DNA of 64,000 nucleotides from an uncultured Candidatus Binatia bacterium (GCA_965219905.1 CBDCOS010000002.1:284625-348624), one strand, 5' to 3'; shown: positions 1 through 64,000, counted from the first letter of the stretch. Notes: generated by a model from the sequence alone, not told the origin. Translations and numbers: made by a program.

Positions 1-220
1 CATCATCGTGGAGGCCTCGCTGAGCTTTCTGGGGGCGGGGATTCCGCCGCCGACGCCCTCCTGGGGGGCCATGATCGCGGACGGGCGTGCGCACATCACC
101 ACGGCGTGGTGGCTGTCGTTCTTCCCCGGCGTGGCGCTGGTGCTGGTGGTGCTCTCCATCAACCTGCTGGGAGACTGGCTGCGGGACTTCCTGGATCCGC
201 GGACACGGAATCTGACATGA
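1..220 (+). CDS. ABC transporter permease, C-terminal fragment (DppC/OppC-type; 5' end outside window)
   Basis: Frame open from window edge; tail ...[22 protein letters not shown]...[27 protein letters not shown] is the conserved C-terminus of peptide/nickel ABC permeases. Confidence 0.7.
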
Positions 221-273
221 GCCAGTAGACATTCACCGGTCGATGTGTGACAGGAGACTAGAGGAGGCCTGCT

Positions 274-990
274 ATGTACGGTTATCGCGCCCGAATCGGT
301 TATACGTCGCCGCCCTACCTGACGGAGACGTTTCCCTACGAGTTCTACAAGATGGTTCCGGAGGGGGTGACCCTCGTCCTCACCACCCTGGCCATCAAGA
401 AGCTCACCGAGCAGGAAACCACCCGAAGCGTCGAGATGACCCTGGAGGCGGCCCGGGAGATGGGCAAGGCCGGGGTCGACATCATGGTCTTCGGCGGCGT
501 TCCGCTCAACCTGTCCCTCGGTTACGAAGGGCTCGATGAGACCCTGCGCAAGACCGAGGAGGAGATCGGCGTTCCGGTCACCTCCAGCATCACCGCGCAG
601 GTCAACGCGCTACGGGCCGTAAACGCCCAGAAGCTGGTCCTGCTGCATCCCTTCACCGATCCGGAGGGTTTCCACGCGGAGTACGTTACCCACTATGGCT
701 TCGAGCTGCTGGGGTTCAGAGGCGCCCAGAAGACCGTCGCGGATCTGGCCACCATCTCCCAGGACGAAGTGAAGGGCCTCGCCGAGGCCCTCTACCGCGA
801 CCACCCGGAAGCCGACACCATCTACATCCCCGCGCCCCACTGGGGCATCATCGAACTCATCGATCCCCTGGAGCAGGAACTCGGCGTCAACGTGGTCATC
901 GCGATCCAGGCCATCGTCTGGGAGACCCTGCGCCGCGCCGGTGTCAACGACAAGATCAACGGCTACGGCAAGCTGCTGAGGGAACACTAG
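274..990 (+). CDS. Asp/Glu/hydantoin racemase superfamily protein (arylmalonate decarboxylase / maleate isomerase-like), cysteine-free variant
   Basis: 238 aa; fold-level similarity to maleate isomerase/AMDase (compare paralog at 4344); contains no Cys at all, so both catalytic Cys positions are substituted; GAGG-type RBS upstream. Confidence 0.55.
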   Translation: MYGYRARIGYTSPPYLTETFPYEFYKMVPEGVTLVLTTLAIKKLTEQETTRSVEMTLEAAREMGKAGVDIMVFGGVPLNLSLGYEGLDETLRKTEEEIGVPVTSSITAQVNALRAVNAQKLVLLHPFTDPEGFHAEYVTHYGFELLGFRGAQKTVADLATISQDEVKGLAEALYRDHPEADTIYIPAPHWGIIELIDPLEQELGVNVVIAIQAIVWETLRRAGVNDKINGYGKLLREH

Positions 991-1091
991 CGACGGGGGT
1001 TAGACCCCTTAGGGATCAGAATCCGACACCCCGGCGAGACCTGCGGGGCGACCGGCGGTCGCCCTCGCCCGCATCGAAGCCGACCCCCGAG

Positions 1092-2060
1092 TCAGTAGAG
1101 ATGGCAGGCCACCCTCCGCTCCGGGGCGGCCTCCTGCAATACCGGTTCTTCCTCCGCGCACCGGGCCATGGCCAACGGACAGCGCGGGTGGAAGCGGCAG
1201 CCCGAGGGCGGGTTCATGGGGTCGGGGACCTCGCCAGCCACCACTATCTCATCCGAGTCCTGCCCCTTCCGCACCGGCAGTGCCGCGGCGATCAGCGCCT
1301 TGGTGTAAGGGTGCAGGGGCTCGGCGTAGAGCGCGTCGGCTTTCGCTTCCTCGACGATCCGCCCAAGGTACATGACCGCGACCCGATGGCTCAGGTGCCG
1401 CGACACGGCCAGATCATGGGTGATGAGCAGGTAGCTCAGGCCGTGCTGGTCCTGAAGATCCTTCATCAGGTTGATGATCTGGCTTCGGATGGAGGCGTCG
1501 AGTGAGGCCACGGGCTCGTCCAGGACGATCAGCCGCGAATGGGTCGCCAGGGCGCGCGCGAGGGCGATGCGTTGGCGTTGACCGCCGCTGAACTCGTGGG
1601 GGTAGAGCCGGGCGAAGGCGGCGTCCAGGTTGACGTCCTTCAGGACCTCCGCGACCCGCTCGCGCACCGCCTTGCGGGGAAGCCCGGCGTTCACCTCCAG
1701 CGGCTCGCCGACGATGTCGCCCACACGCATCCTGGGGTTCAGGGAGCTCTGCGGGTCCTGGAACACCGCCTGCACGGTGCTCCGGTAACGTTGCAGGTCG
1801 TCGCCCTGTATCTCCTGCAAGCTGACTCCCTCGTAGAGCATCTCGCCGCTGGTGGGGCGCTCCAGCAACAACACCATCCTGGCGGTGGTGCTCTTGCCGC
1901 AACCGGATTCCCCCACCAGTCCCAGGGTCTCGCCGCTGTCGATGTGAAAGCTGACGTCCTCGACGGCGTGGATCCAGCCCACGTGGCCGCCGAGGATCAA
2001 CCCCTTGGTCACGGGGAAACGCTTACTGACGTTCCTGGCTTCCAGAAGCGCGGGATTCAT
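1092..2060 (-). CDS. oligopeptide/dipeptide ABC transporter ATP-binding protein (DppF/OppF-like)
   Basis: Walker [10 protein letters not shown], signature [15 protein letters not shown], Walker B LIVLDEP, C-terminal oligopeptide-ABC extension with Cys pair. Confidence 0.85.
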
Positions 2061-3057
2061 GCTCGTCCTTCTCGTGCAGCCAGCAGGATACGGCGTGGTC
2101 CGTACCGAGCCTGGTCACCGGCGGGGCCTCCGACCGGCATCTATCCATGGCCTTGGGACAACGGGGCGCGAACGCGCAGCCCGGGGGCAGATCGTAGACC
2201 AACGGCGGGCTTCCCTCGATGGACGGGAAGCGGTGCACCTTGCGGTCCATGCGCGGAACGGATTGCAGCAACGCTTCGGTATATGGGTGCGCGGGACGTT
2301 CGAACAGCGCTTCCACGGTCAACTGCTCCACGATCCTGCCGGCGTACATGACCGCCACCCGATCGCAGATCCTCGCCAGGGTGGCGAGGTCGTGCGTGAT
2401 GTAGATGATGGACAGGTTCGATTCTCTCTGGAGCTCCTTCAGGAGGCGCAGGTACTGCGCCTGGATGGTGACGTCGAGCGAGGTGGTGGGCTCGTCGGCG
2501 ATGAGGACTCTGGGGCCGGCGGCGATGGCCGTGGCTCCCACCACTCGCTGGCGCATGCCCCCACTGAACTGGTGGGGATAGTCCCTCAACCGCGACTCCG
2601 GCGCGGGTATGCGAACGAGGCTGAGCAACTTCGAGACCCTCTCCCAGAGGCGCGATCGCGACACGACGCGGTGGACCCGCAACGGCTCTGCCACCTGGTT
2701 GCCGATGGTGAACACCGGATTGAGGGTGCTCAGGGGGTCCTGGAGGATCATGGCGATCTCCCGGCCCCGGACCTCGCGCATTTCCTGCTCCGATATTCTC
2801 AGCAGGTCGCGGCCCCGGAACAGCACCTGACCCGAGACGATGCGCCCGGCCGGGCGCGGCACCAGCCGCAGGATGGAGAGGCTGGTCATGCTCTTGCCGC
2901 AGCCCGACTCGCCCAGGAGGCCGAGCGACTCTCCCTGGTCCAGCGTGAACGAGACGCCGTCCACGGCCCTGCCCGTGCCCGACCGGGTGAAGAAGTACGT
3001 CCTCAGGTCCCGGACCTCGAGCAACGGTACGGACGAAGGTTTGGAGTCCGTGTCCAT
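2023..3057 (-). CDS. oligopeptide/dipeptide ABC transporter ATP-binding protein (DppD/OppD-like)
   Basis: Start MDTDSK at 3057 chosen inside the longer ORF 2023..3558; [27 protein letters not shown] motifs; overlaps the downstream ATPase gene by ~38 nt. Confidence 0.85.
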
Positions 3058-3121
3058 AGAGAATCCACCACGAGGCGACCGCATCTTGACACAAAAACGG
3101 CGGTAGTAGTAACCACGAATC

Positions 3122-4318
3122 ATGGAAGATTTCGCCAAAACACTGGTCATCGACGCGGACGGACACGTCAACGAGGGCGACATCGACTTCGCGCCCTGGC
3201 TGCCCGAGAAGTACAAGTCGCTGGCGCCGGTGCGCCTCAAGGACAACCGCGGCGGCAACCGGCTGCTGCTCGAAGGCCGGATCTGGCCGGCCAACGAGGG
3301 GCCCGGCCCCGGAGTGACGGGCCCCATGACCGAGGAGGCGCGCAAGGGCCGGCCGGGCATGACCGACCCCAGGGAACGCCTCAAGGACATGGACCTGGAG
3401 GGCATCGACGTGGCGGTGATCTTCGGCACCCAGATCGCCCTCACGGTCAACGGGCTGATGGACAAGGGCCTGGCCGGCGCCCTCTGCCACGCGGTCAACG
3501 AGTGGATGATCGAGTATTGCTCCGCGGACCCCAGGCGGCTGCGGGCGGTGGGGCTCATCCCCTGCCAGGATCCGCCGGCCGCGGTGCGGGAGCTCCACTA
3601 CCTGGCCGAGCACGGCGCCACCACCGCCATGCTGCCCACCAACGTCTACGGCCGGAACATGGGCGACGCCATGTTCGATCCCATCTACGCCGCCGCCCAG
3701 GAGCTCGCCATGCCGCTCTCGGTGCATCCGCAAACGGGCCACGACGGCGTTCCCGGCGTGTCCGGCGTTATGGGGGCCGGCAGCCGGCGCTTCTACAAGT
3801 ACGTCTACGTGCACATGACGGCGTTTCCCTTCGAGCTCATGATAGCGATGATGCACATGATCGGCGAGGGCGTGTTCGACCGCTATCCCCTGCTCAAGGT
3901 CGCCTTCATGGAAGGAGGCGCCGGCTGGCTGCCGTTCTGGATGGAGCGCTTCGACGAGCACCTGGAGAAGCTGGCGCCCCAGATGCCCGCGATGCAACGG
4001 CGTCCCAGCGAAATCATCCGCAGCCAACAGCTCGTGCTGTCGTGCGAGTCCGAGGAAACGGGCCTCGACCGGGTGCTGGACGCTTCCGGCGCGGCCACCG
4101 TGCTCTACGCCTCGGACTACTGCCACTGGGACTGCCACTTCCCCTATTCGGTCAAGGACGTCATCTCGGGCGGCGACCTGACCTTCGAGCAGAAGGAGCA
4201 GGTGCTCTACAAGAACGCCGTCGAGTTCTTCGATCTGGGAGACCTGCCGGAGCCTGCGGCCCTGGCCAAGGCCATGGGCTCTTGGGACAGCTACAACGGC
4301 GAGGTCCCGCCGGCGTAG
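3122..4318 (+). CDS. amidohydrolase_2 family metal-dependent hydrolase/decarboxylase (ACMSD/LigW/LigI-like TIM barrel)
   Basis: IDADGHV N-terminal metal-ligand motif, ...ASDYCHWD... C-terminal motif typical of PF04909; 398 aa. Confidence 0.75.
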   Translation: MEDFAKTLVIDADGHVNEGDIDFAPWLPEKYKSLAPVRLKDNRGGNRLLLEGRIWPANEGPGPGVTGPMTEEARKGRPGMTDPRERLKDMDLEGIDVAVIFGTQIALTVNGLMDKGLAGALCHAVNEWMIEYCSADPRRLRAVGLIPCQDPPAAVRELHYLAEHGATTAMLPTNVYGRNMGDAMFDPIYAAAQELAMPLSVHPQTGHDGVPGVSGVMGAGSRRFYKYVYVHMTAFPFELMIAMMHMIGEGVFDRYPLLKVAFMEGGAGWLPFWMERFDEHLEKLAPQMPAMQRRPSEIIRSQQLVLSCESEETGLDRVLDASGAATVLYASDYCHWDCHFPYSVKDVISGGDLTFEQKEQVLYKNAVEFFDLGDLPEPAALAKAMGSWDSYNGEVPPA

Positions 4319-4343
4319 TGCGGGATCAACGGAGGAACCGCAC

Positions 4344-5054
4344 ATGGTGAACCAAGCGCGCATCGGCCTTATCATTCCGTCCGCGAACCGGCTCACCGAG
4401 CCCCAATTCAACCAGTACCTGCCGGATGACATCGACATCCACGTCACCCGGCTGCGCATGACCGGAAAGTGGGCCAAGCCCCTCGACCAGCTTCAGGGCG
4501 CCATCGAGGAAGCCGCGGCCGTGTTGTCCGACACCAAGCCGGACGTCATCGTGTTCCACTGCACCGCGAACTCCATGGAGGGCGGTCTCGACGGCGAGCA
4601 ACGCATCACCGAATGGGTAAGCGGGGCGAGCGGATGCGAGGCCGTAACCACCAGCCAAGCCATCACCGAGGCGTTGCGCGAGCTCGCCATCCGCAAGCTG
4701 GTGCTCATCAGCCCCTACGTCGAGGCGACGAACCAGGCGGAGATGCGCTACATGTCGGAAGCCGGGTTCGACGTCGTCCACGAGCTGGGGCTCGGGCTTC
4801 CCGGAAGCGACGACTACATCGCGGTGACCCCGGAGCAGTGGCTGGACATCACCTGCGACAACAGCCGGCCGGAGGCCGAGGGCTACTTCCTGAGCTGCAC
4901 CAACACGCGCATGATCGAGACCATCGAAGCGGTGGAGAGCCGCCTGGCCCGTCCGGTGGTGTCGAGCAACCAGGCGGCGCTGTGGGCCTGCCTGCGACGC
5001 ATGGGCCGCCCGCCGTCGATCCCGGGGCTGGGGCGATTGTGTGCCGAAGGTTGA
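4344..5054 (+). CDS. Asp/Glu racemase superfamily protein (maleate isomerase / arylmalonate decarboxylase-like) with both catalytic Cys
   Basis: 236 aa; VFHCTANS (first Cys) and FLSCTNTRM (second Cys, CTN motif) as in maleate cis-trans isomerase. Confidence 0.65.
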   Translation: MVNQARIGLIIPSANRLTEPQFNQYLPDDIDIHVTRLRMTGKWAKPLDQLQGAIEEAAAVLSDTKPDVIVFHCTANSMEGGLDGEQRITEWVSGASGCEAVTTSQAITEALRELAIRKLVLISPYVEATNQAEMRYMSEAGFDVVHELGLGLPGSDDYIAVTPEQWLDITCDNSRPEAEGYFLSCTNTRMIETIEAVESRLARPVVSSNQAALWACLRRMGRPPSIPGLGRLCAEG

Positions 5055-5165
5055 CGTACGAGCAATCGTTGACAAGCCGTCGCTGCTGGCAGTAAAAACA
5101 GGGACGGGCACCGTCCGTGCTTCCGCGCGTCCCGACCGCGGTGCCGATTCTCCAAGGAGGCAATC

Positions 5166-6257
5166 ATGGCAGGAGTCATCGATGCGGATACGCATATCGC
5201 CGAGCCCGAGGCGATGTGGAAGTTCTTCGACGAGGATATGCACCCGCGCCGTCCGGTGCTGACGTCGATTACCGACGATACGCTTTACGGCATCCGCAAC
5301 AAGTTCTGGCTCATCGACGGCAACATCTTTCCGAAGCCCTCGGGCAAGGGCGGCTTCAGGCTGGTAACGCCGGCGTCGTCCACTTTGGAGACGGAACGGA
5401 ACGACAGCCTGGTGGCGAGCCGCGAGATCACGGACGTGGGCGTGCGGCTCGCAGACATGGACCGCCTGGGCGTCGAGACCCAGGTGATCTATCCGACCCT
5501 GTTCCTGGTCTATCTCACCGAGGACGTGGACCTCGATATCGCGCTGGCCAAGGCCTACAACCGTTACATGTGGGAGGTGGAGGAGAAGGCCGGAGGACGG
5601 ATGCGCTGGACCGCGGTGCTGCCGCTGCGCTCCATCGACGCATCCATCGACGAGATGCGGCTCGCCAAGGAGCACGGCGCGGTGGGGATATTCTTCCGGG
5701 GCATGGAGGGGGAGCGGACCCTGGACGACCCCTACTTCTTCCCGGTGTACGAAGAGGCCAACTCCCTGGAGATGCCGATCTGCATCCACACGGGGTCGGG
5801 CTGTCCCACCCTCACCAACATGTTCAACCTCGAGCGCAACCACACCTTCCACCACGGCCGGGTGCTGCCCATCTTCGCCTTCCGTGACATCATCCACAAC
5901 CGCATCCCGGAGATGTTCCCGAAGCTGCGGTTCGGTTTCATCGAGGCGTCGGCGGGCTGGGTGCCGTTCCTGCTGCACATCCTGCGGCGGCTGTTGAAGC
6001 AGCAGTTCAAGTTCGATTCCAGCGCGGAGCTGTTCCAGAAGTACCGGCTGTTCGTGGCGTGCGAGGCGGACGAGGACATTCCTTACCTGATCCGCTACAT
6101 GGGCGAAGACAACATCGTCATCGGCTCCGACTACGGCCACAACGATCCTTCGTTCGAGCCGGAGCTGGCCCAGACGATACGGTCGCGGGAAGACCTGTCG
6201 CCCGCCATCGCGGACAAGATCCTGTACGAGAACCCGAAGCAGCTCTACAACCTCTGA
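5166..6257 (+). CDS. amidohydrolase_2 family protein (paralog A)
   Basis: IDADTHI..., ...GSDYGHNDP...; 363 aa; ~70% identical to the next gene. Confidence 0.75.
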   Translation: MAGVIDADTHIAEPEAMWKFFDEDMHPRRPVLTSITDDTLYGIRNKFWLIDGNIFPKPSGKGGFRLVTPASSTLETERNDSLVASREITDVGVRLADMDRLGVETQVIYPTLFLVYLTEDVDLDIALAKAYNRYMWEVEEKAGGRMRWTAVLPLRSIDASIDEMRLAKEHGAVGIFFRGMEGERTLDDPYFFPVYEEANSLEMPICIHTGSGCPTLTNMFNLERNHTFHHGRVLPIFAFRDIIHNRIPEMFPKLRFGFIEASAGWVPFLLHILRRLLKQQFKFDSSAELFQKYRLFVACEADEDIPYLIRYMGEDNIVIGSDYGHNDPSFEPELAQTIRSREDLSPAIADKILYENPKQLYNL

Positions 6258-6282
6258 GGCCGTCCGAAGCGAGCCGCACGTC

Positions 6283-7380
6283 ATGACGATCATCGACTCC
6301 GACACGCACATCGCCGAGCCCGTCGCCATGTGGGACCACATCGACGAGGGCATGTACGCGCGCCGGCCGGTGCTGACCTCGGTGCCCGAGGACACGCTCT
6401 ACGGCCCGCGCAACGCCTTCTGGCTCATCGACGGCAACATCGTGCCCAAGCCCAACGGCAAGGGGAGCTACCGCCTGGTGACGCCGTCGGCCACGAAGCT
6501 GGAGTCGTCCCGCAGCGACAGCCTCATCGCCAGCCGCGAGATCACCCAGCCCGAGGTGCGGCTGGCGGACATGGACCGCCTCGGCATCGACGTCCAGGTC
6601 ATTTATCCGACGCTCTTCCTGACCTACCTGACGCACGACCCCGAGCTGGAGATCGCCCTGTGCAAGGCCTACAACCGCTACATGTGGGAAGTGCAACGCA
6701 CCGGGCGGAACCGCCTCTTGTGGACCGCGGTGCTGCCGCTGCGCTCCATCGAGGCCTCCGTCGACGAGATGCGGCTGGCCAAGGAGCACGGCGCCGTCGG
6801 CATCTTCTTCCGCGGCATGGAGGGCGACCGCACCCTGGACGACCCCTACTTCTTTCCGGTCTACGAAGAGGCCGCCAAGCTGGACCTGCCCATCTGCATC
6901 CATACCGGCATGGGTGCGCCGTCGATCATCAACCTGTTCAGCTTCGAACGGAACTTCTCGTTCGCCCAGGGGCGGGTGCTGCCGATATTCGCCTTCCGGG
7001 ACCTGGTGGCCAATCGCATCCCCGAGCAGTTCCCCGACCTCCGCATCGGCTTCATCGAGGCCTCCGCGGGCTGGGTGCCGTTCATGCTGCACATCCTCAA
7101 GCGGCTTCTCAAGAGCGACTGGAGGCACAAGACGGACGAGGCGCTGTTCGAGGACTACCGCCTGTTCGTCGCCTGTGAGGCCGACGAGGACGTCCCCTAT
7201 CTCGTGGATTACATCGGCGAGGACCACCTGCTCATCGGGTCGGACTACGGCCATCAGGACCCCTCGTTCGAGCCCGATCTGACAGGCACCATCCGCGGCC
7301 GGGAGGACATCCCGCAACGGGTCGCGGACAAGATGTTCGGTGACAACGCCAGGCGGTTCTACGGCATCGACGGAGCCTGA
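6283..7380 (+). CDS. amidohydrolase_2 family protein (paralog B, tandem duplicate of 5166..6257)
   Basis: IDSDTHI..., ...GSDYGHQDP...; collinear with the preceding gene at ~70% aa identity. Confidence 0.75.
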   Translation: MTIIDSDTHIAEPVAMWDHIDEGMYARRPVLTSVPEDTLYGPRNAFWLIDGNIVPKPNGKGSYRLVTPSATKLESSRSDSLIASREITQPEVRLADMDRLGIDVQVIYPTLFLTYLTHDPELEIALCKAYNRYMWEVQRTGRNRLLWTAVLPLRSIEASVDEMRLAKEHGAVGIFFRGMEGDRTLDDPYFFPVYEEAAKLDLPICIHTGMGAPSIINLFSFERNFSFAQGRVLPIFAFRDLVANRIPEQFPDLRIGFIEASAGWVPFMLHILKRLLKSDWRHKTDEALFEDYRLFVACEADEDVPYLVDYIGEDHLLIGSDYGHQDPSFEPDLTGTIRGREDIPQRVADKMFGDNARRFYGIDGA

Positions 7381-7428
7381 GCCGAACCGACACCAGCCCC
7401 CCTGATTGAGAGCGAAAGGAGAATTCCC

Positions 7429-8490
7429 ATGCGCGAGAACGCCTACCCGGTCATTGACGGTGACGGACACATCATGGAAAACGCCAGCGAGATCATGCCC
7501 TACATGGGCGAGAAGTACGTGGGCAGCGACGGCCAGCCCGCCTGGGCGCGCATGTACTCGCTGTTCCCGTCGCTGGACGGCTGGACCCGGCTTTCGAACA
7601 TGAGCTCTTCCGGGCTCAGGGACTATCCGGACTGCGACATGTGGGTGTCGTTCCTGGACGACTGCGGCATCGACCGCACCGTCGTCTATCCCACCGCCGG
7701 CCTGGGGTTCGGGCTGATCCAGGATCCGGCGTACTCCGTGAACATCGCCCACGCCTACAACACCTGGCTCCACGAGTACTACATGAAGCATACCCCGAGG
7801 GTCCTGGGCGTCGCGCTGATCCCGATCCACAGCGTCGACGACGCCGTCAAGGAGATGCGCCGGGCCAAGCAGGAGCTGGGCATGCCGGCGGCCGTGCTGC
7901 CGTCGGTGAACTCGCTGGGCAAGGGCTACGGCCACGAGGCGTTCTTCCCCATTTACGAGGAGGCCTGCCGCCTGGACATGGCGCTGGCCATTCACGGGGC
8001 GCCCAGCCGCGGCCTGGGCTTCGACTACCTGGACAGCTTCGCCGAGGTCCACGCGCTGGAGCATCCGATTCCGTTGCTGATTCATCTCACCAACATGGTG
8101 TTCCAGGGCGTGTACGAGCTCTTTCCGGACCTGCGCGTGGCCTACCTGGAGGCGGGCGCGGGCTGGGTGCCGTTCCTGATGGACCGGCTGGACGAAGGCT
8201 ACGAGCGGCGCGGCAAGAAATGGGCGCCCCGGCTGAAGCACTCCCCCAGCCAATACATCAAGAGCGGCAGCGTCTACGTCTCGGTGGAATCCGAGGAACG
8301 CACCCTGCCCTACGTGGTCGAGCTCTTCGGCGAGGACCACATCTTCTTCGCTTCCGACTATCCCCACGAGCGTCCACGCGAGGAGTATCTCAAGGATATC
8401 CCCGAGCTTTGCGCCAGGGAGGACGTTTCGGACACGGCCAAGCGGAAGATCCTGGCGGACAACGCGAACCGCTTCTACCGGCTGAATTGA
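7429..8490 (+). CDS. amidohydrolase_2 family protein
   Basis: IDGDGHI..., ...ASDYPHERP...; 353 aa; GGAG-like RBS. Confidence 0.7.
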   Translation: MRENAYPVIDGDGHIMENASEIMPYMGEKYVGSDGQPAWARMYSLFPSLDGWTRLSNMSSSGLRDYPDCDMWVSFLDDCGIDRTVVYPTAGLGFGLIQDPAYSVNIAHAYNTWLHEYYMKHTPRVLGVALIPIHSVDDAVKEMRRAKQELGMPAAVLPSVNSLGKGYGHEAFFPIYEEACRLDMALAIHGAPSRGLGFDYLDSFAEVHALEHPIPLLIHLTNMVFQGVYELFPDLRVAYLEAGAGWVPFLMDRLDEGYERRGKKWAPRLKHSPSQYIKSGSVYVSVESEERTLPYVVELFGEDHIFFASDYPHERPREEYLKDIPELCAREDVSDTAKRKILADNANRFYRLN

Positions 8491-8495
8491 CAGGG

Positions 8496-8512
8496 CCGCA
8501 GAATAACCTATA
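8496..8512 (+). promoter_or_regulatory. candidate sigma70 -10 element (TATAAT) in the AT-rich spacer upstream of the rhodanese-MoeB gene
   Basis: cctATAATagag in an unusually AT-rich 75-nt intergenic region; RBS GGGAGAG 7 nt before the ATG at 8566. Confidence 0.3.
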
Positions 8513-8565
8513 ATAGAGACTTTAAAAGTCGGTTTTCATGCAAGGGCCTCCGCGAGGGAGAGATC

Positions 8566-9738
8566 ATGGCCAAGACATTTCAGCAGTTGATGGACGGGGC
8601 GCGGGAAACCGTGAAGGAGTTGTCGCCTCAGCAGGTGCACGAGCTGCTGCGAAACAACGGCAAGCACGCGCTCCTGGACGTGCGTGAGAAAGAGGAGTAC
8701 CGCGAGGGACACCTTGAGGGCGCGGTGTCGGTGCCCCGGGGCTTTCTCGAAATGAAGATGGACACCGAGGTGCCCGACAAGTCGACTCCCATCATCGCCT
8801 ACTGCGCCGGCGGCGTACGGTCGCTTCTCGCCGGCAAGGTGATGCAGGAGATGGGCTACGAGGACGTGATCTCCATGTCGGGCGGATACACGGCCTGGAA
8901 GAACGAGGGCTACTCGTTCGTGCAGGACCGGCAGTTCACCCAGGAGCAGCTCACCCGCTACAGCCGCCACTTCCTGCTTCCCGAGGTGGGGGAAGAGGGC
9001 CAGGCGAAGCTGCTGGACGCCAAGGTGCTGATGGTGGGGGCCGGCGGCCTGGGTTCGCCGTCCGCCTATTACCTCGCGGCAGCCGGCGTGGGCACCATCG
9101 GAATCATCGACCACGACGTGGTGGACCTGTCAAACCTGCAGCGCCAGATCCTCCACACCAACGACCGCATCGGCGAGCCCAAGACCGAGTCCGCGCGCAA
9201 GACCCTGCAGGGACTGAACCCCGACGTCAACGTGATCCCGATTCCGGAGCGGCTGACCTCCGAGAACATCATGGGGATCATCGAGGACTACGACATCGTG
9301 GTGGACGGCTGCGACAACTTCGCCACGCGCTACCTGGTAAACGATGCCTGCGTGATGACCGGCAAGCCCAACGTCCACGGCAGCATCTTCCAGTTCGAGG
9401 GACAGGTGACGGTGTTCTACCCGGGCAAGGGCCCGTGCTACCGCTGCCTCTACCCCGAGCCGCCTCCCCCGGGCATGGCACCGAGCTGTGCCGAGGCCGG
9501 CGTGCTGGGAGTCCTTCCCGGGCTCATCGGCACCATCCAGGCGGTGGAGACCATCAAGCTCATCCTCGGCAAGGGCGACTCCCTGGTCGGCCGGCTGCTC
9601 CATTTCAATACACTGACCATGGAGATCAACACGCTGCGCCTGCGGGAGGATCCCGATTGCCCGATGTGCGGGGAAGAGCCCACCATCCACGAGCTCATCG
9701 ACTACGAGGAGTTCTGCAACCTGCAGGGAGCGGCCTGA
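8566..9738 (+). CDS. rhodanese-ThiF/MoeB (E1-like adenylyltransferase) fusion with rhodanese at the N-terminus (MoeZ-like, inverted domain order)
   Basis: Residues ~20-115 rhodanese with active-site loop IAYCAGGVRS; residues ~120-390 ThiF/MoeB: GAGGLGS nucleotide-binding loop, CYRC...CPMCG zinc motifs. Confidence 0.8.
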   Translation: MAKTFQQLMDGARETVKELSPQQVHELLRNNGKHALLDVREKEEYREGHLEGAVSVPRGFLEMKMDTEVPDKSTPIIAYCAGGVRSLLAGKVMQEMGYEDVISMSGGYTAWKNEGYSFVQDRQFTQEQLTRYSRHFLLPEVGEEGQAKLLDAKVLMVGAGGLGSPSAYYLAAAGVGTIGIIDHDVVDLSNLQRQILHTNDRIGEPKTESARKTLQGLNPDVNVIPIPERLTSENIMGIIEDYDIVVDGCDNFATRYLVNDACVMTGKPNVHGSIFQFEGQVTVFYPGKGPCYRCLYPEPPPPGMAPSCAEAGVLGVLPGLIGTIQAVETIKLILGKGDSLVGRLLHFNTLTMEINTLRLREDPDCPMCGEEPTIHELIDYEEFCNLQGAA

Positions 9739-9823
9739 GGATCCACCATCCATCGCCGTCGTGCACGGACCCTGCCGGCGCACGGCGGCCTGCAGACGCC
9801 CGGGCTGGAAAGGCTCCGGGGGT

Positions 9824-11707
9824 TTATGCGGGATCCGGGGAAGCGCGGGGCCTGCAGCGCACGCCCTCGGAGGCCGCTTCCGTTGCCGCCGCCGGCGGCC
9901 AGCGGGTGATCCGCGACACCCACCGGGCACGTTCCCGTGGCGCCATTTCGCACAGCAGGTTGCGAGACTGCATAGGGTCGGCGGCAACGTCGCTCAGGCT
10001 CAGGCCGTCGTCATGGCGCCACATGAGGCGGTAGTCGCCCTCGACTTCAAGAAAGCTCGGCCAGAACACCCGGCGCCACGGCACCAAGCCCCAGGCCTGC
10101 AGGCGGCGGGGTTCCGCGGGCGGCGGCTCGAAGAGGTCGAATACGCCTCCGGCCGGGGCCTCCTCTCCCAGCAGGCGCATCAGCGTCCACCCGACGTCGG
10201 CGGCCGACACCGCCCGGTCCTGCCAGGCGCCAAGCGCCTTTCTGGCGGCCCGCGGGAAGTCTTCCGGTAGAGACACGTAGGCGCTGATGCCTGCCACGCC
10301 CTCGTGGAGCGACGCGGTGCGGTGGCGCCTCGGCGGCCTGCCGTCCGGGCCGTACAGCACGCCGCCAAAGGCGTAGGACGGGGTTTCGTCCTCGCCCTGG
10401 TCGCCGGTGCCTATGACTATCGTACGGTCCAGGCGGCCGCTCTTGCGGAAAGCGTCGATCAGGACGCCCGCGGCACGGTCGGCCACCAGGGCCGCGGCGG
10501 CGCAGCGCGAGCGCTTGCGCCCCGGCGCGTCCATGCCCGTCTCGAGGCACGGCGCGTGCAAGGCGCCGCCGTAGAACAGCACGAAAGCGCGGTCGTCCGG
10601 ACCGAGCCCCTGGACCCAACGGGCGGCCTTGGCGGCCGCCCGTTGGTCGTCGCCAAACAGGTCGTTGAGCCGCGGGCCGCCGCTCAGCGCCCGCTCAGCC
10701 AGTGGATCGATCAGGTCCCGCCACACGGGTTGCATGTCCGAAAAGTCCCCCCTTGAAGAAGCCCACAACGTCCGCAGGCCGCAGGCGCGGGCCTGCGACA
10801 GCAGCGTCGGCAGGGTCATCAACTCGGGCCACGGCGTCCAGGAGGGGTGGCGCCCGGTCATGAAGGCCGGCAGGCCCAGCTCGGTGTAGTTGGAGACTGC
10901 AAAGGTGCGCGTCAGGGAGACGCCGTGCCGGTCCGGCTTGGCCAGAAGCGCCGCCTGCCGCGGCGCCAGGCCGCTCCCCGGCCCTGCCCAGCGGCTCCAC
11001 GAGTCGTGCAGCATGACCAGGATGTCGTAGCCGTTGCACGGCTTGGCCGTGACCTTGGCCGGTTGCCGGGTCGGCCAGGGGTTTTCCGGGCGGACCCGTT
11101 TCCTCGCCTCCTTGCCGAGGTCCAGGGCCAGTTGTACCGAGGCCGTCTCCGGCGACGCCAGGACGACGCGGCGGTAAGAACCCTCGAAAAGGACCGAAGC
11201 GGGCAGCGCAACGGGCAGCGCAGCGGCCAGCATGATGGTCCCCCAACAGGGTGAGGCTGTTTTCGGGCCTGTGTGAGCGGGGCGTGTGCCGCGGACAAAA
11301 GGCCTGCGGCCCCAAGCGAGGACGGCCGTCCAGGCCGCCGCGGCGCCAACCGCGGCCAAGTGGCTGACGAGGTCGACCGATTGCAGGTAACCCCACCACC
11401 CGCCCCCCGTTCCGTAGAGCAGGATTTGCGAGGCCAGCAGCGGGTGACCCGTGAAACGCATGGAGACGGCGTGGGCTCCGAACAGGTACGCGGCCGCCAA
11501 GGTGACGGGAAAGAGCAGGACCGCGGCCCGAAGCGGACGACGGGTGCCGCCTCCCAGAACGGCCGCCGCCGTCCAGGCGAAGAGTGGCAGGGTCAGACCG
11601 AAGAAAAGGTCGCCGGACCAGCCGCCGCCGTCCAGGCGAAGAGTGGCAGGGTCAGACCGAAGAAAAGGTCGCCGGACCAGCCGCCGCCGTCGGAGAGGAA
11701 AGCGCAC
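9824..11707 (-). CDS. membrane-anchored sulfatase-like / alkaline-phosphatase-superfamily protein (LTA-synthase-like topology); 5' region disrupted by a 59-bp tandem duplication (true start probably 11793)
   Basis: N-terminal hydrophobic segments followed by a large soluble domain; peptide GGGWSGDLFFGLTLPLFAWTAAA encoded twice in two frames (ORFs 9824..11707 and 11593..11793). Confidence 0.4.
   Translation of the reverse strand: MRFPLRRRRLVRRPFLRSDPATLRLDGGGWSGDLFFGLTLPLFAWTAAAVLGGGTRRPLRAAVLLFPVTLAAAYLFGAHAVSMRFTGHPLLASQILLYGTGGGWWGYLQSVDLVSHLAAVGAAAAWTAVLAWGRRPFVRGTRPAHTGPKTASPCWGTIMLAAALPVALPASVLFEGSYRRVVLASPETASVQLALDLGKEARKRVRPENPWPTRQPAKVTAKPCNGYDILVMLHDSWSRWAGPGSGLAPRQAALLAKPDRHGVSLTRTFAVSNYTELGLPAFMTGRHPSWTPWPELMTLPTLLSQARACGLRTLWASSRGDFSDMQPVWRDLIDPLAERALSGGPRLNDLFGDDQRAAAKAARWVQGLGPDDRAFVLFYGGALHAPCLETGMDAPGRKRSRCAAAALVADRAAGVLIDAFRKSGRLDRTIVIGTGDQGEDETPSYAFGGVLYGPDGRPPRRHRTASLHEGVAGISAYVSLPEDFPRAARKALGAWQDRAVSAADVGWTLMRLLGEEAPAGGVFDLFEPPPAEPRRLQAWGLVPWRRVFWPSFLEVEGDYRLMWRHDDGLSLSDVAADPMQSRNLLCEMAPRERARWVSRITRWPPAAATEAASEGVRCRPRASPDPA
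11563..11691. repeat. perfect 59-bp tandem duplication (2 copies + 11-bp partial third) inside a coding region
   Basis: Unit ccgccgccgtccaggcgaagagtggcagggtcagaccgaagaaaaggtcgccggaccag at 11563-11621 and 11622-11680, followed by ccgccgccgtc. Confidence 0.85.
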
Positions 11708-11833
11708 AGCAGCCGCCCGACCGTGAGGCAGGCAACACCCTGGACGACCGCGGGGACCAGGCGCCGCAGGTCTGACAGGCAGGTCTCAAGCATGGTTACA
11801 ACGGCGGTGTCGATGAGGTTGTCTCGGAACCTC

Positions 11834-12553
11834 CTACCGGTAGGGCGTGCGTTGGGGCCGCACCGTGATCTCCACCGGACAGGCGGTGGCGGGCGCGGTG
11901 AGAACGAACAGCACTGCCTGCGCCACGTCCTCGGGCTGGATCATCCTGCTCCGGTCCAGGCGCCTGACCGGCGGTATCATTCCGGTGTCCACGAAACCCG
12001 GGATGACCGCCGCCACCTTGATCCGGTGCTCCCGCACCTCCTCGAAAAGGGACTGGCTGAAGGCGATCAGCCCGGCCTTGGAGGCGGCGTAGGCCGCGGA
12101 TCCGCCCTGCCCCGCTCGGCCCGATATCGACGCGATGTTCACGACGGCGCCGGACTGCCTGGCCACGAGCGTGGGCAGGACGAGCTGGCTCAGGATCATG
12201 GGCGCCAGCAGGTTGACCCGGAAGGTCCGCTCCCAGTCCGGGACCCTGGCCTTGGCGATGTCGGCCTTGACGCCCCACCCGGCGTTGTTGACGAGGAAAT
12301 CGATGGCGCCGAACCGGTCGAGGGTCTGCTCCACCAGCGCCTCCAGGTCCTCCTGCACGGAGAGATCGGCGCGAGTCCAGCAAGCCTGTCTGCCCCGTGA
12401 GACGATCTCGGCCCGCACCGCCTCGAGTTGATCCGCACTTCTCGCCGCAAGCATGACGCGGCAACCCTGTTCGGCGGCCAGCAGCGCGATGGCGCGGCCG
12501 ATGCCGCGGCCCGCGCCGGTGACGATGCAGACCTTGTCCTGGAGAGGCTTCAC
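11834..12553 (-). CDS. SDR family oxidoreductase (3-oxoacyl-ACP reductase-like)
   Basis: TGAGRGIGRAIA cofactor motif, catalytic Y-x3-K (YAASKAG), 239 aa. Confidence 0.85.
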   Translation of the reverse strand: MKPLQDKVCIVTGAGRGIGRAIALLAAEQGCRVMLAARSADQLEAVRAEIVSRGRQACWTRADLSVQEDLEALVEQTLDRFGAIDFLVNNAGWGVKADIAKARVPDWERTFRVNLLAPMILSQLVLPTLVARQSGAVVNIASISGRAGQGGSAAYAASKAGLIAFSQSLFEEVREHRIKVAAVIPGFVDTGMIPPVRRLDRSRMIQPEDVAQAVLFVLTAPATACPVEITVRPQRTPYR

Positions 12554-12966
12554 TGCACGGTGGAATGAGGCTCGGGATCGGCCATCATCACGGGCGAGCC
12601 GTGATGGTGGATCATGAACCAGCCGTCGGCGCGCCGTTCATAGATATTGGTGGCGAGCACCACGGCCGCGTTGGTCTGCCCCTGAAGCCTCGAAGCCAGA
12701 TTCTCGTACAGCGTGACCCAGGCCAGATCGCCCTGCACGCGCGCCTGCACGTCGGTGAGCGTAAAGCGCATCTGCTCCGTGTTCTCGAAAATCCGCCGCC
12801 AGCTCTCCATGACGGCGTCCCAGCCGGACAACAGGGCCCACCCGGGGTGGACGCACTTGATGTAGTCCTCGCGCAGCCAGATCCCCTCCATGCGATTGAT
12901 GTCGAGGCTCTCGAACGCTTCGTAGAAGCGCCGGTTGACATCGTTCACGGGATCTTCCGCGGTCAT
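12550..12966 (-). CDS. SnoaL-like / NTF2-fold (DUF4440, ketosteroid-isomerase-like) protein
   Basis: 138 aa from MTAEDPVNDVNRRFYEAF...; ORF-track start (13032) reads through a REP element (PSFPRKRESRGGG) and is rejected; 4-nt overlap with SDR gene. Confidence 0.55.
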   Translation of the reverse strand: MTAEDPVNDVNRRFYEAFESLDINRMEGIWLREDYIKCVHPGWALLSGWDAVMESWRRIFENTEQMRFTLTDVQARVQGDLAWVTLYENLASRLQGQTNAAVVLATNIYERRADGWFMIHHHGSPVMMADPEPHSTVQ

Positions 12967-12984
12967 GAGCCCCTCTCCTCCTCC

Positions 12985-13014
12985 CCTGGATTCCCGCTTT
13001 CGCGGGAATGACGG
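12985..13014. repeat. REP-like palindromic element, single unit (cctggattcccgctttcgcgggaatgacgg)
   Basis: Hairpin ttcccgc-ttt-cgcgggaa; same family as copies at 17998, 18071, 40688, 40761. Confidence 0.7.
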
Positions 13015-13086
13015 GTTCGGGGTGCCGTGCATATCATACCGTTGCCTCGGCCGCGCGTGGACCGACCGCTTTCGTTCGCGGGCTCT

Positions 13087-13413
13087 TCAATGACTCGGGC
13101 GCGGCGCCATGACCACCAGCAGCTTCAGCCGCTCCGGCCCAGGATTCTCCACGCCGTGGGGCTCGCCCGACGGCGCCAGCGCCACCTCGTCCTTGGCCAG
13201 CTCACGGCGCTCTTCGCCGATGCGAAACACGCCCCGCCCCTCCAGCACGAAGTAGACCTTGTCGGAGCCGTCATGGCTATGCAAGCTCTGAACCTGTCCG
13301 GCCTCGAAGCAGTAGAGGTCGCAGAACATGCGCTCGGTTTCGAAGATGCCGTTCTTCTTCATCTTCTCCGCGGAGAACTGCGCGATCTCCGCAACCTTCT
13401 TGAACGTTTCCAT
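13087..13413 (-). CDS. cupin domain protein
   Basis: 108 aa, ...SLHSHDGSDKVYFVLEGRGVF...GEPHGVEN two-motif cupin signature. Confidence 0.65.
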   Translation of the reverse strand: METFKKVAEIAQFSAEKMKKNGIFETERMFCDLYCFEAGQVQSLHSHDGSDKVYFVLEGRGVFRIGEERRELAKDEVALAPSGEPHGVENPGPERLKLLVVMAPRPSH

Positions 13414-13497
13414 GCAGAATACCTCCCAGGTGAAGCGATCATGGTATCACAGGGGGCTTTCCATGCAAAAGTTCCGTGGATCTGCTATTTTGCGGAC

Positions 13498-14691
13498 ATG
13501 CGCTCGGCCTTGGTCCGATACCACGAGATCGCCCTCAAACGCGGCAACCGCGCCTGGTTCGTCGAGCATCTCAAAAAGAACCTCAGCACCGCCCTGCGCG
13601 GAATGGGCCTCAAGGAGATCCGCAACGCTTCCTCGAGACTCCTTCTCAACTTCAACCACGACGTACCGCACGACGAGTTAACGGAGCGGCTCCGGCGGGT
13701 CTTCGGCATCGCCAACTTCTCCCTGGTGGAACGTACCGACGCCGACATGCCGGCCCTTGGCGCACACGTCCTGGAAGCCCTCCAGGGACAGTCCTTCGAC
13801 TCCTTCCGAATCGAGACCCGGCGGGTGGACAAACGTTTTCCGCTGACCTCCAACGACATCAACCGCGAGCTGGGCGCCCTGGTCCAGGCCCGCTCGGGCG
13901 CGCGGGTGGACCTCACCCGGCCCGAGTTGACGGTGTCGGTGGAAATCCTGCCATCGAGCGCTTTCGTGAGCCTGCACAAGCTGCCCGGCCCGGGAGGCCT
14001 TCCGGTAGGCGCCAGCGGACGGCTGGTCTCGCTTGTCTCCGGGGGCATCGATTCGCCGGTGGCCTCGTACCGGATGATGCAGCGCGGCTGCCGTCTCGTC
14101 TTCGTACACTTCCACAGCAGTCCGTTCCTGGACCGCTCGTCCCAGGACAAGTCCAGGGCTCTCGTGGACATGCTCACCCGCTACCAGTTCCTGTCGCGGC
14201 TCTATCTCGTGCCGTTCGGAGAGGTCCAGCGCCGCATCGTCGCCGCCGTGCTGCGGCCGCTCCGGGTGGTGATCTACCGGAGGATGATGCTGCGGATCGC
14301 TTCCGTCATCGCCGCCCGGGAGCGCGCCCGGGCGCTGGTGACCGGCGAGAGCCTGGCCCAGGTGGCCTCCCAGACGTTGCCCAACATCGCGGCCATCGAG
14401 GAAGCCTCGCGGTATCCGGTGCTGCGGCCGCTCATCGGCATGGACAAGCAGGAGATCATCGACCAGGCCATGGCCATCGGCACCTTCGAGACCTCGGTCC
14501 AGCCCGATCAGGACTGCTGTCAGCTCTTCGTGCCCAAGCACCCGGCGGTAAAGGCCACCGTGCGGCGGGTGCGGGAGGCCGAGGCCTCGCTCGACGTGGA
14601 CGAACTCGTGGGCCTGGGAGCAGACCACGCCGAGATCGAACGCTTCTACTACCCCGAACCGGACCAGAGCGACACGCCGAAGGTTGCCTGA
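13498..14691 (+). CDS. thiI: tRNA 4-thiouridine(8) synthase / tRNA sulfurtransferase ThiI (THUMP + PP-loop)
   Basis: Start MRSALVRYHEIALKRGNRAWF (ThiI N-terminus); PP-loop SGGIDSPVA; ORF-track N-terminal extension (13027) overlaps the cupin gene and is rejected. Confidence 0.8.
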   Translation: MRSALVRYHEIALKRGNRAWFVEHLKKNLSTALRGMGLKEIRNASSRLLLNFNHDVPHDELTERLRRVFGIANFSLVERTDADMPALGAHVLEALQGQSFDSFRIETRRVDKRFPLTSNDINRELGALVQARSGARVDLTRPELTVSVEILPSSAFVSLHKLPGPGGLPVGASGRLVSLVSGGIDSPVASYRMMQRGCRLVFVHFHSSPFLDRSSQDKSRALVDMLTRYQFLSRLYLVPFGEVQRRIVAAVLRPLRVVIYRRMMLRIASVIAARERARALVTGESLAQVASQTLPNIAAIEEASRYPVLRPLIGMDKQEIIDQAMAIGTFETSVQPDQDCCQLFVPKHPAVKATVRRVREAEASLDVDELVGLGADHAEIERFYYPEPDQSDTPKVA

Positions 14692-14705
14692 ACCGGGCAG
14701 TGCAG

Positions 14706-16121
14706 ATGACCACCATCCGATCCTTCATCCGTGACACCTGGCAGGCCAGTATCATCCCGACGCTGACGGAGTACATCGCCATCCCCAACGAGTCGCCGGC
14801 GTTCGACGCGCAGTGGCGGGAGCACGGGCACATGGACCGGGCGGTGGAGCTGTTCTCGCGCTGGGCCACGGCTCAGGACATTCCGGGCCTGGAACTCCAC
14901 GTGGCCCGGGCCGAAGGGCGCACGCCGCTCCTGCTCATGGAGATACCCGGGACAGGCCCAGGGACGGTGCTGCTCTACGGTCATCTGGACAAACAGCCTC
15001 CCATGGAGGGGTGGCGTCCGGGGCTGGGGCCGTGGACGCCGGTGCTGGAGGACGGCAGGCTCTACGGCCGGGGCGGCGCGGACGACGGCTACGGCATGTT
15101 CGCGGCCCTGACGGCGGTGAAGGCGCTGAAGCTCGAATCCATACCCTGCGCGCGTTGCGTCGTCATGATCGAGGCCTGCGAGGAGAGCGGCAGCTTCGAC
15201 CTCCCCCACTACGTCGACGCGCTGGCGGACCGCATCGGCACCCCGGACCTGGTCGTGTGCCTGGACTCCGGATGCGGCGACTACGAACGGATGTGGGTCA
15301 CCACCTCGCTCCGGGGCGTGATCAACGCCACGCTGTCGGTGTCGACCCTCAGCGAGGGAGTCCATTCCGGCGCCGCCAGCGGCATCGTGCCGTCGAGCTT
15401 CCGTATCCTCCGCCGCCTGTTGAGCCGCCTGGAGGACCAGGACACGGGACGGATCCTGCCGGCGGGCCTGCAAGCGGACATCCCGCCCGACAGGCTGGCG
15501 CAGGCCAGGGCGGCGGCGGAAGTGCTCGGGGCGGGATTGCACGAAGGCTATCCCTTCCATCCCGGCACCGCGCCGGTGGCCGACGACATCTCCGAGCTGC
15601 TGCTGAACCGCACATGGCGGCCCCAGCTCGAGATCATCGGCGCGGCCGGCCTCCCAAACCTGGAGCAGGCCGGCAACGTGCTGCGCCCGGAGACCCGGGC
15701 GAAGCTCTCGTTGCGTCTTCCCCCTACCGCCGATCCCGGCGCGGCGGTAGCCTGCCTGAGGGATACCTTGACCACGGACCCGCCCTACGGGGCCAAGGTG
15801 ACCTTCGACCCCGGCCAGGGCACCGGCGGCTGGAACGCGCCGCCGTTCGCGCCGTGGCTGGAAGAATCCATGGACCGTGCGTCCCGCGAGTTCTTCGGCA
15901 AGGACGCCTGCGCCACGGGAGAAGGCGGCACCATCCCCTTCATGGCCATGCTGGCCGAGAAGTTCCCGGAAGCACAGTTCATGATCACCGGAGTGTTGGG
16001 TCCCAAGTCCAACGCCCACGGACCCAACGAGTTCCTGCACATCGAAACCGGCGTCAACCTCACGGGCTGCGTCGCGCGGGTGCTGCAGGACCACTACAAG
16101 GCCAAAACACAGGAGGTTTGA
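14706..16121 (+). CDS. M20 family metallopeptidase (dipeptidase / ArgE-DapE-like)
   Basis: HLDKQPP...GRGGADDGYG metal-binding motifs; internal start MTTIRSFI chosen within long ORF 13476..16121. Confidence 0.75.
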   Translation: MTTIRSFIRDTWQASIIPTLTEYIAIPNESPAFDAQWREHGHMDRAVELFSRWATAQDIPGLELHVARAEGRTPLLLMEIPGTGPGTVLLYGHLDKQPPMEGWRPGLGPWTPVLEDGRLYGRGGADDGYGMFAALTAVKALKLESIPCARCVVMIEACEESGSFDLPHYVDALADRIGTPDLVVCLDSGCGDYERMWVTTSLRGVINATLSVSTLSEGVHSGAASGIVPSSFRILRRLLSRLEDQDTGRILPAGLQADIPPDRLAQARAAAEVLGAGLHEGYPFHPGTAPVADDISELLLNRTWRPQLEIIGAAGLPNLEQAGNVLRPETRAKLSLRLPPTADPGAAVACLRDTLTTDPPYGAKVTFDPGQGTGGWNAPPFAPWLEESMDRASREFFGKDACATGEGGTIPFMAMLAEKFPEAQFMITGVLGPKSNAHGPNEFLHIETGVNLTGCVARVLQDHYKAKTQEV

Positions 16122-16123
16122 CT

Positions 16124-17188
16124 ATGGGATACCGCACGTTGCAGGCACGACTTCTATCGATACTGGGCTGCCTTGTCCTCGCAGTCTCGACGTTGGGCGC
16201 TCCGTCCGGCAGCCCGGCCGCGGACGACACGTTCTTCAAGGGCAAGACCATCCGCATCGTGGTAGCCTTCTCCGTGGGCGGCGGTTTCGACCTCTATTCG
16301 CGCACCATAGGGCGTCACATGGGTCGCTATATTCCGGGGAATCCGCGGTTCCTGGTGCAGAACAGGACCGGGGCGGGAGGACTCATATCGGCCAACTACA
16401 TGTACAGGAAGGCCAAACCCGATGGCCTGACCATCGGGAATTTTCCTGGAAGCCTCTTTTGGGCCCGCCTCTACGGGCAGAAGGGAATCCAGTTCGTTTC
16501 CAGCAAGTACGAGTTCCTCGGAGTCCCGGAATCGACCATTTCCGTTTGTGCGTTCACCAAGGCGAGCGGCATTACGGACGTGACGAAATGGATGAACTCG
16601 CCCAGACCGGTCAAGTTGTCCGGCACGGGTCCGGGCAATTCCACCAACGACGGCCCCCGATTGCTGAACGCCGCGCTTGGCCTGCCCATCAAGCTGATCG
16701 AGGGGTACGGCGGCGCGCCCGGCATGCTCCTGGCGGCCGACAAGGGCGAGGTGGACGGTATCTGCGGACTGAGCTGGACAGCCTTGACCGCCACCTGGGG
16801 AGCGAAGTTCAAGTCCGGAGATGCGGTGCCGGTCCTGCAGATGTCTCCGAAGAAGCACAGCGCGCTTCCGGATGTCCCTCTGGATATCAGCCTTGCCAAG
16901 ACCGACGAGGCACGGCTGCTCATCAAGACCGGCATCCATGACCCTGCCGCGCTCACCCGCATTTACGCGCTGCCTCCGGGCACGCCGCCGGAACGCGTGG
17001 AGATCCTGCGGACGGCTTTCATGAAGACGATGCGGGATCCGCAATTCCTGGCCGACGCCAAGAAGACCCGCCTCTACATCGACCCTTCGCCCGGCACAGA
17101 GGTGCTGAAGGTCGTGAAGTCGCTGGACGCGCTGTCACCCGAGGTGGTCCAGAAGCTGAAAGACATTCTCTTTGCCAAGCAGAAGTGA
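16124..17188 (+). CDS. tripartite tricarboxylate transporter substrate-binding protein (TctC/Bug family), orphan
   Basis: Signal peptide MGYRTLQARLLSILGCLVLAVSTLGAPSGSPAADD then Bug-family core; no adjacent tctAB. Confidence 0.75.
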   Translation: MGYRTLQARLLSILGCLVLAVSTLGAPSGSPAADDTFFKGKTIRIVVAFSVGGGFDLYSRTIGRHMGRYIPGNPRFLVQNRTGAGGLISANYMYRKAKPDGLTIGNFPGSLFWARLYGQKGIQFVSSKYEFLGVPESTISVCAFTKASGITDVTKWMNSPRPVKLSGTGPGNSTNDGPRLLNAALGLPIKLIEGYGGAPGMLLAADKGEVDGICGLSWTALTATWGAKFKSGDAVPVLQMSPKKHSALPDVPLDISLAKTDEARLLIKTGIHDPAALTRIYALPPGTPPERVEILRTAFMKTMRDPQFLADAKKTRLYIDPSPGTEVLKVVKSLDALSPEVVQKLKDILFAKQK

Positions 17189-17197
17189 CCTGAAGAG

Positions 17198-17226
17198 GGG
17201 TGTAGGGTGCCCTACCCTACACCCCT
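17198..17226. terminator. GC-rich hairpin (12-bp stem ggggtgtagggt/accctacacccc, 5-nt loop) between convergent genes
   Basis: Lies between the TctC-like stop (17188) and the RdgB-like stop (17252); no clear T-tract. Confidence 0.35.
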
Positions 17227-17251
17227 TCACTTGTGCGGCGCCGTCATCGGC

Positions 17252-17815
17252 CTAAGGCGAGTTTCCGGAGTCGTGGATCCAGCGGGCGAGGTTCTCGAGG
17301 GCCCCCCGGCGGTGGGATAGCCGGTTCTTCTCGTCGCCGAGCTCGCCGTAGGTCCTTCCGGAGGCGCCTTCGGCAATGAACACCGGGTCGTAGCCCCAGC
17401 CCTCGCCCCTGCATTCCAGCGCGATGGTCCCGGCCACGGCCGAAGCAAAGCACTCGGGAGACCCTCCGGGACGGCAGTAGGCGAACACGGACTGGAACGT
17501 CGCTCCCCGGTGCGGCGCGTTCTCCAGCAGCCGCAGGATCCCCTGGTTGCCGATGGTCCGGAACACGTACGCCGAGTAGGGACCGGGGAAACCGTTGAGG
17601 CTGTCGATGAACAGCCCCGTGTCCTCTACCATGGCCGCGCCGGCCACTCGCCCGCAGGCTTCCCGGGCCTTCTCCGCGGCGATCTCTTCCAGGGTATCCG
17701 CCTGGATCTCCCGAAGCTCCAGAGGGGCCATCTCCACGGGTATGCCGTAGTCCCGGAGTATGGCGCTCACCTCGCTGAACTTGTGCCTGTTGGAGGTGGC
17801 GAATGTGATCGACAA
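17252..17815 (-). CDS. rdgB: non-canonical purine NTP pyrophosphatase (RdgB/Ham1/ITPase family)
   Basis: ...ITFATSNRHKFSEV...FIDSLNGFPGPYSA... Ham1 motifs; ORF-track start (17896) would overlap tRNA-Gly, so a TTG at 17815 is proposed. Confidence 0.7.
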   Translation of the reverse strand: MSITFATSNRHKFSEVSAILRDYGIPVEMAPLELREIQADTLEEIAAEKAREACGRVAGAAMVEDTGLFIDSLNGFPGPYSAYVFRTIGNQGILRLLENAPHRGATFQSVFAYCRPGGSPECFASAVAGTIALECRGEGWGYDPVFIAEGASGRTYGELGDEKNRLSHRRGALENLARWIHDSGNSP

Positions 17816-17847
17816 TGCAGGGGAACCGTCTGAAGGAAGGTAGGGGT

Positions 17848-17924
17848 TGGAGCGGGTGACCGGGGTCGAACCGGCGACCTTATGCTTGGCAAGCATACGC
17901 TCTAGCCAACTGAGCTACACCCGC
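17848..17924 (-). tRNA. tRNA-Gly (anticodon GCC)
   Basis: Reverse complement GCGGGTGTAGCTCAGTTGG...TTGCCAA...GGTTCGACCCCGGTCACCCGCTCCA folds as cloverleaf with GCC anticodon and encoded CCA. Confidence 0.8.
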
Positions 17925-17997
17925 ATCCTGCAAGGTTTCCTACATGATCCTTCGGCTGTTGTCAATTTCCATGGCTTCCGCTCCTCCCCCTGACACT

Positions 17998-18136
17998 CCG
18001 TCATTCCCGCGGAAGCGGGAATCCAGGGGTGTGGAGAGGGCCAAACGGGCGTATTCCCCGCCTCACCCCGCCTGGATTCCCGCTTTCGCGGGAATGACGG
18101 AGAGGTGCGGGAATGACGGAGAGGTGCGGAATTGAC
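17998..18136. repeat. composite REP element: two inverted hairpin units (17998-18029, 18071-18100) followed by tandem 20-bp repeats (gaatgacggagaggtgcggg x2)
   Basis: ccgtcattcccgcggaagcgggaatccagggg ... cctggattcccgctttcgcgggaatgacgg; the IS abuts this array. Confidence 0.7.
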
Positions 18137-19700
18137 CTAGCAGCCTGTCGGACTTGAGGTGCGGGCCACCACAAGATGTAGTATAGTCTCCTGGAAAAAT
18201 GTCCATGGAGAGGGTTCGTTATGAGCAACTTTCGCCCAGTTGATCGGGAGACCGGTTTTTTGCTGCCGCCGTCGGTTGATGAGTGGCTTCCGGAGCGGCA
18301 TTTGGCGCGGTTTGTGGTGGATGTGATCGAGGGGCTGGATTTGACGGCGTTGGTGAAGGCTTATCGGGGCTCGGGCTCGGCGTCGTACCATCCGAGCGTG
18401 CTGTTGGGTCTTCTGGTGTACGGCTATGCCACGGGGGTGTTTTCGAGCCGGGCTCTGGAGCGAGCGACTTACGATTCGGTGGCGTTCCGTTTCATTGCAG
18501 CCAACGATCATCCCGACCATGACACCATAGCGACGTTCCGGCGGCGGTTTCTTTCGGAGGTCGAAGGGCTGTTCGTGCAGGTTCTTATGCTGGCTCGGGA
18601 GGCGGGGCTGTTGAAGCTGGGCACGGTGGCGCTGGACGGCACCAAGGTGCACGCCCATGCCAGCCGCCACAGGGCGCTGTCCTACGGGCACGCCGGCAAG
18701 CTCGAAGGGGAGTTGCAGGCGGAGGTGGCGGAGTTGATGAGAGTGGCGGAGGCGGCGGACACGGCGGATGTGCCGGATGGGATGTCGGTGCCGGAGGAGT
18801 TGGCCCGACGAAACACGCGCTTGGCGCGCATTGCCGAGGCCAAGGCGACCATCGAGGCGCGAGCGCAAGAGCGCTACGAGCGGGAGCAGGAAGAGTACCG
18901 GGCGAAGATGAGGGCGCGGGAGGACAAGGCACAGCGCAAGGGCCGCAAGCCGGGTGGGCGGCCGCCAAAGCCGCCTGTGGCAGGTCCGCGTCCCAAGGAC
19001 CAAGTCAATCTGACGGACGCGGACTCGCGCATCATGCCGGTGGCCGGCGACGGCTTTGAACAGGCCTACAACGCTCAGGCGGTGGTGGCGAGCGAGAGCC
19101 TGCTGGTGCTCACCACCGATGTGGTTCAGGCGGCCAACGACAAGGAACAGATCGAACCGGCGCTGAAAAAGCTCAAGCAACTCCCCGAAGCGTTGGGCTC
19201 GCCCGAGACCCTGCTGGCGGACAGCGGCTACTACAGCGAAGCCAACGTCGAAGCCTGCGTCGAGGCGACCATCGCGCCGCTGATCTCTCCGGGTCGCGAA
19301 CGCCACCATCTTTCCTGGAAAGAGCGTTTCGCCCAAGCCCCGCCACCGCCGGAGGCGCCGAGCGCCGTGCAGGCCATGGCTCATCGCCTGGCAACGCCCG
19401 AGGGCCGGCAAACCTACGCCCTGCGCAAACACACGCCGGAACCGGTGTTCGGCATCATCAAGTCGGTAATGGGCTTCCGTCAGTTCCATCTGCGCGGCCT
19501 CCAGCAGGTCAAGGGAGAATGGAACCTCGTGACCCTGGCCTGGAACATCAAGCGCATGTTTGCCCTCAACGCCGCCTGAACCCTCGGCCGCAATACACCT
19601 CCTCGCCATCTTCAAACCGCTTGCACCCATAACCATGACCCCAGCCAACTTCAACCCTCTTATATCGCTCCTCTCAAACCTCAGTCCGACAGGCTGCTAG
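18137..19700 (+). mobile_element. IS1182-family (IS5/IS1182 superfamily) insertion sequence, ~1.56 kb, ~23-bp imperfect terminal inverted repeats
   Basis: IRL ctagcagcctgtcggacttgaggt (18137-) versus IRR reverse complement ctagcagcctgtcggactgaggt (-19700); single transposase ORF inside. Confidence 0.8.
18221..19579 (+). CDS. IS1182-family DDE transposase
   Basis: 452 aa; N-terminal InsH-like domain (LPERHLARFVVDVIEGLDL...YHPSVLLGLLVYGYATGVFSSR) plus C-terminal DDE region. Confidence 0.8.
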   Translation: MSNFRPVDRETGFLLPPSVDEWLPERHLARFVVDVIEGLDLTALVKAYRGSGSASYHPSVLLGLLVYGYATGVFSSRALERATYDSVAFRFIAANDHPDHDTIATFRRRFLSEVEGLFVQVLMLAREAGLLKLGTVALDGTKVHAHASRHRALSYGHAGKLEGELQAEVAELMRVAEAADTADVPDGMSVPEELARRNTRLARIAEAKATIEARAQERYEREQEEYRAKMRAREDKAQRKGRKPGGRPPKPPVAGPRPKDQVNLTDADSRIMPVAGDGFEQAYNAQAVVASESLLVLTTDVVQAANDKEQIEPALKKLKQLPEALGSPETLLADSGYYSEANVEACVEATIAPLISPGRERHHLSWKERFAQAPPPPEAPSAVQAMAHRLATPEGRQTYALRKHTPEPVFGIIKSVMGFRQFHLRGLQQVKGEWNLVTLAWNIKRMFALNAA

Positions 19701-19703
19701 GGT

Positions 19704-19745
19704 GCGGGAATGACGGAGGGGTGCGGCGGAGGGCATGCGGGAGGT
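19704..19745. repeat. REP-related repeat remnants on the right flank of the IS (ggtgcgggaatgacggaggggtgcggcggagg)
   Basis: Repeats the gaatgacggag(a/g)ggtgcgg unit seen on the left flank. Confidence 0.5.
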
Positions 19746-19751
19746 GCCGGA

Positions 19752-20315
19752 TTACGTGGATCTCGCACGCAGCAACCGCAGAAACCGCACGTGGTAGTCG
19801 ACGCCGGACCAGACCGCGAGCACGGTGGAGAGCACGAGGAAGTACATGCCCGCGACGAAGAAGTCGATGCCAAGGTAGGGGTAGTGGAGCATCAACCCCA
19901 CCAGGGCGAATGTCTGCACCAGGAGCTTGTACTTGCCCAGCTCGTCGGCGGGTATGACGATGCCCTCGGTCAATGCGATGCCGCGCAGCACGGTCACGGC
20001 CACTTCGCGCGCGACGATGATCACCACCAGCCACACGGGCACGTACGCGTCGCCGGGACGGTCGATGGCCACCAGCATGATGAGCGCGGTGACCACCAGC
20101 AGCTTGTCGGCCAGGGGGTCCAGTATCTTGCCGAAGTCGGACACGCTCTTGTTCCTGCGCGCCAGGTAGCCGTCCAGCATGTCCGTCACCGAGGCAATGA
20201 TGAAGACCAGCGCGGCTAGCGCGCAGGACACCGGATCGGTGAACGACATGAGGTAGGCCAGGAACGGAACCAGGAGGATCCGGAACAGGCTCAGGAGGTT
20301 CGGCAGTGTCCACAT
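19752..20315 (-). CDS. pgsA: CDP-diacylglycerol--glycerol-3-phosphate 3-phosphatidyltransferase
   Basis: CDP-alcohol phosphatidyltransferase motif DMLDGYLARR...GKILDPLADK; 187 aa, multiple TM segments. Confidence 0.8.
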   Translation of the reverse strand: MWTLPNLLSLFRILLVPFLAYLMSFTDPVSCALAALVFIIASVTDMLDGYLARRNKSVSDFGKILDPLADKLLVVTALIMLVAIDRPGDAYVPVWLVVIIVAREVAVTVLRGIALTEGIVIPADELGKYKLLVQTFALVGLMLHYPYLGIDFFVAGMYFLVLSTVLAVWSGVDYHVRFLRLLRARST

Positions 20316-20331
20316 GGCGATGGCAGACCGT

Positions 20332-21267
20332 CTACGTGTTGGACCATCTCGACCACGCGATCAGCAGTACGCCCAGCACCACCATGGAGGTGGCGAAGAC
20401 CTTGCGCCTCGTGATCGGGTCCGAGTCACCCAGAATAAGCGGGGAAAGTCCCAGGGTAAAGAGCGAGAAACAATGGACCAGCGGGGAAACCACTGACACG
20501 TCCGCCATATCCAGGGCGGTGAACATGAAGAAGTAGGCGACGAAATGGACGAACCCTACCAGCGCGAAGCAGCCGAGCGTGCCCCATCCGCAAATCCTCA
20601 ACCGGCCCAGGCCGTGTACCGGGAAATAGGCCGCGGACATGGTGAGAAAAGAGGTGGTCACGGTGATGGCCGCCCCCACCATCGGCGCCGGCCCGGCGAG
20701 AAGCCCGAGGCGGACGACGTTGTCACGGAGCCCAGCGAACATCGCTCCCGCCACCGGATAAAACAGGTCCCGGGGGCGCCAGGATCTCGATTCGCCCTTC
20801 CACGAGAGGAACACCAGGCCGGAGACGACGGCCACCGCCCCCAGCACGTTCGCCGGGCCGGGCCTTTCGTCCAGTAGCACGATGGCAAGGAGCACGGCGA
20901 AGAGCGGCGCCGAATTGAGCACTGCAGTGGCCGCCGCTGCGCCCATCCTCTCGATACCCTTGAACGCCACCAGGCGGAACAGTCCCGGAACGATGAGGCC
21001 CGAGGCCGCGAAGATCAGGTTGGCCCCGGCCCAAAGCTCCGAGAGGTCGTGGAAGGTGAACACGAAGAGCCACAACACCAACCCGTTGAAGAAGAGGTCC
21101 ACCACCAGGCCGCTGAAGGGATCGAGGTCCTGCACGCCTCGATGAACCAGGGTCGCCGTGCAGGCAAAAGCAAGAGAGGCCAGCAGGCCCAAGGCGACGG
21201 CGAGCATATCGGGAATGGTCCGGGCGGGGCGGATCTGACGCCGCGTTGCGTAGGTGGCGCCCGTCAC
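20332..21267 (-). CDS. EamA/DMT-superfamily transporter
   Basis: ~10 TM segments, duplicated EamA-like halves; start position uncertain. Confidence 0.6.
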   Translation of the reverse strand: MTGATYATRRQIRPARTIPDMLAVALGLLASLAFACTATLVHRGVQDLDPFSGLVVDLFFNGLVLWLFVFTFHDLSELWAGANLIFAASGLIVPGLFRLVAFKGIERMGAAAATAVLNSAPLFAVLLAIVLLDERPGPANVLGAVAVVSGLVFLSWKGESRSWRPRDLFYPVAGAMFAGLRDNVVRLGLLAGPAPMVGAAITVTTSFLTMSAAYFPVHGLGRLRICGWGTLGCFALVGFVHFVAYFFMFTALDMADVSVVSPLVHCFSLFTLGLSPLILGDSDPITRRKVFATSMVVLGVLLIAWSRWSNT

Positions 21268-21288
21268 GGGCGGGTTTGAAACCCGCCC

Positions 21289-22811
21289 CTACTCGCGCGG
21301 TGTTTCTACGCCCAACCTCTTCTCGATCTCGTCTTCCAGCGAACGGCCCCGGCGCGCCTGAATCACGGAGTAGACCAGCGTGGCCACGATGAGGGCGGCG
21401 ATGCAGACCACGGTGGGGTGTACGAGCCACCCGGCACCGTAGGCGCTGCTGGAGATCCACAGGTAATTCTCGACGATGGTGCCCAGCACGAGGCCCAGCA
21501 CGAACGGCGGCCTCGGCCACTGAAACAGCACCATGACGTAGCCCACGATGCCGAAGATGACCGTGACGATGATGTCGCTGAAGTTGTTGTGGGCCGCGAA
21601 AGCGCCCAGGAACACGAACATGAGCAGGAACGGTATCAGGAGCTGACCCCTGACGAAGGTGAGCTTCACGAGCTGATTGAGGAACAGGAAGCTCGCGCCC
21701 ACGGTGAGGATGTTGGCCACCACCAGGATCCACACCATGGCGAAGGTCACGTCCAGATGCTTGGTGAGCATCTCCGGACCGGGGTTGAGGCCGACGATGA
21801 GGAACGCCCCCAGGAGGATCGCCATGGCGCTACTGCCGGGGATGCCGAAGGCCACCGTGGGAATGAGGTTGCCTCCCTCGCGGGAGTTGTTGGCAGCCCC
21901 CGGCCCAAGGACGCCGCGTACGTCGCCCTTGCCGAAGCTGCTCTTGTCCTTGGCCGACTGCACGGCGTGGCCGTAGGCCAGCCACTGGGAGACGCCGCCC
22001 CCCAGGCCCGGCAAGGCGCCGATGAACGCGCCGATGAAGCCGCAGCGCATGGTCAGGCCGAAGTGGCGGAAGGTGTCCTTGACCCCTTCCATGACACCGG
22101 TGATCTTGCCGATCTTGGCCTCCGCGATGCTGGTGCCGCGCACCGCCAGGTCGATGATCTCCGGGATGGCGAAGAGCCCGACCACCACGGGGCCCAGGCT
22201 CAGGCCATCCCAGAGATACAGCGTGCCCAATGTGTAACGCAGCGTCCCGGTCTGGGGATCGACGCCTATGGACGCCAGCATGAGGCCGATGCCTCCGCAC
22301 AGAAGCCCCTTGGTGAGCGACGATCCGCTCAGCGAGGCAATGAAGGTGATGCCCAGGATCGCCAGCATGAACAGCTCCGGAGAGCCGAAGAACAGCACCA
22401 GCGGGCGCATGATGGGAATGGCGAGTGCCAGGATGACGGCGCCTTCGAGGCCGGCCACCAGCGAGCTCATGAGCGCGGCGCCCATGGCCCGCCCGGCTTC
22501 CCCGTTCTTGGTCATGGGATAGCCGTCCATGATGGTGGCCGCGGCCGTGCCTTCTCCCGGGATGCCGAAGAGGATCGAGGTGAGGTCACCGGTGGTGCCG
22601 GTGATGGCGTGCATGCCCAGGAGAAAGGAAAAGGCCGAGATCGGCTCCCCGATCTTGTAGGCGAAGGGGAGCATCAGGGCCAGGGTGGCCAAGCCGCCCA
22701 GGCCGGGAGAATCCCCACGATGAACCCCACCAACGCGCCCAACAGCAGGAAGCCGAAGGCCGGCCATGAGAGGACGTGAAGCAGTCCGTCTATGAAGGCG
22801 TCGAGCATCAT
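21289..22811 (-). CDS. tctA: tripartite tricarboxylate transporter large permease TctA, with an apparent -1 frameshift near codon 35
   Basis: True N-terminus MMLDAFIDGLLHVLSWPAFGFLLLGALVGFIVGILP (from 22811) reads in a different frame from the body (...LPGLGGLATLALMLPFAYKIGEP...); one G missing in the run at ~22706-22710. Confidence 0.7.
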
Positions 22812-22820
22812 GCCGGGGAA

Positions 22821-23876
22821 CTACCTCCCAAGGATCTCCCTTACGCCGGCCACGACATCCTTGGGCTGGCTGACGACGTTCACGGCCACCTTCTGCAGAT
22901 CCTCGCCCCTCTTCAACTGGAACGGCACCATCCGCCCCTTCTTGGCCTCGGCGCCCAGCTTCGCGTCCCCGAGGGTCTTGGCATAGGCGTCACGCAGGAT
23001 CTTCACGCGATCGCCCGGAACACCCGGCGCAACGGCGAACGGACGTCCGAAGTCACCGCTGGCGAAGATCACCGTGGCGATGGCCCGAATTCCCTTCGGC
23101 GTATTGTGCTGCTCCATCAGCTCGTGAATGGTGGGGGTATCCTTCATCCTGGCGTCGCGTTCCCTCCCGGTCTGAACCAGCGGCCGTGCAAACTTCTTCT
23201 TGTGCCAGGTCAGGTAGGGCTCACGCCCGAAGAACGGCGGGATGGACAGGCCGCGGCACGACACCTCGTTGCGCTCCACCGCCAGGTCGATCTCGCTGCC
23301 GCCGGGATAACCCGAGACCATCTTGAAGTTCGCTCCCACGGCCTTCTCCAGCACCTTGCCCAGGAGATAGCTGTTGCCGCTCGTGCCGGTGTTGCCCAGC
23401 TTGGCCGCGTCGTCTTTCATCTTGATCAGGTCGTCGATGCTCTTGTACTTCGAGTCGCTGCGGCAGAAGAGCACGGAGTGGCTCACCTCCTGCGTGCCGA
23501 TCCACTGGAACTTGGCCATGTCGAAGCGGACCTCCTTCCGCCCCACGACCTGATCCAGGTACAGGCCCGCCAAGGGCATCACGATGGCCGTGCCGTCCTG
23601 CTTGGCGATGTTGTAGACGTAGTTGGCGGCGATGAGAGAGCCGGCCCCGGGCATGTTCTGGACGATGATGTCGGGATTGCCCGGAATGTACTGGCCCATG
23701 TGCCGCGCGAACAGCCTGGCCCACCGGTCGTAGAACCCGCCCGGCGAACAGCACACCAGGATGCGGATGGTCTTGCCCTCGTAGAAGTCCTTCGCCGCCG
23801 ACTGTCCCGCGAAGCTCATGACGATGAACCCGGCCAGCAGCAGCACGAGAAAAATTCGACAGATCGCTCGCTTCAT
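22821..23876 (-). CDS. tctC: tripartite tricarboxylate transporter substrate-binding protein TctC
   Basis: Signal peptide MKRAICRIFLVLLLAGFIVMSFAGQSAA then Bug/TctC core; start taken at internal M15. Confidence 0.8.
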   Translation of the reverse strand: MKRAICRIFLVLLLAGFIVMSFAGQSAAKDFYEGKTIRILVCCSPGGFYDRWARLFARHMGQYIPGNPDIIVQNMPGAGSLIAANYVYNIAKQDGTAIVMPLAGLYLDQVVGRKEVRFDMAKFQWIGTQEVSHSVLFCRSDSKYKSIDDLIKMKDDAAKLGNTGTSGNSYLLGKVLEKAVGANFKMVSGYPGGSEIDLAVERNEVSCRGLSIPPFFGREPYLTWHKKKFARPLVQTGRERDARMKDTPTIHELMEQHNTPKGIRAIATVIFASGDFGRPFAVAPGVPGDRVKILRDAYAKTLGDAKLGAEAKKGRMVPFQLKRGEDLQKVAVNVVSQPKDVVAGVREILGR

Positions 23877-23960
23877 TGCACACCTCCGTGTTTGGAACCG
23901 AGACCCCCTGCACCACACAAACGGGCGCAGGGTTACGACTCGCCTCTCTCGTATCCCTGT

Positions 23961-24449
23961 CTATTCAAAACCCAGCCAACGAAATACCTGGCCCTCGGGA
24001 AACGGCAGCAACAGCGTCCGCTCGAACACGACGTAGTACACCAGCCACGCGCAGGCCGTGAGGATCAACGACATGGGCCAGCCTTCCTTCGACTGAATCT
24101 TCAGATAGCCGAAGGTCATGGCCGCGACGGTGATGGAGAACCCCAGGAACCAGATGCCGGCCATGAACCCCACGATCCAGAAAAGGATGTTCACGGTGCG
24201 CCTGACCGCCACGGCCCACTCAACGGTCTGCGTGAGCTGGAAGTCGGAGGGCGCGTTGGCCGAGGCATTCTCCTCCCTCGGCCCACGCACCTCCTGGACG
24301 ATATTGATGACCGCCAGGAGGATCATGGGAATGCCGATGGCCCAGGGGTAGAGACGCGCCTGCAGGCGCCACTCTCCGGCCTCCCACACCAGGTAGCCGA
24401 AGAAGATCAGGACCAGGAAGCTGAAGACCGTCCTGGGTGTCAGTCGCAC
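23961..24449 (-). CDS. tctB: tripartite tricarboxylate transporter small permease TctB
   Basis: 162 aa, 4 TM segments, adjacent to tctC/tctA. Confidence 0.65.
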   Translation of the reverse strand: MRLTPRTVFSFLVLIFFGYLVWEAGEWRLQARLYPWAIGIPMILLAVINIVQEVRGPREENASANAPSDFQLTQTVEWAVAVRRTVNILFWIVGFMAGIWFLGFSITVAAMTFGYLKIQSKEGWPMSLILTACAWLVYYVVFERTLLLPFPEGQVFRWLGFE

Positions 24450-24479
24450 GCGATAACCCTGCTGTTGCCCGTTACGCGG

Positions 24480-25493
24480 CTAGTCCCAACCGTAGAGCGC
24501 CTTGGCGTTCTCTCCCAGGAACTTGGCCTTGAAGTCGTCGGAAATGTCCGTCCGCTCCTTGATGGTCTTGGTCACGTTGGGGAACATGCCGTCCCAGTGC
24601 GGGTAGTCGGAGGCGAACACGATGGTCTTGTCTCCGATCCGCTCGATGCCGTAAGGGAGGCTCTCCTCCTCCGGCTCGGCCGCGTAGTACCAGTTCCCCG
24701 CCTTCATGTACTCGCTGGGCCTGTCCTTGAGCAGCGGCGCCTCGGACTGCCGATGCTCCCACTCCTCGTCCATGCGGTCCATCCAGTAGGGGACCCAGCC
24801 GACGCCGCATTCCAGGAACGCGATGCGGAGCTTCGGAAACCGCTCCGGCACGCCGCCGTACATCAGCGCCGCGCAGTCCAGCATGGTCTCGAAGGGACGG
24901 CCGATGGTGTGCTTGAACAGGAACGTGTCGAACCGGTTCTCGCCGGCCGGACCCGAGCGCGAGTTGTGGATCAGCAGCGGTACGTCGAGCCGCTCCAGCT
25001 CCTCGTAGATGGGCCAGAAGAGCTCCTGCCCCAGGTGGTCCTTCATGCCGAAGGTGCCCACCGTGATGCCCACCACGCCGAGCTTGGTGACCGCACGGTT
25101 GATCTCCTCGACGGCCGCCGGCACGTCCTGGAAGGGCGCGACGCCGACGCCCTTGAGCCGTTCCGGCGCCTCGCTGCACATGCTCGAGATCCAGTTGTTG
25201 TAGGCCCGCGAGAAGGCGCCCGCGTAGGCCTTCTCCGGCATGCGGTTGACGTGGAACGCGCCGGTGGGAAACAGCACCGACATCTCGATCCCCTCGGTGT
25301 CCATGTCGCGCAGGCGCGTGGGGACGTCGGTGATGTTCATCCCCAGGGTGCCGAACATGCTGGAGTCCCACTCGTCCGACGGCAGCAGCGAACCCTCCCG
25401 CTTGTTCCAGGGGTCTTCCATGTGCGCCCGGATGTCCGCGTCCCGGTCCCTGACGTGCCCGTCGGCGTCAATGATCTTGGCGTTGACGTTCAT
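24480..25493 (-). CDS. amidohydrolase_2 family protein
   Basis: IDADGHV..., ...ASDYPHWDG...; co-oriented with the tct genes. Confidence 0.75.
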   Translation of the reverse strand: MNVNAKIIDADGHVRDRDADIRAHMEDPWNKREGSLLPSDEWDSSMFGTLGMNITDVPTRLRDMDTEGIEMSVLFPTGAFHVNRMPEKAYAGAFSRAYNNWISSMCSEAPERLKGVGVAPFQDVPAAVEEINRAVTKLGVVGITVGTFGMKDHLGQELFWPIYEELERLDVPLLIHNSRSGPAGENRFDTFLFKHTIGRPFETMLDCAALMYGGVPERFPKLRIAFLECGVGWVPYWMDRMDEEWEHRQSEAPLLKDRPSEYMKAGNWYYAAEPEEESLPYGIERIGDKTIVFASDYPHWDGMFPNVTKTIKERTDISDDFKAKFLGENAKALYGWD

Positions 25494-25518
25494 ATTGCCT
25501 CCTTCAAGGTTTTCAATG

Positions 25519-26559
25519 CTATTGCGAGAACCTCACCTGCGCCGGATTCAGGGCGCCGTGCTTCGACTTGTTGGCGGTGATGTCCAGGGCCTCGGGCATC
25601 TTGTCGATGCCTTCGAGCTTGTGGGTGATCATGGGATCGATGTTGATGCGCTTTTGCGCCACCAGCCGGGCGGCCAGGGTCATTTCCCCGGGGTGGGCCA
25701 GCTCCGGCGGGAACATGTAGGTGACCCGCTTGGCCCGGAGGTAGTTGAAGTCCAGGGTGACGGGCTCGTGGAAGTGCGGGATGCTGAGCACCTTGCCGCC
25801 GGCCGCCACGCACGCCACCGCCTCCGAGACCGTGGCGCCGCCGGACAGTCCCATCTGCGGGCTGCCGCTGGCGGCCTCGATGACGAAGGGAATGCCCTTG
25901 CCGTGGCTCAGGTCCATCACCGCATCGACGACGTTCTCCCTGGAAGCGTCGATGGTGACGTCGATCCCCAGCTCCTTGGCCAACTCGAGAATTTCCGGCC
26001 TCATGTCGGTGCCGATGACCGTGTCCGCGCCCGCGGCCTTCGCCGCCTGGGCGGAGTTGAGGCCCATGACGCCCTGGCCCAGCACCAGCACCGTGTCCCC
26101 CAGCGTCACCCCCAGCACCTGGATGTTGTGAACGCAACTGGTCAGGGGCTGCAGCGCCGACACCTCCCAGTCGCTGATGCCCTCGGGAATCTTGGCCAGC
26201 GCATCCAGCGGCACCGCCGCGTACTCCGAGAACAGTCCCGGGAAATCCCGCCCGATGGTGCCGATCTCCGTGTGCGTGGCCCCCACCCGGTCCCCCACCG
26301 CGAGACCGTAGTTGTTGTCCTTCTCGATCTCGACGATCTCGGCGCAGAACTCGTGGCCGAACAGCGGCTCGGGACCCTGGGCGAGCTTCTTCTTGACCTT
26401 GTCGTAGCTGTTGGAACGCTCGCCGTAGAAGAGCTGCACCTCGGTCACCGAAGGCTGAACCACCCGGGTCTTCAACACCGCCCACCCAGGCCGGCACTCC
26501 GGCTCCGGCAACTCCTCCAGGCGCATGTCCTTGAACGCGTGTGTCACCCAACCCCGCAT
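25519..26559 (-). CDS. zinc-dependent alcohol dehydrogenase (MDR superfamily)
   Basis: GHEFCAEIVEI (catalytic Zn), GQGVMGLNSAQAAKAAGA Rossmann motif; 346 aa. Confidence 0.8.
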   Translation of the reverse strand: MRGWVTHAFKDMRLEELPEPECRPGWAVLKTRVVQPSVTEVQLFYGERSNSYDKVKKKLAQGPEPLFGHEFCAEIVEIEKDNNYGLAVGDRVGATHTEIGTIGRDFPGLFSEYAAVPLDALAKIPEGISDWEVSALQPLTSCVHNIQVLGVTLGDTVLVLGQGVMGLNSAQAAKAAGADTVIGTDMRPEILELAKELGIDVTIDASRENVVDAVMDLSHGKGIPFVIEAASGSPQMGLSGGATVSEAVACVAAGGKVLSIPHFHEPVTLDFNYLRAKRVTYMFPPELAHPGEMTLAARLVAQKRINIDPMITHKLEGIDKMPEALDITANKSKHGALNPAQVRFSQ

Positions 26560-26755
26560 GGCGCTTCCCTCCCTTCAGAGACGTGACCCTCATCTCCCAC
26601 GACAGGCGAGCCCGGGTTGACTTGGATCGGAGCGGTCGTGTCCGGTCAGGGGCAACGCGACCCAGTCATGGGCAACGCTGCTTTCGCTGACTAATAGTGA
26701 AAGCCTGAGGATTTTGCAAGGCGGACCGGGGATTCCACGGTCATGGGACAGGCGC

Positions 26756-26790
26756 GGCTTGCATGTTGACGGGCCGCGTTCTATGATTGA
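26756..26790 (+). promoter_or_regulatory. candidate sigma70 promoter for tRNA-Met (-35 TTGCAT, 17-nt spacer, -10 TATGAT)
   Basis: gcTTGCATgttgacgggccgcgttcTATGATtgag located ~35 nt upstream of tRNA 5' end. Confidence 0.35.
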
Positions 26791-26825
26791 GACCTCTCCC
26801 CGCGCGAGCGCGATTCACACACAAT

Positions 26826-26902
26826 GGCGGTGTAGCTCAGTTGGTCAGAGCACGCGGCTCATATCCGCGGCGTCGCTGGTTCAAGTCCAGCCACCGCCAC
26901 CA
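26826..26902 (+). tRNA. tRNA-Met (anticodon CAT; elongator type, could be tRNA-Ile2 if lysidinylated)
   Basis: GGCGGTGTAGCTCAGTTGGTCAGAGC...CTCATAT...GGTTCAAGTCCAGCCACCGCCACCA; G1:C72 pair and CGCGG anticodon stem argue against initiator. Confidence 0.85.
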
Positions 26903-26946
26903 CTCACCCCTTGAGACAGCCGGCCCGCACCACGGGCTCACGACTC

Positions 26947-28698
26947 TTAGCGAGACTCCGGGGCGTCCACGTGGACGGTCACGATGTCGGCGTCGTGGTA
27001 TTGCTGGTGATGGACCCTCGAGGCGAGGTGGCGGAGCAGCCGAAGCGAGATTTCCCGCTCGTCGGGGGCCTCGACCGGACCGGTCCCGAGCAGTGCGATA
27101 CGGTCCTGGATGTTCTCGGCGCCGGCTGCCGCGACGAACTCCAGCAGCGCCCCGCCGCCTTGCTTGCGGGCGGTGAGCCGCAGCCTGCGCCGTCCCGTCG
27201 GCTCGCCCTCCTCGTCCTGCCGCATGAGGGTCAACAGGGTCTCCTCGCCGGCGGCGTCGAGGCGTTCGGTCATGGCCTTGCCCCAGCCGCCGCGTGAAGC
27301 GAAGCCCGCCAGGAACTCGCGTATCTTCGGCAGCGCTTCCATTCCGAACTCCAGCTCGATGCGGCTCGGGCGGGGCGCGGTCAACTCCACGAACAGGGTC
27401 ATGAGGATCGCCACCAGGCCTCCGGCGGTCATGCCGTTCTGCAGCAGCCCTCCCGCGAAGTCGGCGAAGTACTCGGGGAAGATGACCCCGTTCTGGAAAC
27501 CAACCCCGGCCCAGAAAGACACGCCCACGATGAGCCCGGTGCGATAGTCGAGCTCTCCCTGGACCACCACCTTCATGCCGACGACGAACAGCATGGACAG
27601 CAGCACGGTGGCGTACGCGGCCACCACCGGGTTGGGGATCGCCAGGACCACGGCCAGGGCCTTGGGCAGGAAGGCCACCACGATGAAGATGATGCCGATG
27701 GCGACGCCGACCCGGCGCGACGCGACCCCGGTCAGCTCGGTTACCGAAATGCTGGTCGAGTAGGTCGTGTTCGGCACCGTCCCGGCGAGGCCGGACAGCA
27801 GGTTGCCCACGCCGTCGGCCCCCACCGCGCCCTGCACCGTGCGGAAGTCCACCGCCCGGCTCCCGCGCCAGGATACCCGCTGGATGGCCACGGCGTCACC
27901 GACGGTCTCGATGGCGCCCACCAGGGTCACGAACACGAACGCCGGAAGAAGCGCCCAGAACACCGCGCCGAAGCCCAGGTCCAGGCCCGGCCATTGTCCG
28001 TCCGGAAGACCCACCCAGGACGCCGCCGCTACGAGACCCGTGTTGTAGAGGCCGAAGGCTCCGGCCACCACCGAGCCCGCCACGACGCCGATGACCGGCG
28101 CCCAGAGCCGCAACGCCCCGGTGGCCTTGAGCGCGATGCAGGCCATCGCCAACACGGTCACCAGGGCGCTCAGCGGCGCCGCCAGCGCCGGGGAGCCTTT
28201 CGGCACATCGTTCAACAAGCCGAAGACGATAGGCATCACCGTCACCGGAATCAGCATGATGACGGTGCCCGCGACCGCGGGCGTGAGGACCCGCCGCAAC
28301 AGAGACAGCCGCGACGCGAGCACGAACTGGAAGAACGACGAGACCAGCACCAGGGTGGCAAGCATGGCCGGACCGCCCTGCACGAGCGCCGCGACACATA
28401 CCGCGATGAACGCGCCCGATGTACCCATGAGGAGCACATGGCCCGCACCAAAGCGGCCTACCCTCACCGCCTGCAGCACGGTGGTGACCCCGCTGACGGC
28501 CACGGCCGCAAACACCGCCCACGAAAGGAACGCTTCGCTTCCGCCCGCGGCCCGGATCACGATGGCCGGAGTCAGCACGATCCCGGCGATGCAGAGAATG
28601 GCGAGTTGGAGGCCCAGCCCGACGGCGAGCGCGGCCGGCGGATTCTCATCGGGCTGGTAACGAATGCTCGCGCGGTGATGGGATTCGTCGGTCTGCAT
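26947..28698 (-). CDS. NCS2 (xanthine/uracil/purine permease) family transporter with ~150-aa C-terminal cytoplasmic extension
   Basis: ~12 TM helices, NCS2-like ...LLQNGMTAGG... motif; 583 aa. Confidence 0.5.
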   Translation of the reverse strand: MQTDESHHRASIRYQPDENPPAALAVGLGLQLAILCIAGIVLTPAIVIRAAGGSEAFLSWAVFAAVAVSGVTTVLQAVRVGRFGAGHVLLMGTSGAFIAVCVAALVQGGPAMLATLVLVSSFFQFVLASRLSLLRRVLTPAVAGTVIMLIPVTVMPIVFGLLNDVPKGSPALAAPLSALVTVLAMACIALKATGALRLWAPVIGVVAGSVVAGAFGLYNTGLVAAASWVGLPDGQWPGLDLGFGAVFWALLPAFVFVTLVGAIETVGDAVAIQRVSWRGSRAVDFRTVQGAVGADGVGNLLSGLAGTVPNTTYSTSISVTELTGVASRRVGVAIGIIFIVVAFLPKALAVVLAIPNPVVAAYATVLLSMLFVVGMKVVVQGELDYRTGLIVGVSFWAGVGFQNGVIFPEYFADFAGGLLQNGMTAGGLVAILMTLFVELTAPRPSRIELEFGMEALPKIREFLAGFASRGGWGKAMTERLDAAGEETLLTLMRQDEEGEPTGRRRLRLTARKQGGGALLEFVAAAGAENIQDRIALLGTGPVEAPDEREISLRLLRHLASRVHHQQYHDADIVTVHVDAPESR

Positions 28699-28940
28699 CG
28701 GATGCCCTCCCGGAAAACCGGCTCCTCGGCGGCGCGCCGCGTCGGAGCGAGCCGGAACATATCAAACCATTCTGGACCGGCCAATCTCGACAGGGAGAAT
28801 GGACCTGCCGCCCGGTTTCGTAGTAGACTCCTGCCGATTCCGCGTTGCGCGGCGTAGCGCCGGACTCGCCCACGTTGCGGAAGGCCGCGCCGTCCGCCGC
28901 CTTGCAGACAACGGGATCACACGGACACAGGAGGTATTCC

Positions 28941-30119
28941 TTGATCGAGAAGACGCGCCTCAAGGAGCGCGTGCTGGAATTGGTGCGGATCGACAGCCTG
29001 TCGCGCAGGGAGGGAGCCATCGCCCGGCGGCTCAGGGAGATACTCGAGGGGTTGGGCGGCGCCGTCTTCATGGACGACGCGGGAACGGCGGTGGGAGGCG
29101 AAGTGGGGAATCTCGTCGCCCGCTTCGACGGCAACGTGGAGGGCGTCGAGCCGATGCTGCTGTCGGCGCACATGGACACCGTGGCCCCGGGCGAGGGAGT
29201 TGTCCCGGTGGTGGACGGCGACGTGATCCGGAGCGACGGGACGACGGTGCTCGGGGGCGACGACAAGAGCGGCATCGCCATTATCCTGGAAGTGATCGAG
29301 GCCCTTCGCGAGGAGGAGTTGCCGCACGGGCACATCGACGTGGTCTTCACCATATGCGAGGAGGTCGGCCTCCTGGGGGCCAAGCACCTGGACCTGGATC
29401 TCGTGCGCGCGCGGACCGGCCTGGTGCTCGACAGCGACTCCATCGGGTTCCTCATCACCAAGGCGCCGGCGGTCAACCACCTCGAGTTCGAGATCCACGG
29501 TTTGGAGGCCCACGCCGGGATCTGCCCGGAACGGGGCATCAGCGCGCTTCAGGTGGCTGCCAAGGGCATCGCCGTCATGCCGCTCGGGCGCATCGACGAG
29601 GATACCACCGCCAACCTGGGGCTGGTGAGCGGCGGCACGGCCGTGAACATCGTGCCGAACCGGGTGGCGCTCACGGGCGAAGTGCGCAGCCACGACGAGG
29701 ACAAGCTGGAGCGGCAGACGCGGGCGATGGTGGCATGCCTGGAGGAGGCCGCCGCCGGCGCCGCCGTGGAACTGGACGGCCGCCGCCACCAGGCGCGCGT
29801 GGAATCCCGGATCCGGCGGGAATACGACCGTATGGACGTGCCCCACGAGACCGCCATCGTCCGGCGCGTTCACGAGGCGGCGCACAACCTGGGTTTCGCC
29901 GTCGACACCGTCGCCAAGGGCGGCGGATGCGACGCAAACGTCTTGAACCAGCGGGGGCTTCAGGTCGCCAACCTGGCCAGCGGCATGCGGGACATCCACA
30001 CGGTCCACGAATGGCTCGATGTCAACGACCTGGTGACCGCGGCCCGGATCATCCACGAAGTCGTCCGGCTGGAAGGATCCCGTCAAGCATGCTTGGACGC
30101 GAGCTTGAAACACTCCTGA
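28941..30119 (+). CDS. M20B peptidase (tripeptidase T / PepT-like)
   Basis: TTG start 6 nt downstream of GGAGG; HMDTVAPG...GGDDKSGIA...TICEEVGLLGA metal-binding motifs. Confidence 0.7.
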   Translation: MIEKTRLKERVLELVRIDSLSRREGAIARRLREILEGLGGAVFMDDAGTAVGGEVGNLVARFDGNVEGVEPMLLSAHMDTVAPGEGVVPVVDGDVIRSDGTTVLGGDDKSGIAIILEVIEALREEELPHGHIDVVFTICEEVGLLGAKHLDLDLVRARTGLVLDSDSIGFLITKAPAVNHLEFEIHGLEAHAGICPERGISALQVAAKGIAVMPLGRIDEDTTANLGLVSGGTAVNIVPNRVALTGEVRSHDEDKLERQTRAMVACLEEAAAGAAVELDGRRHQARVESRIRREYDRMDVPHETAIVRRVHEAAHNLGFAVDTVAKGGGCDANVLNQRGLQVANLASGMRDIHTVHEWLDVNDLVTAARIIHEVVRLEGSRQACLDASLKHS

Positions 30120-31534
30120 AGGAAGAGCGGGGTCAGTTCTTCGAGTTCATCAGCGCTTTCGAATCGAAGAAGCGCGGCACTCAGACGAAGCGACCCGGAG
30201 ACCTGGCCCGCGAAATCGCGCGCATCCTCAACGGCATGGTCAACGCCGACGGCGGCGTGCTCCTCGTGGGCGTCGAACCCGACAAGAGCCTCACCGGCCT
30301 CCCCTATTCAGAGCAGGAGATACGGGAGCTGGGCGAGGTGCCCCAAAGCCTGCTCAATCCGCCGCTCCCGTCCCTCCACGAGCGGATCGACATCGGCAAC
30401 CTGCTGCTGCTCCGTTTCGAGGTAAGCCCGGGCCTGGAGATCCGCCGCGTGGCCAGCGGCAGGACGTTCTACCGCATTGCCTCGGAAAATCCCGCGGTGT
30501 CACCCGAGCAGATCCGGCTCCTGAAGGACGCAAAGCTGTCCTACTCCTACGAACGGCAGCACGTCCACGACGCCTCCTGGCAGGACCTGGACGACGCCGC
30601 GCTGGAATCCTTCGCGGAACGAGTCGACCCGGACGCAGACCCGCGTTCGTTGCTGGCCCGTACCTATCACCTGGTCCGCGGGCCCGCGGAACGGCCCGAG
30701 GTTTCCATGGCCGCCCTGCTTCTGTTCGCCGCCGAGCCGGCCCGGTGGCATCCACGCTGCGGCATCGACTTCGTCAAGTACCAGGGCACCGAACGGAACT
30801 ACGGAGAATCCCTGAACGTGGTGAAGCGGGTGCGCATCGACCGGCCGTTGTGGACCCTCGTCGACGAGGCCGTGGGACGCATCAAGGAGCACATCCGCGA
30901 GCGCATGGTCCTGCACGACCTGTTCTTCCGGGAACGACTGGAATACCCGTCCTTTGCCTGGCAGGAGGCTCTGGTCAACGCCGTCGCCCACCGCGACTAC
31001 GGCATCACCGGCGCGGGGATCGAGCTCTGGATGTTCGAGGACCGCCTGGAAGTACGGAGTCCGGGGGCGCTGCCCGCGCCCGTCGCCGTGGAACACCTGA
31101 ACCGGCGGCAGCGGGTGCACTTCTCGCGCAACCCGCTGCTGGTGAGGGCGCTGTCGGACCTGGGCTACATGCGCGAGATCGGCGAGGGGGTGCCGCGCAT
31201 GTTCCAGGAGATGGAGCACAACGCGCTCCGCCCACCCGAGTTCTCCACCGACGGCTTCTTTTTCACCGTGACGCTGCGAAACACTCCCATCTATGACGAT
31301 GAGACCCTGCGGTGGCTCGACCACTTCGACCGCTCCCGCCTCAGCCCGCGCCAACAGCGCTTGCTGGTGTACGCGCTGTCCCATGACAAGCTGCTTTCCA
31401 CGGCCGACTACCAGCGGGTCGCGGAGGTCGACCGCGACACCGCCTACCGCGACATCCGCGGGCTGGTGAAGCTGGGCATCCTCGCACCCATCAAGCCCAA
31501 GAGCCGCACCTACCGGGTGGTGGAACCTATATGA
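30089..31534 (+). CDS. AlbA_2 (Schlafen-like) + HATPase_c_4 domain protein (putative ATP-dependent DNA-binding regulator)
   Basis: N-terminal ...EFISAFESKK...ILNGMVNADGGVLLVGVEPDKSLTGL (AlbA_2 pattern); C-terminal histidine-kinase-like ATPase region; overlaps pepT-like end by ~30 nt. Confidence 0.55.
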   Translation: MLGRELETLLKEERGQFFEFISAFESKKRGTQTKRPGDLAREIARILNGMVNADGGVLLVGVEPDKSLTGLPYSEQEIRELGEVPQSLLNPPLPSLHERIDIGNLLLLRFEVSPGLEIRRVASGRTFYRIASENPAVSPEQIRLLKDAKLSYSYERQHVHDASWQDLDDAALESFAERVDPDADPRSLLARTYHLVRGPAERPEVSMAALLLFAAEPARWHPRCGIDFVKYQGTERNYGESLNVVKRVRIDRPLWTLVDEAVGRIKEHIRERMVLHDLFFRERLEYPSFAWQEALVNAVAHRDYGITGAGIELWMFEDRLEVRSPGALPAPVAVEHLNRRQRVHFSRNPLLVRALSDLGYMREIGEGVPRMFQEMEHNALRPPEFSTDGFFFTVTLRNTPIYDDETLRWLDHFDRSRLSPRQQRLLVYALSHDKLLSTADYQRVAEVDRDTAYRDIRGLVKLGILAPIKPKSRTYRVVEPI

Positions 31535-32532
31535 GCGACGGCTTTGCCCGGCTGGCGGGGATCGCCGGCGGGTACGTGGAGGCCCGGATCCTGCAGGCCG
31601 CCGTGGCGCTGGGGGTGTTCGACGCCCTGCGGGACGGAAGCGGCGCCGGCGCGAACAGGGTGGCGGGCGCCATCGCCGCCGACCCCCGCGCCACCAGTTT
31701 GCTGCTGGATGCCCTGGCGGTCATGGGCCTGCTGGACCGGGACGGGCAAGGCTACCGTCTCACCGAGTTGTCGGCCACGTACCTGACCAGCGGCTCGTCC
31801 AGGGACTTCAGCGGCATGGTCCGGTTCGATGCCCTGTCGTGGGGCGCCTGGGGCAAGCTGGAGGATGCCGTGCGCACCGGACGGCCCGCGCGCAGACCGG
31901 ACATGTACCAGGGCGACGAAGCCGAGACCCGGACCTTCATCGAGGCCATGGACTCGCTGGTCCGGGCACGGGGCGACGCGGAGATCACGGCCGGGATCCT
32001 GGACCTCGGGGACCCGCGCCGGCTGCTCGACGTGGGCCCCGGACCGGCCACGTATCCGGTGGCTCTGTTGCGCCGCTATCCGAACCTGCGCGCCACCCTG
32101 TACGACCTGCCCGGAACCCTGCGCATCACCGAGCGCTACGTCCGCGCGTCGGAGGTGGCCGGCCGCGTGGAATGCGTTGCCGGCGACTACCGGACGGACG
32201 CGGTTCCGGACGGCTACGACGTGGTCTTCCTGTCCAACATCATCCACGGAGAAAACGAGACCGACAATGAGGTTTTGATGGAGAAGCTCGCGAAATCATT
32301 GGTTTCTGGCGGGCGCCTCATCATCAAGGATCACATCCTCGGAGGAGGCCGCGCGGAGTCCGACGCCGGCGCCGTCTTCAGCCTGCTGATGCTGCTGACC
32401 ACGGCCGGCGGGCGCTGCTATTCCCTCGGCGAAGTCCGGAGCTGGCTCGAACGTGGGGGGCTGGTGGATGTGGAGCGGGTGGAACTGCCTGCGCCGCTGA
32501 CGTCATCCCTGGTCGTCGCACGCAAGCCTTGA
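31531..32532 (+). CDS. class I SAM-dependent O-methyltransferase (family 2, dimerisation + MTase domains)
   Basis: LLDVGPGPATYPVALLRRYP (motif I), 333 aa; 4-nt overlap with upstream gene. Confidence 0.75.
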   Translation: MSDGFARLAGIAGGYVEARILQAAVALGVFDALRDGSGAGANRVAGAIAADPRATSLLLDALAVMGLLDRDGQGYRLTELSATYLTSGSSRDFSGMVRFDALSWGAWGKLEDAVRTGRPARRPDMYQGDEAETRTFIEAMDSLVRARGDAEITAGILDLGDPRRLLDVGPGPATYPVALLRRYPNLRATLYDLPGTLRITERYVRASEVAGRVECVAGDYRTDAVPDGYDVVFLSNIIHGENETDNEVLMEKLAKSLVSGGRLIIKDHILGGGRAESDAGAVFSLLMLLTTAGGRCYSLGEVRSWLERGGLVDVERVELPAPLTSSLVVARKP

Positions 32533-32587
32533 CCGGGGCGGTTATCAAACCGGCCCGCCCTCAAACCGGCGGACTGACCTGGCGGAG

Positions 32588-32728
32588 CTATTCCAGAACG
32601 GCGCCCGGAGAGATCTTGAAGGCTTTGTCCAGCAGCTTGGCGCGCGCCTGATCGCCCCTGGCGCCCTCGAGCTTCACGCGCAGCTTGGCCAGACTCTTCC
32701 GGCGCCTGCGACGCCGCTTTATTTCCAT
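32588..32728 (-). CDS. small highly basic hypothetical protein (47 aa, MEIKRRRRRRKSLAKLRVKLEGARGDQARAKLLDKAFKISPGAVLE)
   Basis: Below the 60-aa cutoff of the ORF track; uninterrupted frame immediately downstream of the aldolase gene on the same strand. Confidence 0.2.
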   Translation of the reverse strand: MEIKRRRRRRKSLAKLRVKLEGARGDQARAKLLDKAFKISPGAVLE

Positions 32729-32804
32729 CGCTCTCTGGAGAGGCATGACGATGACGGTTAACACAGGCGCACGCCGGTCGCAACTCCCCGCCCCGGAGGC
32801 GCCT

Positions 32805-33731
32805 TCAGACCGTTTCGCCGGCGTAGATGCGCATCACCTTGTCGAGCAACGCGATGGCGTCGGGCTTGCTCCGCTGGAAGGAGTTGCGTCCGATGATGGA
32901 GCCGAACCCGCCCCCCTGGTGGATGGCGCGTATCTCCGCCAGCAAGGCTTCGTCGGTGGTGGCGGGACCGCCGGAGAAGATGACGATGCGCCGCCCGTCG
33001 AAGGCCGACTGCACCACGTGGCGGACCCGGTCCGCGGGATCGGCGATGGGGACGCCCTCCTTCTCGAAAACCTTGCGCGCCGCGTCCTGCTCGATGTTCT
33101 CTCCGGGGAACTTGACCTTGATGATGTGGGCGCCGAGCTGGGCGGCGATCTGGGCCGCGTAACCGCACACGTCGACGGCCGCCTCCCCGGCCTTGCTGAG
33201 CCCCGAGCCCCGGGGATAGGACCAGATCACCACCGCCAGGCCATTGCGCTTGGCCTCCCGGGCGATCTCACGGATCTGCTCGTACATCCCGAAACGATGC
33301 TCCGAGCCCGGATAGATGGTGAACCCCACGGCCACGCATCCCAGGCGCAACGCGTCCTCCACGCTGGAGGTGACGGCCTGGGTCGGGTCCCTCTCGTCGT
33401 TCAGCAGATCGTGGTTGTTGACCTTGAGAATGAGCGGGATCTCGCCGGCAAAGTCCCGGGCGCCCGCCTCCAGAAAGCCCAGCGGCGCCGCGTAGGCGTT
33501 GCAGCCCGCGTCCAGGGCCAGCTCGAAGTGATAGCGCGGGTCGTAGCCCACGGGGTTGGGAGCGAAGCTGCGCGCCGGGCCGTGCTCGAACCCCTGGTCC
33601 ACGGGCAGGATCACGAACTTGCCGGTGCCGGCAAGGCGGCCGTGGTTGAGCATCCGGGCCAGGTTGGTCAGGGTGCCGGGATTGTCGCTGCCGTACCAGC
33701 TCAGAACCTCTCGTGCTCTCTCGGTCATCAC
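32805..33731 (-). CDS. class I fructose-bisphosphate aldolase (DhnA/FbaB-type, DeoC/LacD fold)
   Basis: ...GAHIIKVKFPG... Schiff-base lysine region; 308 aa. Confidence 0.7.
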   Translation of the reverse strand: MMTERAREVLSWYGSDNPGTLTNLARMLNHGRLAGTGKFVILPVDQGFEHGPARSFAPNPVGYDPRYHFELALDAGCNAYAAPLGFLEAGARDFAGEIPLILKVNNHDLLNDERDPTQAVTSSVEDALRLGCVAVGFTIYPGSEHRFGMYEQIREIAREAKRNGLAVVIWSYPRGSGLSKAGEAAVDVCGYAAQIAAQLGAHIIKVKFPGENIEQDAARKVFEKEGVPIADPADRVRHVVQSAFDGRRIVIFSGGPATTDEALLAEIRAIHQGGGFGSIIGRNSFQRSKPDAIALLDKVMRIYAGETV

Positions 33732-33750
33732 TCAGCCTCCTCGGGCGGTC

Positions 33751-34743
33751 TCATTCCTCCGCCATGAACCGTTCATAAAGGGCGACGTTCTCGGCGCTGC
33801 CGATGGCGACGGGCGTGCGCTGATGGATGCCCTCCGGCATCACGTCCAGCAGCCGGCCCCGGCCGGTGCTGGCCGCCCCGCCCGCCTGCTCCGCCACGCA
33901 CGCCAGCGGCGCGCATTCGTAGAGCAGGCGCAGCTTCCCGTTGGGGCTGCCGGGGTCCCCGGGATAGAAGTACACGCCGCCGTCCAGCAGGCAGCGGTGA
34001 AGGTCCGCCACCAGCGCGCCGGTGTACCTGAGGGAATGGGGCCTGCCGGTGGGCTTGTCGTTCTCGGTCACGTAGTCCAGGTACCTCCGCACCCCGGGCT
34101 CCCAGGCCTTGTGACGGCCGACGTTGGCGCTGTAGACGCTGCCCTTCTCCGGACAGCGGATATCGTGGTGGGACAGGATGAACTCTCCCACGCCCCGGTC
34201 GAGGGTGAATCCGTGGACGCCGGCGCCTACCGTGTACACCAGCACGGTGCTGGTGCCGTAGAGCACGTAGCCGGCGCACACCAGATCCGAGCCCTTCTGG
34301 AGAAACTCCTCGCCGGAGAGCTCGCCGGTACGGCCGCGCCTGAATATGCCGAAGATCGTCCCCAGCGGGGCGTTGACGTCGGTATTGGACGAACCGTCCA
34401 GGGGGTCCGTGCACAGCAGGTAGCGCGCGTCCTCCGACGTGCTCATCACCACGGCCTCGTCCAGCTCTTCCGACGCAATGCCCGCCACCACGCTGCAACC
34501 CGAGAACGCTTCCATCACGATCTCGTTGCCGATGACGTCGAGCTTCTTCTGCATGTCGCCGGTGGCGTTCTGGTCGCCGGCCAGGCCCAGCTTGCCGGCG
34601 AGAGCGGCCTGATCGACCTCCCGGGCGAGGATCTTTCCGGCCAGGGCGATGGGCTCCAGGAGCGAGCGCAGGTCCTCCGCACCGTCCTTGCGCCACCCCC
34701 CCTCCTCGATCAGATGTCGACTCAGCGTCGTGCCTGCGGCCAT
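33751..34743 (-). CDS. fbp: fructose-1,6-bisphosphatase class 1
   Basis: N-terminal TLSRHLIEE..., metal-binding DPLDGSSN, GKLRLLYE motifs. Confidence 0.85.
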   Translation of the reverse strand: MAAGTTLSRHLIEEGGWRKDGAEDLRSLLEPIALAGKILAREVDQAALAGKLGLAGDQNATGDMQKKLDVIGNEIVMEAFSGCSVVAGIASEELDEAVVMSTSEDARYLLCTDPLDGSSNTDVNAPLGTIFGIFRRGRTGELSGEEFLQKGSDLVCAGYVLYGTSTVLVYTVGAGVHGFTLDRGVGEFILSHHDIRCPEKGSVYSANVGRHKAWEPGVRRYLDYVTENDKPTGRPHSLRYTGALVADLHRCLLDGGVYFYPGDPGSPNGKLRLLYECAPLACVAEQAGGAASTGRGRLLDVMPEGIHQRTPVAIGSAENVALYERFMAEE

Positions 34744-34927
34744 CCTGACGACTCCTCGCTGTGGTTTCGGCCCATCGTGTAAGTTAGGAGCATGTTCCCC
34801 GGAATGTCAACGGCGGGGCTGCGGTCAGGCCCTCGCCAAGCTCGGGGAAACAGAGGGCGGCGTGCCGGGACGCCGGCCTCCGGATCTGGAGATGGGTTCG
34901 GCCTCGGAGGCCGGGCGGGCGGCGGCG

Positions 34928-35839
34928 CTATGCCTTGGCGACCCTGGCGCCGGCGGTCAGGACTCCGAACTCCCTCAGTATCCGGGCCAGGTGCTCCTTG
35001 TGGGCTTCGGTCATGAGCGGAAGCGGCGGCCGCACCGGACCTCCGGCGAGGCCGACCATATCCATGCCGGCCTTCACCACCGCGGCATGGCCGGCGGCCT
35101 TGCACAGCATCCGGTACTCCGCCAGCCGCAGGTAGAGGGCCTGCGCCTCGTGCGCGTCGCCTCGGACCGCCGCATCGTAGATCTCCACCACCGACTCCGG
35201 CCAGAACGACGCCGTGGTGGCGGTGTTGCCGATCATGCCCAGGGCCAGGCAGGTCCAGATCATCGACTCGGCGCCGCCGATGAGCGCCATCCTGTCACCC
35301 GCCAGGGCCACCGTCTCGTCCAGCTCCACGGCGTTCTGCGACGCCTGCTTGATGCCGGCGACGCCGTCGATCTCCGCCAGCTCCGCGATCATGGCCGGGC
35401 GCAGGCTGTAGCCCACGCGGGGCGGCGCGTTGTAGAGGAACACCGGCACCCCCACCTCGGCGATCCGCCGGAAGTGGTCGCGGATGCTGGCGTCGTTCAC
35501 GTTGTTGAAGTACGGCGGCGTGGCCATCACCGCATCGGCGCCCAGCTCCTTCGCGTAACGGGTCAGCTCCACCGCCGCCACCGTGGCGGAATGCGACACG
35601 CCCAGCATGACGGGCTTGCGTCCCCCGTTGGTCTCCACCGCGATGCGCATGACCTCCAGGCGTTCCTCGTCCGTGACCGCGGCGAACTCTCCCTGGGTGC
35701 CGAGCACCACCAGCACGTGCGCCGAGCTGTCGGCGGCAAACGAGACGTTGCGCGCCATCCCTTCCCTGTCGAGGGAGAGGTCGTCCTTGAACGGCGTCGT
35801 CAGGATGGTGTGAATCCCTTTCCACCTGTCGTGATCCAT
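34928..35839 (-). CDS. dihydrodipicolinate synthase / N-acetylneuraminate lyase family (DapA-like) aldolase
   Basis: ...TPFKDD...GEFAAVTDEER... and GIK(Q) Schiff-base region; start at internal M5. Confidence 0.7.
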   Translation of the reverse strand: MDHDRWKGIHTILTTPFKDDLSLDREGMARNVSFAADSSAHVLVVLGTQGEFAAVTDEERLEVMRIAVETNGGRKPVMLGVSHSATVAAVELTRYAKELGADAVMATPPYFNNVNDASIRDHFRRIAEVGVPVFLYNAPPRVGYSLRPAMIAELAEIDGVAGIKQASQNAVELDETVALAGDRMALIGGAESMIWTCLALGMIGNTATTASFWPESVVEIYDAAVRGDAHEAQALYLRLAEYRMLCKAAGHAAVVKAGMDMVGLAGGPVRPPLPLMTEAHKEHLARILREFGVLTAGARVAKA

Positions 35840-35974
35840 GTCTCCTCCCACTTGTCCGCATCCGTTCGGCCAACGAAACGGATCAACGCTATATTGCTTG
35901 CCGCGGGTCTGTCAACACGCACCCGCGGCGGGGTTCCTTGACAAGGTATCTTCCCTTGGGTACCGAGGACGGAC

Positions 35975-36772
35975 ATGCCCGGCGACAACTACACCGTAAG
36001 TCAGGTGAGCTACCCCAGCGGCGGCATCGACGTCAACGCGCTCCTGTTCGAGCCGGTGGGAGTGGCGGAAGGGGCGCCCGCCGTCGTGCACCACCCGTCC
36101 CACAAGAGTCCCGCGAAGCACTACGAGTGGTATCTCGGCAAGTTCGCCGAAGCCGGGTACGTCGGGCTGGGCATCGAGCAGCGCGGCTACGGCTCCGGGC
36201 CCGCGGGGCAGAACGACCGCGGCGGCCCGTTGCAGCAGGGCGACGTGGCCAACGGCATCGGCTTCCTGAGCGGGTTGCCGTACGTCGACCCCGGCCGCAT
36301 CGCGGTCAGCGGCCATTCCAACGGCGCCGCCCTGGCCCTGATCGTGAGCGCGAAGGACGAGCGCGTGAAGGCCTGTGTGAGCCTCGCCCCCAAGACCGAC
36401 TGGGTCAAGGCGTTGCGCGGCGCCCGGGAGTGGAAGCCGGACTTCTACGAGCTGACGGTCCGGGAGATGACCGGCGGCACCCCGCCGGAGGTAGACCCGC
36501 GGCCCTTCGTGGAACGCTCCCCCATCCACTACGCGGGAGACATCAAGGTGCCGGTGCTGTTCATCGTCGGCGCCCAGGACTGGGTCAACCCGTCGTATCA
36601 CTGCACGGACATGGCGGACGCCCTCGGGCGCGCGGGCAACCGGGACGTGTCCGTGGAGATCATCGACGAGGTGGAGCACTTTTTCTGCCAGCGGCACTTC
36701 CTCGGATACCGCTTCGACGCGGTCACGGAGCCCGCGCTGCGCTGGCTCGACCGTCACGTCCGGGGGGCGTGA
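35975..36772 (+). CDS. alpha/beta hydrolase (dienelactone hydrolase / S9-like)
   Basis: Nucleophile elbow GHSNG, later D and H; 265 aa. Confidence 0.6.
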   Translation: MPGDNYTVSQVSYPSGGIDVNALLFEPVGVAEGAPAVVHHPSHKSPAKHYEWYLGKFAEAGYVGLGIEQRGYGSGPAGQNDRGGPLQQGDVANGIGFLSGLPYVDPGRIAVSGHSNGAALALIVSAKDERVKACVSLAPKTDWVKALRGAREWKPDFYELTVREMTGGTPPEVDPRPFVERSPIHYAGDIKVPVLFIVGAQDWVNPSYHCTDMADALGRAGNRDVSVEIIDEVEHFFCQRHFLGYRFDAVTEPALRWLDRHVRGA

Positions 36773-36824
36773 CGCACCTCCGCCCGCCGAACGCCACGCA
36801 TCGACACGAGGAAGGAACGTTCCG

Positions 36825-39746
36825 ATGAGCGGCTCCCGCACCGAACCGATGGCACGCATCGCACTGACCCTCAACGGCAAGCCGGCGGAAGCCGAGGTGC
36901 CGGCCCGCAAGACGCTGCTGGACGCCGTCCGGGAGGAGCTGGGGCAGACCGGGACCCACGCCGGATGTGAGCACGGCGTGTGCGGCTGCTGCAACATCCT
37001 GCTGGACGGAAAGGTGGTGCGGTCCTGCCTCCTGCTGGCGGTCCAGGCGGACGGCCGCGACGTCCGGACGGTGGAGGGCCTGGGCTCTCCCGAGCGGCTG
37101 GGGCCCCTCCAGCGGGCCTTTGCCGAAAAGCACGCCATGCAGTGCGGCTACTGCACCCCCGGCATGATCATGGCCGCCGCGGACCTGCTGGCCGCCAACC
37201 CGGACCCGGACGAGTCGGAGATCCGCACCGCCCTCTCGGGCAACCTCTGCCGCTGCACCGGCTACATGGAGATCGTCGACGCGGTCAAGGACGCGGCCGG
37301 GCGCATCGCCCGGGGCGAGGCCCCGGTGGACGAACCCCCTTCCCTCTCCGCCGACGACGCCGGCGGCCCGTACATCGGCCGGCGCATTCCACCGGTGGAG
37401 GACCGCCGCTTCGTGGCCGGCAAGGGGACCTACATCAACGACTTCACCCTGCCGGACCTGCTGCACATGGCCACGGTCCGGTCTCCTCACGCCCACGCCC
37501 GCATCCTGAGCATCGACACGAGCCGGGCCGAGGCCCATCCCGGAGTCGTGGCGGTGATCCTCGGAGCGATGCTGCCGGACGTCATCGACCCGGTGCCCCA
37601 GAACCTCGATATCCCCGACGTCGTCTGGTATCCGCTGGCGCTGGACAAGGCGCGCTACGCGGGCGAGTGGGTCGCGGCGGTGGTGGCGCAGGACCGCTAC
37701 GTCGCCGAGGACGCCGCCGAGCTGGTGGAGGTGGAGTACGAGATGCTCGGGCCGGTGGTGGACCCGGAGGAGGCGATCCGCCCGGACGCCCCGGTGCTCC
37801 ACGAGAAGCACGGCAGCAACATCGCCTACGAGCGGGTGCTGACCTACGGGCCGGTGGACGAGACCTTCGCCAGGGCCGGCCACGTGTTCGAGGAACGCTA
37901 CCGCTGGAACCGCCACTCCGGCGTGCCGCTGGAGACCTTCGGCGCGGTGGCCCGGTGGGACGCGGGACGGCAGGAGATGAGCCTCTGGGCCTCCCACCAG
38001 ACCCCCAACATCGAGGAGCAGCTCGCCAAGGTGCTGCGGCTGCCGTTGAACAAGCTCCGCGTCCACCAGCACCTCGACGTGGGCGGAAGCCACGGGGTCA
38101 AGCGCGGCCGCAAGCACATGTTCCTCACCGCGGCCGTGAGCCGCATGCTGGGCCGCCCGGTGAAGTTCATCGAGGACCGCCTGGAGAACATGAGCTCCGG
38201 CGACGGCCACGGTCCGGACCGGGTGTACTACCTGCGCGCCGCCTGCGACGGCGACGGCCGCATCCAGGCGCTGGACATCCGCTGCATCGACGACGCCGGC
38301 GCCTATGCCGGCCGCGGCGCCATGCAGCTCATCAAGCCCATCACCGCCATCGTCGGCCCCTACCGGATCCCGGCGGTGCGCTATCACGCCATCTCGGCGC
38401 TGACGTCCAAGACCAACCAGTCGCCCTACCGGGGCTTCGGGCAGGCGCCGGCGGGCTACGTGCTGGAGCGCATGGTGGACCTCGTCGCCAGGGAGCTCGG
38501 GATCGACCGGGCGGAGATCCGCGCGCGGAACTTCATCCAGCCCGACGAGTTCCCCTACACCATCCCCACCGGGGCCGAGTACGACAGCGGCGACTACCCC
38601 GCCTGCCTGGGGAAGGCGTTGGCCGTTTCCCGCTCGGACACGTGGGAGCAACGGCGCCAGGAAGCCCGGGAGCGCGGCAAGTGGCTCGGCTTCGGCCTCT
38701 CCACGGTCATCGAGCCCGGCGGCGGCACCGGCATGGTGTTCGCGGTCATGGGGCCGCAGATGGTGAACATGGACACCAACATGGAGGGCATCCGGGTCCA
38801 CGTGGACGTCACCGGCATGATCACCGTCACCATCGGCTTCCAGTCCTGCGGCCAGGGCCACGAGACCACCACCACGCAGCTTGCCTGCGATTTCTTCGGG
38901 GTGGCGCCGGACCGCGTGCGCATCGCCCGCGCCGACTCCATGGAGGGCATCGTCACCCGCGCCACCTCCGGCAACCGCCTGCACCTGATGCTGCCGCTGG
39001 CGCTGTTCAGCGCAGGCCGGAAGATCAAGGACAAGATGCAGGCCATTGCCGCCAACGCCCTGGAGGTCCCGGCCGAGCGCATCGAGCTCACCGCCGGCAT
39101 GTTCACCGACCGCGACGACCCTGGGAAGACCGTGAGCTGGGACGAGGTGTGCTTTTACGCCTACCGCCGCGACACGCTGCTCTCTCCCGGCATGGAGCCC
39201 GGGCTCATGGCGGGCGCCGTGGCCAAGCATCCCCGGGGATTCGTGCCGCCGACCCCGGACGGCAGGGTCGCCGGGGGGTTCGCCACCTACACGTTCTCGG
39301 TGCACGTGCCGGTGGTGGAGGTGGATCCCGAGACCCTGGAAATCAGGCTGGTGGACTATTACGTAGTCCACGACTGCGGCAAGGTCATCAATCCGCTGAT
39401 GGTGGAGAGCTTCTGCTACGGCGGCGTGAACCTGGGCATCGGCGGGGCGCTCTACGAGCAGTTCAAGTACGACGAGGACGGCCAGCTCCTGAGCCAGACC
39501 TTCATGGACTACCTCCTGCCCTCCACCATGGAGGTGCCGGAGATCGTGCTGGAGGAGCACGAAACCCCGGCCCCCGGCAACCCGGTGGGCGCCAAGGCTG
39601 CCGGCGAAAGCGGCTACATGCCCGCGCCCCCCGCCATCGTGAGCGCGGTGGAAGACGCGCTCCGGCACACCAACGTCCGCATCACCGATACGCCGGTCAC
39701 GCCCGACATCCTGTTCGGGCTGGTGGCCGGGCGCGGAGGCGAATGA
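36825..39746 (+). CDS. xanthine dehydrogenase family molybdo-enzyme with fused [2Fe-2S] small-subunit (CoxS-like) and molybdopterin large-subunit (CoxL-like) domains
   Basis: N-terminal CEHGVCGCC...CGYCTPG...CRCTGY double 2Fe-2S motifs (~160 aa), then ~800-aa Moco-binding domain; GGAAGG RBS. Confidence 0.8.
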
Positions 39747-39753
39747 GGTCCGG

Positions 39754-40627
39754 ATGAAACCGCCGATCTTCGACTACGTCACCGCGGAGAGCCGGGAACA
39801 TGCGCTGGACTTGCTGCGCGAGCACGGCGACGACGCCAAGGTGCTGGCCGGGGGCCAGAGCCTGGTGCCGTTGATGAGCTTCCGGCTGGCCAAGCCGGCG
39901 CTGCTGCTGGACATCAACCGCCTGGAAGGGCTTGGCGCCATCGAGGAGTCTGATGGCCGCGTGCGGATCGGCGCGCTGACGCGGCAGTGCGAGCTGCTGA
40001 CAAATCCCCTGATCGCGGAGCACTGTCCGCTGGTGCGCGCGGCCACGGAGTTCATCGGCCATCCCCGCCATCCGAAACCGCGGCACCGTGGGCGGCAGCG
40101 TGGCCCACGCCGATCCCGCCGCGGAACTGCCGGTCCTGCTTCAGGCACTCGACGCGGAGATCGAGGTGTGCTCCGCCGGGTCCCAAAGGACCATCCCCGC
40201 GGCCGATTTCTTCATGGGCCTGCTCATGACCGCCATGAGGCCCGATGAGCTGCTCACCGGCATCAGCTTCTCGCTGCCCGGGAAGGGCTCGGGCTGGGGC
40301 TTCCACGAGGTGGCGCGCCGCCACGGCGATTTCGCGCTGGTGGCGGCGGCGGCGCTGGTCACGCTGGACGATCGGGGCGCGGCAGCCGACGTCGCTGTTG
40401 CCCTGGGTGGCATCGGCGACCGTCCGCTGCGGGTGAGCGCCGCCGAGGACGCGCTCAAGGGCAACCCGCCGACGCCGGAAGCCATCGAAGCCGCGTCGCA
40501 CCTGGTCGACGGCTCGGTCACTCCCGTGGGCGACATCCACGCCAGCGAAGCCTACCGCGCCCATCTGGGACGGGTCCTGACGAAGCGCGCCCTGCGCGAT
40601 GCCGTGGAGCGGGCCCAAGCCACATGA
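39754..40627 (+). pseudogene. FAD-binding medium subunit (CoxM/XdhB-like) interrupted by a +1 frameshift in a C4 run
   Basis: N-part ...LAGGQSLVPLM...FIGHP then body continues in another frame (40088.. MGGSVAHADPAAELP...); extra C at ~40064-40067. Confidence 0.65.
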
Positions 40628-40686
40628 ACACCACGAAACAGCCGACCGACGCTGGCCGCGGTTGTGAAACCACCTGAGACTTTGAA

Positions 40687-40790
40687 CCGTCATTCCCACG
40701 AAAGCGGGAATCCAGGGGTCCTGGAGGGGTCCCTACGCCACGTTTCCCCACCCCACCCCGCCTGGATTCCCGCTTTCGCGGGAATGACGG
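40687..40790. repeat. composite REP element: two inverted hairpin units separated by a ~45-bp spacer
   Basis: ccgtcattcccacgaaagcgggaatccagggg ... cctggattcccgctttcgcgggaatgacgg; same architecture as 17998-18100. Confidence 0.7.
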
Positions 40791-40927
40791 TTTCGGGAGG
40801 CGCTACCTCGCTCGGATGGGGTTTTGACACATCCTGTTCCGCGGAAACGACGGAGGGGAAGCAGGGAAGACGTTCGGGGCGTCCTTGCCTCTCCTGGATC
40901 GTGTTTGCTCCCCTGGCCGATCCCGGA

Positions 40928-41809
40928 TCAAGTCCTGGATGACGGTCCGGGGGTTCCGGGTAACGCCCTGTAGAGTCTCAACGGAAGGTACCGCAACGCG
41001 AGGCCGCCGAGGATCATCCCGCCGCCGATGTAGGTGGCCAGGGACGGCACCTCCCCCACCCATAGCGCCACCCACAACGGATTGAGCACCGGCTCCACCA
41101 GGGAGATCAGCGATGCTTCCTGCACCGATATGTGCTCGATGCTCCTGAAGAAGAAGAAGTGGGCGAAGGCGAACTGGACAACCCCCAGACACGCCAGCGC
41201 CGCAAGCTCGGTCAGGGACACCGAAAGAGCACCGTAGGCGAATCCGAGCAGGGCGAGGGTCGAGATGAAGTTGTTGCTCAGCATCAGTGCGATCGGGTCG
41301 AATCCCCTGAGGAAGCGGAGGTTGACGAAATAGACCCCCAACATGAAGCCGCTGCCGAGTCCCACGGTAACGCCCGGCAGGTCCTGAGCGCCCGCGGCGC
41401 CGCCGAATATGACCACGATTCCGGCCGTGCCGAAGAGCAGCGTCACCAGGTCCGGGCGCGTGGCGCGCTCCCGCAACAGCAGGAACACCAGCACGCACAC
41501 GAACACCGGCGCGGTGTTCTGCAGTACGATGGCGTTGGCGGCGGTGGTGAGCTTGGTGGCCCACACCAGCGAGCCCGTGGCCGCGGTGAACGCCAGACCG
41601 CAGAGCAAGAGACGCGGTTGCGGGCGCCATCGCCGGGTCCCCGCAAACGGGAGGAAGAAGAGCATGGCGAACAGGCTCCGGTAGAAGGCGATGACCGCGG
41701 CGGGAAGCGCCAGCGACTTGATGAAGACGCCGGCCAGGCTCCAGCAGAATGCGGCGAGCAGCGCGAAGAGTCTGCACCGATTGATCGAGGCGCGGGACGC
41801 GTGTTCCAT
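40928..41809 (-). CDS. EamA/DMT-superfamily transporter
   Basis: 293 aa, 10 TM segments, two EamA repeats. Confidence 0.6.
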   Translation of the reverse strand: MEHASRASINRCRLFALLAAFCWSLAGVFIKSLALPAAVIAFYRSLFAMLFFLPFAGTRRWRPQPRLLLCGLAFTAATGSLVWATKLTTAANAIVLQNTAPVFVCVLVFLLLRERATRPDLVTLLFGTAGIVVIFGGAAGAQDLPGVTVGLGSGFMLGVYFVNLRFLRGFDPIALMLSNNFISTLALLGFAYGALSVSLTELAALACLGVVQFAFAHFFFFRSIEHISVQEASLISLVEPVLNPLWVALWVGEVPSLATYIGGGMILGGLALRYLPLRLYRALPGTPGPSSRT

Positions 41810-41842
41810 CGCGGAGATCTCGGGAGACTTGGGCGGCCGGCT

Positions 41843-42709
41843 CTACGCGCCCTTCTTGCGGAACCCGGACTCGGCGAGACCCGGCAGCAGGACGTCGTCA
41901 CGCTGTGCCATCGGCACGGTGGCGTCGATCCCCACCTTCACCACCTGTTCGCTCGAGGGATCCCGGGAGGCGTCGATGCGGGAACCGAGGCCCTGATCCA
42001 GGGTAATCTGCTCCGGCCGTCCCACCCGGGTCGCCTGGGCCCATTCCACCTGCGCCGGATCGCGGATGTCGATGTCGTCGTCCACCACCACCACACGCTT
42101 GAGGTATCCGTAGGCGCCGAACAGCCCCTCGATGAGGCGGCGCGGCATGCCGTCGTCCAGCTTGCGCAGCGACGCTACCGCGTGAAAATTACGCCCGGCA
42201 GACGGAAAGTGGACGTCGTAGGCGGCGCCCAGGTCGAGGCCCGGGACCTTTGCCCGCCCCGCGGCCTGGTAGTCGTGCCAGAAGTCGTTGTTGCGGGACT
42301 TGAAGTGCTCCCGGGAATTGAACCCCAGCACGGTGTGGTAAATGGGGTCGCGCCGCGTGGTGATGGCGGTGACCTCCACCACGGGCTGCTGGCCCGCCGG
42401 GGTCACCTGTCCGGTAATGTCCGCGAAAGGACCTTCGAACCGCGTCCGGTCCGGGCCGACCCGGCCTTCGATGACGATCTCGGCATCGGCCGGAACCTCC
42501 AGGTCTACGGTGAGGGCCTGCACCACCTCCAGGGGCTGCCCCAGCAGGCCTCCCGCCACCCCCAGCTCGTCGGCCCGCGGACCCACCGGCCAGAAGGCCG
42601 CGACGAACAGCGCCGGATCCACGCCGATGGAGATGGCCACGTCGACGCTACGTCCCGCCGCCAGCGCCTCGCCCAGGACCCCGTGGCCGTCGTGGAATCG
42701 GTTGGTCAT
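41843..42709 (-). CDS. UbiD-family decarboxylase, C-terminal two-thirds (begins at conserved internal Met)
   Basis: MTNRFHDGHGVL aligns to E. coli UbiD MRWLSHRGGAL; ...SIGVDPAL...EGPFADITG... follow; ATGA overlap with upstream ORF. Confidence 0.65.
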   Translation of the reverse strand: MTNRFHDGHGVLGEALAAGRSVDVAISIGVDPALFVAAFWPVGPRADELGVAGGLLGQPLEVVQALTVDLEVPADAEIVIEGRVGPDRTRFEGPFADITGQVTPAGQQPVVEVTAITTRRDPIYHTVLGFNSREHFKSRNNDFWHDYQAAGRAKVPGLDLGAAYDVHFPSAGRNFHAVASLRKLDDGMPRRLIEGLFGAYGYLKRVVVVDDDIDIRDPAQVEWAQATRVGRPEQITLDQGLGSRIDASRDPSSEQVVKVGIDATVPMAQRDDVLLPGLAESGFRKKGA

Positions 42710-43215
42710 GAGGGTAAGCTCATGTGACCCATGAACCTGAATCCGGTAAACACCTGCATTCCTTCGTTTCCGTCATGGAGTATCACAACCCCCGAAGTGA
42801 TGTACGCACCGGCGTCTCCGGGAAAGTGAGTGGGTATCGGAAGCTGTTCCAGTCCCGCTTCGGGAGCGAACCGGACTTCCTGGCATCCTCCATCGACGCC
42901 GCGTCGGGGAGCGAGCGGGCGGGCGATGGCCTCTTCCAGACGCTGAGCGAACTCCGCCATGCTGCTCATGCGGAGGCCGAGCAGGTGGCGTCCGGTGCTG
43001 CCGTACAGACCCGCGGCCACCGGGATGTCGTGTCCCCGGATCGCCCGGAACAGGAACGCCTTGTTGTCCGTGCGCTCGCTGGCGTCGACGTGAGCGGCGA
43101 GTTCATGTACCAGCGAGACCGGCTGCTTGAACTCAACCAGCTCGCCCTGTTCCCGCAGCCGGCTCAGAAACCAGCGGAAGCCCACATCCGGCATGACTCC
43201 TCCGTGGCTTCTCAA
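42706..43215 (-). CDS. UbiD-family decarboxylase, N-terminal third (ends 1 nt into the next ORF)
   Basis: ...FLSRLREQGELVEFKQPVSLVHELAAHVD...FTGFRFMGHMSLPS*; separated from the C-part only by a TGA embedded in ATGA. Confidence 0.6.
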   Translation of the reverse strand: MRSHGGVMPDVGFRWFLSRLREQGELVEFKQPVSLVHELAAHVDASERTDNKAFLFRAIRGHDIPVAAGLYGSTGRHLLGLRMSSMAEFAQRLEEAIARPLAPRRGVDGGCQEVRFAPEAGLEQLPIPTHFPGDAGAYITSGVVILHDGNEGMQVFTGFRFMGHMSLPS

Positions 43216-43294
43216 CTATCACAAGGATGTTTGAGCCGATAGCCATGGCCCTTGACGCTTCCAATACCACCCCCTTCCGCCGCATAATGCGGCG

Positions 43295-44713
43295 ATGGAA
43301 GAGCTTGCCTTTACCCCCGTTCACGAGCTGGCGCGCCTGACAAGGACGCGGCAGGTTTCCCCGCGCGAGCTCGTCACGCTGTTCCTCGAACGCATCGCCC
43401 GGCTCGATCCCGGCCTGAACGCCTACCTTACGGTGAACGAGGAAGAAGCGAAGCGTGCCGCCGCCGAAGCCGAGACGGCGGCCATGCGAAGCGACCATTT
43501 GCCGGCGCTCTTCGGAATACCGGTGGCCGTGAAGGATCTGGAGTTTACCCGGGGGCTTCGGAGCACGGGCGGGTCCCTAGCCTACCGGGAATACGTGCCC
43601 TCCGAAGACTCCATCGTGGTGGAGCGGCTTCGGAACGCCGGGGCCATTGTACTGGGGAAGACGAACACGCCCGAGTTCGGCTCGTACGGCCAGACCTGGA
43701 ACCGGCTGGGCGAAGACTGCCGCACCCCCTGGGACACGGCCCGGACCTCGGGGGGCTCCAGCGGCGGCAGCGCGGCCGCGGTGGCCGCGGGCCTGGCGCC
43801 GGCGGCCACCGGCACCGACGGCGCCGGCTCCATCAGGGCGCCGGCCGCCTTCTGCGGCGTGTACGGCTTCAAGCCCAGCTTCGGACGCATCCCCATGCAC
43901 GGCGGCTTCCTGGGGCTGCCGCTCCACACCTGCCCCGGACCGTTGACTCGCTCGGTGCAGGACGCCGCCCTCATACTCTCGGTCCTGTGCGGCCACGACC
44001 CTCGGGACCCCAACTCCGCGCGACAGCCGCCGCCGGATTTCCTCGGGGCGCTGAACCGCCCGGCCGGGGACCTGCGGATCGCGTGGAGCCCGAACCTCGG
44101 GTTCGCCCACGTCGATGCCGAAGCCCGCGGCCTGGCGGAGGTAACGGCGAAGTCCCTGGAAAGCCTGGGCTGCCGGCTGGGAGCCGAAGACCCGCCTGTC
44201 GACGTCGACCTCTTCGAGGTGGCGGACCCGGTCCGGAACGCCGACAAGTACGCCGCCTGGGGACACCTCCTGAGAGACCGTCCCGACGACCTGACTCCCT
44301 ACGTCCGGTCGGTGCTGGAACGCGGAAGCCGTGTGACCGGCGAGGAATATTCCAATTCGCTCCGGGAACTGGAGCGCCTCGACAGCCGGATGGCGGACTT
44401 CTTCGAGCGGTACGATGTTCTGGTGACGCCGACGACCCCGGTCCCGGCCTATCCGGTAAGGCAACCTCCGCCGGCCATCAACGGTTTCGAGGTGCCCCAC
44501 TACGCCAGCACGACGCTGCTGACGATCCTGTGGAACCTCACCGGCCAGCCGGCCGCTTCCCTGCCCTGCGGTTTCACGGGAACCGGGCTGCCCGTAGGGT
44601 TGCAGATCATCGGCCGCGGCGGCGACGAAGCGGCGGTGCTGCGGGTCTCCCGGGCGCTTGAGCAGGCGAAGCCCTGGCCCGCCGGGGTCCGGCTGCAGGG
44701 CGTCGAACCCTGA
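43295..44713 (+). CDS. amidase-signature family amidase (GatA-like)
   Basis: GGSSGGSAAAVAAG signature, catalytic K in VAVKD, S in GTDGAGSIR; 472 aa. Confidence 0.85.
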   Translation: MEELAFTPVHELARLTRTRQVSPRELVTLFLERIARLDPGLNAYLTVNEEEAKRAAAEAETAAMRSDHLPALFGIPVAVKDLEFTRGLRSTGGSLAYREYVPSEDSIVVERLRNAGAIVLGKTNTPEFGSYGQTWNRLGEDCRTPWDTARTSGGSSGGSAAAVAAGLAPAATGTDGAGSIRAPAAFCGVYGFKPSFGRIPMHGGFLGLPLHTCPGPLTRSVQDAALILSVLCGHDPRDPNSARQPPPDFLGALNRPAGDLRIAWSPNLGFAHVDAEARGLAEVTAKSLESLGCRLGAEDPPVDVDLFEVADPVRNADKYAAWGHLLRDRPDDLTPYVRSVLERGSRVTGEEYSNSLRELERLDSRMADFFERYDVLVTPTTPVPAYPVRQPPPAINGFEVPHYASTTLLTILWNLTGQPAASLPCGFTGTGLPVGLQIIGRGGDEAAVLRVSRALEQAKPWPAGVRLQGVEP

Positions 44714-44715
44714 AC

Positions 44716-44753
44716 GCGAAGGCCGGAGAAATGCAGGCATTTCCCCGGCCTTC
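44716..44753. terminator. inverted repeat (aaggccggagaaatgc/gcatttccccggcctt) between convergent amidase and SBP genes
   Basis: ~16-bp imperfect stem starting 3 nt after the amidase stop; no T-tract. Confidence 0.3.
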
Positions 44754-44823
44754 CAACCGACCGCCGCGCCGGATCGAACCTCCGAAGCCTCGGAGTCCTC
44801 CCGGCGCGGAATCTTGGTGAAAT

Positions 44824-45828
44824 TTACGGCACGAACAGACCGTCGATATGGGCCTCAGCCTCCTTGGGGAAGATCCCCAGGGCGATGCCGTCCTTCAGGT
44901 ACTGTTTCTGATTCGCCAGGTTCTTCGGGTTGGGCCACTTGAAGTCAGCCGGAAGCAGGAAAGGCCGGACCCGCTTGTAGCCGAGGTCGACGACGTCCTT
45001 ACCCTCCAGCCCGAAGATCTTCTTGGCATATTTCCGGAAATGCTCTGGGTCGTTCTGGACGCCGGCGATCATTTCCTGCCACGCGGCGCGGATCTTCCCG
45101 ACGATTCCGGGGTTCTGTTTCGCCCAGGTCTCCTGCGCTCCCACCCAGCCGAACATGTGGATGTCCTTGTTCAGGACCTTGGTGATCACGTCTCCCAGCT
45201 TCGCGATGGAGCGGTATTTTCCCGTGGCCATCATCCGGGTCACGTGCGCTTCCCAGTGGAGCGCGGCTTCCACCTCGCCCTTCTCCATCACCGCGATGAT
45301 GCCGGCGGCGCCCAGCTTCTTCAACTGGAAATCCTTCTCGATGGAGACGCCCTGCTTCCTCATCATGAAGTCGAACAGGTTGTAGGCCGAGGTGACTTCC
45401 CGCGGCACGGCGATGGACTTCCCCTTGAGGTCCGCGATGGTCTTGTAGGGGGACTCCTTGCGGACCAGGATGTAGTTGTGCATCGTCCTCATGTAGGGCT
45501 GCACCAGCTTGAGAGGGATGCCCTTCATGTTGGCGCGCAAGGCGGACTCCACGGTGGCCAGGCCCACCGGGATGGCGCCGATGGCGATGAGGCGCTCGAC
45601 GTTGGCCACTCCGCCCCAGCGCGGCTTGGCGACGAAGCCGTGCTTGCGGTCGAGCTTCTTGTCGATCATGTACTGGCCGCCCAGGCCGAAGACCCCTCCG
45701 GAGGGCAGGCCGAACTCCACCACGGGAGGGTCGGCGCTCAGAGCCGGTGTGGACAGGCCCGGAACCAACAGGAACAGCCCCGCGACCAGGACCAGCAGAC
45801 GAAACCGTTTGATTCTCTCGATCATCAT
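44824..45828 (-). CDS. ABC transporter substrate-binding protein, NMT1/THI5-like (SsuA/TauA/nitrate family)
   Basis: Signal peptide then NMT1-like periplasmic domain; 334 aa. Confidence 0.7.
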   Translation of the reverse strand: MMIERIKRFRLLVLVAGLFLLVPGLSTPALSADPPVVEFGLPSGGVFGLGGQYMIDKKLDRKHGFVAKPRWGGVANVERLIAIGAIPVGLATVESALRANMKGIPLKLVQPYMRTMHNYILVRKESPYKTIADLKGKSIAVPREVTSAYNLFDFMMRKQGVSIEKDFQLKKLGAAGIIAVMEKGEVEAALHWEAHVTRMMATGKYRSIAKLGDVITKVLNKDIHMFGWVGAQETWAKQNPGIVGKIRAAWQEMIAGVQNDPEHFRKYAKKIFGLEGKDVVDLGYKRVRPFLLPADFKWPNPKNLANQKQYLKDGIALGIFPKEAEAHIDGLFVP

Positions 45829-46598
45829 GCTTCCTCCTTCACCAGGTTGAGTATGGTTTCCAGCACTTCCTTCTTGAACTCGATGAACCGCATGTCGTCG
45901 GTATCGCGCTCCGATGACTTCAGGGGATTCTCATACACCGCCGCGATGCGCGCCGGCCGGGCCGAGAAGATCACGATCCGGTCCCCCATGTAGGCCGATT
46001 CCTCCACGTCGTGGGTGACCAGCAGGGCGGTCTGCTTGAGCCGGGAACAGATCTGCAGCGTGTCCTCCCGCAACTGCCGCGCCGTGAGCTGGTCGAGCTT
46101 GCTGTAGGGCTCGTCCATCAGCAGCACCTGCGGCTCGATCACGAGCCCGCGCGCCAACCCCACCCGCTGCCGCATGCCGCCGGACAGGTAAAGGGGGTAC
46201 TGCTTGCGGAAGTCCGTGAGGCCCACCAGCGACAGGTACTTGTCCAGTCGCTCGTCCCACTCGTCGGACGGCACCTCCATCCCCCTGAGGGCGAACTTCA
46301 GGTTGTCCTCCACCCGCTTCCAGTTGAGCAGCCTCGGGTCCTGGAACACGTAGCCCAACTGCGGGTGCGCCCGCTCCCCGTCCTCGCTCGCCGAAATGAT
46401 CTCCACCCGCCCGTGGTCAAGGCGCTCCAGTCCGGTGATGATGTTCAGCAGAGTGGACTTGCCGCAGCCCGACGGCCCCAGCAACGCGGTGATGCCGTAT
46501 TCCTTGGTGTCGAAGGAGATGCCGTCCAATACCTTGAGTGGCGAGCCGTCCTCGCGGGAAAAGAACTTGACCGCGTCGTCGATACGTACGTAAGCCAC
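45825..46598 (-). CDS. ABC transporter ATP-binding protein (SsuB/TauB/NrtD-type)
   Basis: [35 protein letters not shown]; 4-nt overlap with SBP gene. Confidence 0.85.
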   Translation of the reverse strand: MAYVRIDDAVKFFSREDGSPLKVLDGISFDTKEYGITALLGPSGCGKSTLLNIITGLERLDHGRVEIISASEDGERAHPQLGYVFQDPRLLNWKRVEDNLKFALRGMEVPSDEWDERLDKYLSLVGLTDFRKQYPLYLSGGMRQRVGLARGLVIEPQVLLMDEPYSKLDQLTARQLREDTLQICSRLKQTALLVTHDVEESAYMGDRIVIFSARPARIAAVYENPLKSSERDTDDMRFIEFKKEVLETILNLVKEEA

Positions 46599-47456
46599 CT
46601 ACCGCCTCCAGGCCTCGACCCGCGGCCGCCATCGGGTGACGCTGCGCTCCAGGACGCCGACCACGCCGAACTCCAAAAAGATCATCACGATCAGGAACGT
46701 GATGGCCCAGGCCAGCACCCCCTTCACCGAGAACAGGTCAAACTGGTGCATGACCTGGTAGCCGACGCCGTTGCTGAAGCCGAACCCTTCCACCAGCACG
46801 ATCACCTTCCACGCCAGCCCCAGGCCGTACCGTATGGCGGCCAGGATATGCGACACCAACTGCGGCAGGATCACGTCCACCAGCTTGGAGATGACGCTGG
46901 CGTGGAACGCCGTGCTCATGTCGATGAGGTCCTTGTCGATGGACTTGGTCCCCTGCCAGATGCTGATGGTGAGCATGGGCGAGATGGTCACGGCCACCGC
47001 GAGGTAGGCGCTGATTTCCTTGATGCCGAAGACCATGATCATCAGCAGTGCCCAGATGAGGCCCGGCATGGTGAGACCCAGGATCACCGGAGGCTCGAAG
47101 AAGCTCTCCTGGTTCCTGAAGCTCCCCATGATGATCCCCAGGGGAGTGCTCACCACCATGGCGAGGCCGAAGCCGACAAACACACGCCAAAGCGTGTTGC
47201 CCATGTGGTGATACAATTCCCCCGACTTGATGATGACGCCGACTTCCATGAACGTTTCCCATGGCCTCGGCACCAAGGCGGCGTTGGCGTAGAAAAGGCT
47301 CATCACCCACCACACGAAAACGAGCGCGAAGATGGAGCCCACGCGGAGAGCGACGTCCCAGCCGGCCTCGGTAAAGACGGACGCGGTCTTCCGCGGCCCT
47401 CTGAGCGGTTCCGCGTCGGGTGTTCCGACGAGCGTCAGCTCCTCCTGTTTCGCCAT
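46599..47456 (-). CDS. ABC transporter permease (SsuC/TauC-type)
   Basis: 6 TM segments, EAA-like loop; abuts the ATPase gene. Confidence 0.8.
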   Translation of the reverse strand: MAKQEELTLVGTPDAEPLRGPRKTASVFTEAGWDVALRVGSIFALVFVWWVMSLFYANAALVPRPWETFMEVGVIIKSGELYHHMGNTLWRVFVGFGLAMVVSTPLGIIMGSFRNQESFFEPPVILGLTMPGLIWALLMIMVFGIKEISAYLAVAVTISPMLTISIWQGTKSIDKDLIDMSTAFHASVISKLVDVILPQLVSHILAAIRYGLGLAWKVIVLVEGFGFSNGVGYQVMHQFDLFSVKGVLAWAITFLIVMIFLEFGVVGVLERSVTRWRPRVEAWRR

Positions 47457-47584
47457 AGATGATGTCTCCTAGTACGAACGACCGAATTCACGGCCAAGCG
47501 CGCCGATGTTAGTCGATAGCCCGATGGCTGTCAAATCGACGTCCCTCGGGCCTTTCACCCGGCATTCGGCCATGAAGGCACGCC

Positions 47585-48433
47585 TCAGGTGACCCAGAGC
47601 TGGTCGGCCGGGAGCCCGATGGCCGCCCGGGCCAGCCGGACCTGCTCCCTGGTCGTGATCACCCGGAAGGACCGCGCCGTCCTGATGGCCCAGAGAGTCT
47701 CCTCCTGGATTTCCCGGGTGGTGGCGTATTTCTTCAGGATGTCCAGCACCCCGCCGCCGTGGAGCTGGTCCTTGGCCTGGTGGAGGCCGGCGTTCATCAG
47801 GGAACCGTGCGGTATGCCGCACAGCTTCTCCACGGTGTTGGCGCTGGCCGCCCACGGGCCCTCGAACTCCCCCTTGTCGAGATAGCCCCGCTTGACCGCC
47901 ACCCGGATGCTCTCCAGGCCGCCGATGGCTGCATAGCCGCCCTGCCACGTCAGGGTGCGGCTCAGGTTGTCCAGGGCGTGCATGCAGGCCATGAAGATCG
48001 GGGTCGGCTCGAACGCCTCCGCTTCCTCACGGGTGATGCCGAGCTGCCGGGAATCGTAGTACAGCACCTCGATGTGGCACATGCCGTCGGCGTCCGGATC
48101 GGTCACCTCCTCGTCCCAGCAGTCGTGCAGGATCTCCCGGCGGACGTCCTGGAACGGGCACCTGGCGGCAATGTTCATCAGGTAGCTGGGAAACATCTTG
48201 GCGAAAAAGCTGTGGTTCATCTGCCACACGCCGAAGTACCGTTTGGCCTTTTCCGGATCGTTCCGGACCTCGTCGGGAATCGGCGGGTGGTTGTGGTACG
48301 TCCGCACGACGTCGGCCTGCGCCTGCAGGAACCGCCCTTCGTACTCCTCCGGCGAGAGCGGCGGGCCATCGGCCTCCGGAGGAACCCTGAAATAGGTCTT
48401 GGTGGTAATGACATCCGTTTGAGCATCCGCCAT
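47585..48433 (-). CDS. hypothetical protein, possibly heme-oxygenase-like fold (TenA/PqqC/CADD-type iron-containing redox family)
   Basis: All-helical composition with scattered E/H pairs; weak call from pattern only; divergent from the Rieske oxygenase gene. Confidence 0.3.
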   Translation of the reverse strand: MADAQTDVITTKTYFRVPPEADGPPLSPEEYEGRFLQAQADVVRTYHNHPPIPDEVRNDPEKAKRYFGVWQMNHSFFAKMFPSYLMNIAARCPFQDVRREILHDCWDEEVTDPDADGMCHIEVLYYDSRQLGITREEAEAFEPTPIFMACMHALDNLSRTLTWQGGYAAIGGLESIRVAVKRGYLDKGEFEGPWAASANTVEKLCGIPHGSLMNAGLHQAKDQLHGGGVLDILKKYATTREIQEETLWAIRTARSFRVITTREQVRLARAAIGLPADQLWVT

Positions 48434-48613
48434 CGTTACCCCTCCTTGTTTCCGACCGAGTCGCCCCGACACCTGTCCCGGCGGTACCAGAACGGCCGTA
48501 GCGTGTCAACGAAGCGTCCCGGGCGCCTGCCCGCACGCTTTACTCCGCATGTGGGGATTGATATACCCGCTGCCGAACCGTCCCCAGTCAGGTCCACTGC
48601 GAGGAGAACCGCC

Positions 48614-49795
48614 ATGCGAAGCGCCTACGGTCTCAAGATTCCCGAAATCGATCCGGAGCTGACCCGGGTGGGGCCCGGTACGCCCTGCGGCGAGCTGATG
48701 CGGCGGTACTGGCAGCCGGTATGCCTTTCGGCCGACCTCGCCGACCTGCCCAGGCGCATCCGCATCCTGGGCGAGGACCTGATTGCTTTCCGGGACGGGA
48801 AGGGACGGCCGGGGCTGCTGTTCTTCCGCTGCAGCCACCGGGGCACCTCGCTGGAGTACGGACGGGTGGAACGGGACGGGCTCCGCTGCTGCTACCACGG
48901 CTGGCTCTACGACGTGGAGGGGCGCATCCTGGACATGCCGCTGGAACCCCCCGGGAGCACCGTCAAGGACCATCTCTGGCACCCCGCCTACCCGGTGGAG
49001 GAGTACGGCGGACTGTTGTTCGCCTACATGGGCCCCTTGGACAAGATGCCGCTGCTGCCGCGCTATGACGTGTTGGAAGCGGAAGGAGGCACACTCAAAC
49101 CCCGCTTCGGCCCCCGCGTGGGCGGCGCCCAGGACTGCAACTGGCTCCAGAGCGAGGAGAACCTCATGGACGCGCTCCACGCGGTGTGGCTGCACACGGT
49201 CCACAGCGGCGCCCAGTTCCCCACCCAGGCCCATTCGACGCTGCCGGAACGGCTGGTGTACGAGGAGACCGACATCGGCATGCGATTCATCATGACCCGC
49301 AAGCTCGACGACGGGCGCTGGGCCGACGTCATCTGGGAAAACATCATGCCGCTCAACGTGCACCTGACCTACACGGACGAGCCGGTGACGGAGAAGGTGA
49401 ACCAGGTGTCCTTCTGCGTTCCCGTGGACGACACCCACCAGCTCGGCGCCAACATCCGCTGGATTCCGGACGGCGCCGACCCGTCGGAGCTGTCGGGACG
49501 CGAGAAGCTCGCCCCCGCGGGCCGAGGCCCCCGGGACTACGAGTACAGCCAGCGCTACCCCGACGACAAGGAAGCCCAGGAGGGTCAGGGAGAGATCGTG
49601 ATCCACGCCATGGAGCGTCACGTGAGCTCGGACGAGGGCGTGCTGCTGTTCCGGAAGATCCTCAAGACCGCCATCGACGACGTCAAGGCCGGCAGGGACC
49701 CCAAGGGGATCATCCGGGACCCTGCCAGGGCCGCATGCGTGCCCACCACCGCGGGAGCGATCGTGCACGCGGAGCAGCCGGCCCACGTGGCCTGA
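48614..49795 (+). CDS. Rieske non-heme iron aromatic-ring-hydroxylating oxygenase alpha subunit (KshA/VanA/CntA-like, alpha-only type)
   Basis: Rieske motif CSHRGTSL-x15-CCYHGW; mononuclear Fe region NWLQSEENLMDALHAVWLH; GAGGAG RBS. Confidence 0.8.
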   Translation: MRSAYGLKIPEIDPELTRVGPGTPCGELMRRYWQPVCLSADLADLPRRIRILGEDLIAFRDGKGRPGLLFFRCSHRGTSLEYGRVERDGLRCCYHGWLYDVEGRILDMPLEPPGSTVKDHLWHPAYPVEEYGGLLFAYMGPLDKMPLLPRYDVLEAEGGTLKPRFGPRVGGAQDCNWLQSEENLMDALHAVWLHTVHSGAQFPTQAHSTLPERLVYEETDIGMRFIMTRKLDDGRWADVIWENIMPLNVHLTYTDEPVTEKVNQVSFCVPVDDTHQLGANIRWIPDGADPSELSGREKLAPAGRGPRDYEYSQRYPDDKEAQEGQGEIVIHAMERHVSSDEGVLLFRKILKTAIDDVKAGRDPKGIIRDPARAACVPTTAGAIVHAEQPAHVA

Positions 49796-49814
49796 TTCGA
49801 TCCCCGCCGTTCGT

Positions 49815-50969
49815 TCAGGCCCTGCCCGTCTCGGGGTCCAGGCCGTAGAAGCGGGCGACGTTGTCCACCAGCAGCTTCCGCTTGGTGTCCTCGCCGATGT
49901 CGGTGCGCCCCAGGAAGACGCTCACCGAGTCCACCAGCCGGTCCCCGTGCGGGATGTCGGAGCCGTAGAGCCAGCACTCGTCGCCGAACTCCTCGATGGC
50001 AAACGGCAGCAGCCGCTCGTCCACCTCGAAGCCGAAGTAGATCTGGCCTCTGCGGATGTACTCCTCCGGCTTGTGCCTGCCCAAGTAACCCCGGTTGAAA
50101 TCCACGCCGGCGCGGGCGCCGTCGAGGCCGCTGTACTCCGCCACCCGCTCCACCACCGCCGGCACCCAGGAACAGCCGGCCTCCAGGAACGCGATGCGGA
50201 GGTCGGGATAGCGGTCGGCGATGCCCTTGGAGATAACCCGCTGGAAGGCGAACTGGACCGTCAGCCAGAAGGCCATGCTGGTCTTGTCGTGGTGCGTGTC
50301 GCAGACCTCGCCCAGGGCCCGGAAGCTGTGGCCGGTATGCACCGCCACCGGCAGCCCGGCGGCCGCGGCCGCCTCCCAGACGGGCTCCATGCAGTCGTCG
50401 TCCACCCGGTGGCGGCCGGTCATGCCCAGCATCATGACGCCCACCGAGCCCATCGCCTTTGTCCGCTCGACCTCGCGAGCGGACGCCTCGGGATCGATGG
50501 GGTCGATGATGGTGACCCACTTGAGCCGGTCCGGCGCCTGGGCGGCCATGTCCGCGATCCAGTTGTTGTACGCACGCATCATGGCCACCGACAGCTCGCG
50601 GTCAAAGGTAATCGGGTAGGAAAGGAACATGGTGGGATAGATGACCTGAACCTGCGTGTTTTCGCGGTCCAACTGCTCGAGGCGAGCCGCCACCGTGCGC
50701 AGCTCGGCGCTCTCCACCGGGTCTGCCGCGTTGATGCCGGGCGTAACCTTCGCCGGCCGGCCGTCCTTGCTCAAGGGGAAACCCGCCTGCTGGTACGGGC
50801 CGGTCCGGACCGGGAACGCCCGGGTGTCGATCAGCCAGCGCAACGCGCGGTCGGGGCCGATCTCGATCACCTCCGGCCTGCGGGACCGGAGGTCGGGATC
50901 CCAGTACTTGTCGGAAAATGTGACCTCGGATTCGGAAACGTGTCCGTCCGCGTCCCACGCCTTGATCAT
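49815..50969 (-). CDS. amidohydrolase_2 family protein
   Basis: Start MIKAWDADGHVSE (internal M43 of longer ORF); ...GSDIPHGDR... C-terminal motif. Confidence 0.75.
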   Translation of the reverse strand: MIKAWDADGHVSESEVTFSDKYWDPDLRSRRPEVIEIGPDRALRWLIDTRAFPVRTGPYQQAGFPLSKDGRPAKVTPGINAADPVESAELRTVAARLEQLDRENTQVQVIYPTMFLSYPITFDRELSVAMMRAYNNWIADMAAQAPDRLKWVTIIDPIDPEASAREVERTKAMGSVGVMMLGMTGRHRVDDDCMEPVWEAAAAAGLPVAVHTGHSFRALGEVCDTHHDKTSMAFWLTVQFAFQRVISKGIADRYPDLRIAFLEAGCSWVPAVVERVAEYSGLDGARAGVDFNRGYLGRHKPEEYIRRGQIYFGFEVDERLLPFAIEEFGDECWLYGSDIPHGDRLVDSVSVFLGRTDIGEDTKRKLLVDNVARFYGLDPETGRA

Positions 50970-51108
50970 GGTCTTCCCTTCCCTGCTGTCTTTGCTGCTG
51001 ATTCCGCCGGAACAATCTATTGAAACGGTAGGACGGGCGCAATCCGCCTCGCATCGCCAAGCCCCTTCTGGTACACGATGGAGCGAGCACCTCAAAAGGG
51101 GAGACGAT

Positions 51109-52713
51109 TTGAGTTATTCCTCCATTGATCCTTCGGCACTACAGGCGCTGTTGGCCTCGGACACCAGACACGCTTGCATCGACGTGCGCGAGCGCGGCGA
51201 GTTCGCACGGGCGCAGATCGCCGGCACCAGTCCGGTCAACCGGGGCGCGCTGGAGCTCCGGATTCCGGCGATGGTGCCGGACCGGCGCGTTCCCGTGGTG
51301 GTATGTTGCGACGACGGTCGCCGTAGCGGGCTGGCGGCGGAGACACTGGGAAGCATGGGCTACACCGACATCCGGATCCTCGCCGGAGGCATCGACGAGT
51401 GGCAACGACAGGGCCTGCCGGTGCGCTCGGGCTGGGGGGTGCACGGCAAGGAATACGGCGAGCACGTCGCCCACGGCGGCAACGTCACCCACATCGACGC
51501 CGTGGAGCTGGCGCGTCGGCGCAAGGCCGGGGAAGACGTGGTGGTGGTGGACGTGCGGTCGCGGGAGGAGTACCTCCGCGGCCACGTGCCGGACACCTAC
51601 CACATCCCCGGCGGCAATCTCTTGCTGGACGCGCCGCAGCTTCCTTTGGCGGAGGACACGACGCTGGTGGTGAGCTGCGCCGGCCGTACCCGCGGCATCC
51701 TCGGCGCGCAACTGCTTCATGACAACGGCTTCACCAACGTCTACGCCCTGGAGAACGGCGTCATGGGCTGGTTCCTGGCGGGCGGCAAAATCGCCACCGG
51801 GCCGGGCAAGGAGGTTCCCCGGGCGCCCTCGCCGGATCGGTCGGGCCGGATCCGTGAGGCCACCGAAGCACTCGCTTCGCGCGAACCCATCCCCCGCTGC
51901 TCGCGCGACGACTTCCGCGCCGTCTACGAGTCCGGCGAGACCTTCTATTTGCTGGACGTGCGGCTCCCCGAGGAATACGAAGCAGGCCACATACCCCGCG
52001 CGGCATCCCTCCCCCTGGGGCAGATGGCGCTGGCCCACGAGAACTTCCTCACGGTGCGAGGGGCGCCGGTGTTCGTGGTCTCGGACGACGACCTGCGGCC
52101 GGTCTGGGCCGCCGCCCTGCTGCGGAACCTGGGCTTCCGCGACGTGTCCATCCTCGACGGCGGCGTTCCGGGATGGAGCGCCACGGGCCTCGAGTTGGAG
52201 CAAGGAGCGCCGGAGCTCCCGGTCTTCGGATTGGAGGAGGCACAGGCCCAGGCGACCTTCATCGACCCGCCGGCGCTTCAGGAACACCTCGGATCATCCG
52301 CTCTCGCGCTGGACGTCCGCAGCATCGGCGAGTACGGCTTCGCCCACATTCCCGGCACCGGTTGGCTCCCGCGCGGCCGGCTGGAGCTGGATATCGGACG
52401 GGTGGCACCGGACAAGGACCTGCCGCTGGCAGTCGTGTGCGACAACGGCGTCCGTTCCGCGCTGGCCGCGGGCACCCTGCGTCAACTGGGCTACGGCGAC
52501 GTCCGGGTGCTCCAGGGCGGGACACGGGCATGGGAAAGCGATGGCCGGGCGCTGGAGGACGGGCTCGAGGGCACCGGCGTCTCCACCGAGGACGCGCAGG
52601 CCGACTTCGGCCACAGCGTCTGGCACGGCGCGCTGGGCAAGTCCCGCGAGGACATGGAACGCTACCTGTCGTGGGAGATCGACCTGGTCAAGGACGAGAA
52701 ATCAGCGTCCTGA
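51109..52713 (+). CDS. multi-rhodanese sulfurtransferase (four tandem rhodanese domains; three with catalytic Cys, third domain Cys replaced by Ser/Asp)
   Basis: TTG start after GGGGAG RBS; active-site loops CDDGRRS, CAGRTRG, SDDDLRP (inactive), CDNGVRS. Confidence 0.75.
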   Translation: MSYSSIDPSALQALLASDTRHACIDVRERGEFARAQIAGTSPVNRGALELRIPAMVPDRRVPVVVCCDDGRRSGLAAETLGSMGYTDIRILAGGIDEWQRQGLPVRSGWGVHGKEYGEHVAHGGNVTHIDAVELARRRKAGEDVVVVDVRSREEYLRGHVPDTYHIPGGNLLLDAPQLPLAEDTTLVVSCAGRTRGILGAQLLHDNGFTNVYALENGVMGWFLAGGKIATGPGKEVPRAPSPDRSGRIREATEALASREPIPRCSRDDFRAVYESGETFYLLDVRLPEEYEAGHIPRAASLPLGQMALAHENFLTVRGAPVFVVSDDDLRPVWAAALLRNLGFRDVSILDGGVPGWSATGLELEQGAPELPVFGLEEAQAQATFIDPPALQEHLGSSALALDVRSIGEYGFAHIPGTGWLPRGRLELDIGRVAPDKDLPLAVVCDNGVRSALAAGTLRQLGYGDVRVLQGGTRAWESDGRALEDGLEGTGVSTEDAQADFGHSVWHGALGKSREDMERYLSWEIDLVKDEKSAS

Positions 52714-52728
52714 GACGCCGGTGAAACC

Positions 52729-53283
52729 TCAAGGACCCGGCAACCTGCCGGGGAAGCCGTGGAAGATCAAGCCGCCCACGAAGCCCACGAAAGGCGGCAG
52801 CACCAGACTGGCCAGGAACCGCGCCACGGTTATCTCCACGCCCAGTATCGGAATCTCCCATATGATGACCCGATGGAAGCCGATGAGGGACCACGACGTC
52901 AGATAGGCGATGATGGGTCCGGCGCCGGCGCCCGAGGCCATCAGTGAGGCCACGATGGGAAAATGCATCATCGGCCCACCGGGCGTGCACGCCCCGGCCA
53001 CGGTGCCGATCATGAGCCCGCGTATGCCGGAGCCCTCGCCGAGCCACTGCGAAACCAGGTCGGTGGGAAGAATCACCTGGATCAGCCCGGCCACCGCGAA
53101 GGCAAAGATCATCTTGGGAAGCGTGGCCATCAGGAGCTGACCACCGCTCGACAAACCGTCCACCGCATGCTGGACACCGTACGAACGGAGCACGTACACG
53201 CCGACGACGATGCTGGCCGCGAACATGAACCAGAAACCCCCGTCCATACCGAGCCTCCCTGTTAAGCTGCGTTTCTTGCGCAT
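52729..53283 (-). CDS. small integral membrane permease (DUF318/ArsP-like or sulfur-transport-like) with conserved Cys in GACTPGGP
   Basis: ~185 aa, 5-6 TM helices; convergent with the tetra-rhodanese gene. Confidence 0.35.
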   Translation of the reverse strand: MRKKRSLTGRLGMDGGFWFMFAASIVVGVYVLRSYGVQHAVDGLSSGGQLLMATLPKMIFAFAVAGLIQVILPTDLVSQWLGEGSGIRGLMIGTVAGACTPGGPMMHFPIVASLMASGAGAGPIIAYLTSWSLIGFHRVIIWEIPILGVEITVARFLASLVLPPFVGFVGGLIFHGFPGRLPGP

Positions 53284-53721
53284 GCCGCGGCCAACCTCCC
53301 GAACCAAACGAACCCCTCAAAGGCGTAGGCAACTTGACACAAATGGAGTCCATCCTTACTGAGTAGTCGTAACCACTTGATTATCAAACACTTTCTTTAG
53401 TTTCGTTCGGCGAACACCATCACCGTAAGCGAATCGCAAGCGGTTTGAGTACAACAACCGCATCCCTCAGCGCGCGCTTGTCCGACTACTCGCCGCCTCG
53501 GAACGCAAAAGCGGTAAGCGTTCTATCGGGCCGTGGAATATCTCGGACATTGAGTCATGCCGTGCAGCCCCCGCTTTCAACGGCTGGCGGATGATCCGTT
53601 CAGGTGGAATTCGGATTCGACGACCACGGGAGGCCAAACTCACCGCAACGCCAAGGAGGTAAGGAGTGGTTGCGACAGGCCACAGGCCACGCGGACTCGG
53701 CCGAGCGGTCCGCGTGGGAAC

Positions 53722-54549
53722 TCAGACCCGCGAATCGAGTTTGATTCGAACACTCTGCCACTCCCCAGCACCTTGGTCCAACGGAATGTTAGGCTCGAGT
53801 TCGCGAGGACGATATTCGCGTAGTCTTTCCTGCCGCATATCCCATACGTGAATGACGGCTCGTTGTGCCGCGCCGGAGGCGTTGGCCCATTCGTTCCGGG
53901 TAAGGAAGATAGAGTCCGAAAGCTTGCTCTTGACTTCGACTAAGCGTGTAACCGTAAGCCCTTCCGGATTACGGTCGTAGGACAAAATGTCGTAGCCAAG
54001 CGAGTTGTCCTCAAGAGATACCCACTTGGGCTCGTCGCGGATTCCGAGCCCCTTCACGCGTCTTCGCTCATGCTCGAACGAGAGCCGTTCAGCGAGTCTG
54101 GCACGCTTCATCTTCTCAGCATCCGACACGCCCCGCATCATGGCTGCCACACGATCCCACCACTCAATGACTTCATCATCCGGCACTTCATTAAACAGCC
54201 CAGCTTCACGAAAGCACTGCGCATGGTCTCTGTCGAGAGCTGTCCTTACCTTTTCTCGTCCAAGAGGGACGAGACGTAGCCAGCGTGGCTCAACGAGCCG
54301 TACCCATTCAAAGACGAAATGCCGAAGACAATTCGTGGTCTGTTTCCATTCCACTGACGAATCAAGCACCCGACGAAGGGCGAGACCACCGCGGAAATCC
54401 AACCCGGATGCACTCGACCTGAGGCTGTTCAGGCTCGCTACGGCCTGTGCATCGGTCAGCGAAGGATAGTCCGTGCAAAATGAACGTAGTTCAAGAAACG
54501 CAAGAAACGCGGCCATCGAGAGGGCGTCATCAATCTTGCGGGCCTGCAT
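53722..54549 (-). CDS. DUF3883 (NOV_C; restriction-endonuclease-like fold) domain protein
   Basis: C-terminal ...GYDILSYDRNPEGLTVTRLVEVKSKLSDSIFLTRNEWANA... matches the DUF3883 core; start overlaps the SNF2 gene stop by 1 nt. Confidence 0.6.
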   Translation of the reverse strand: MQARKIDDALSMAAFLAFLELRSFCTDYPSLTDAQAVASLNSLRSSASGLDFRGGLALRRVLDSSVEWKQTTNCLRHFVFEWVRLVEPRWLRLVPLGREKVRTALDRDHAQCFREAGLFNEVPDDEVIEWWDRVAAMMRGVSDAEKMKRARLAERLSFEHERRRVKGLGIRDEPKWVSLEDNSLGYDILSYDRNPEGLTVTRLVEVKSKLSDSIFLTRNEWANASGAAQRAVIHVWDMRQERLREYRPRELEPNIPLDQGAGEWQSVRIKLDSRV

Positions 54550-56441
54550 CAGAACCCTTCATCCTCGCTGTAGGTTGCGCGCCCCTCAAGTTCGTTGATC
54601 AGATCGACGAGATCCTCTGGATTCGTGCTGTAGTCGATCGGCTCCTCGGCCTCCTCTTCATCAAGGGCGATCTGGTGAAGATCCTCATCGTCAAGGAGTC
54701 GTTGCATGGCCCGCACCTTGGTCGCTAGACGGCGGCTCACGGAATAGTCCACGCAGCCCAACCCCTTGGGTGCAGTCGTCTGGAAGATGAACACATTGGT
54801 TTCGGTGTCTGGTGGGAGCCCGAGACGATGAATACGGTCGATTGATTGCACGTAGTGGGTAGTGTTGTATGACCGATCGAGGTAGATCGCGTCGTGACAG
54901 ACCTGATGCAGGCTGATGCCTTCTCCGACCGCTGCCGGATTGGCAACTAAGGTCATGCACGTGGGATCCTCATGGAAACGCTTTAGCTGCCCTTCTCGCG
55001 ATTCCGGTTCCTCAGGGTCTCCGGAGGGTACGGCGCCATAGACCGACGCTGGGTTAAGGTCCGCGAGCATGTAACTCATCTGCTGGATCGTGTCCACGAA
55101 GATACTCCAGATGACGGTCTTGCGGCCTTCTCCTGCCAGTCTTCGCGCAAGGTCGCGCACCGCAAACATCTTGGTAGAGGGTCCGTCATCGAGGACTTGC
55201 TGCACGATACCTGAATCGATATAGGGAGCATCGTTCAGCATCGCGGTTGCAGCGAGGACCGGATTCGACGACAGTTGAAGGAGTCGTATCACTGAACGGC
55301 GGGCCTTGATGACATCGACTCCGCTTCCAGACTTGAGGGAGCTCAGGTCTCGAAGCACCTCGTTCCGGACAACGGAGTAGAGGGCGGTCTGGCCTCTGCC
55401 CATTGGGACAGGGATGAAGTGGCGGGTGATGGGGGGCAGGCCCAGCTCTTGTTTCGTGGTCCGGACGTAGAGGTTTGAGATTACATCGCGCGGTGACTTT
55501 CCTGCTGCAATCTGGATGCCCAGCCCCGCCCCTGGCCAAAGGAAGTCAAGCTGGGAGCGCAGATCATTCGGTGACTGCGGCATCGGTGTTCCACTCAGGA
55601 TGTCCCGACGCAGTGGAAGCGAAGCGGCATTCAGTAGGACAATACCGCGTTTCACTGCGGTTCCCCCCTTCACCCGATGGGATTCGTCGAGAACGAGATG
55701 GACTGGATTTTGCGCGAGGAAATTGGCGAAAAGACCTGGAATCGAAAGCAGCTGTTCGTAGTTGAGCACGAGCCGATTCGAGCCCGAACGAAGCCCTTCT
55801 CTTACGACGGCTGCACTGCCCGTCAGTATGAGGAAGGGCTCCCTGACCCACTCTGGAGCATCATCAGCAATACACTCGTCAACCACCTCGCTCCAGGCGC
55901 TGAACGCACTCTTCGGACCCACGACGACGAGTTTCTGGTCTGGCTGCCTAGTAAGGAGGTGCAGCGCGAACGTGACTGTGGTTTTGCCCGCGCCGGGCAC
56001 TGAGAAATTCGCACCGTTCAGGAGACCCACGAGACGCTTCAGGTCCCGCATCTGGAAGGGGCGAAGCGCCCGCCGCGTAAAGCCGTAGTCATTTAAACGT
56101 GTCTGAATTTCGTCTTCATCAAGGGCGCGGGGCGTGGCGTCGCGGGCAGCCTTGATGCTTTGGTACTGTGCGATGAATTTGTCAATCTCAGCCTTTGCCG
56201 CTTGGCTTGGCCGAAACCTGAACCCGCGCTTTTTCTGGAGCGGTGCGAACTCCCTGATGACGGACAGAACTCCAGGCCAGGGTAGCGTGATGGTGTTCTC
56301 GTAAAGCGCCAGATCGTCCGTGGCAGCAGCAGACTGGCGGATCCGATCCCACAGCGAGCTTCCAGGATCGGTTTTGTTCGTTAGGGTTCCGGTGAGCCGT
56401 TCTGAATCGTAGTCGACAAGGATTATCGCAGGTTCACTCAT
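54549..56441 (-). CDS. SNF2-family (SWI2/SNF2) DNA helicase/translocase
   Basis: Motif I FSVPGAGKT, motif II LVLDESHR, SNF2 signature LSGTPMPQSPNDL, C-terminal helicase motifs ...LVANPAAVGEGISL... and ...DRIHRLGL... Confidence 0.8.
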   Translation of the reverse strand: MSEPAIILVDYDSERLTGTLTNKTDPGSSLWDRIRQSAAATDDLALYENTITLPWPGVLSVIREFAPLQKKRGFRFRPSQAAKAEIDKFIAQYQSIKAARDATPRALDEDEIQTRLNDYGFTRRALRPFQMRDLKRLVGLLNGANFSVPGAGKTTVTFALHLLTRQPDQKLVVVGPKSAFSAWSEVVDECIADDAPEWVREPFLILTGSAAVVREGLRSGSNRLVLNYEQLLSIPGLFANFLAQNPVHLVLDESHRVKGGTAVKRGIVLLNAASLPLRRDILSGTPMPQSPNDLRSQLDFLWPGAGLGIQIAAGKSPRDVISNLYVRTTKQELGLPPITRHFIPVPMGRGQTALYSVVRNEVLRDLSSLKSGSGVDVIKARRSVIRLLQLSSNPVLAATAMLNDAPYIDSGIVQQVLDDGPSTKMFAVRDLARRLAGEGRKTVIWSIFVDTIQQMSYMLADLNPASVYGAVPSGDPEEPESREGQLKRFHEDPTCMTLVANPAAVGEGISLHQVCHDAIYLDRSYNTTHYVQSIDRIHRLGLPPDTETNVFIFQTTAPKGLGCVDYSVSRRLATKVRAMQRLLDDEDLHQIALDEEEAEEPIDYSTNPEDLVDLINELEGRATYSEDEGF

Positions 56442-57798
56442 CAGTGCTTTCGCTGCTTGAGGGATAGGTAGAGGTGTACCGCAGGAGTGCTTTTTCCAGG
56501 GTCTCGATCCTACTCTTCACAGCGTCCAGTTGCTTACGAATCGAATCGTACGTTCCCGGATCGGCCTTCGAGAGATCGGCACTCATGAGTTTGGTGTTGG
56601 CCGCGCTGATTGCGTTCAAGGCTTGGTTGCCGACAACTTCCTGTTGGGCGTGTTCCCGTATGGAATTGCAAACCTCGATGAATTCGCCTACAACAGCTTC
56701 GCGGCGGACCGGATCCGGGTCATCGAAGACCTCGATCAGGTTCTCCAGCGAGGTTTCGGAACCGTTTGCGTCGTCGTCGAAGTCGATATCCACGCCTTCG
56801 GCTTCGTCGTCCGTCCCCTCCGTCGGCGGTGTTGCGGTAAGGTCGATCGAGAGCCTGTCGCTCAAGGCGGCGATGACCTCGTCGGTCTTGTTCTCAAAGC
56901 TGAAATTGTACCCGTAAAGGCGGCCATCAAGCCGCTTCGAGTTCGAGAGCAGCGTCCACGCAAACCGGCGTTTCACCTCCAGTACTTCACCTTCGACCCC
57001 TTTTAAGGCCTTCGCGAGGTCATTGAAGGCCTGCTGCGCATCCTCGACAACTTCGTACTTGTTCGGTTCGCGCACCCATTCCTTCAGATAGATATCGACC
57101 TCAGTGAGAGCACTCTCGGCAATCGCGACGTCCGTGGCTCTCTTCTTCATTAGGCCGGCCACATAGGCAGGCTTCTTTCCTGCCTTAAGCATCTCTCGGA
57201 TCGCGATCGACTCCTCGATCCAGCCATACGGCAGCCGCGTCTCTGCGCGCATCTGGAGCCGGACTTCGAGATCGACGGTCTCCTGCGGAGTGATGTTCTC
57301 GGGCAGAACCGCACAATCAACGTGACTGAAGTGCCTGAACCGACCTAGGTCGTTTAGAAGTAGCTCGCGCATCGCCGCAAGGCGACGGTTCCCGTTCACG
57401 ACGACACCCCGGCGGGTAATCAAGAGTGGTTCGCGTTGCTCTTCCTCCTTAAGCTGGTCCATGATGGGCACGACTGAGGTCGCACGCCCCCTGGTCGCGA
57501 AGTCTACCAGTATCCTGTGTTGTGCGTCTTGGGCTGATTCGTTTTCTTGGCCAGCGCTGAAGAAGTCCTCGCGGACTTCCCATTCATGGATGTGCTTGAG
57601 TTGCGCTGTACAGGTACGGAAATTCGACATCCGGTAGATCGGAAGATTGATATCCAACCGCACAATGGGCAGGTCGTTTCGTTTGTTCTGGTACTCGTAT
57701 AACTTATGCGTTTCGTTAGATGCATTCACTGCGTCCGCGATTATCGTTTCGCGTTCGTGTGGCTTCTGGATATTGACTTGGTACAACACCATCTTCAC
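56434..57798 (-). CDS. ParB/Srx-fold (ParB N-terminal / DUF262-like) domain protein with long helical C-terminal region
   Basis: ...EPLLITRRGVVVNGNRRLAAMRELL... resembles the ParB GxRR / DUF262 DGQQR arginine-finger box; 454 aa; 8-nt overlap with the SNF2 gene. Confidence 0.5.
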   Translation of the reverse strand: MKMVLYQVNIQKPHERETIIADAVNASNETHKLYEYQNKRNDLPIVRLDINLPIYRMSNFRTCTAQLKHIHEWEVREDFFSAGQENESAQDAQHRILVDFATRGRATSVVPIMDQLKEEEQREPLLITRRGVVVNGNRRLAAMRELLLNDLGRFRHFSHVDCAVLPENITPQETVDLEVRLQMRAETRLPYGWIEESIAIREMLKAGKKPAYVAGLMKKRATDVAIAESALTEVDIYLKEWVREPNKYEVVEDAQQAFNDLAKALKGVEGEVLEVKRRFAWTLLSNSKRLDGRLYGYNFSFENKTDEVIAALSDRLSIDLTATPPTEGTDDEAEGVDIDFDDDANGSETSLENLIEVFDDPDPVRREAVVGEFIEVCNSIREHAQQEVVGNQALNAISAANTKLMSADLSKADPGTYDSIRKQLDAVKSRIETLEKALLRYTSTYPSSSESTDE

Positions 57799-57824
57799 TA
57801 CGGCTCCTCTCAGTAGTTTTACGG

Positions 57825-58286
57825 CTATTCGAACGCAATGAGCATAATCGGGACCGAAATTATCCGGTCGAACACGTTGAGTTCCGCCCAGATTCGGTCG
57901 ACGTGGGCAATGTTACTGCCAAGCTCAGCCGCGGCTTCCTTCGTCGGAACCGCGAGAATAGCACACTCAATCTCCCGGCTCATGTACAAGTGCTGGAGCT
58001 TTAGCACGTCATATGCATAGCGACTAATGTTTCCGGTCTGAAGCTGAAATGCCAAGTCGTCCTTGCGGGCGAACACGCTCAACTCGACCGCTGCATCGAT
58101 CGCCGCGTTCAGCCCCCATCCATCGGAGGTGAGCTCCGTGCGTACGTGGTCTCGAATCTCCCGCGTAGATCTGGCCTGTACCTTGATCTGAGGGGCCGCA
58201 AAGATGTCTGTCGCCCACTCGTAGAGATCCCTTCGCTTCCAGATCCCAACGCCGTTGTGGTGCGAGTAGGTCGCGTCAAACCTCAT
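57825..58286 (-). CDS. hypothetical 153-aa protein translationally coupled (ATGA) to the methyltransferase; candidate restriction/nuclease partner
   Basis: No recognised family; position directly downstream of an orphan-looking MTase is where a Type II REase would sit. Confidence 0.25.
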   Translation of the reverse strand: MRFDATYSHHNGVGIWKRRDLYEWATDIFAAPQIKVQARSTREIRDHVRTELTSDGWGLNAAIDAAVELSVFARKDDLAFQLQTGNISRYAYDVLKLQHLYMSREIECAILAVPTKEAAAELGSNIAHVDRIWAELNVFDRIISVPIMLIAFE

Positions 58287-59212
58287 GTTTCAGCCTGCCT
58301 GCGTGGCGGTTCATAAACGGGCTTGTCCATTGGCCGAGTGCGCAGGCTTCCCGCCCGCAGGGCATGGACACGTTCCCATGCAATATCGATGTACTTCTTC
58401 TCAAGATCGCAGCCGTAAGCCTTTCGGTTGTGCTTGAGGGCTGCGATTGCGGTTGAACCGACTCCGATATACGGGTCGAGCACGCTGTCGCCCTCCTTCG
58501 TCAGTGCGAGCACGAGGCGTTCGATGAGTCCCACCGGGAACTGACATGGATGCTCGGTCTTTTCGACATGATTGTTCTTGACATTTGGGATGTCCCATAC
58601 GTCAGATGGATTCTTGCCTAGCGGGTTCCCAGACAACTCCCCCTTCCTGGGACCCTTGAAGAACCGCTTCTGCGGATACTTCGAGGGAACGCGAACCGCA
58701 TCCAGATTAAAGACGTAGTCATCCGATTTCGTGAACCACAGGATGGTCTCGTGGCGCCCGGAGAGCCTTCTAGTGCAGTGCAGACCGTGCCCGAAAGTCC
58801 AGACGATTCGGTTGCGCAGGAACAAGCCATGGTTCTTGAACAGCTCATACAGGATGATATCGAGAGGGAAGACTTCGCCGTTGTCCACGTGGTTGCCTAC
58901 CTGCCAGCAGATCGAGCCCGAAGGATGGAGCAACCGCACGGCTTCTGCGATGCACGCGGCCTGTTCCTCGATGTAGCACTCCAGGGACGTGCGCCGCTCG
59001 TACTCCTTACCGAGATTGTACGGTGGCGAAGTCACGATGAGTTGCATCGACTCGTTGGCTTGCCGACGCATGTACGCAAGATTATCCTCGCAGGCTATAT
59101 CCGCGCTTGCGTCTGTGGCGAGGCGGGTGATCAAGTCAGGGGCAAGATTCTTGTTCATCAACCTATACCTCATCCGCCAGTGGCGTTGGATGGCGGCACG
59201 ACGAGCCGCCAA
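58283..59212 (-). CDS. beta-class DNA amino-methyltransferase (N4-cytosine or N6-adenine; SPPY motif IV favours m4C)
   Basis: Motif IV IVTSPPYNLG N-terminal to motif I DPYIGVGSTAIAA (beta order); ORF-track start is TTG at 59212, ATG candidates at 59173 and 59158. Confidence 0.8.
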   Translation of the reverse strand: MAARRAAIQRHWRMRYRLMNKNLAPDLITRLATDASADIACEDNLAYMRRQANESMQLIVTSPPYNLGKEYERRTSLECYIEEQAACIAEAVRLLHPSGSICWQVGNHVDNGEVFPLDIILYELFKNHGLFLRNRIVWTFGHGLHCTRRLSGRHETILWFTKSDDYVFNLDAVRVPSKYPQKRFFKGPRKGELSGNPLGKNPSDVWDIPNVKNNHVEKTEHPCQFPVGLIERLVLALTKEGDSVLDPYIGVGSTAIAALKHNRKAYGCDLEKKYIDIAWERVHALRAGSLRTRPMDKPVYEPPRRQAET

Positions 59213-59486
59213 TGAGGACGTCGAATGCTTCCAGCACTCTGCCGAGCTTCAGCAACCAGGAGCCGTCGAGGTGATGTCTTGGTCAACCATGTGGCATGGA
59301 TCATCCGCATAGAAGTTCGCTCCGTAAAAGGCTGCCGCTGCGGGATCGTTGTTGATCACAACCGCGATCGTGGACCCTGTTGCGGCACCACCGAGGGAAA
59401 GTTCCGCCGCACCCCGGAAGTAAATCGAGCACGCGCGGCGATGGCCGGTTCGCGGCTCAAGAACCTCCTCTGAAGGACGCAGTCGA

Positions 59487-59681
59487 TCACGGCTCTTCAG
59501 ACGCCCACTGATCCCTATAAAATAGGTCCTGCTGAGGATCGAAGGCTTCCTTGTCCAGGTGCTCCCGGACAAGCCGGGCGATCAACGGCGACTTCTTGTA
59601 TCCCATTTTTCGGCAGTAGGACTCAAACCGGTCAGCTTCCGTTTTCGGCATGAGCACCTGCACCCGAACCAAATCAGCCAT
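59487..59681 (-). CDS. ribbon-helix-helix (CopG/Arc-like) DNA-binding protein, first gene of the island operon
   Basis: MADLVRVQVLMPKTEADRFESYCRKMGYKKSPLIARLVREHL: beta-strand + two helices pattern typical of RHH; AT-rich upstream region with direct repeats. Confidence 0.45.
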   Translation of the reverse strand: MADLVRVQVLMPKTEADRFESYCRKMGYKKSPLIARLVREHLDKEAFDPQQDLFYRDQWASEEP

Positions 59682-60091
59682 CTGCACCAGACTCCATATC
59701 TGACAGACTACTATATCTGTGATGCAGGATCAACATAAATGTGCCTTTCTGCACACACCTGTGCTCCCTGGAGCCTACCAACACATTTTGGGGTTGTGGA
59801 GACGCGGCTTCGACGCACGGCGGAGTCGTTTGGGGTCGGGGCCGCAATCCGCTGACGCCTCGTGGCGCAGGACATCGAGGATGAGCGACGCGGCGTGGTG
59901 ACTGGCACATGATGCGCCGTTTGCGCTCCCGCGCGGGTTCGCCAACTGGCGGCGATACATTTGAGCCATGCCAAGGGGAGCATTGTGCAGCGCCGGGTTG
60001 GTCTCTGAAGAGGGCATCCACGCCGGGCGATCGGCGGCATCGCTGTTGTGGCGGCCGGCGCGGCGAGACGCCGCCAAACAATGAGCCCGCC

Positions 60092-60660
60092 ATGACGAAG
60101 CCGCTCGGACTGAGCCTGGGCACGGCCGCGGTCCGCACCCTGATTGCCGGCCTTGCCATGGCGCTGCTCCTGGCGCCGGCAGAGGCGGACGCAACCGCCG
60201 TCCGGGCCGGGATTCCGCGCATCGCCGTGGTCGCCGCCTTCGCGCTGGAACTCGCGACCCTCAGTGGAGAGATTGGGAAAGGCGCGCAATCGGTGGGGTG
60301 GAGTTCACCACCGGCGTTCTGGAGGTCCGGCGCGTGGTGCTGTTCCTGAGCGGGATCAGCCTGGTAAATGCGGCGACGACCGTGCACCTGGCGCTGGACG
60401 ACTTCTTCATCGAGGGGTCCTGTTCTCGGCCATCGCGGGCGGGGCGTATCCTGGACTGAACATCGGCGATGTGGTGATCGTGATCGCGCGCCGCTGGGGA
60501 CAGCATCTGGAGCTGGGCGGTCGCGCAAGGGCATCACGCGGACAACGACGCCGGCTACCGCATACTCAGCGGCCAATGCCACGTTGGACAAGGCGGCTTC
60601 GGAGCCGAGCAATTCGTGGGTACATGCGCGCCAACGTGATCTGTTACTTGGTAGTACCGC
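60092..60660 (+). pseudogene. decayed PNP_UDP_1 (purine nucleoside phosphorylase / MTA-SAH nucleosidase-like) gene with signal peptide; at least 3 frameshifts
   Basis: Fragments in three frames: MTKPLGLSLGTAAVRTLIAGLAMALLLAPAEADATAVRAGIPRIAVVAAF...; ...LFLSGISLVNAATTVHLALDDFFIEG...; ...GVLFSAIAGGAYPGLNIGDVVIVIARRWGQHLE... Confidence 0.4.
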
Positions 60661-60687
60661 AACCATACAAGCAGTGGGGAGAAGTAC

Positions 60688-61437
60688 ATGAACGCCAAGA
60701 TTGGGCACCTGATCCGCCAACTCACCATGGCTCATCCTCGATGGACCAATACACAAGTCGCTACGGAAGTCCGCCGTCGCATCCCGGGAGCCAAAACTTC
60801 GCCTCGTAGCGTCTCGTCTACGAAGTCCAGGACGAGGAGCCAGAGCAGGAGCTCGGCGCCGGTCCAAACCAACGAAGCAAGCTCAGCTTGCGACGTCGGT
60901 GATTACCGTCCAGGCCCAGCAAACTCAGCGATCCATACCACGCGGTCGTCCTATCGCGAGGCTGTTCTCGAACACCTGTTTACCGGCGAACTGCTTCGAA
61001 CGCTGTGGCTTCGCGGCGTTCACGCCGAGGTTCTTCGACCGTTCGTTGACGACGCGGGCTATGATCTCGTCGTCCACGCCAACCGCATTACCCGTCATAT
61101 ACAACTCAAGAGTTCGTTCTGGCGCGCGAAGACTGCTCGACAGAAGGTGCATCAACAACTCGGACTCAAGCCAAGCGGTTGCGTCGTGTGGCTCCGGTTC
61201 CACGAGGCGACGCTTCAATTCGAAGAATACCTCTGGTTCGGCAACCCGCCGGGCGACCCACTTCCGGACCTCTCCAGATTCGCTATCGCGCGCCACACCA
61301 AAGGAGACGCTAGCGGTCGAAAGGCCGAAAGGCCCGCGATAAGAGTGATTCCCAAGGGGCGGTTCGTCAGCATAAGCACCATGGAGCAGCTTGCCGAGAA
61401 GCTGTTCGGATCAAAAGCGCGTCCCCGCGACACGTGA
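60688..61437 (+). CDS. hypothetical protein with possible PD-(D/E)xK nuclease-like core (D-x-DLVV...IQLK)
   Basis: 249 aa; N-terminal Ser/Arg-rich low-complexity stretch; ...FVDDAGYDLVVHANRITRHIQLKSS... is compatible with a restriction-endonuclease-like fold. Confidence 0.3.
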   Translation: MNAKIGHLIRQLTMAHPRWTNTQVATEVRRRIPGAKTSPRSVSSTKSRTRSQSRSSAPVQTNEASSACDVGDYRPGPANSAIHTTRSSYREAVLEHLFTGELLRTLWLRGVHAEVLRPFVDDAGYDLVVHANRITRHIQLKSSFWRAKTARQKVHQQLGLKPSGCVVWLRFHEATLQFEEYLWFGNPPGDPLPDLSRFAIARHTKGDASGRKAERPAIRVIPKGRFVSISTMEQLAEKLFGSKARPRDT

Positions 61438-63271
61438 CAAACGTCGAACGCGGCGCTCTCGGCGCGAAAGGCCAGGGCGGACGCGTACGGCCGTACCTGA
61501 TCACGGATGCTAGGAGCGGCGTGGAGGTCTGCCGGAACGAGGAGGTGGAACTTCGCAGGGCGGCCGGGTGCGGTGGACTCCCGACGATCCGAGCACGGGA
61601 TTGGCCAACGATGAGACGGCGGTGATGGAATCGGCTGAAAGGACAGTGTCCGTATCAGTCTCGAGGATGGATCGCGGTCGAATCCGCCGAGGGCACCCTC
61701 GCTTCCACCGGCCGCGTGTCGACGCGTGTCGCGGCCGCTCGCGTCGGTGCCGGCAGCGCATCACCTGCGCCTCAACCCCGACGAAACCGGCTGGCCCGTG
61801 CCGGGCATACTGTCTGCCATTACCGCCACCGCCCTCCTCACTGACGGCTTCGGTACTGTCCGGCGCGTCGGCGCCAACCGCGTCAGTAGCGTGGGAAAGT
61901 GTGGCAGTACCCGCTGCCGGTCGATGCGCCACAGCCGACAACGCCGACCGCGCGACTGCTGCTGCCGCATGTCCGCACCGCTAGGCACTGATTCGATGGT
62001 CACGGTCACGCCGGCCTGAACGCGCTGTCCGAATCAACGGGGCTCAACCACATGGCGGAGCACGCCGGAGGCAACGGAACCGCGGCACGTGTCGAGGCGT
62101 TTCACACGGACGCCTTGGTTCGCCCACGGTCGGATATCCTCGTCACGGCACCGGCACATGACGCCGCCGTCACTGTGCTCCGCACGGGCATCGACCCAAA
62201 CGTCCTGGCCGGCGCCAACCTCGCGCGGCGCATCGGGTTGCCGTCTACGTTCACTTCGCCGCCCGCGCGGCCGCCGGCAATGACCCGGTCCGGGCTGCTG
62301 TAAGTCGATTGTAAGCTGCTGTAATCGCATTGTATGACAGGCGTCACACCGCGTAACACGGAAAAGTTCTCTGGGGAATCACCCGGTTCTCTCGAGAATC
62401 TTCGCCGCCAGAACGACGCTCGCGCTGCCACGGCTGCTTTCCTGTATGGCCCCCCGGAAAACTGCCCGATATCCTAGCATCGGATATGGTATCCTTTGAC
62501 TTGTCCCTCCCGCTCAAGCGCCGCTCGGGCTAACCCGTTGATATCACGCGCCTTTCATCCCCGATCGTCCATGTCTCGCCATGCGGTTCCGTCTTTACGG
62601 CAGAGCCGGTATTCTTCCACACCCGACGCACCCTGGTGCCTGTCGTGCCTTGTCTGCGACTAGGTGCGCTCCCTTGCGTAGGTCGAGCCCCTCAGACCCC
62701 CTCGCACCATGGAAAAGGCGTGTTCTCTCCGAAACACGGGCGTGTACCGGTCGTGTACCGGTCCAAACACATGCCTGTGATTTCAAGGACTTGGTGGACT
62801 CCAAGCTGCGACGCAAAAGCGACGCAAGGCCATTCGCCCTAGCGCAATCCTCCAGCTTGTATCCTACGGCTGGTCCGGGCGCTCGCGCCCGCTGGTTGAC
62901 CGGGAGCGGCTTTTCCAAGACAGCTCCGGCGCGACAAGGATGCACAGACGAGGCGCGGTCGCAGGCTTTCATGCTCAAGACCATGAACCCCGCCCGGGAG
63001 CGCCCTCGTGCGCTGGAGTACGGAGCATACGACGGATGCTCTGGAGAATCCGCTGCCGGGATCGCGGTTCCCTGGGGAACCCAACCGGACAGACGAATGA
63101 CAGGCTGCGCGCGGGTATGAACGGCGGCGGGCCGGAAGGCCCGGGAGCAGGAGGGGCGGTGGAATGCCTGCGCCCGGTCCGGTGTGCGATACCGGGGTCT
63201 TCGGATCGGTCCGGCGACGGGTTTCTCTCGCTGGCGACGGCCTCCGGGTCGGCCGCGAGGAGGGAAGGTGT

Positions 63272-64000
63272 CTACAATTCGAGGTCCATTTCGTTCTCCT
63301 TTTCTTCCGGATCAAGCGTCGTTTCCTGGACGGGCTCGGGTTCCGGCCCACGCGAGCGGTCCTCCTGGGGTTCGGGTTCCGGTTCCGTGTCCCAGTATTC
63401 GAGACCGTCCGCGTCCAGTCCGGCGCTCCGTTCCGGCGATTTCAGATCGTCCTCCCAGTCGAGGTCATGCAACGGTTCACGCCCCGCGTCCGGCTGAAGC
63501 TCGGGTTCGTACTCGCGTTCCATGCGGTCCACATGACCCGCGTCCCGCTCCTCGGGCGGTTCGAGGCCCAACTCCGGCTCGTGCGCGGCCTCTTTGACGA
63601 CTCCATCCAGCGCCGAGATCCGCTCTCCGGTTGCCCTTTCCAGTTGTTCGGAGAGCTTCCTGGCATCGTCGGTGACCAGCTCGGCATGGTCCCGGGCCCG
63701 GCTGATGGCCACGTAGAAGGCTCTTTGGTTCGTCAGATTCGGATTGCCGGCGGGCATTGCGGCCACGATATGGTCCACCGTCTTGCCCTGAAAAGAGTGA
63801 ACCGTGGACGCCCAGCCCCGGTCCATGTGCCGGAGTTGCGGATCGTCTTCGTCCAGTCCGGCTTCCTTTCCGTTCCCCAGACGGAACCGGACGCTGTCCT
63901 TTTCGATGGATTCCACCTCCGCCGTCTCCCCGTTCACGAGTTCCGAGGCCGGATCGTTGCGCGTCCACCGGACCCAATCGCCCGCCCGAAGCTCCATCTC
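63272..64000 (-). CDS. C-terminal part of an SF1 RecD/TraA(MobF)-like helicase, possibly a conjugative relaxase (5' end outside window)
   Basis: Helicase motifs V-VI ...STVHSFQGKTVDHIV... and ...AFYVAISRARD..., followed by acidic Pro/Glu-rich tail. Confidence 0.5.
   Translation of the reverse strand, partial: EMELRAGDWVRWTRNDPASELVNGETAEVESIEKDSVRFRLGNGKEAGLDEDDPQLRHMDRGWASTVHSFQGKTVDHIVAAMPAGNPNLTNQRAFYVAISRARDHAELVTDDARKLSEQLERATGERISALDGVVKEAAHEPELGLEPPEERDAGHVDRMEREYEPELQPDAGREPLHDLDWEDDLKSPERSAGLDADGLEYWDTEPEPEPQEDRSRGPEPEPVQETTLDPEEKENEMDLEL

Follow-up and report, generated by a model that had tools for sequence, protein, structure and literature searches.

Gene organization of the locus

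The window analysed here, a stretch of 64,000 nucleotides from an uncultured Candidatus Binatia bacterium, carries six minus-strand open reading frames in the region 53722-59760 (Table 1). They had been predicted to form a single translationally coupled unit. All six ORFs and the one 26-nt gap of that unit were confirmed at the positions originally given; however, three junctions overlap instead of four, and the outermost ORF, termed RHH-like, is detached from the rest. The methyltransferase (MTase) and mini-REase genes share a 4-nt ATGA overlap, the ParB-like and Snf2 genes overlap by 8 nt, and the Snf2 and DUF3883 genes by 1 nt. The 26-nt gap lies between the mini-REase and ParB-like genes and contains a GAGAGGAG ribosome-binding site. 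The families PF01555, PF00176, PF00271 and PF13020 were each matched on the gene for which they had been expected. The conserved unit almost certainly consists of five genes, namely those for the MTase, the mini-REase, the ParB-like protein, the Snf2 ATPase and the DUF3883 nuclease, with the RHH-like ORF excluded.

Table 1. Coordinates of the cassette genes and of the neighbouring small ORF in the window
Feature	Position	Strand	Assignment based on
Beta-class amino DNA methyltransferase, 291 aa	58283..59158	-	PF01555, PADLOC MTase_II
Mini BstYI/BglII/BamHI-fold protein (mini-REase), 153 aa; "small ORF" of the original prediction	57825..58286	-	Fold match
ParB-fold protein, 454 aa	56434..57798	-	ParB/Srx fold and motif
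Snf2-family SF2 ATPase, 630 aa	54549..56441	-	PF00176 and PF00271
DUF3883 (NOV_C) PD-(D/E)xK nuclease-fold protein, 275 aa	53722..54549	-	PF13020
RHH-like small ORF, 66 aa; neighbour, outside the conserved cassette	59487..59687	-	

Between the RHH-like ORF and the MTase downstream of it there are 328 nt if the MTase starts at its ATG (59158), and 274 nt if it starts at an alternative TTG (59212). Its GC content by codon position (0.63/0.34/0.69) is similar to that of the cassette genes. No significant match was obtained in Pfam, NCBIfam, PADLOC or the PDB, which leaves the RHH assignment itself without significant HMM or PDB support. A homologue was found in none of 80 related loci, the ORF falls outside the block of DNA homology (59201..53722) common to the two closest relatives, and unrelated small RHH or XRE-HTH genes occupy the same position at other loci. 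These observations rule it out as a sixth component of the operon, as it had originally been counted; it is a lineage-specific neighbour and may be a local regulator.

The GC content is 0.55-0.59 in the cassette region, compared with 0.62-0.73 elsewhere in the window, as expected for the low-GC island that had been proposed. Neither direct repeats nor att sites could be convincingly identified flanking the island borders, and no tRNA was found near the cassette. Matches in a promoter and terminator scan were no more numerous than in shuffled sequence, the hairpin 3' of the DUF3883 stop codon was not significant (z = -1.3), and Rfam gave zero matches between 53000 and 61000. A neighbouring gene described as relaxase-like is 3.5 kb away and cut by the window end; its sole matches were UvrD_C_2 and Viral_helicase1.

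Conservation and distribution of the cassette

When the ParB-like gene was used as search seed, the five genes were found in the same order and on the same strand in 66 of 80 genome loci, each gene covering at least 80% of its HMM. The 14 remaining loci comprised seven cut by contig ends, three in which the MTase had moved or been replaced, and four that had decayed. The same cassette was recovered in 32 of 39 metagenome loci (≥5 kb) with a distant clade of the mini-REase as seed. Based on these counts, the five-gene arrangement is far beyond chance. The synteny search that the original prediction had called for was thus positive, gene order being kept across phyla from both seeds. The gaps at all four junctions are short in complete loci (estimated medians -4 to +9 nt), and the ATGA overlap of MTase and mini-REase seen in the window recurs in each of the four loci inspected with gene calls.

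The largest intergenic gap, with its own ribosome-binding site, separates the first two genes from the last three. Since defence genes commonly cluster, the locus could be read as two independent neighbours, a Type II restriction-modification (R-M) pair beside a separate ParB-Snf2-DUF3883 module. This is very improbable in view of the short junctions and of the near-total co-occurrence of the two halves, in both directions, in at least ten phyla and between unrelated flanks. Furthermore, where the MTase has been moved or swapped, the mini-REase remains beside the ParB-like, Snf2 and DUF3883 genes. In Bacillota loci and in loci L019, L104 and L167 the four restriction genes are kept and the PF01555 MTase is different or relocated, which supports a dependence of the four restriction genes on an MTase. 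Where room allows, the MTase and mini-REase occur without the other three genes only at L124, with an AIPR gene adjoining, and at L134, which is decayed. The L124 variant hints that the pair of MTase and reader might be a portable sensor for other effectors.

DNA homology to the two closest relatives covers exactly positions 59201 to 53722, ending at the start of the MTase on one side and at the stop codon of the DUF3883 gene on the other, at 76-79% identity; the corresponding MAGs are labelled Alphaproteobacteria and Nitrospinota. The genes flanking the cassette are unrelated from locus to locus. The cassette is best explained as self-contained and horizontally mobile, transfer being supported by the DNA identity to these MAGs, and it is spread over at least ten phyla and over soil, marine and human-gut metagenomes. 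Known carriers in culture include Paracoccus denitrificans DSM 413, Rhodobacter capsulatus SP18, Paenibacillus lautus NBRC 15380 and Bacillus atrophaeus (CP073265), which makes experiments feasible. One Paracoccus copy is plasmid-borne.

The surroundings of individual copies differ. The Defluviimonas cassette lies amid integrases, TIR proteins, ArdC, HipA and AbiEii, with ArdC directly adjoining; in B. atrophaeus the neighbours are Kiwa and a SIR2 fragment, at locus L084 toxin-antitoxin modules, and at locus L086 housekeeping genes without a mobile-element gene nearby. The polyvalent proteins of plasmids and phages reportedly combine ParB, MTase and Snf2 domains, and R-M systems may behave as addiction modules. 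The cassette could therefore serve a mobile element, either for establishment and anti-restriction or for maintenance (addiction), and be a relative of the polyvalent proteins with ParB, MTase and Snf2 domains known from conjugative elements, a possibility to which the adjoining ArdC and the helicase or relaxase-like gene in the window would also lend weight. We regard it as improbable: full-length copies numbered one among 72,556 plasmids and four among 2.9 million viral contigs, with none in 50,697 phage records, and copies such as that at L086 sit apart from mobile-element genes. Moreover, the proteins are separate and unfused, and a dedicated nuclease with a site reader suits restriction more than anti-restriction.

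A role in host DNA metabolism, such as methyl-directed processing within a chromosomal epigenetic or repair module without any conflict with foreign DNA, is more remote still. Snf2 and ParB proteins do have housekeeping roles elsewhere, but the distribution is patchy and shaped by transfer (152 relatives in 185,579 species genomes), the GC content is deviant, copies lie in islands with integrases and defence genes, and decayed copies occur. Gene content and context make methylation-based restriction or defence the probable function of the cassette.

Methyltransferase and mini-REase

The MTase matched PF01555 (2.7e-54) and, in PADLOC, MTase_II far better than MTase_III (4e-82 vs 5e-15); its closest solved relative is M.RsrI (1e-34). 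No other cassette gene is as conserved: identity across phyla is typically 66-80%, with a maximum of 87%. The product on record is the 291-aa form, and the alternative TTG start at 59212 would yield 309 aa. The AdoMet-binding and catalytic motifs are intact, SPPY (residue 44 of the 291-aa form) and DPYIGVGS (DPYxGVGS) being kept in 73 homologues. The enzyme is predicted to mark self DNA. Judging by SPPY, its target would be N4-cytosine; the modified base is uncertain, since M.RsrI is an N6-adenine enzyme.

The mini-REase has the BstYI/BglII/BamHI fold and, by alignment and a predicted structural model, lacks the catalytic Asp and Glu. Using published residue roles (PMC3025578), it was observed that both metal-binding carboxylates common to BamHI, OkrAI, BglII and BstYI are replaced (D by T, S or K; E by Q, C, H, T or S) in 77/77 relatives from the loci and 150/150 cluster representatives; likewise, neither E nor D was found at position 81 in these two sets. 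The base-reading Asn of the TGN motif is retained. Clustering at 50% identity divides the family into 256 clusters. These features lead to the prediction that the protein is a nuclease-dead, sequence-specific DNA reader. Judging by its fold family, the recognition site may be a palindrome with a GATC core. AGATCT, GGATCC and CGATCG rank 2, 4 and 5 of 64 palindromes for under-representation in the loci, in a comparison without a control set in which all palindromes are depleted.

Alternatively, the protein might still cut DNA, as a minimal Type II endonuclease whose active site is non-canonical. In that case the MTase and mini-REase would amount to a conventional Type II R-M pair, and ParB-Snf2-DUF3883 would be an obligate accessory module, e.g. 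processing or degrading DNA after the first cut or providing a second line against methylated phages. Three acidic residues, D77, D93 and E135, are conserved and could conceivably form such a site, and D93, K96 and E135 are invariant. Pfam and NCBI already label the family BglII/BstYI restriction endonuclease, its gene overlaps that of the MTase as in classic R-M pairs, and the L124 pair stands without the other three genes, next to AIPR. On the other hand, both metal-binding carboxylates are lost throughout the relatives and cluster representatives, and the pair is almost never found without its three partners. D93 is matched in the AYD motif of BstYI, itself active, and hence is not a new catalytic residue. 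An active enzyme is therefore considered unlikely. The nuclease-dead reader, if true, would be a clear case of a Type II restriction enzyme devoid of catalysis that has been retained to read DNA, and would explain how a separate motor-nuclease can be given sequence specificity.

Snf2 ATPase and DUF3883 nuclease

The Snf2 ATPase matched PF00176 (2.6e-8) and PF00271 (1.8e-5) and, among PDB sequences, SMARCA5, Snf2 and the Sulfolobus Rad54-like proteins. The motifs GAGKT (150-154), DESH (252-255) and QSIDRIHRLG (532-541) are kept in 74 homologues. PADLOC returned only ZorD, DrmD and BrxH, all of them weak and partial. The protein is predicted to be a dsDNA translocase with an uncharacterised N-terminal part of 125 residues.

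The DUF3883 protein matched PF13020 (3.2e-11) and, weakly in PADLOC, PDC-S36, TmtA and PD-T4-1. Its motifs GYD (185-187) and EVK (205-207) are kept in 66 homologues, and its N-terminal 140 residues are uncharacterised and fast-diverging. The 120 DUF3883 homologues listed are all short, most having 260-300 aa, and no Snf2-DUF3883 fusion was present among them. As for the MTase, the catalytic motifs of both proteins are intact, and the DUF3883 protein is predicted to be the effector that cuts or nicks DNA.

ParB-fold protein

The ParB-fold protein shows the layout of ParB. A ParB/Srx nucleotide-binding domain at the N-terminus is followed by a helix-turn-helix region in the centre, an acidic, disordered linker (323-347) and, at the C-terminus, a dimerising coiled coil (363-442). 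The ParB N-domain fold and the GxxRxxA arginine motif of the ParB/Srx superfamily are both present, and by structure the protein is closer to partition-type ParB, KorB and PadC. It gave zero matches in PADLOC or NCBIfam, and its profile, compared at the sequence level with solved structures, found no ParB and only spurious coiled-coil matches. The module had been described as ParB/DUF262-like. The first part of this description was borne out, the evidence pointing to a canonical ParB-like protein, but DUF262 was not: PF03235 was not matched at E-values up to 0.1, and the GmrSD-type motif DGxQR is replaced by NGNRR. In the ENLQR box of ParB, the E-N pair appears to be replaced (EVRLQMR), which makes CTPase activity doubtful. 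No ParA-like gene was found in the cassette or conserved in its flanks. If the cassette is protective, finding a ParB fold of the partition type among restriction genes would make a role of nucleotide-gated ParB clamps beyond chromosome segregation directly testable.

Proposed mechanism

The roles of the components had been left vague in the original prediction, and the evidence now points to the mini-REase as the reader and to the DUF3883 protein as the cutter. On host DNA, the MTase would methylate a short, fixed recognition site. On incoming DNA, sites without the methyl mark would be bound by the nuclease-dead mini-REase, which would act as a dimer, serve as specificity subunit, and recruit or license the Snf2 motor. 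The latter would then translocate along the DNA, which would be nicked or cut by the DUF3883 nuclease translationally coupled to it. This whole model, from marking by the MTase to cutting by DUF3883, is given slightly better than an even chance, and a dead reader combined with an Snf2/DUF3883 effector is held to be evenly balanced.

Of the five components, the ParB-like protein is the one whose role is least certain. Most likely it would form a clamp or bridge on DNA, gated by nucleotide, which is loaded where the site has been recognised and there holds the motor-nuclease or activates it; alternatively, it might autoregulate the operon. We hold the clamp role only tentatively. A bolder reading is that of a new NTP-dependent restriction class, in which a recycled dead Type II reader, sensitive to methylation, loads a ParB-type (possibly CTP-gated) clamp on foreign DNA and the clamp recruits Snf2 and DUF3883. 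It is rather doubtful, and if true it would be the first case of a ParB-type clamp acting in immunity.

Comparison with known systems

No named system with this five-gene composition was found in PADLOC 2.0, NCBIfam or literature searches. The set is not assigned to any named system by the two databases, in agreement with the undescribed composition originally claimed. The core genes of DISARM, BREX and Zorya are absent from the cassette, as had also been stated for the first two. DISARM, ARMADA II, BREX/BR/Hma, Zorya, Type I and Type III R-M, Menshen/DUF262 and ParABS were each rejected on the features tested.

The predicted distinction from classic Type I, II and III R-M holds for the first and third types. 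Type I was represented by an insignificant N6_Mtase match (0.069), and no HsdS or HsdR model was matched. For Type III (Mod and Res), MTase_III scored far weaker and the ATPase matched SNF2-rel_dom, with no REase_III. As to Type II, the MTase and mini-REase, the latter with its BstYI/BglII fold, formally count as a Type II-like pair. However, compared with BamHI, BglII, BstYI and OkrAI, the mini-REase lacks the catalytic Asp and Glu family-wide and is thus predicted to have no functional PD-(D/E)xK or other catalytic site, it falls 40-70 residues short of the length of the solved enzymes, and the pair comes with another three genes instead of being a self-sufficient two-gene unit. Annotation pipelines would probably call the 'Type II R-M' pair alone and miss the three obligate partner genes.

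In the Hma system, also BREX-related (BR) type 1, HmaA is accompanied by the DUF1156 MTase HmaB and the DUF499 ATPase HmaC (PMC11232893; PMC12839542). HmaA is an Snf2 helicase fused to a DUF3883 nuclease, and it protects against phage T4 in a manner that needs its nickase activity (PMC11232893). Both systems join an MTase, an Snf2-family ATPase and a DUF3883 PD-(D/E)xK nuclease. In the cassette, in contrast, the last two are separate and translationally coupled, the MTase is of the beta-class PF01555 family, a DUF499 ATPase is missing, and the mini-REase and ParB-like genes are without an Hma counterpart. No Hma model was among the PADLOC matches of the cassette; PglZ, BrxC, DUF499 and PglX/DUF1156 were likewise absent from the five proteins by Pfam and PADLOC, with only a weak match to the helicase lobe of BrxH.

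DISARM class 1 and ARMADA II are multi-gene, methylation-linked systems with an Snf2-type component (DrmD or ArmA) and an MTase (PMC13463889). The cassette resembles them in all these respects, but it lacks the DrmA/DrmB (DUF1998) helicase and the PLD nuclease: DrmB and DrmC gave no match, and DrmA one of 0.0028 over 57 helicase-lobe residues. The match of the cassette Snf2 to DrmD is weak and partial (3e-7, residues 441-576) and confined to the C-terminal helicase lobe. Similarly, ZorD of Zorya matched in the helicase C-lobe only (3e-9), and ZorA and ZorB are absent.

ParB-superfamily modules in DndB, SspE, GmrSD and the Menshen protein NsnA have been reported or proposed to sense DNA (PMC12065111). 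The ParB-fold protein shares with these, and with ParB, KorB and PadC, a ParB/Srx nucleotide-binding domain followed by a DNA-binding domain; it is not a DUF262 protein and lacks DGxQR. Literature searches yielded no description of a ParB-type protein partnered with an Snf2 motor and a DUF3883 nuclease.

In its working logic the cassette agrees with Type III and Type ISP enzymes, in which a beta-class MTase is combined with an SF2 ATPase that travels along DNA, and cleavage by a PD-(D/E)xK nuclease takes place at a distance from the short recognition site. The differences are that the MTase scores as Type II, that the ATPase is Snf2 and not a Res-type helicase, that recognition would come from a separate REase-fold protein and not from a Mod TRD, and that a ParB-like protein is added. 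The cassette looks like an unnamed kind of restriction system, with Hma/BREX-related type 1, DISARM, and Type II and Type III R-M as its nearest relatives; if protective, it would add a widespread multi-gene system to the restriction-like defences.

Gene content and conservation

Six minus-strand ORFs were found between 53722 and 59687 of the window, in a region with a GC content of 0.55-0.59, compared with 0.62-0.73 in the remainder, as expected for the low-GC island of the original prediction. Profile searches confirmed the domains anticipated for the MTase, Snf2 and DUF3883 proteins, while the ParB-like protein gave no PADLOC or NCBIfam match. The MTase product on record is the 291-aa form; the TTG at 59212 offers another possible start. 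In order from MTase to DUF3883, the first two genes overlap by 4 nt (ATGA), a gap of 26 nt containing the ribosome-binding site GAGAGGAG follows, and the last two junctions are overlaps of 8 nt and 1 nt; the predicted gap was thus recovered, but with three overlaps instead of four.

Coordinates of the cassette genes, neighbouring ORFs and loci discussed in the text
Feature	Sequence	Coordinates	Strand	Length (aa)	Matches and remarks
MTase	window	58283-59158	minus	291	PF01555 2.7e-54; PADLOC MTase_II 4e-82
mini-REase (BstYI/BglII fold)	window	57825-58286	minus	153	PF09195 Endonuc-BglII 27.3 bits (cutoff 26); PADLOC REase_II 4e-5
ParB-like	window	56434-57798	minus	454	sole match ddrB-ParB, 0.08
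Snf2 ATPase	window	54549-56441	minus	630	PF00176, PF00271; ZorD, DrmD, BrxH weak/partial
DUF3883	window	53722-54549	minus	275	PF13020 3.2e-11
RHH ORF	window	59487-59687	minus	66	RHH-like sequence pattern; island-like codon composition
ArsP_1-type permease ORF	window	52729-53307	minus		profile positions 176-266 of 294 only
Rhodanese ORF	window	50656-52713	plus		four rhodanese domains
PDDEXK_5-like ORF	window	60688-61437	plus	249	weak, 1.2e-4, below cutoff; GC 0.63-0.66 (intermediate)
Helicase-like gene	window	63272-63997	minus		UvrD_C_2 C-terminal domain; cut by window end
UvrD-like/AAA_22 gene	L084	14367-17096	minus	909	directly downstream of cassette
MTase replacement	L022	7844-9322	minus		
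MTase replacement	L077	6607-8031	minus		
MTase replacement	L167	9876-10796	minus		
AIPR locus	L124 (ODAJ012171384.1)	7075-11057			AIPR: PF10592, 7e-36
Defluviimonas aquaemixtae locus	L083 (OMOQ01000001.1)	1-21383			

A homologue search with the ParB-like protein gave 665 matches, every one unnamed or "hypothetical". Their alignment, searched against one genome per species, yielded 152 relatives, and 80 loci were retained. Genes were called by tblastn and family HMMs, a locus being complete when each gene reached at least 80% HMM coverage. In 66 of the 80 loci all five genes were present, with order and strand unchanged. The incomplete ones (14/80) end at contig ends in seven cases, are altered in the MTase in three (L019, L022 and L077, where the four downstream genes are kept and the MTase is replaced or on the opposite strand) and have decayed in four (L014, L023, L031, L080). 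Estimated gaps are short at all four junctions, with medians of -4 to +9 nt. The hosts of the relatives are Alpha-, Beta- and Gammaproteobacteria, Acidobacteriota, Bacteroidota, Verrucomicrobiota, Planctomycetota, Spirochaetota, Bacillota, Nitrospinota and Melainabacteria. The most conserved protein is the MTase (typically 66-80%, up to 87%), followed by Snf2 (48-85%), the mini-REase (43-88%), the ParB-like protein (31-77%) and DUF3883 (25-76%). When the flanking ORFs of the loci were compared, no conserved clusters were found.

The RHH ORF had been counted as a sixth member of the operon. It is separated by 328 nt from the MTase downstream of it, and HMM (Pfam, NCBIfam, PADLOC) and PDB searches gave no significant match. 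Its homologue occurs in none of the 80 loci, the window shares DNA homology with its two nearest relatives (79% and 76%) over exactly 59201 to 53722, and the small genes just 5' of the MTase elsewhere are an unrelated mix of RHH and XRE-HTH, some of toxin-antitoxin type. The conserved system therefore consists of five genes, and the RHH ORF is a local regulator at most; the predicted synteny held for five genes and failed for the sixth.

In the opposite direction, the mini-REase profile gave 387 clusters at 50% identity, 256 of them at E ≤ 1e-10, with members nearly all of 150-156 aa. Metagenome contigs were scanned with 21 members of a distant clade carrying Cys at position 81; from 268 relatives 80 loci were retained, and the 39 of at least 5 kb were evaluated. 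All five genes were present in order in 32 of these 39. Since completeness was observed here as well as in the ParB-seeded set, the genes co-occur whichever of the two seeds the search, and not only in the window. The mini-REase family seems dedicated to the cassette. Four of the seven exceptions were ended by the contig end; in L164 the MTase was not within reach, and in L134 the cassette was truncated. In the metagenome locus L124, genes for a 613-aa AIPR protein and a phage-type integrase come after the MTase and a mini-REase of the Cys81 clade, and the ParB, Snf2 and DUF3883 genes are not in the expected place after the mini-REase. The effector may have been swapped in this single case; the MTase-reader pair would then be a portable sensor module.

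Conserved and lost residues

The mini-REase matched BstYI best (21.1, with 150/153 residues aligned), followed by BglII (19.5), OkrAI (17.2) and BamHI (15.7). The active sites are E71/D86/E99/E101 in OkrAI and E77/D94/E111/E113 in BamHI, and OkrAI N104 (BamHI N116) reads the inner base pairs (PMC3025578). These residues were mapped onto the window protein through HMM alignments. OkrAI E71 corresponds to N60, variable in the family, and D86 to S70 (T, S, K or A in the family). E99 (BstYI E128) corresponds to Q81, a position never occupied by E or D: the 77 relatives taken from the loci have Q or H there, and the 150 cluster representatives have C (89), Q (32), or T, S, H and other residues. Q83 (OkrAI E101, BstYI Q130) is invariant and identical in BglII and BstYI; N86 (OkrAI N104) is also invariant. 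R89, D93, K96, N125, R131 and E135 are nearly invariant, D93 within an AYD motif common to active BstYI. The family has thus retained the fold and one base-reading residue and has lost both metal-binding carboxylates of the solved enzymes; the alignments and a predicted model suggest a nuclease-dead, sequence-specific DNA binder.

The Snf2 motifs GAGKT, DESH and QSIDRIHRLG are conserved, as is GYD...EVK in DUF3883, a family placed in the PD-(D/E)xK fold by Steczkiewicz et al. (PMC3424549).

The MTase carries SPPY and its closest solved relative is M.RsrI, an N6-adenine enzyme. SPPY is typical of N4-cytosine enzymes, so that either base may be the target. Loci of Bacillota and a few others (L019, L022, L077, L104, L167) lack the usual MTase upstream and have instead either a longer, divergently transcribed PF01555 MTase (474-492 aa) or a convergent one downstream, with the four restriction genes unchanged.

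Genomic surroundings

Two integrases bound the cassette-bearing island of Defluviimonas aquaemixtae, which is dense in defence and mobile-element genes: it also contains two TIR-domain proteins, ArdC/MPTase-PolyVal, HipA plus an HTH partner, and AbiEii-WYL. In Bacillus atrophaeus the cassette adjoins Kiwa and a fragment of SIR2, and its MTase is downstream in convergent orientation; elsewhere the cassette adjoins toxin-antitoxin pairs and a UvrD-like gene (L084) or a transposase (L085), or is flanked by housekeeping genes, nothing mobile being close by (L086). Plasmid, phage and viral collections contain almost no copies of it. In the window, the ArsP_1 ORF abutting the 3' end of the cassette appears N-terminally truncated, its 5' end towards the cassette. 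This permease gene may have been interrupted by insertion of the island; its missing half was not found within the window.

The UvrD-type gene near the cassette in both the window and L084 may be a coincidence or a recurrent neighbour. The PDDEXK_5-like ORF lies between the cassette and the helicase-like gene. A rhodanese ORF adjoins the island and a rhodanese/YgaP gene lies just downstream of the cassette in L086, probably by coincidence.

Proposed mechanism

The gene content fits a restriction-modification logic, as does the obligatory association with an MTase. In the most likely scheme, the MTase would mark host sites, the dead BstYI-like dimer would bind unmarked sites on incoming DNA, the Snf2 motor would translocate on it and the DUF3883 nuclease would nick or cut it. 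The ParB-like protein may, speculatively, act as a nucleotide-gated clamp or bridge coupling recognition to the motor, or as an autoregulator. To our knowledge, every solved member of the BstYI/BglII/BamHI/OkrAI fold reads NGATCN, which makes a GATC core a reasonable guess for the recognition site. In hexamer counts pooled from L001-L080 and the window, uncontrolled by a separate genome set, AGATCT, GGATCC and CGATCG rank 2nd, 4th and 5th for under-representation among 64 palindromic hexamers (O/E 0.55-0.62), CTCGAG being first; this depletion is compatible with such a site. A working precedent for nicking or cutting by DUF3883 is HmaA, which joins a Snf2 helicase and a DUF3883 nuclease as a fusion and whose nickase activity is required against T4 (PMC11232893).

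Comparison with known systems

The five-gene set appeared in no paper found by full-text literature searches, the scope of which excluded closed-access papers, REBASE and current DefenseFinder models. The cassette is real and widespread and, judged from its sequences, very probably a restriction-like defence system whose composition has no name in the resources queried; the candidate operon of the original prediction is upheld in this form, without its RHH gene. By the features tested, it falls outside Type I and Type III R-M, DISARM, BREX and Zorya, as had been proposed, and also outside ARMADA II, BR/Hma, ParABS and the DUF262 systems, the last at variance with the DUF262-like label given to the ParB-like protein. 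Classic Type II R-M, likewise rejected earlier, differs in the catalytic site, lost in the mini-REase, and in the autonomy of the pair. The closest working mode is that of Type III and Type ISP, the cassette resembling such an enzyme built from separate parts, and the idea of a Snf2-plus-DUF3883 effector is common to the cassette and Hma.
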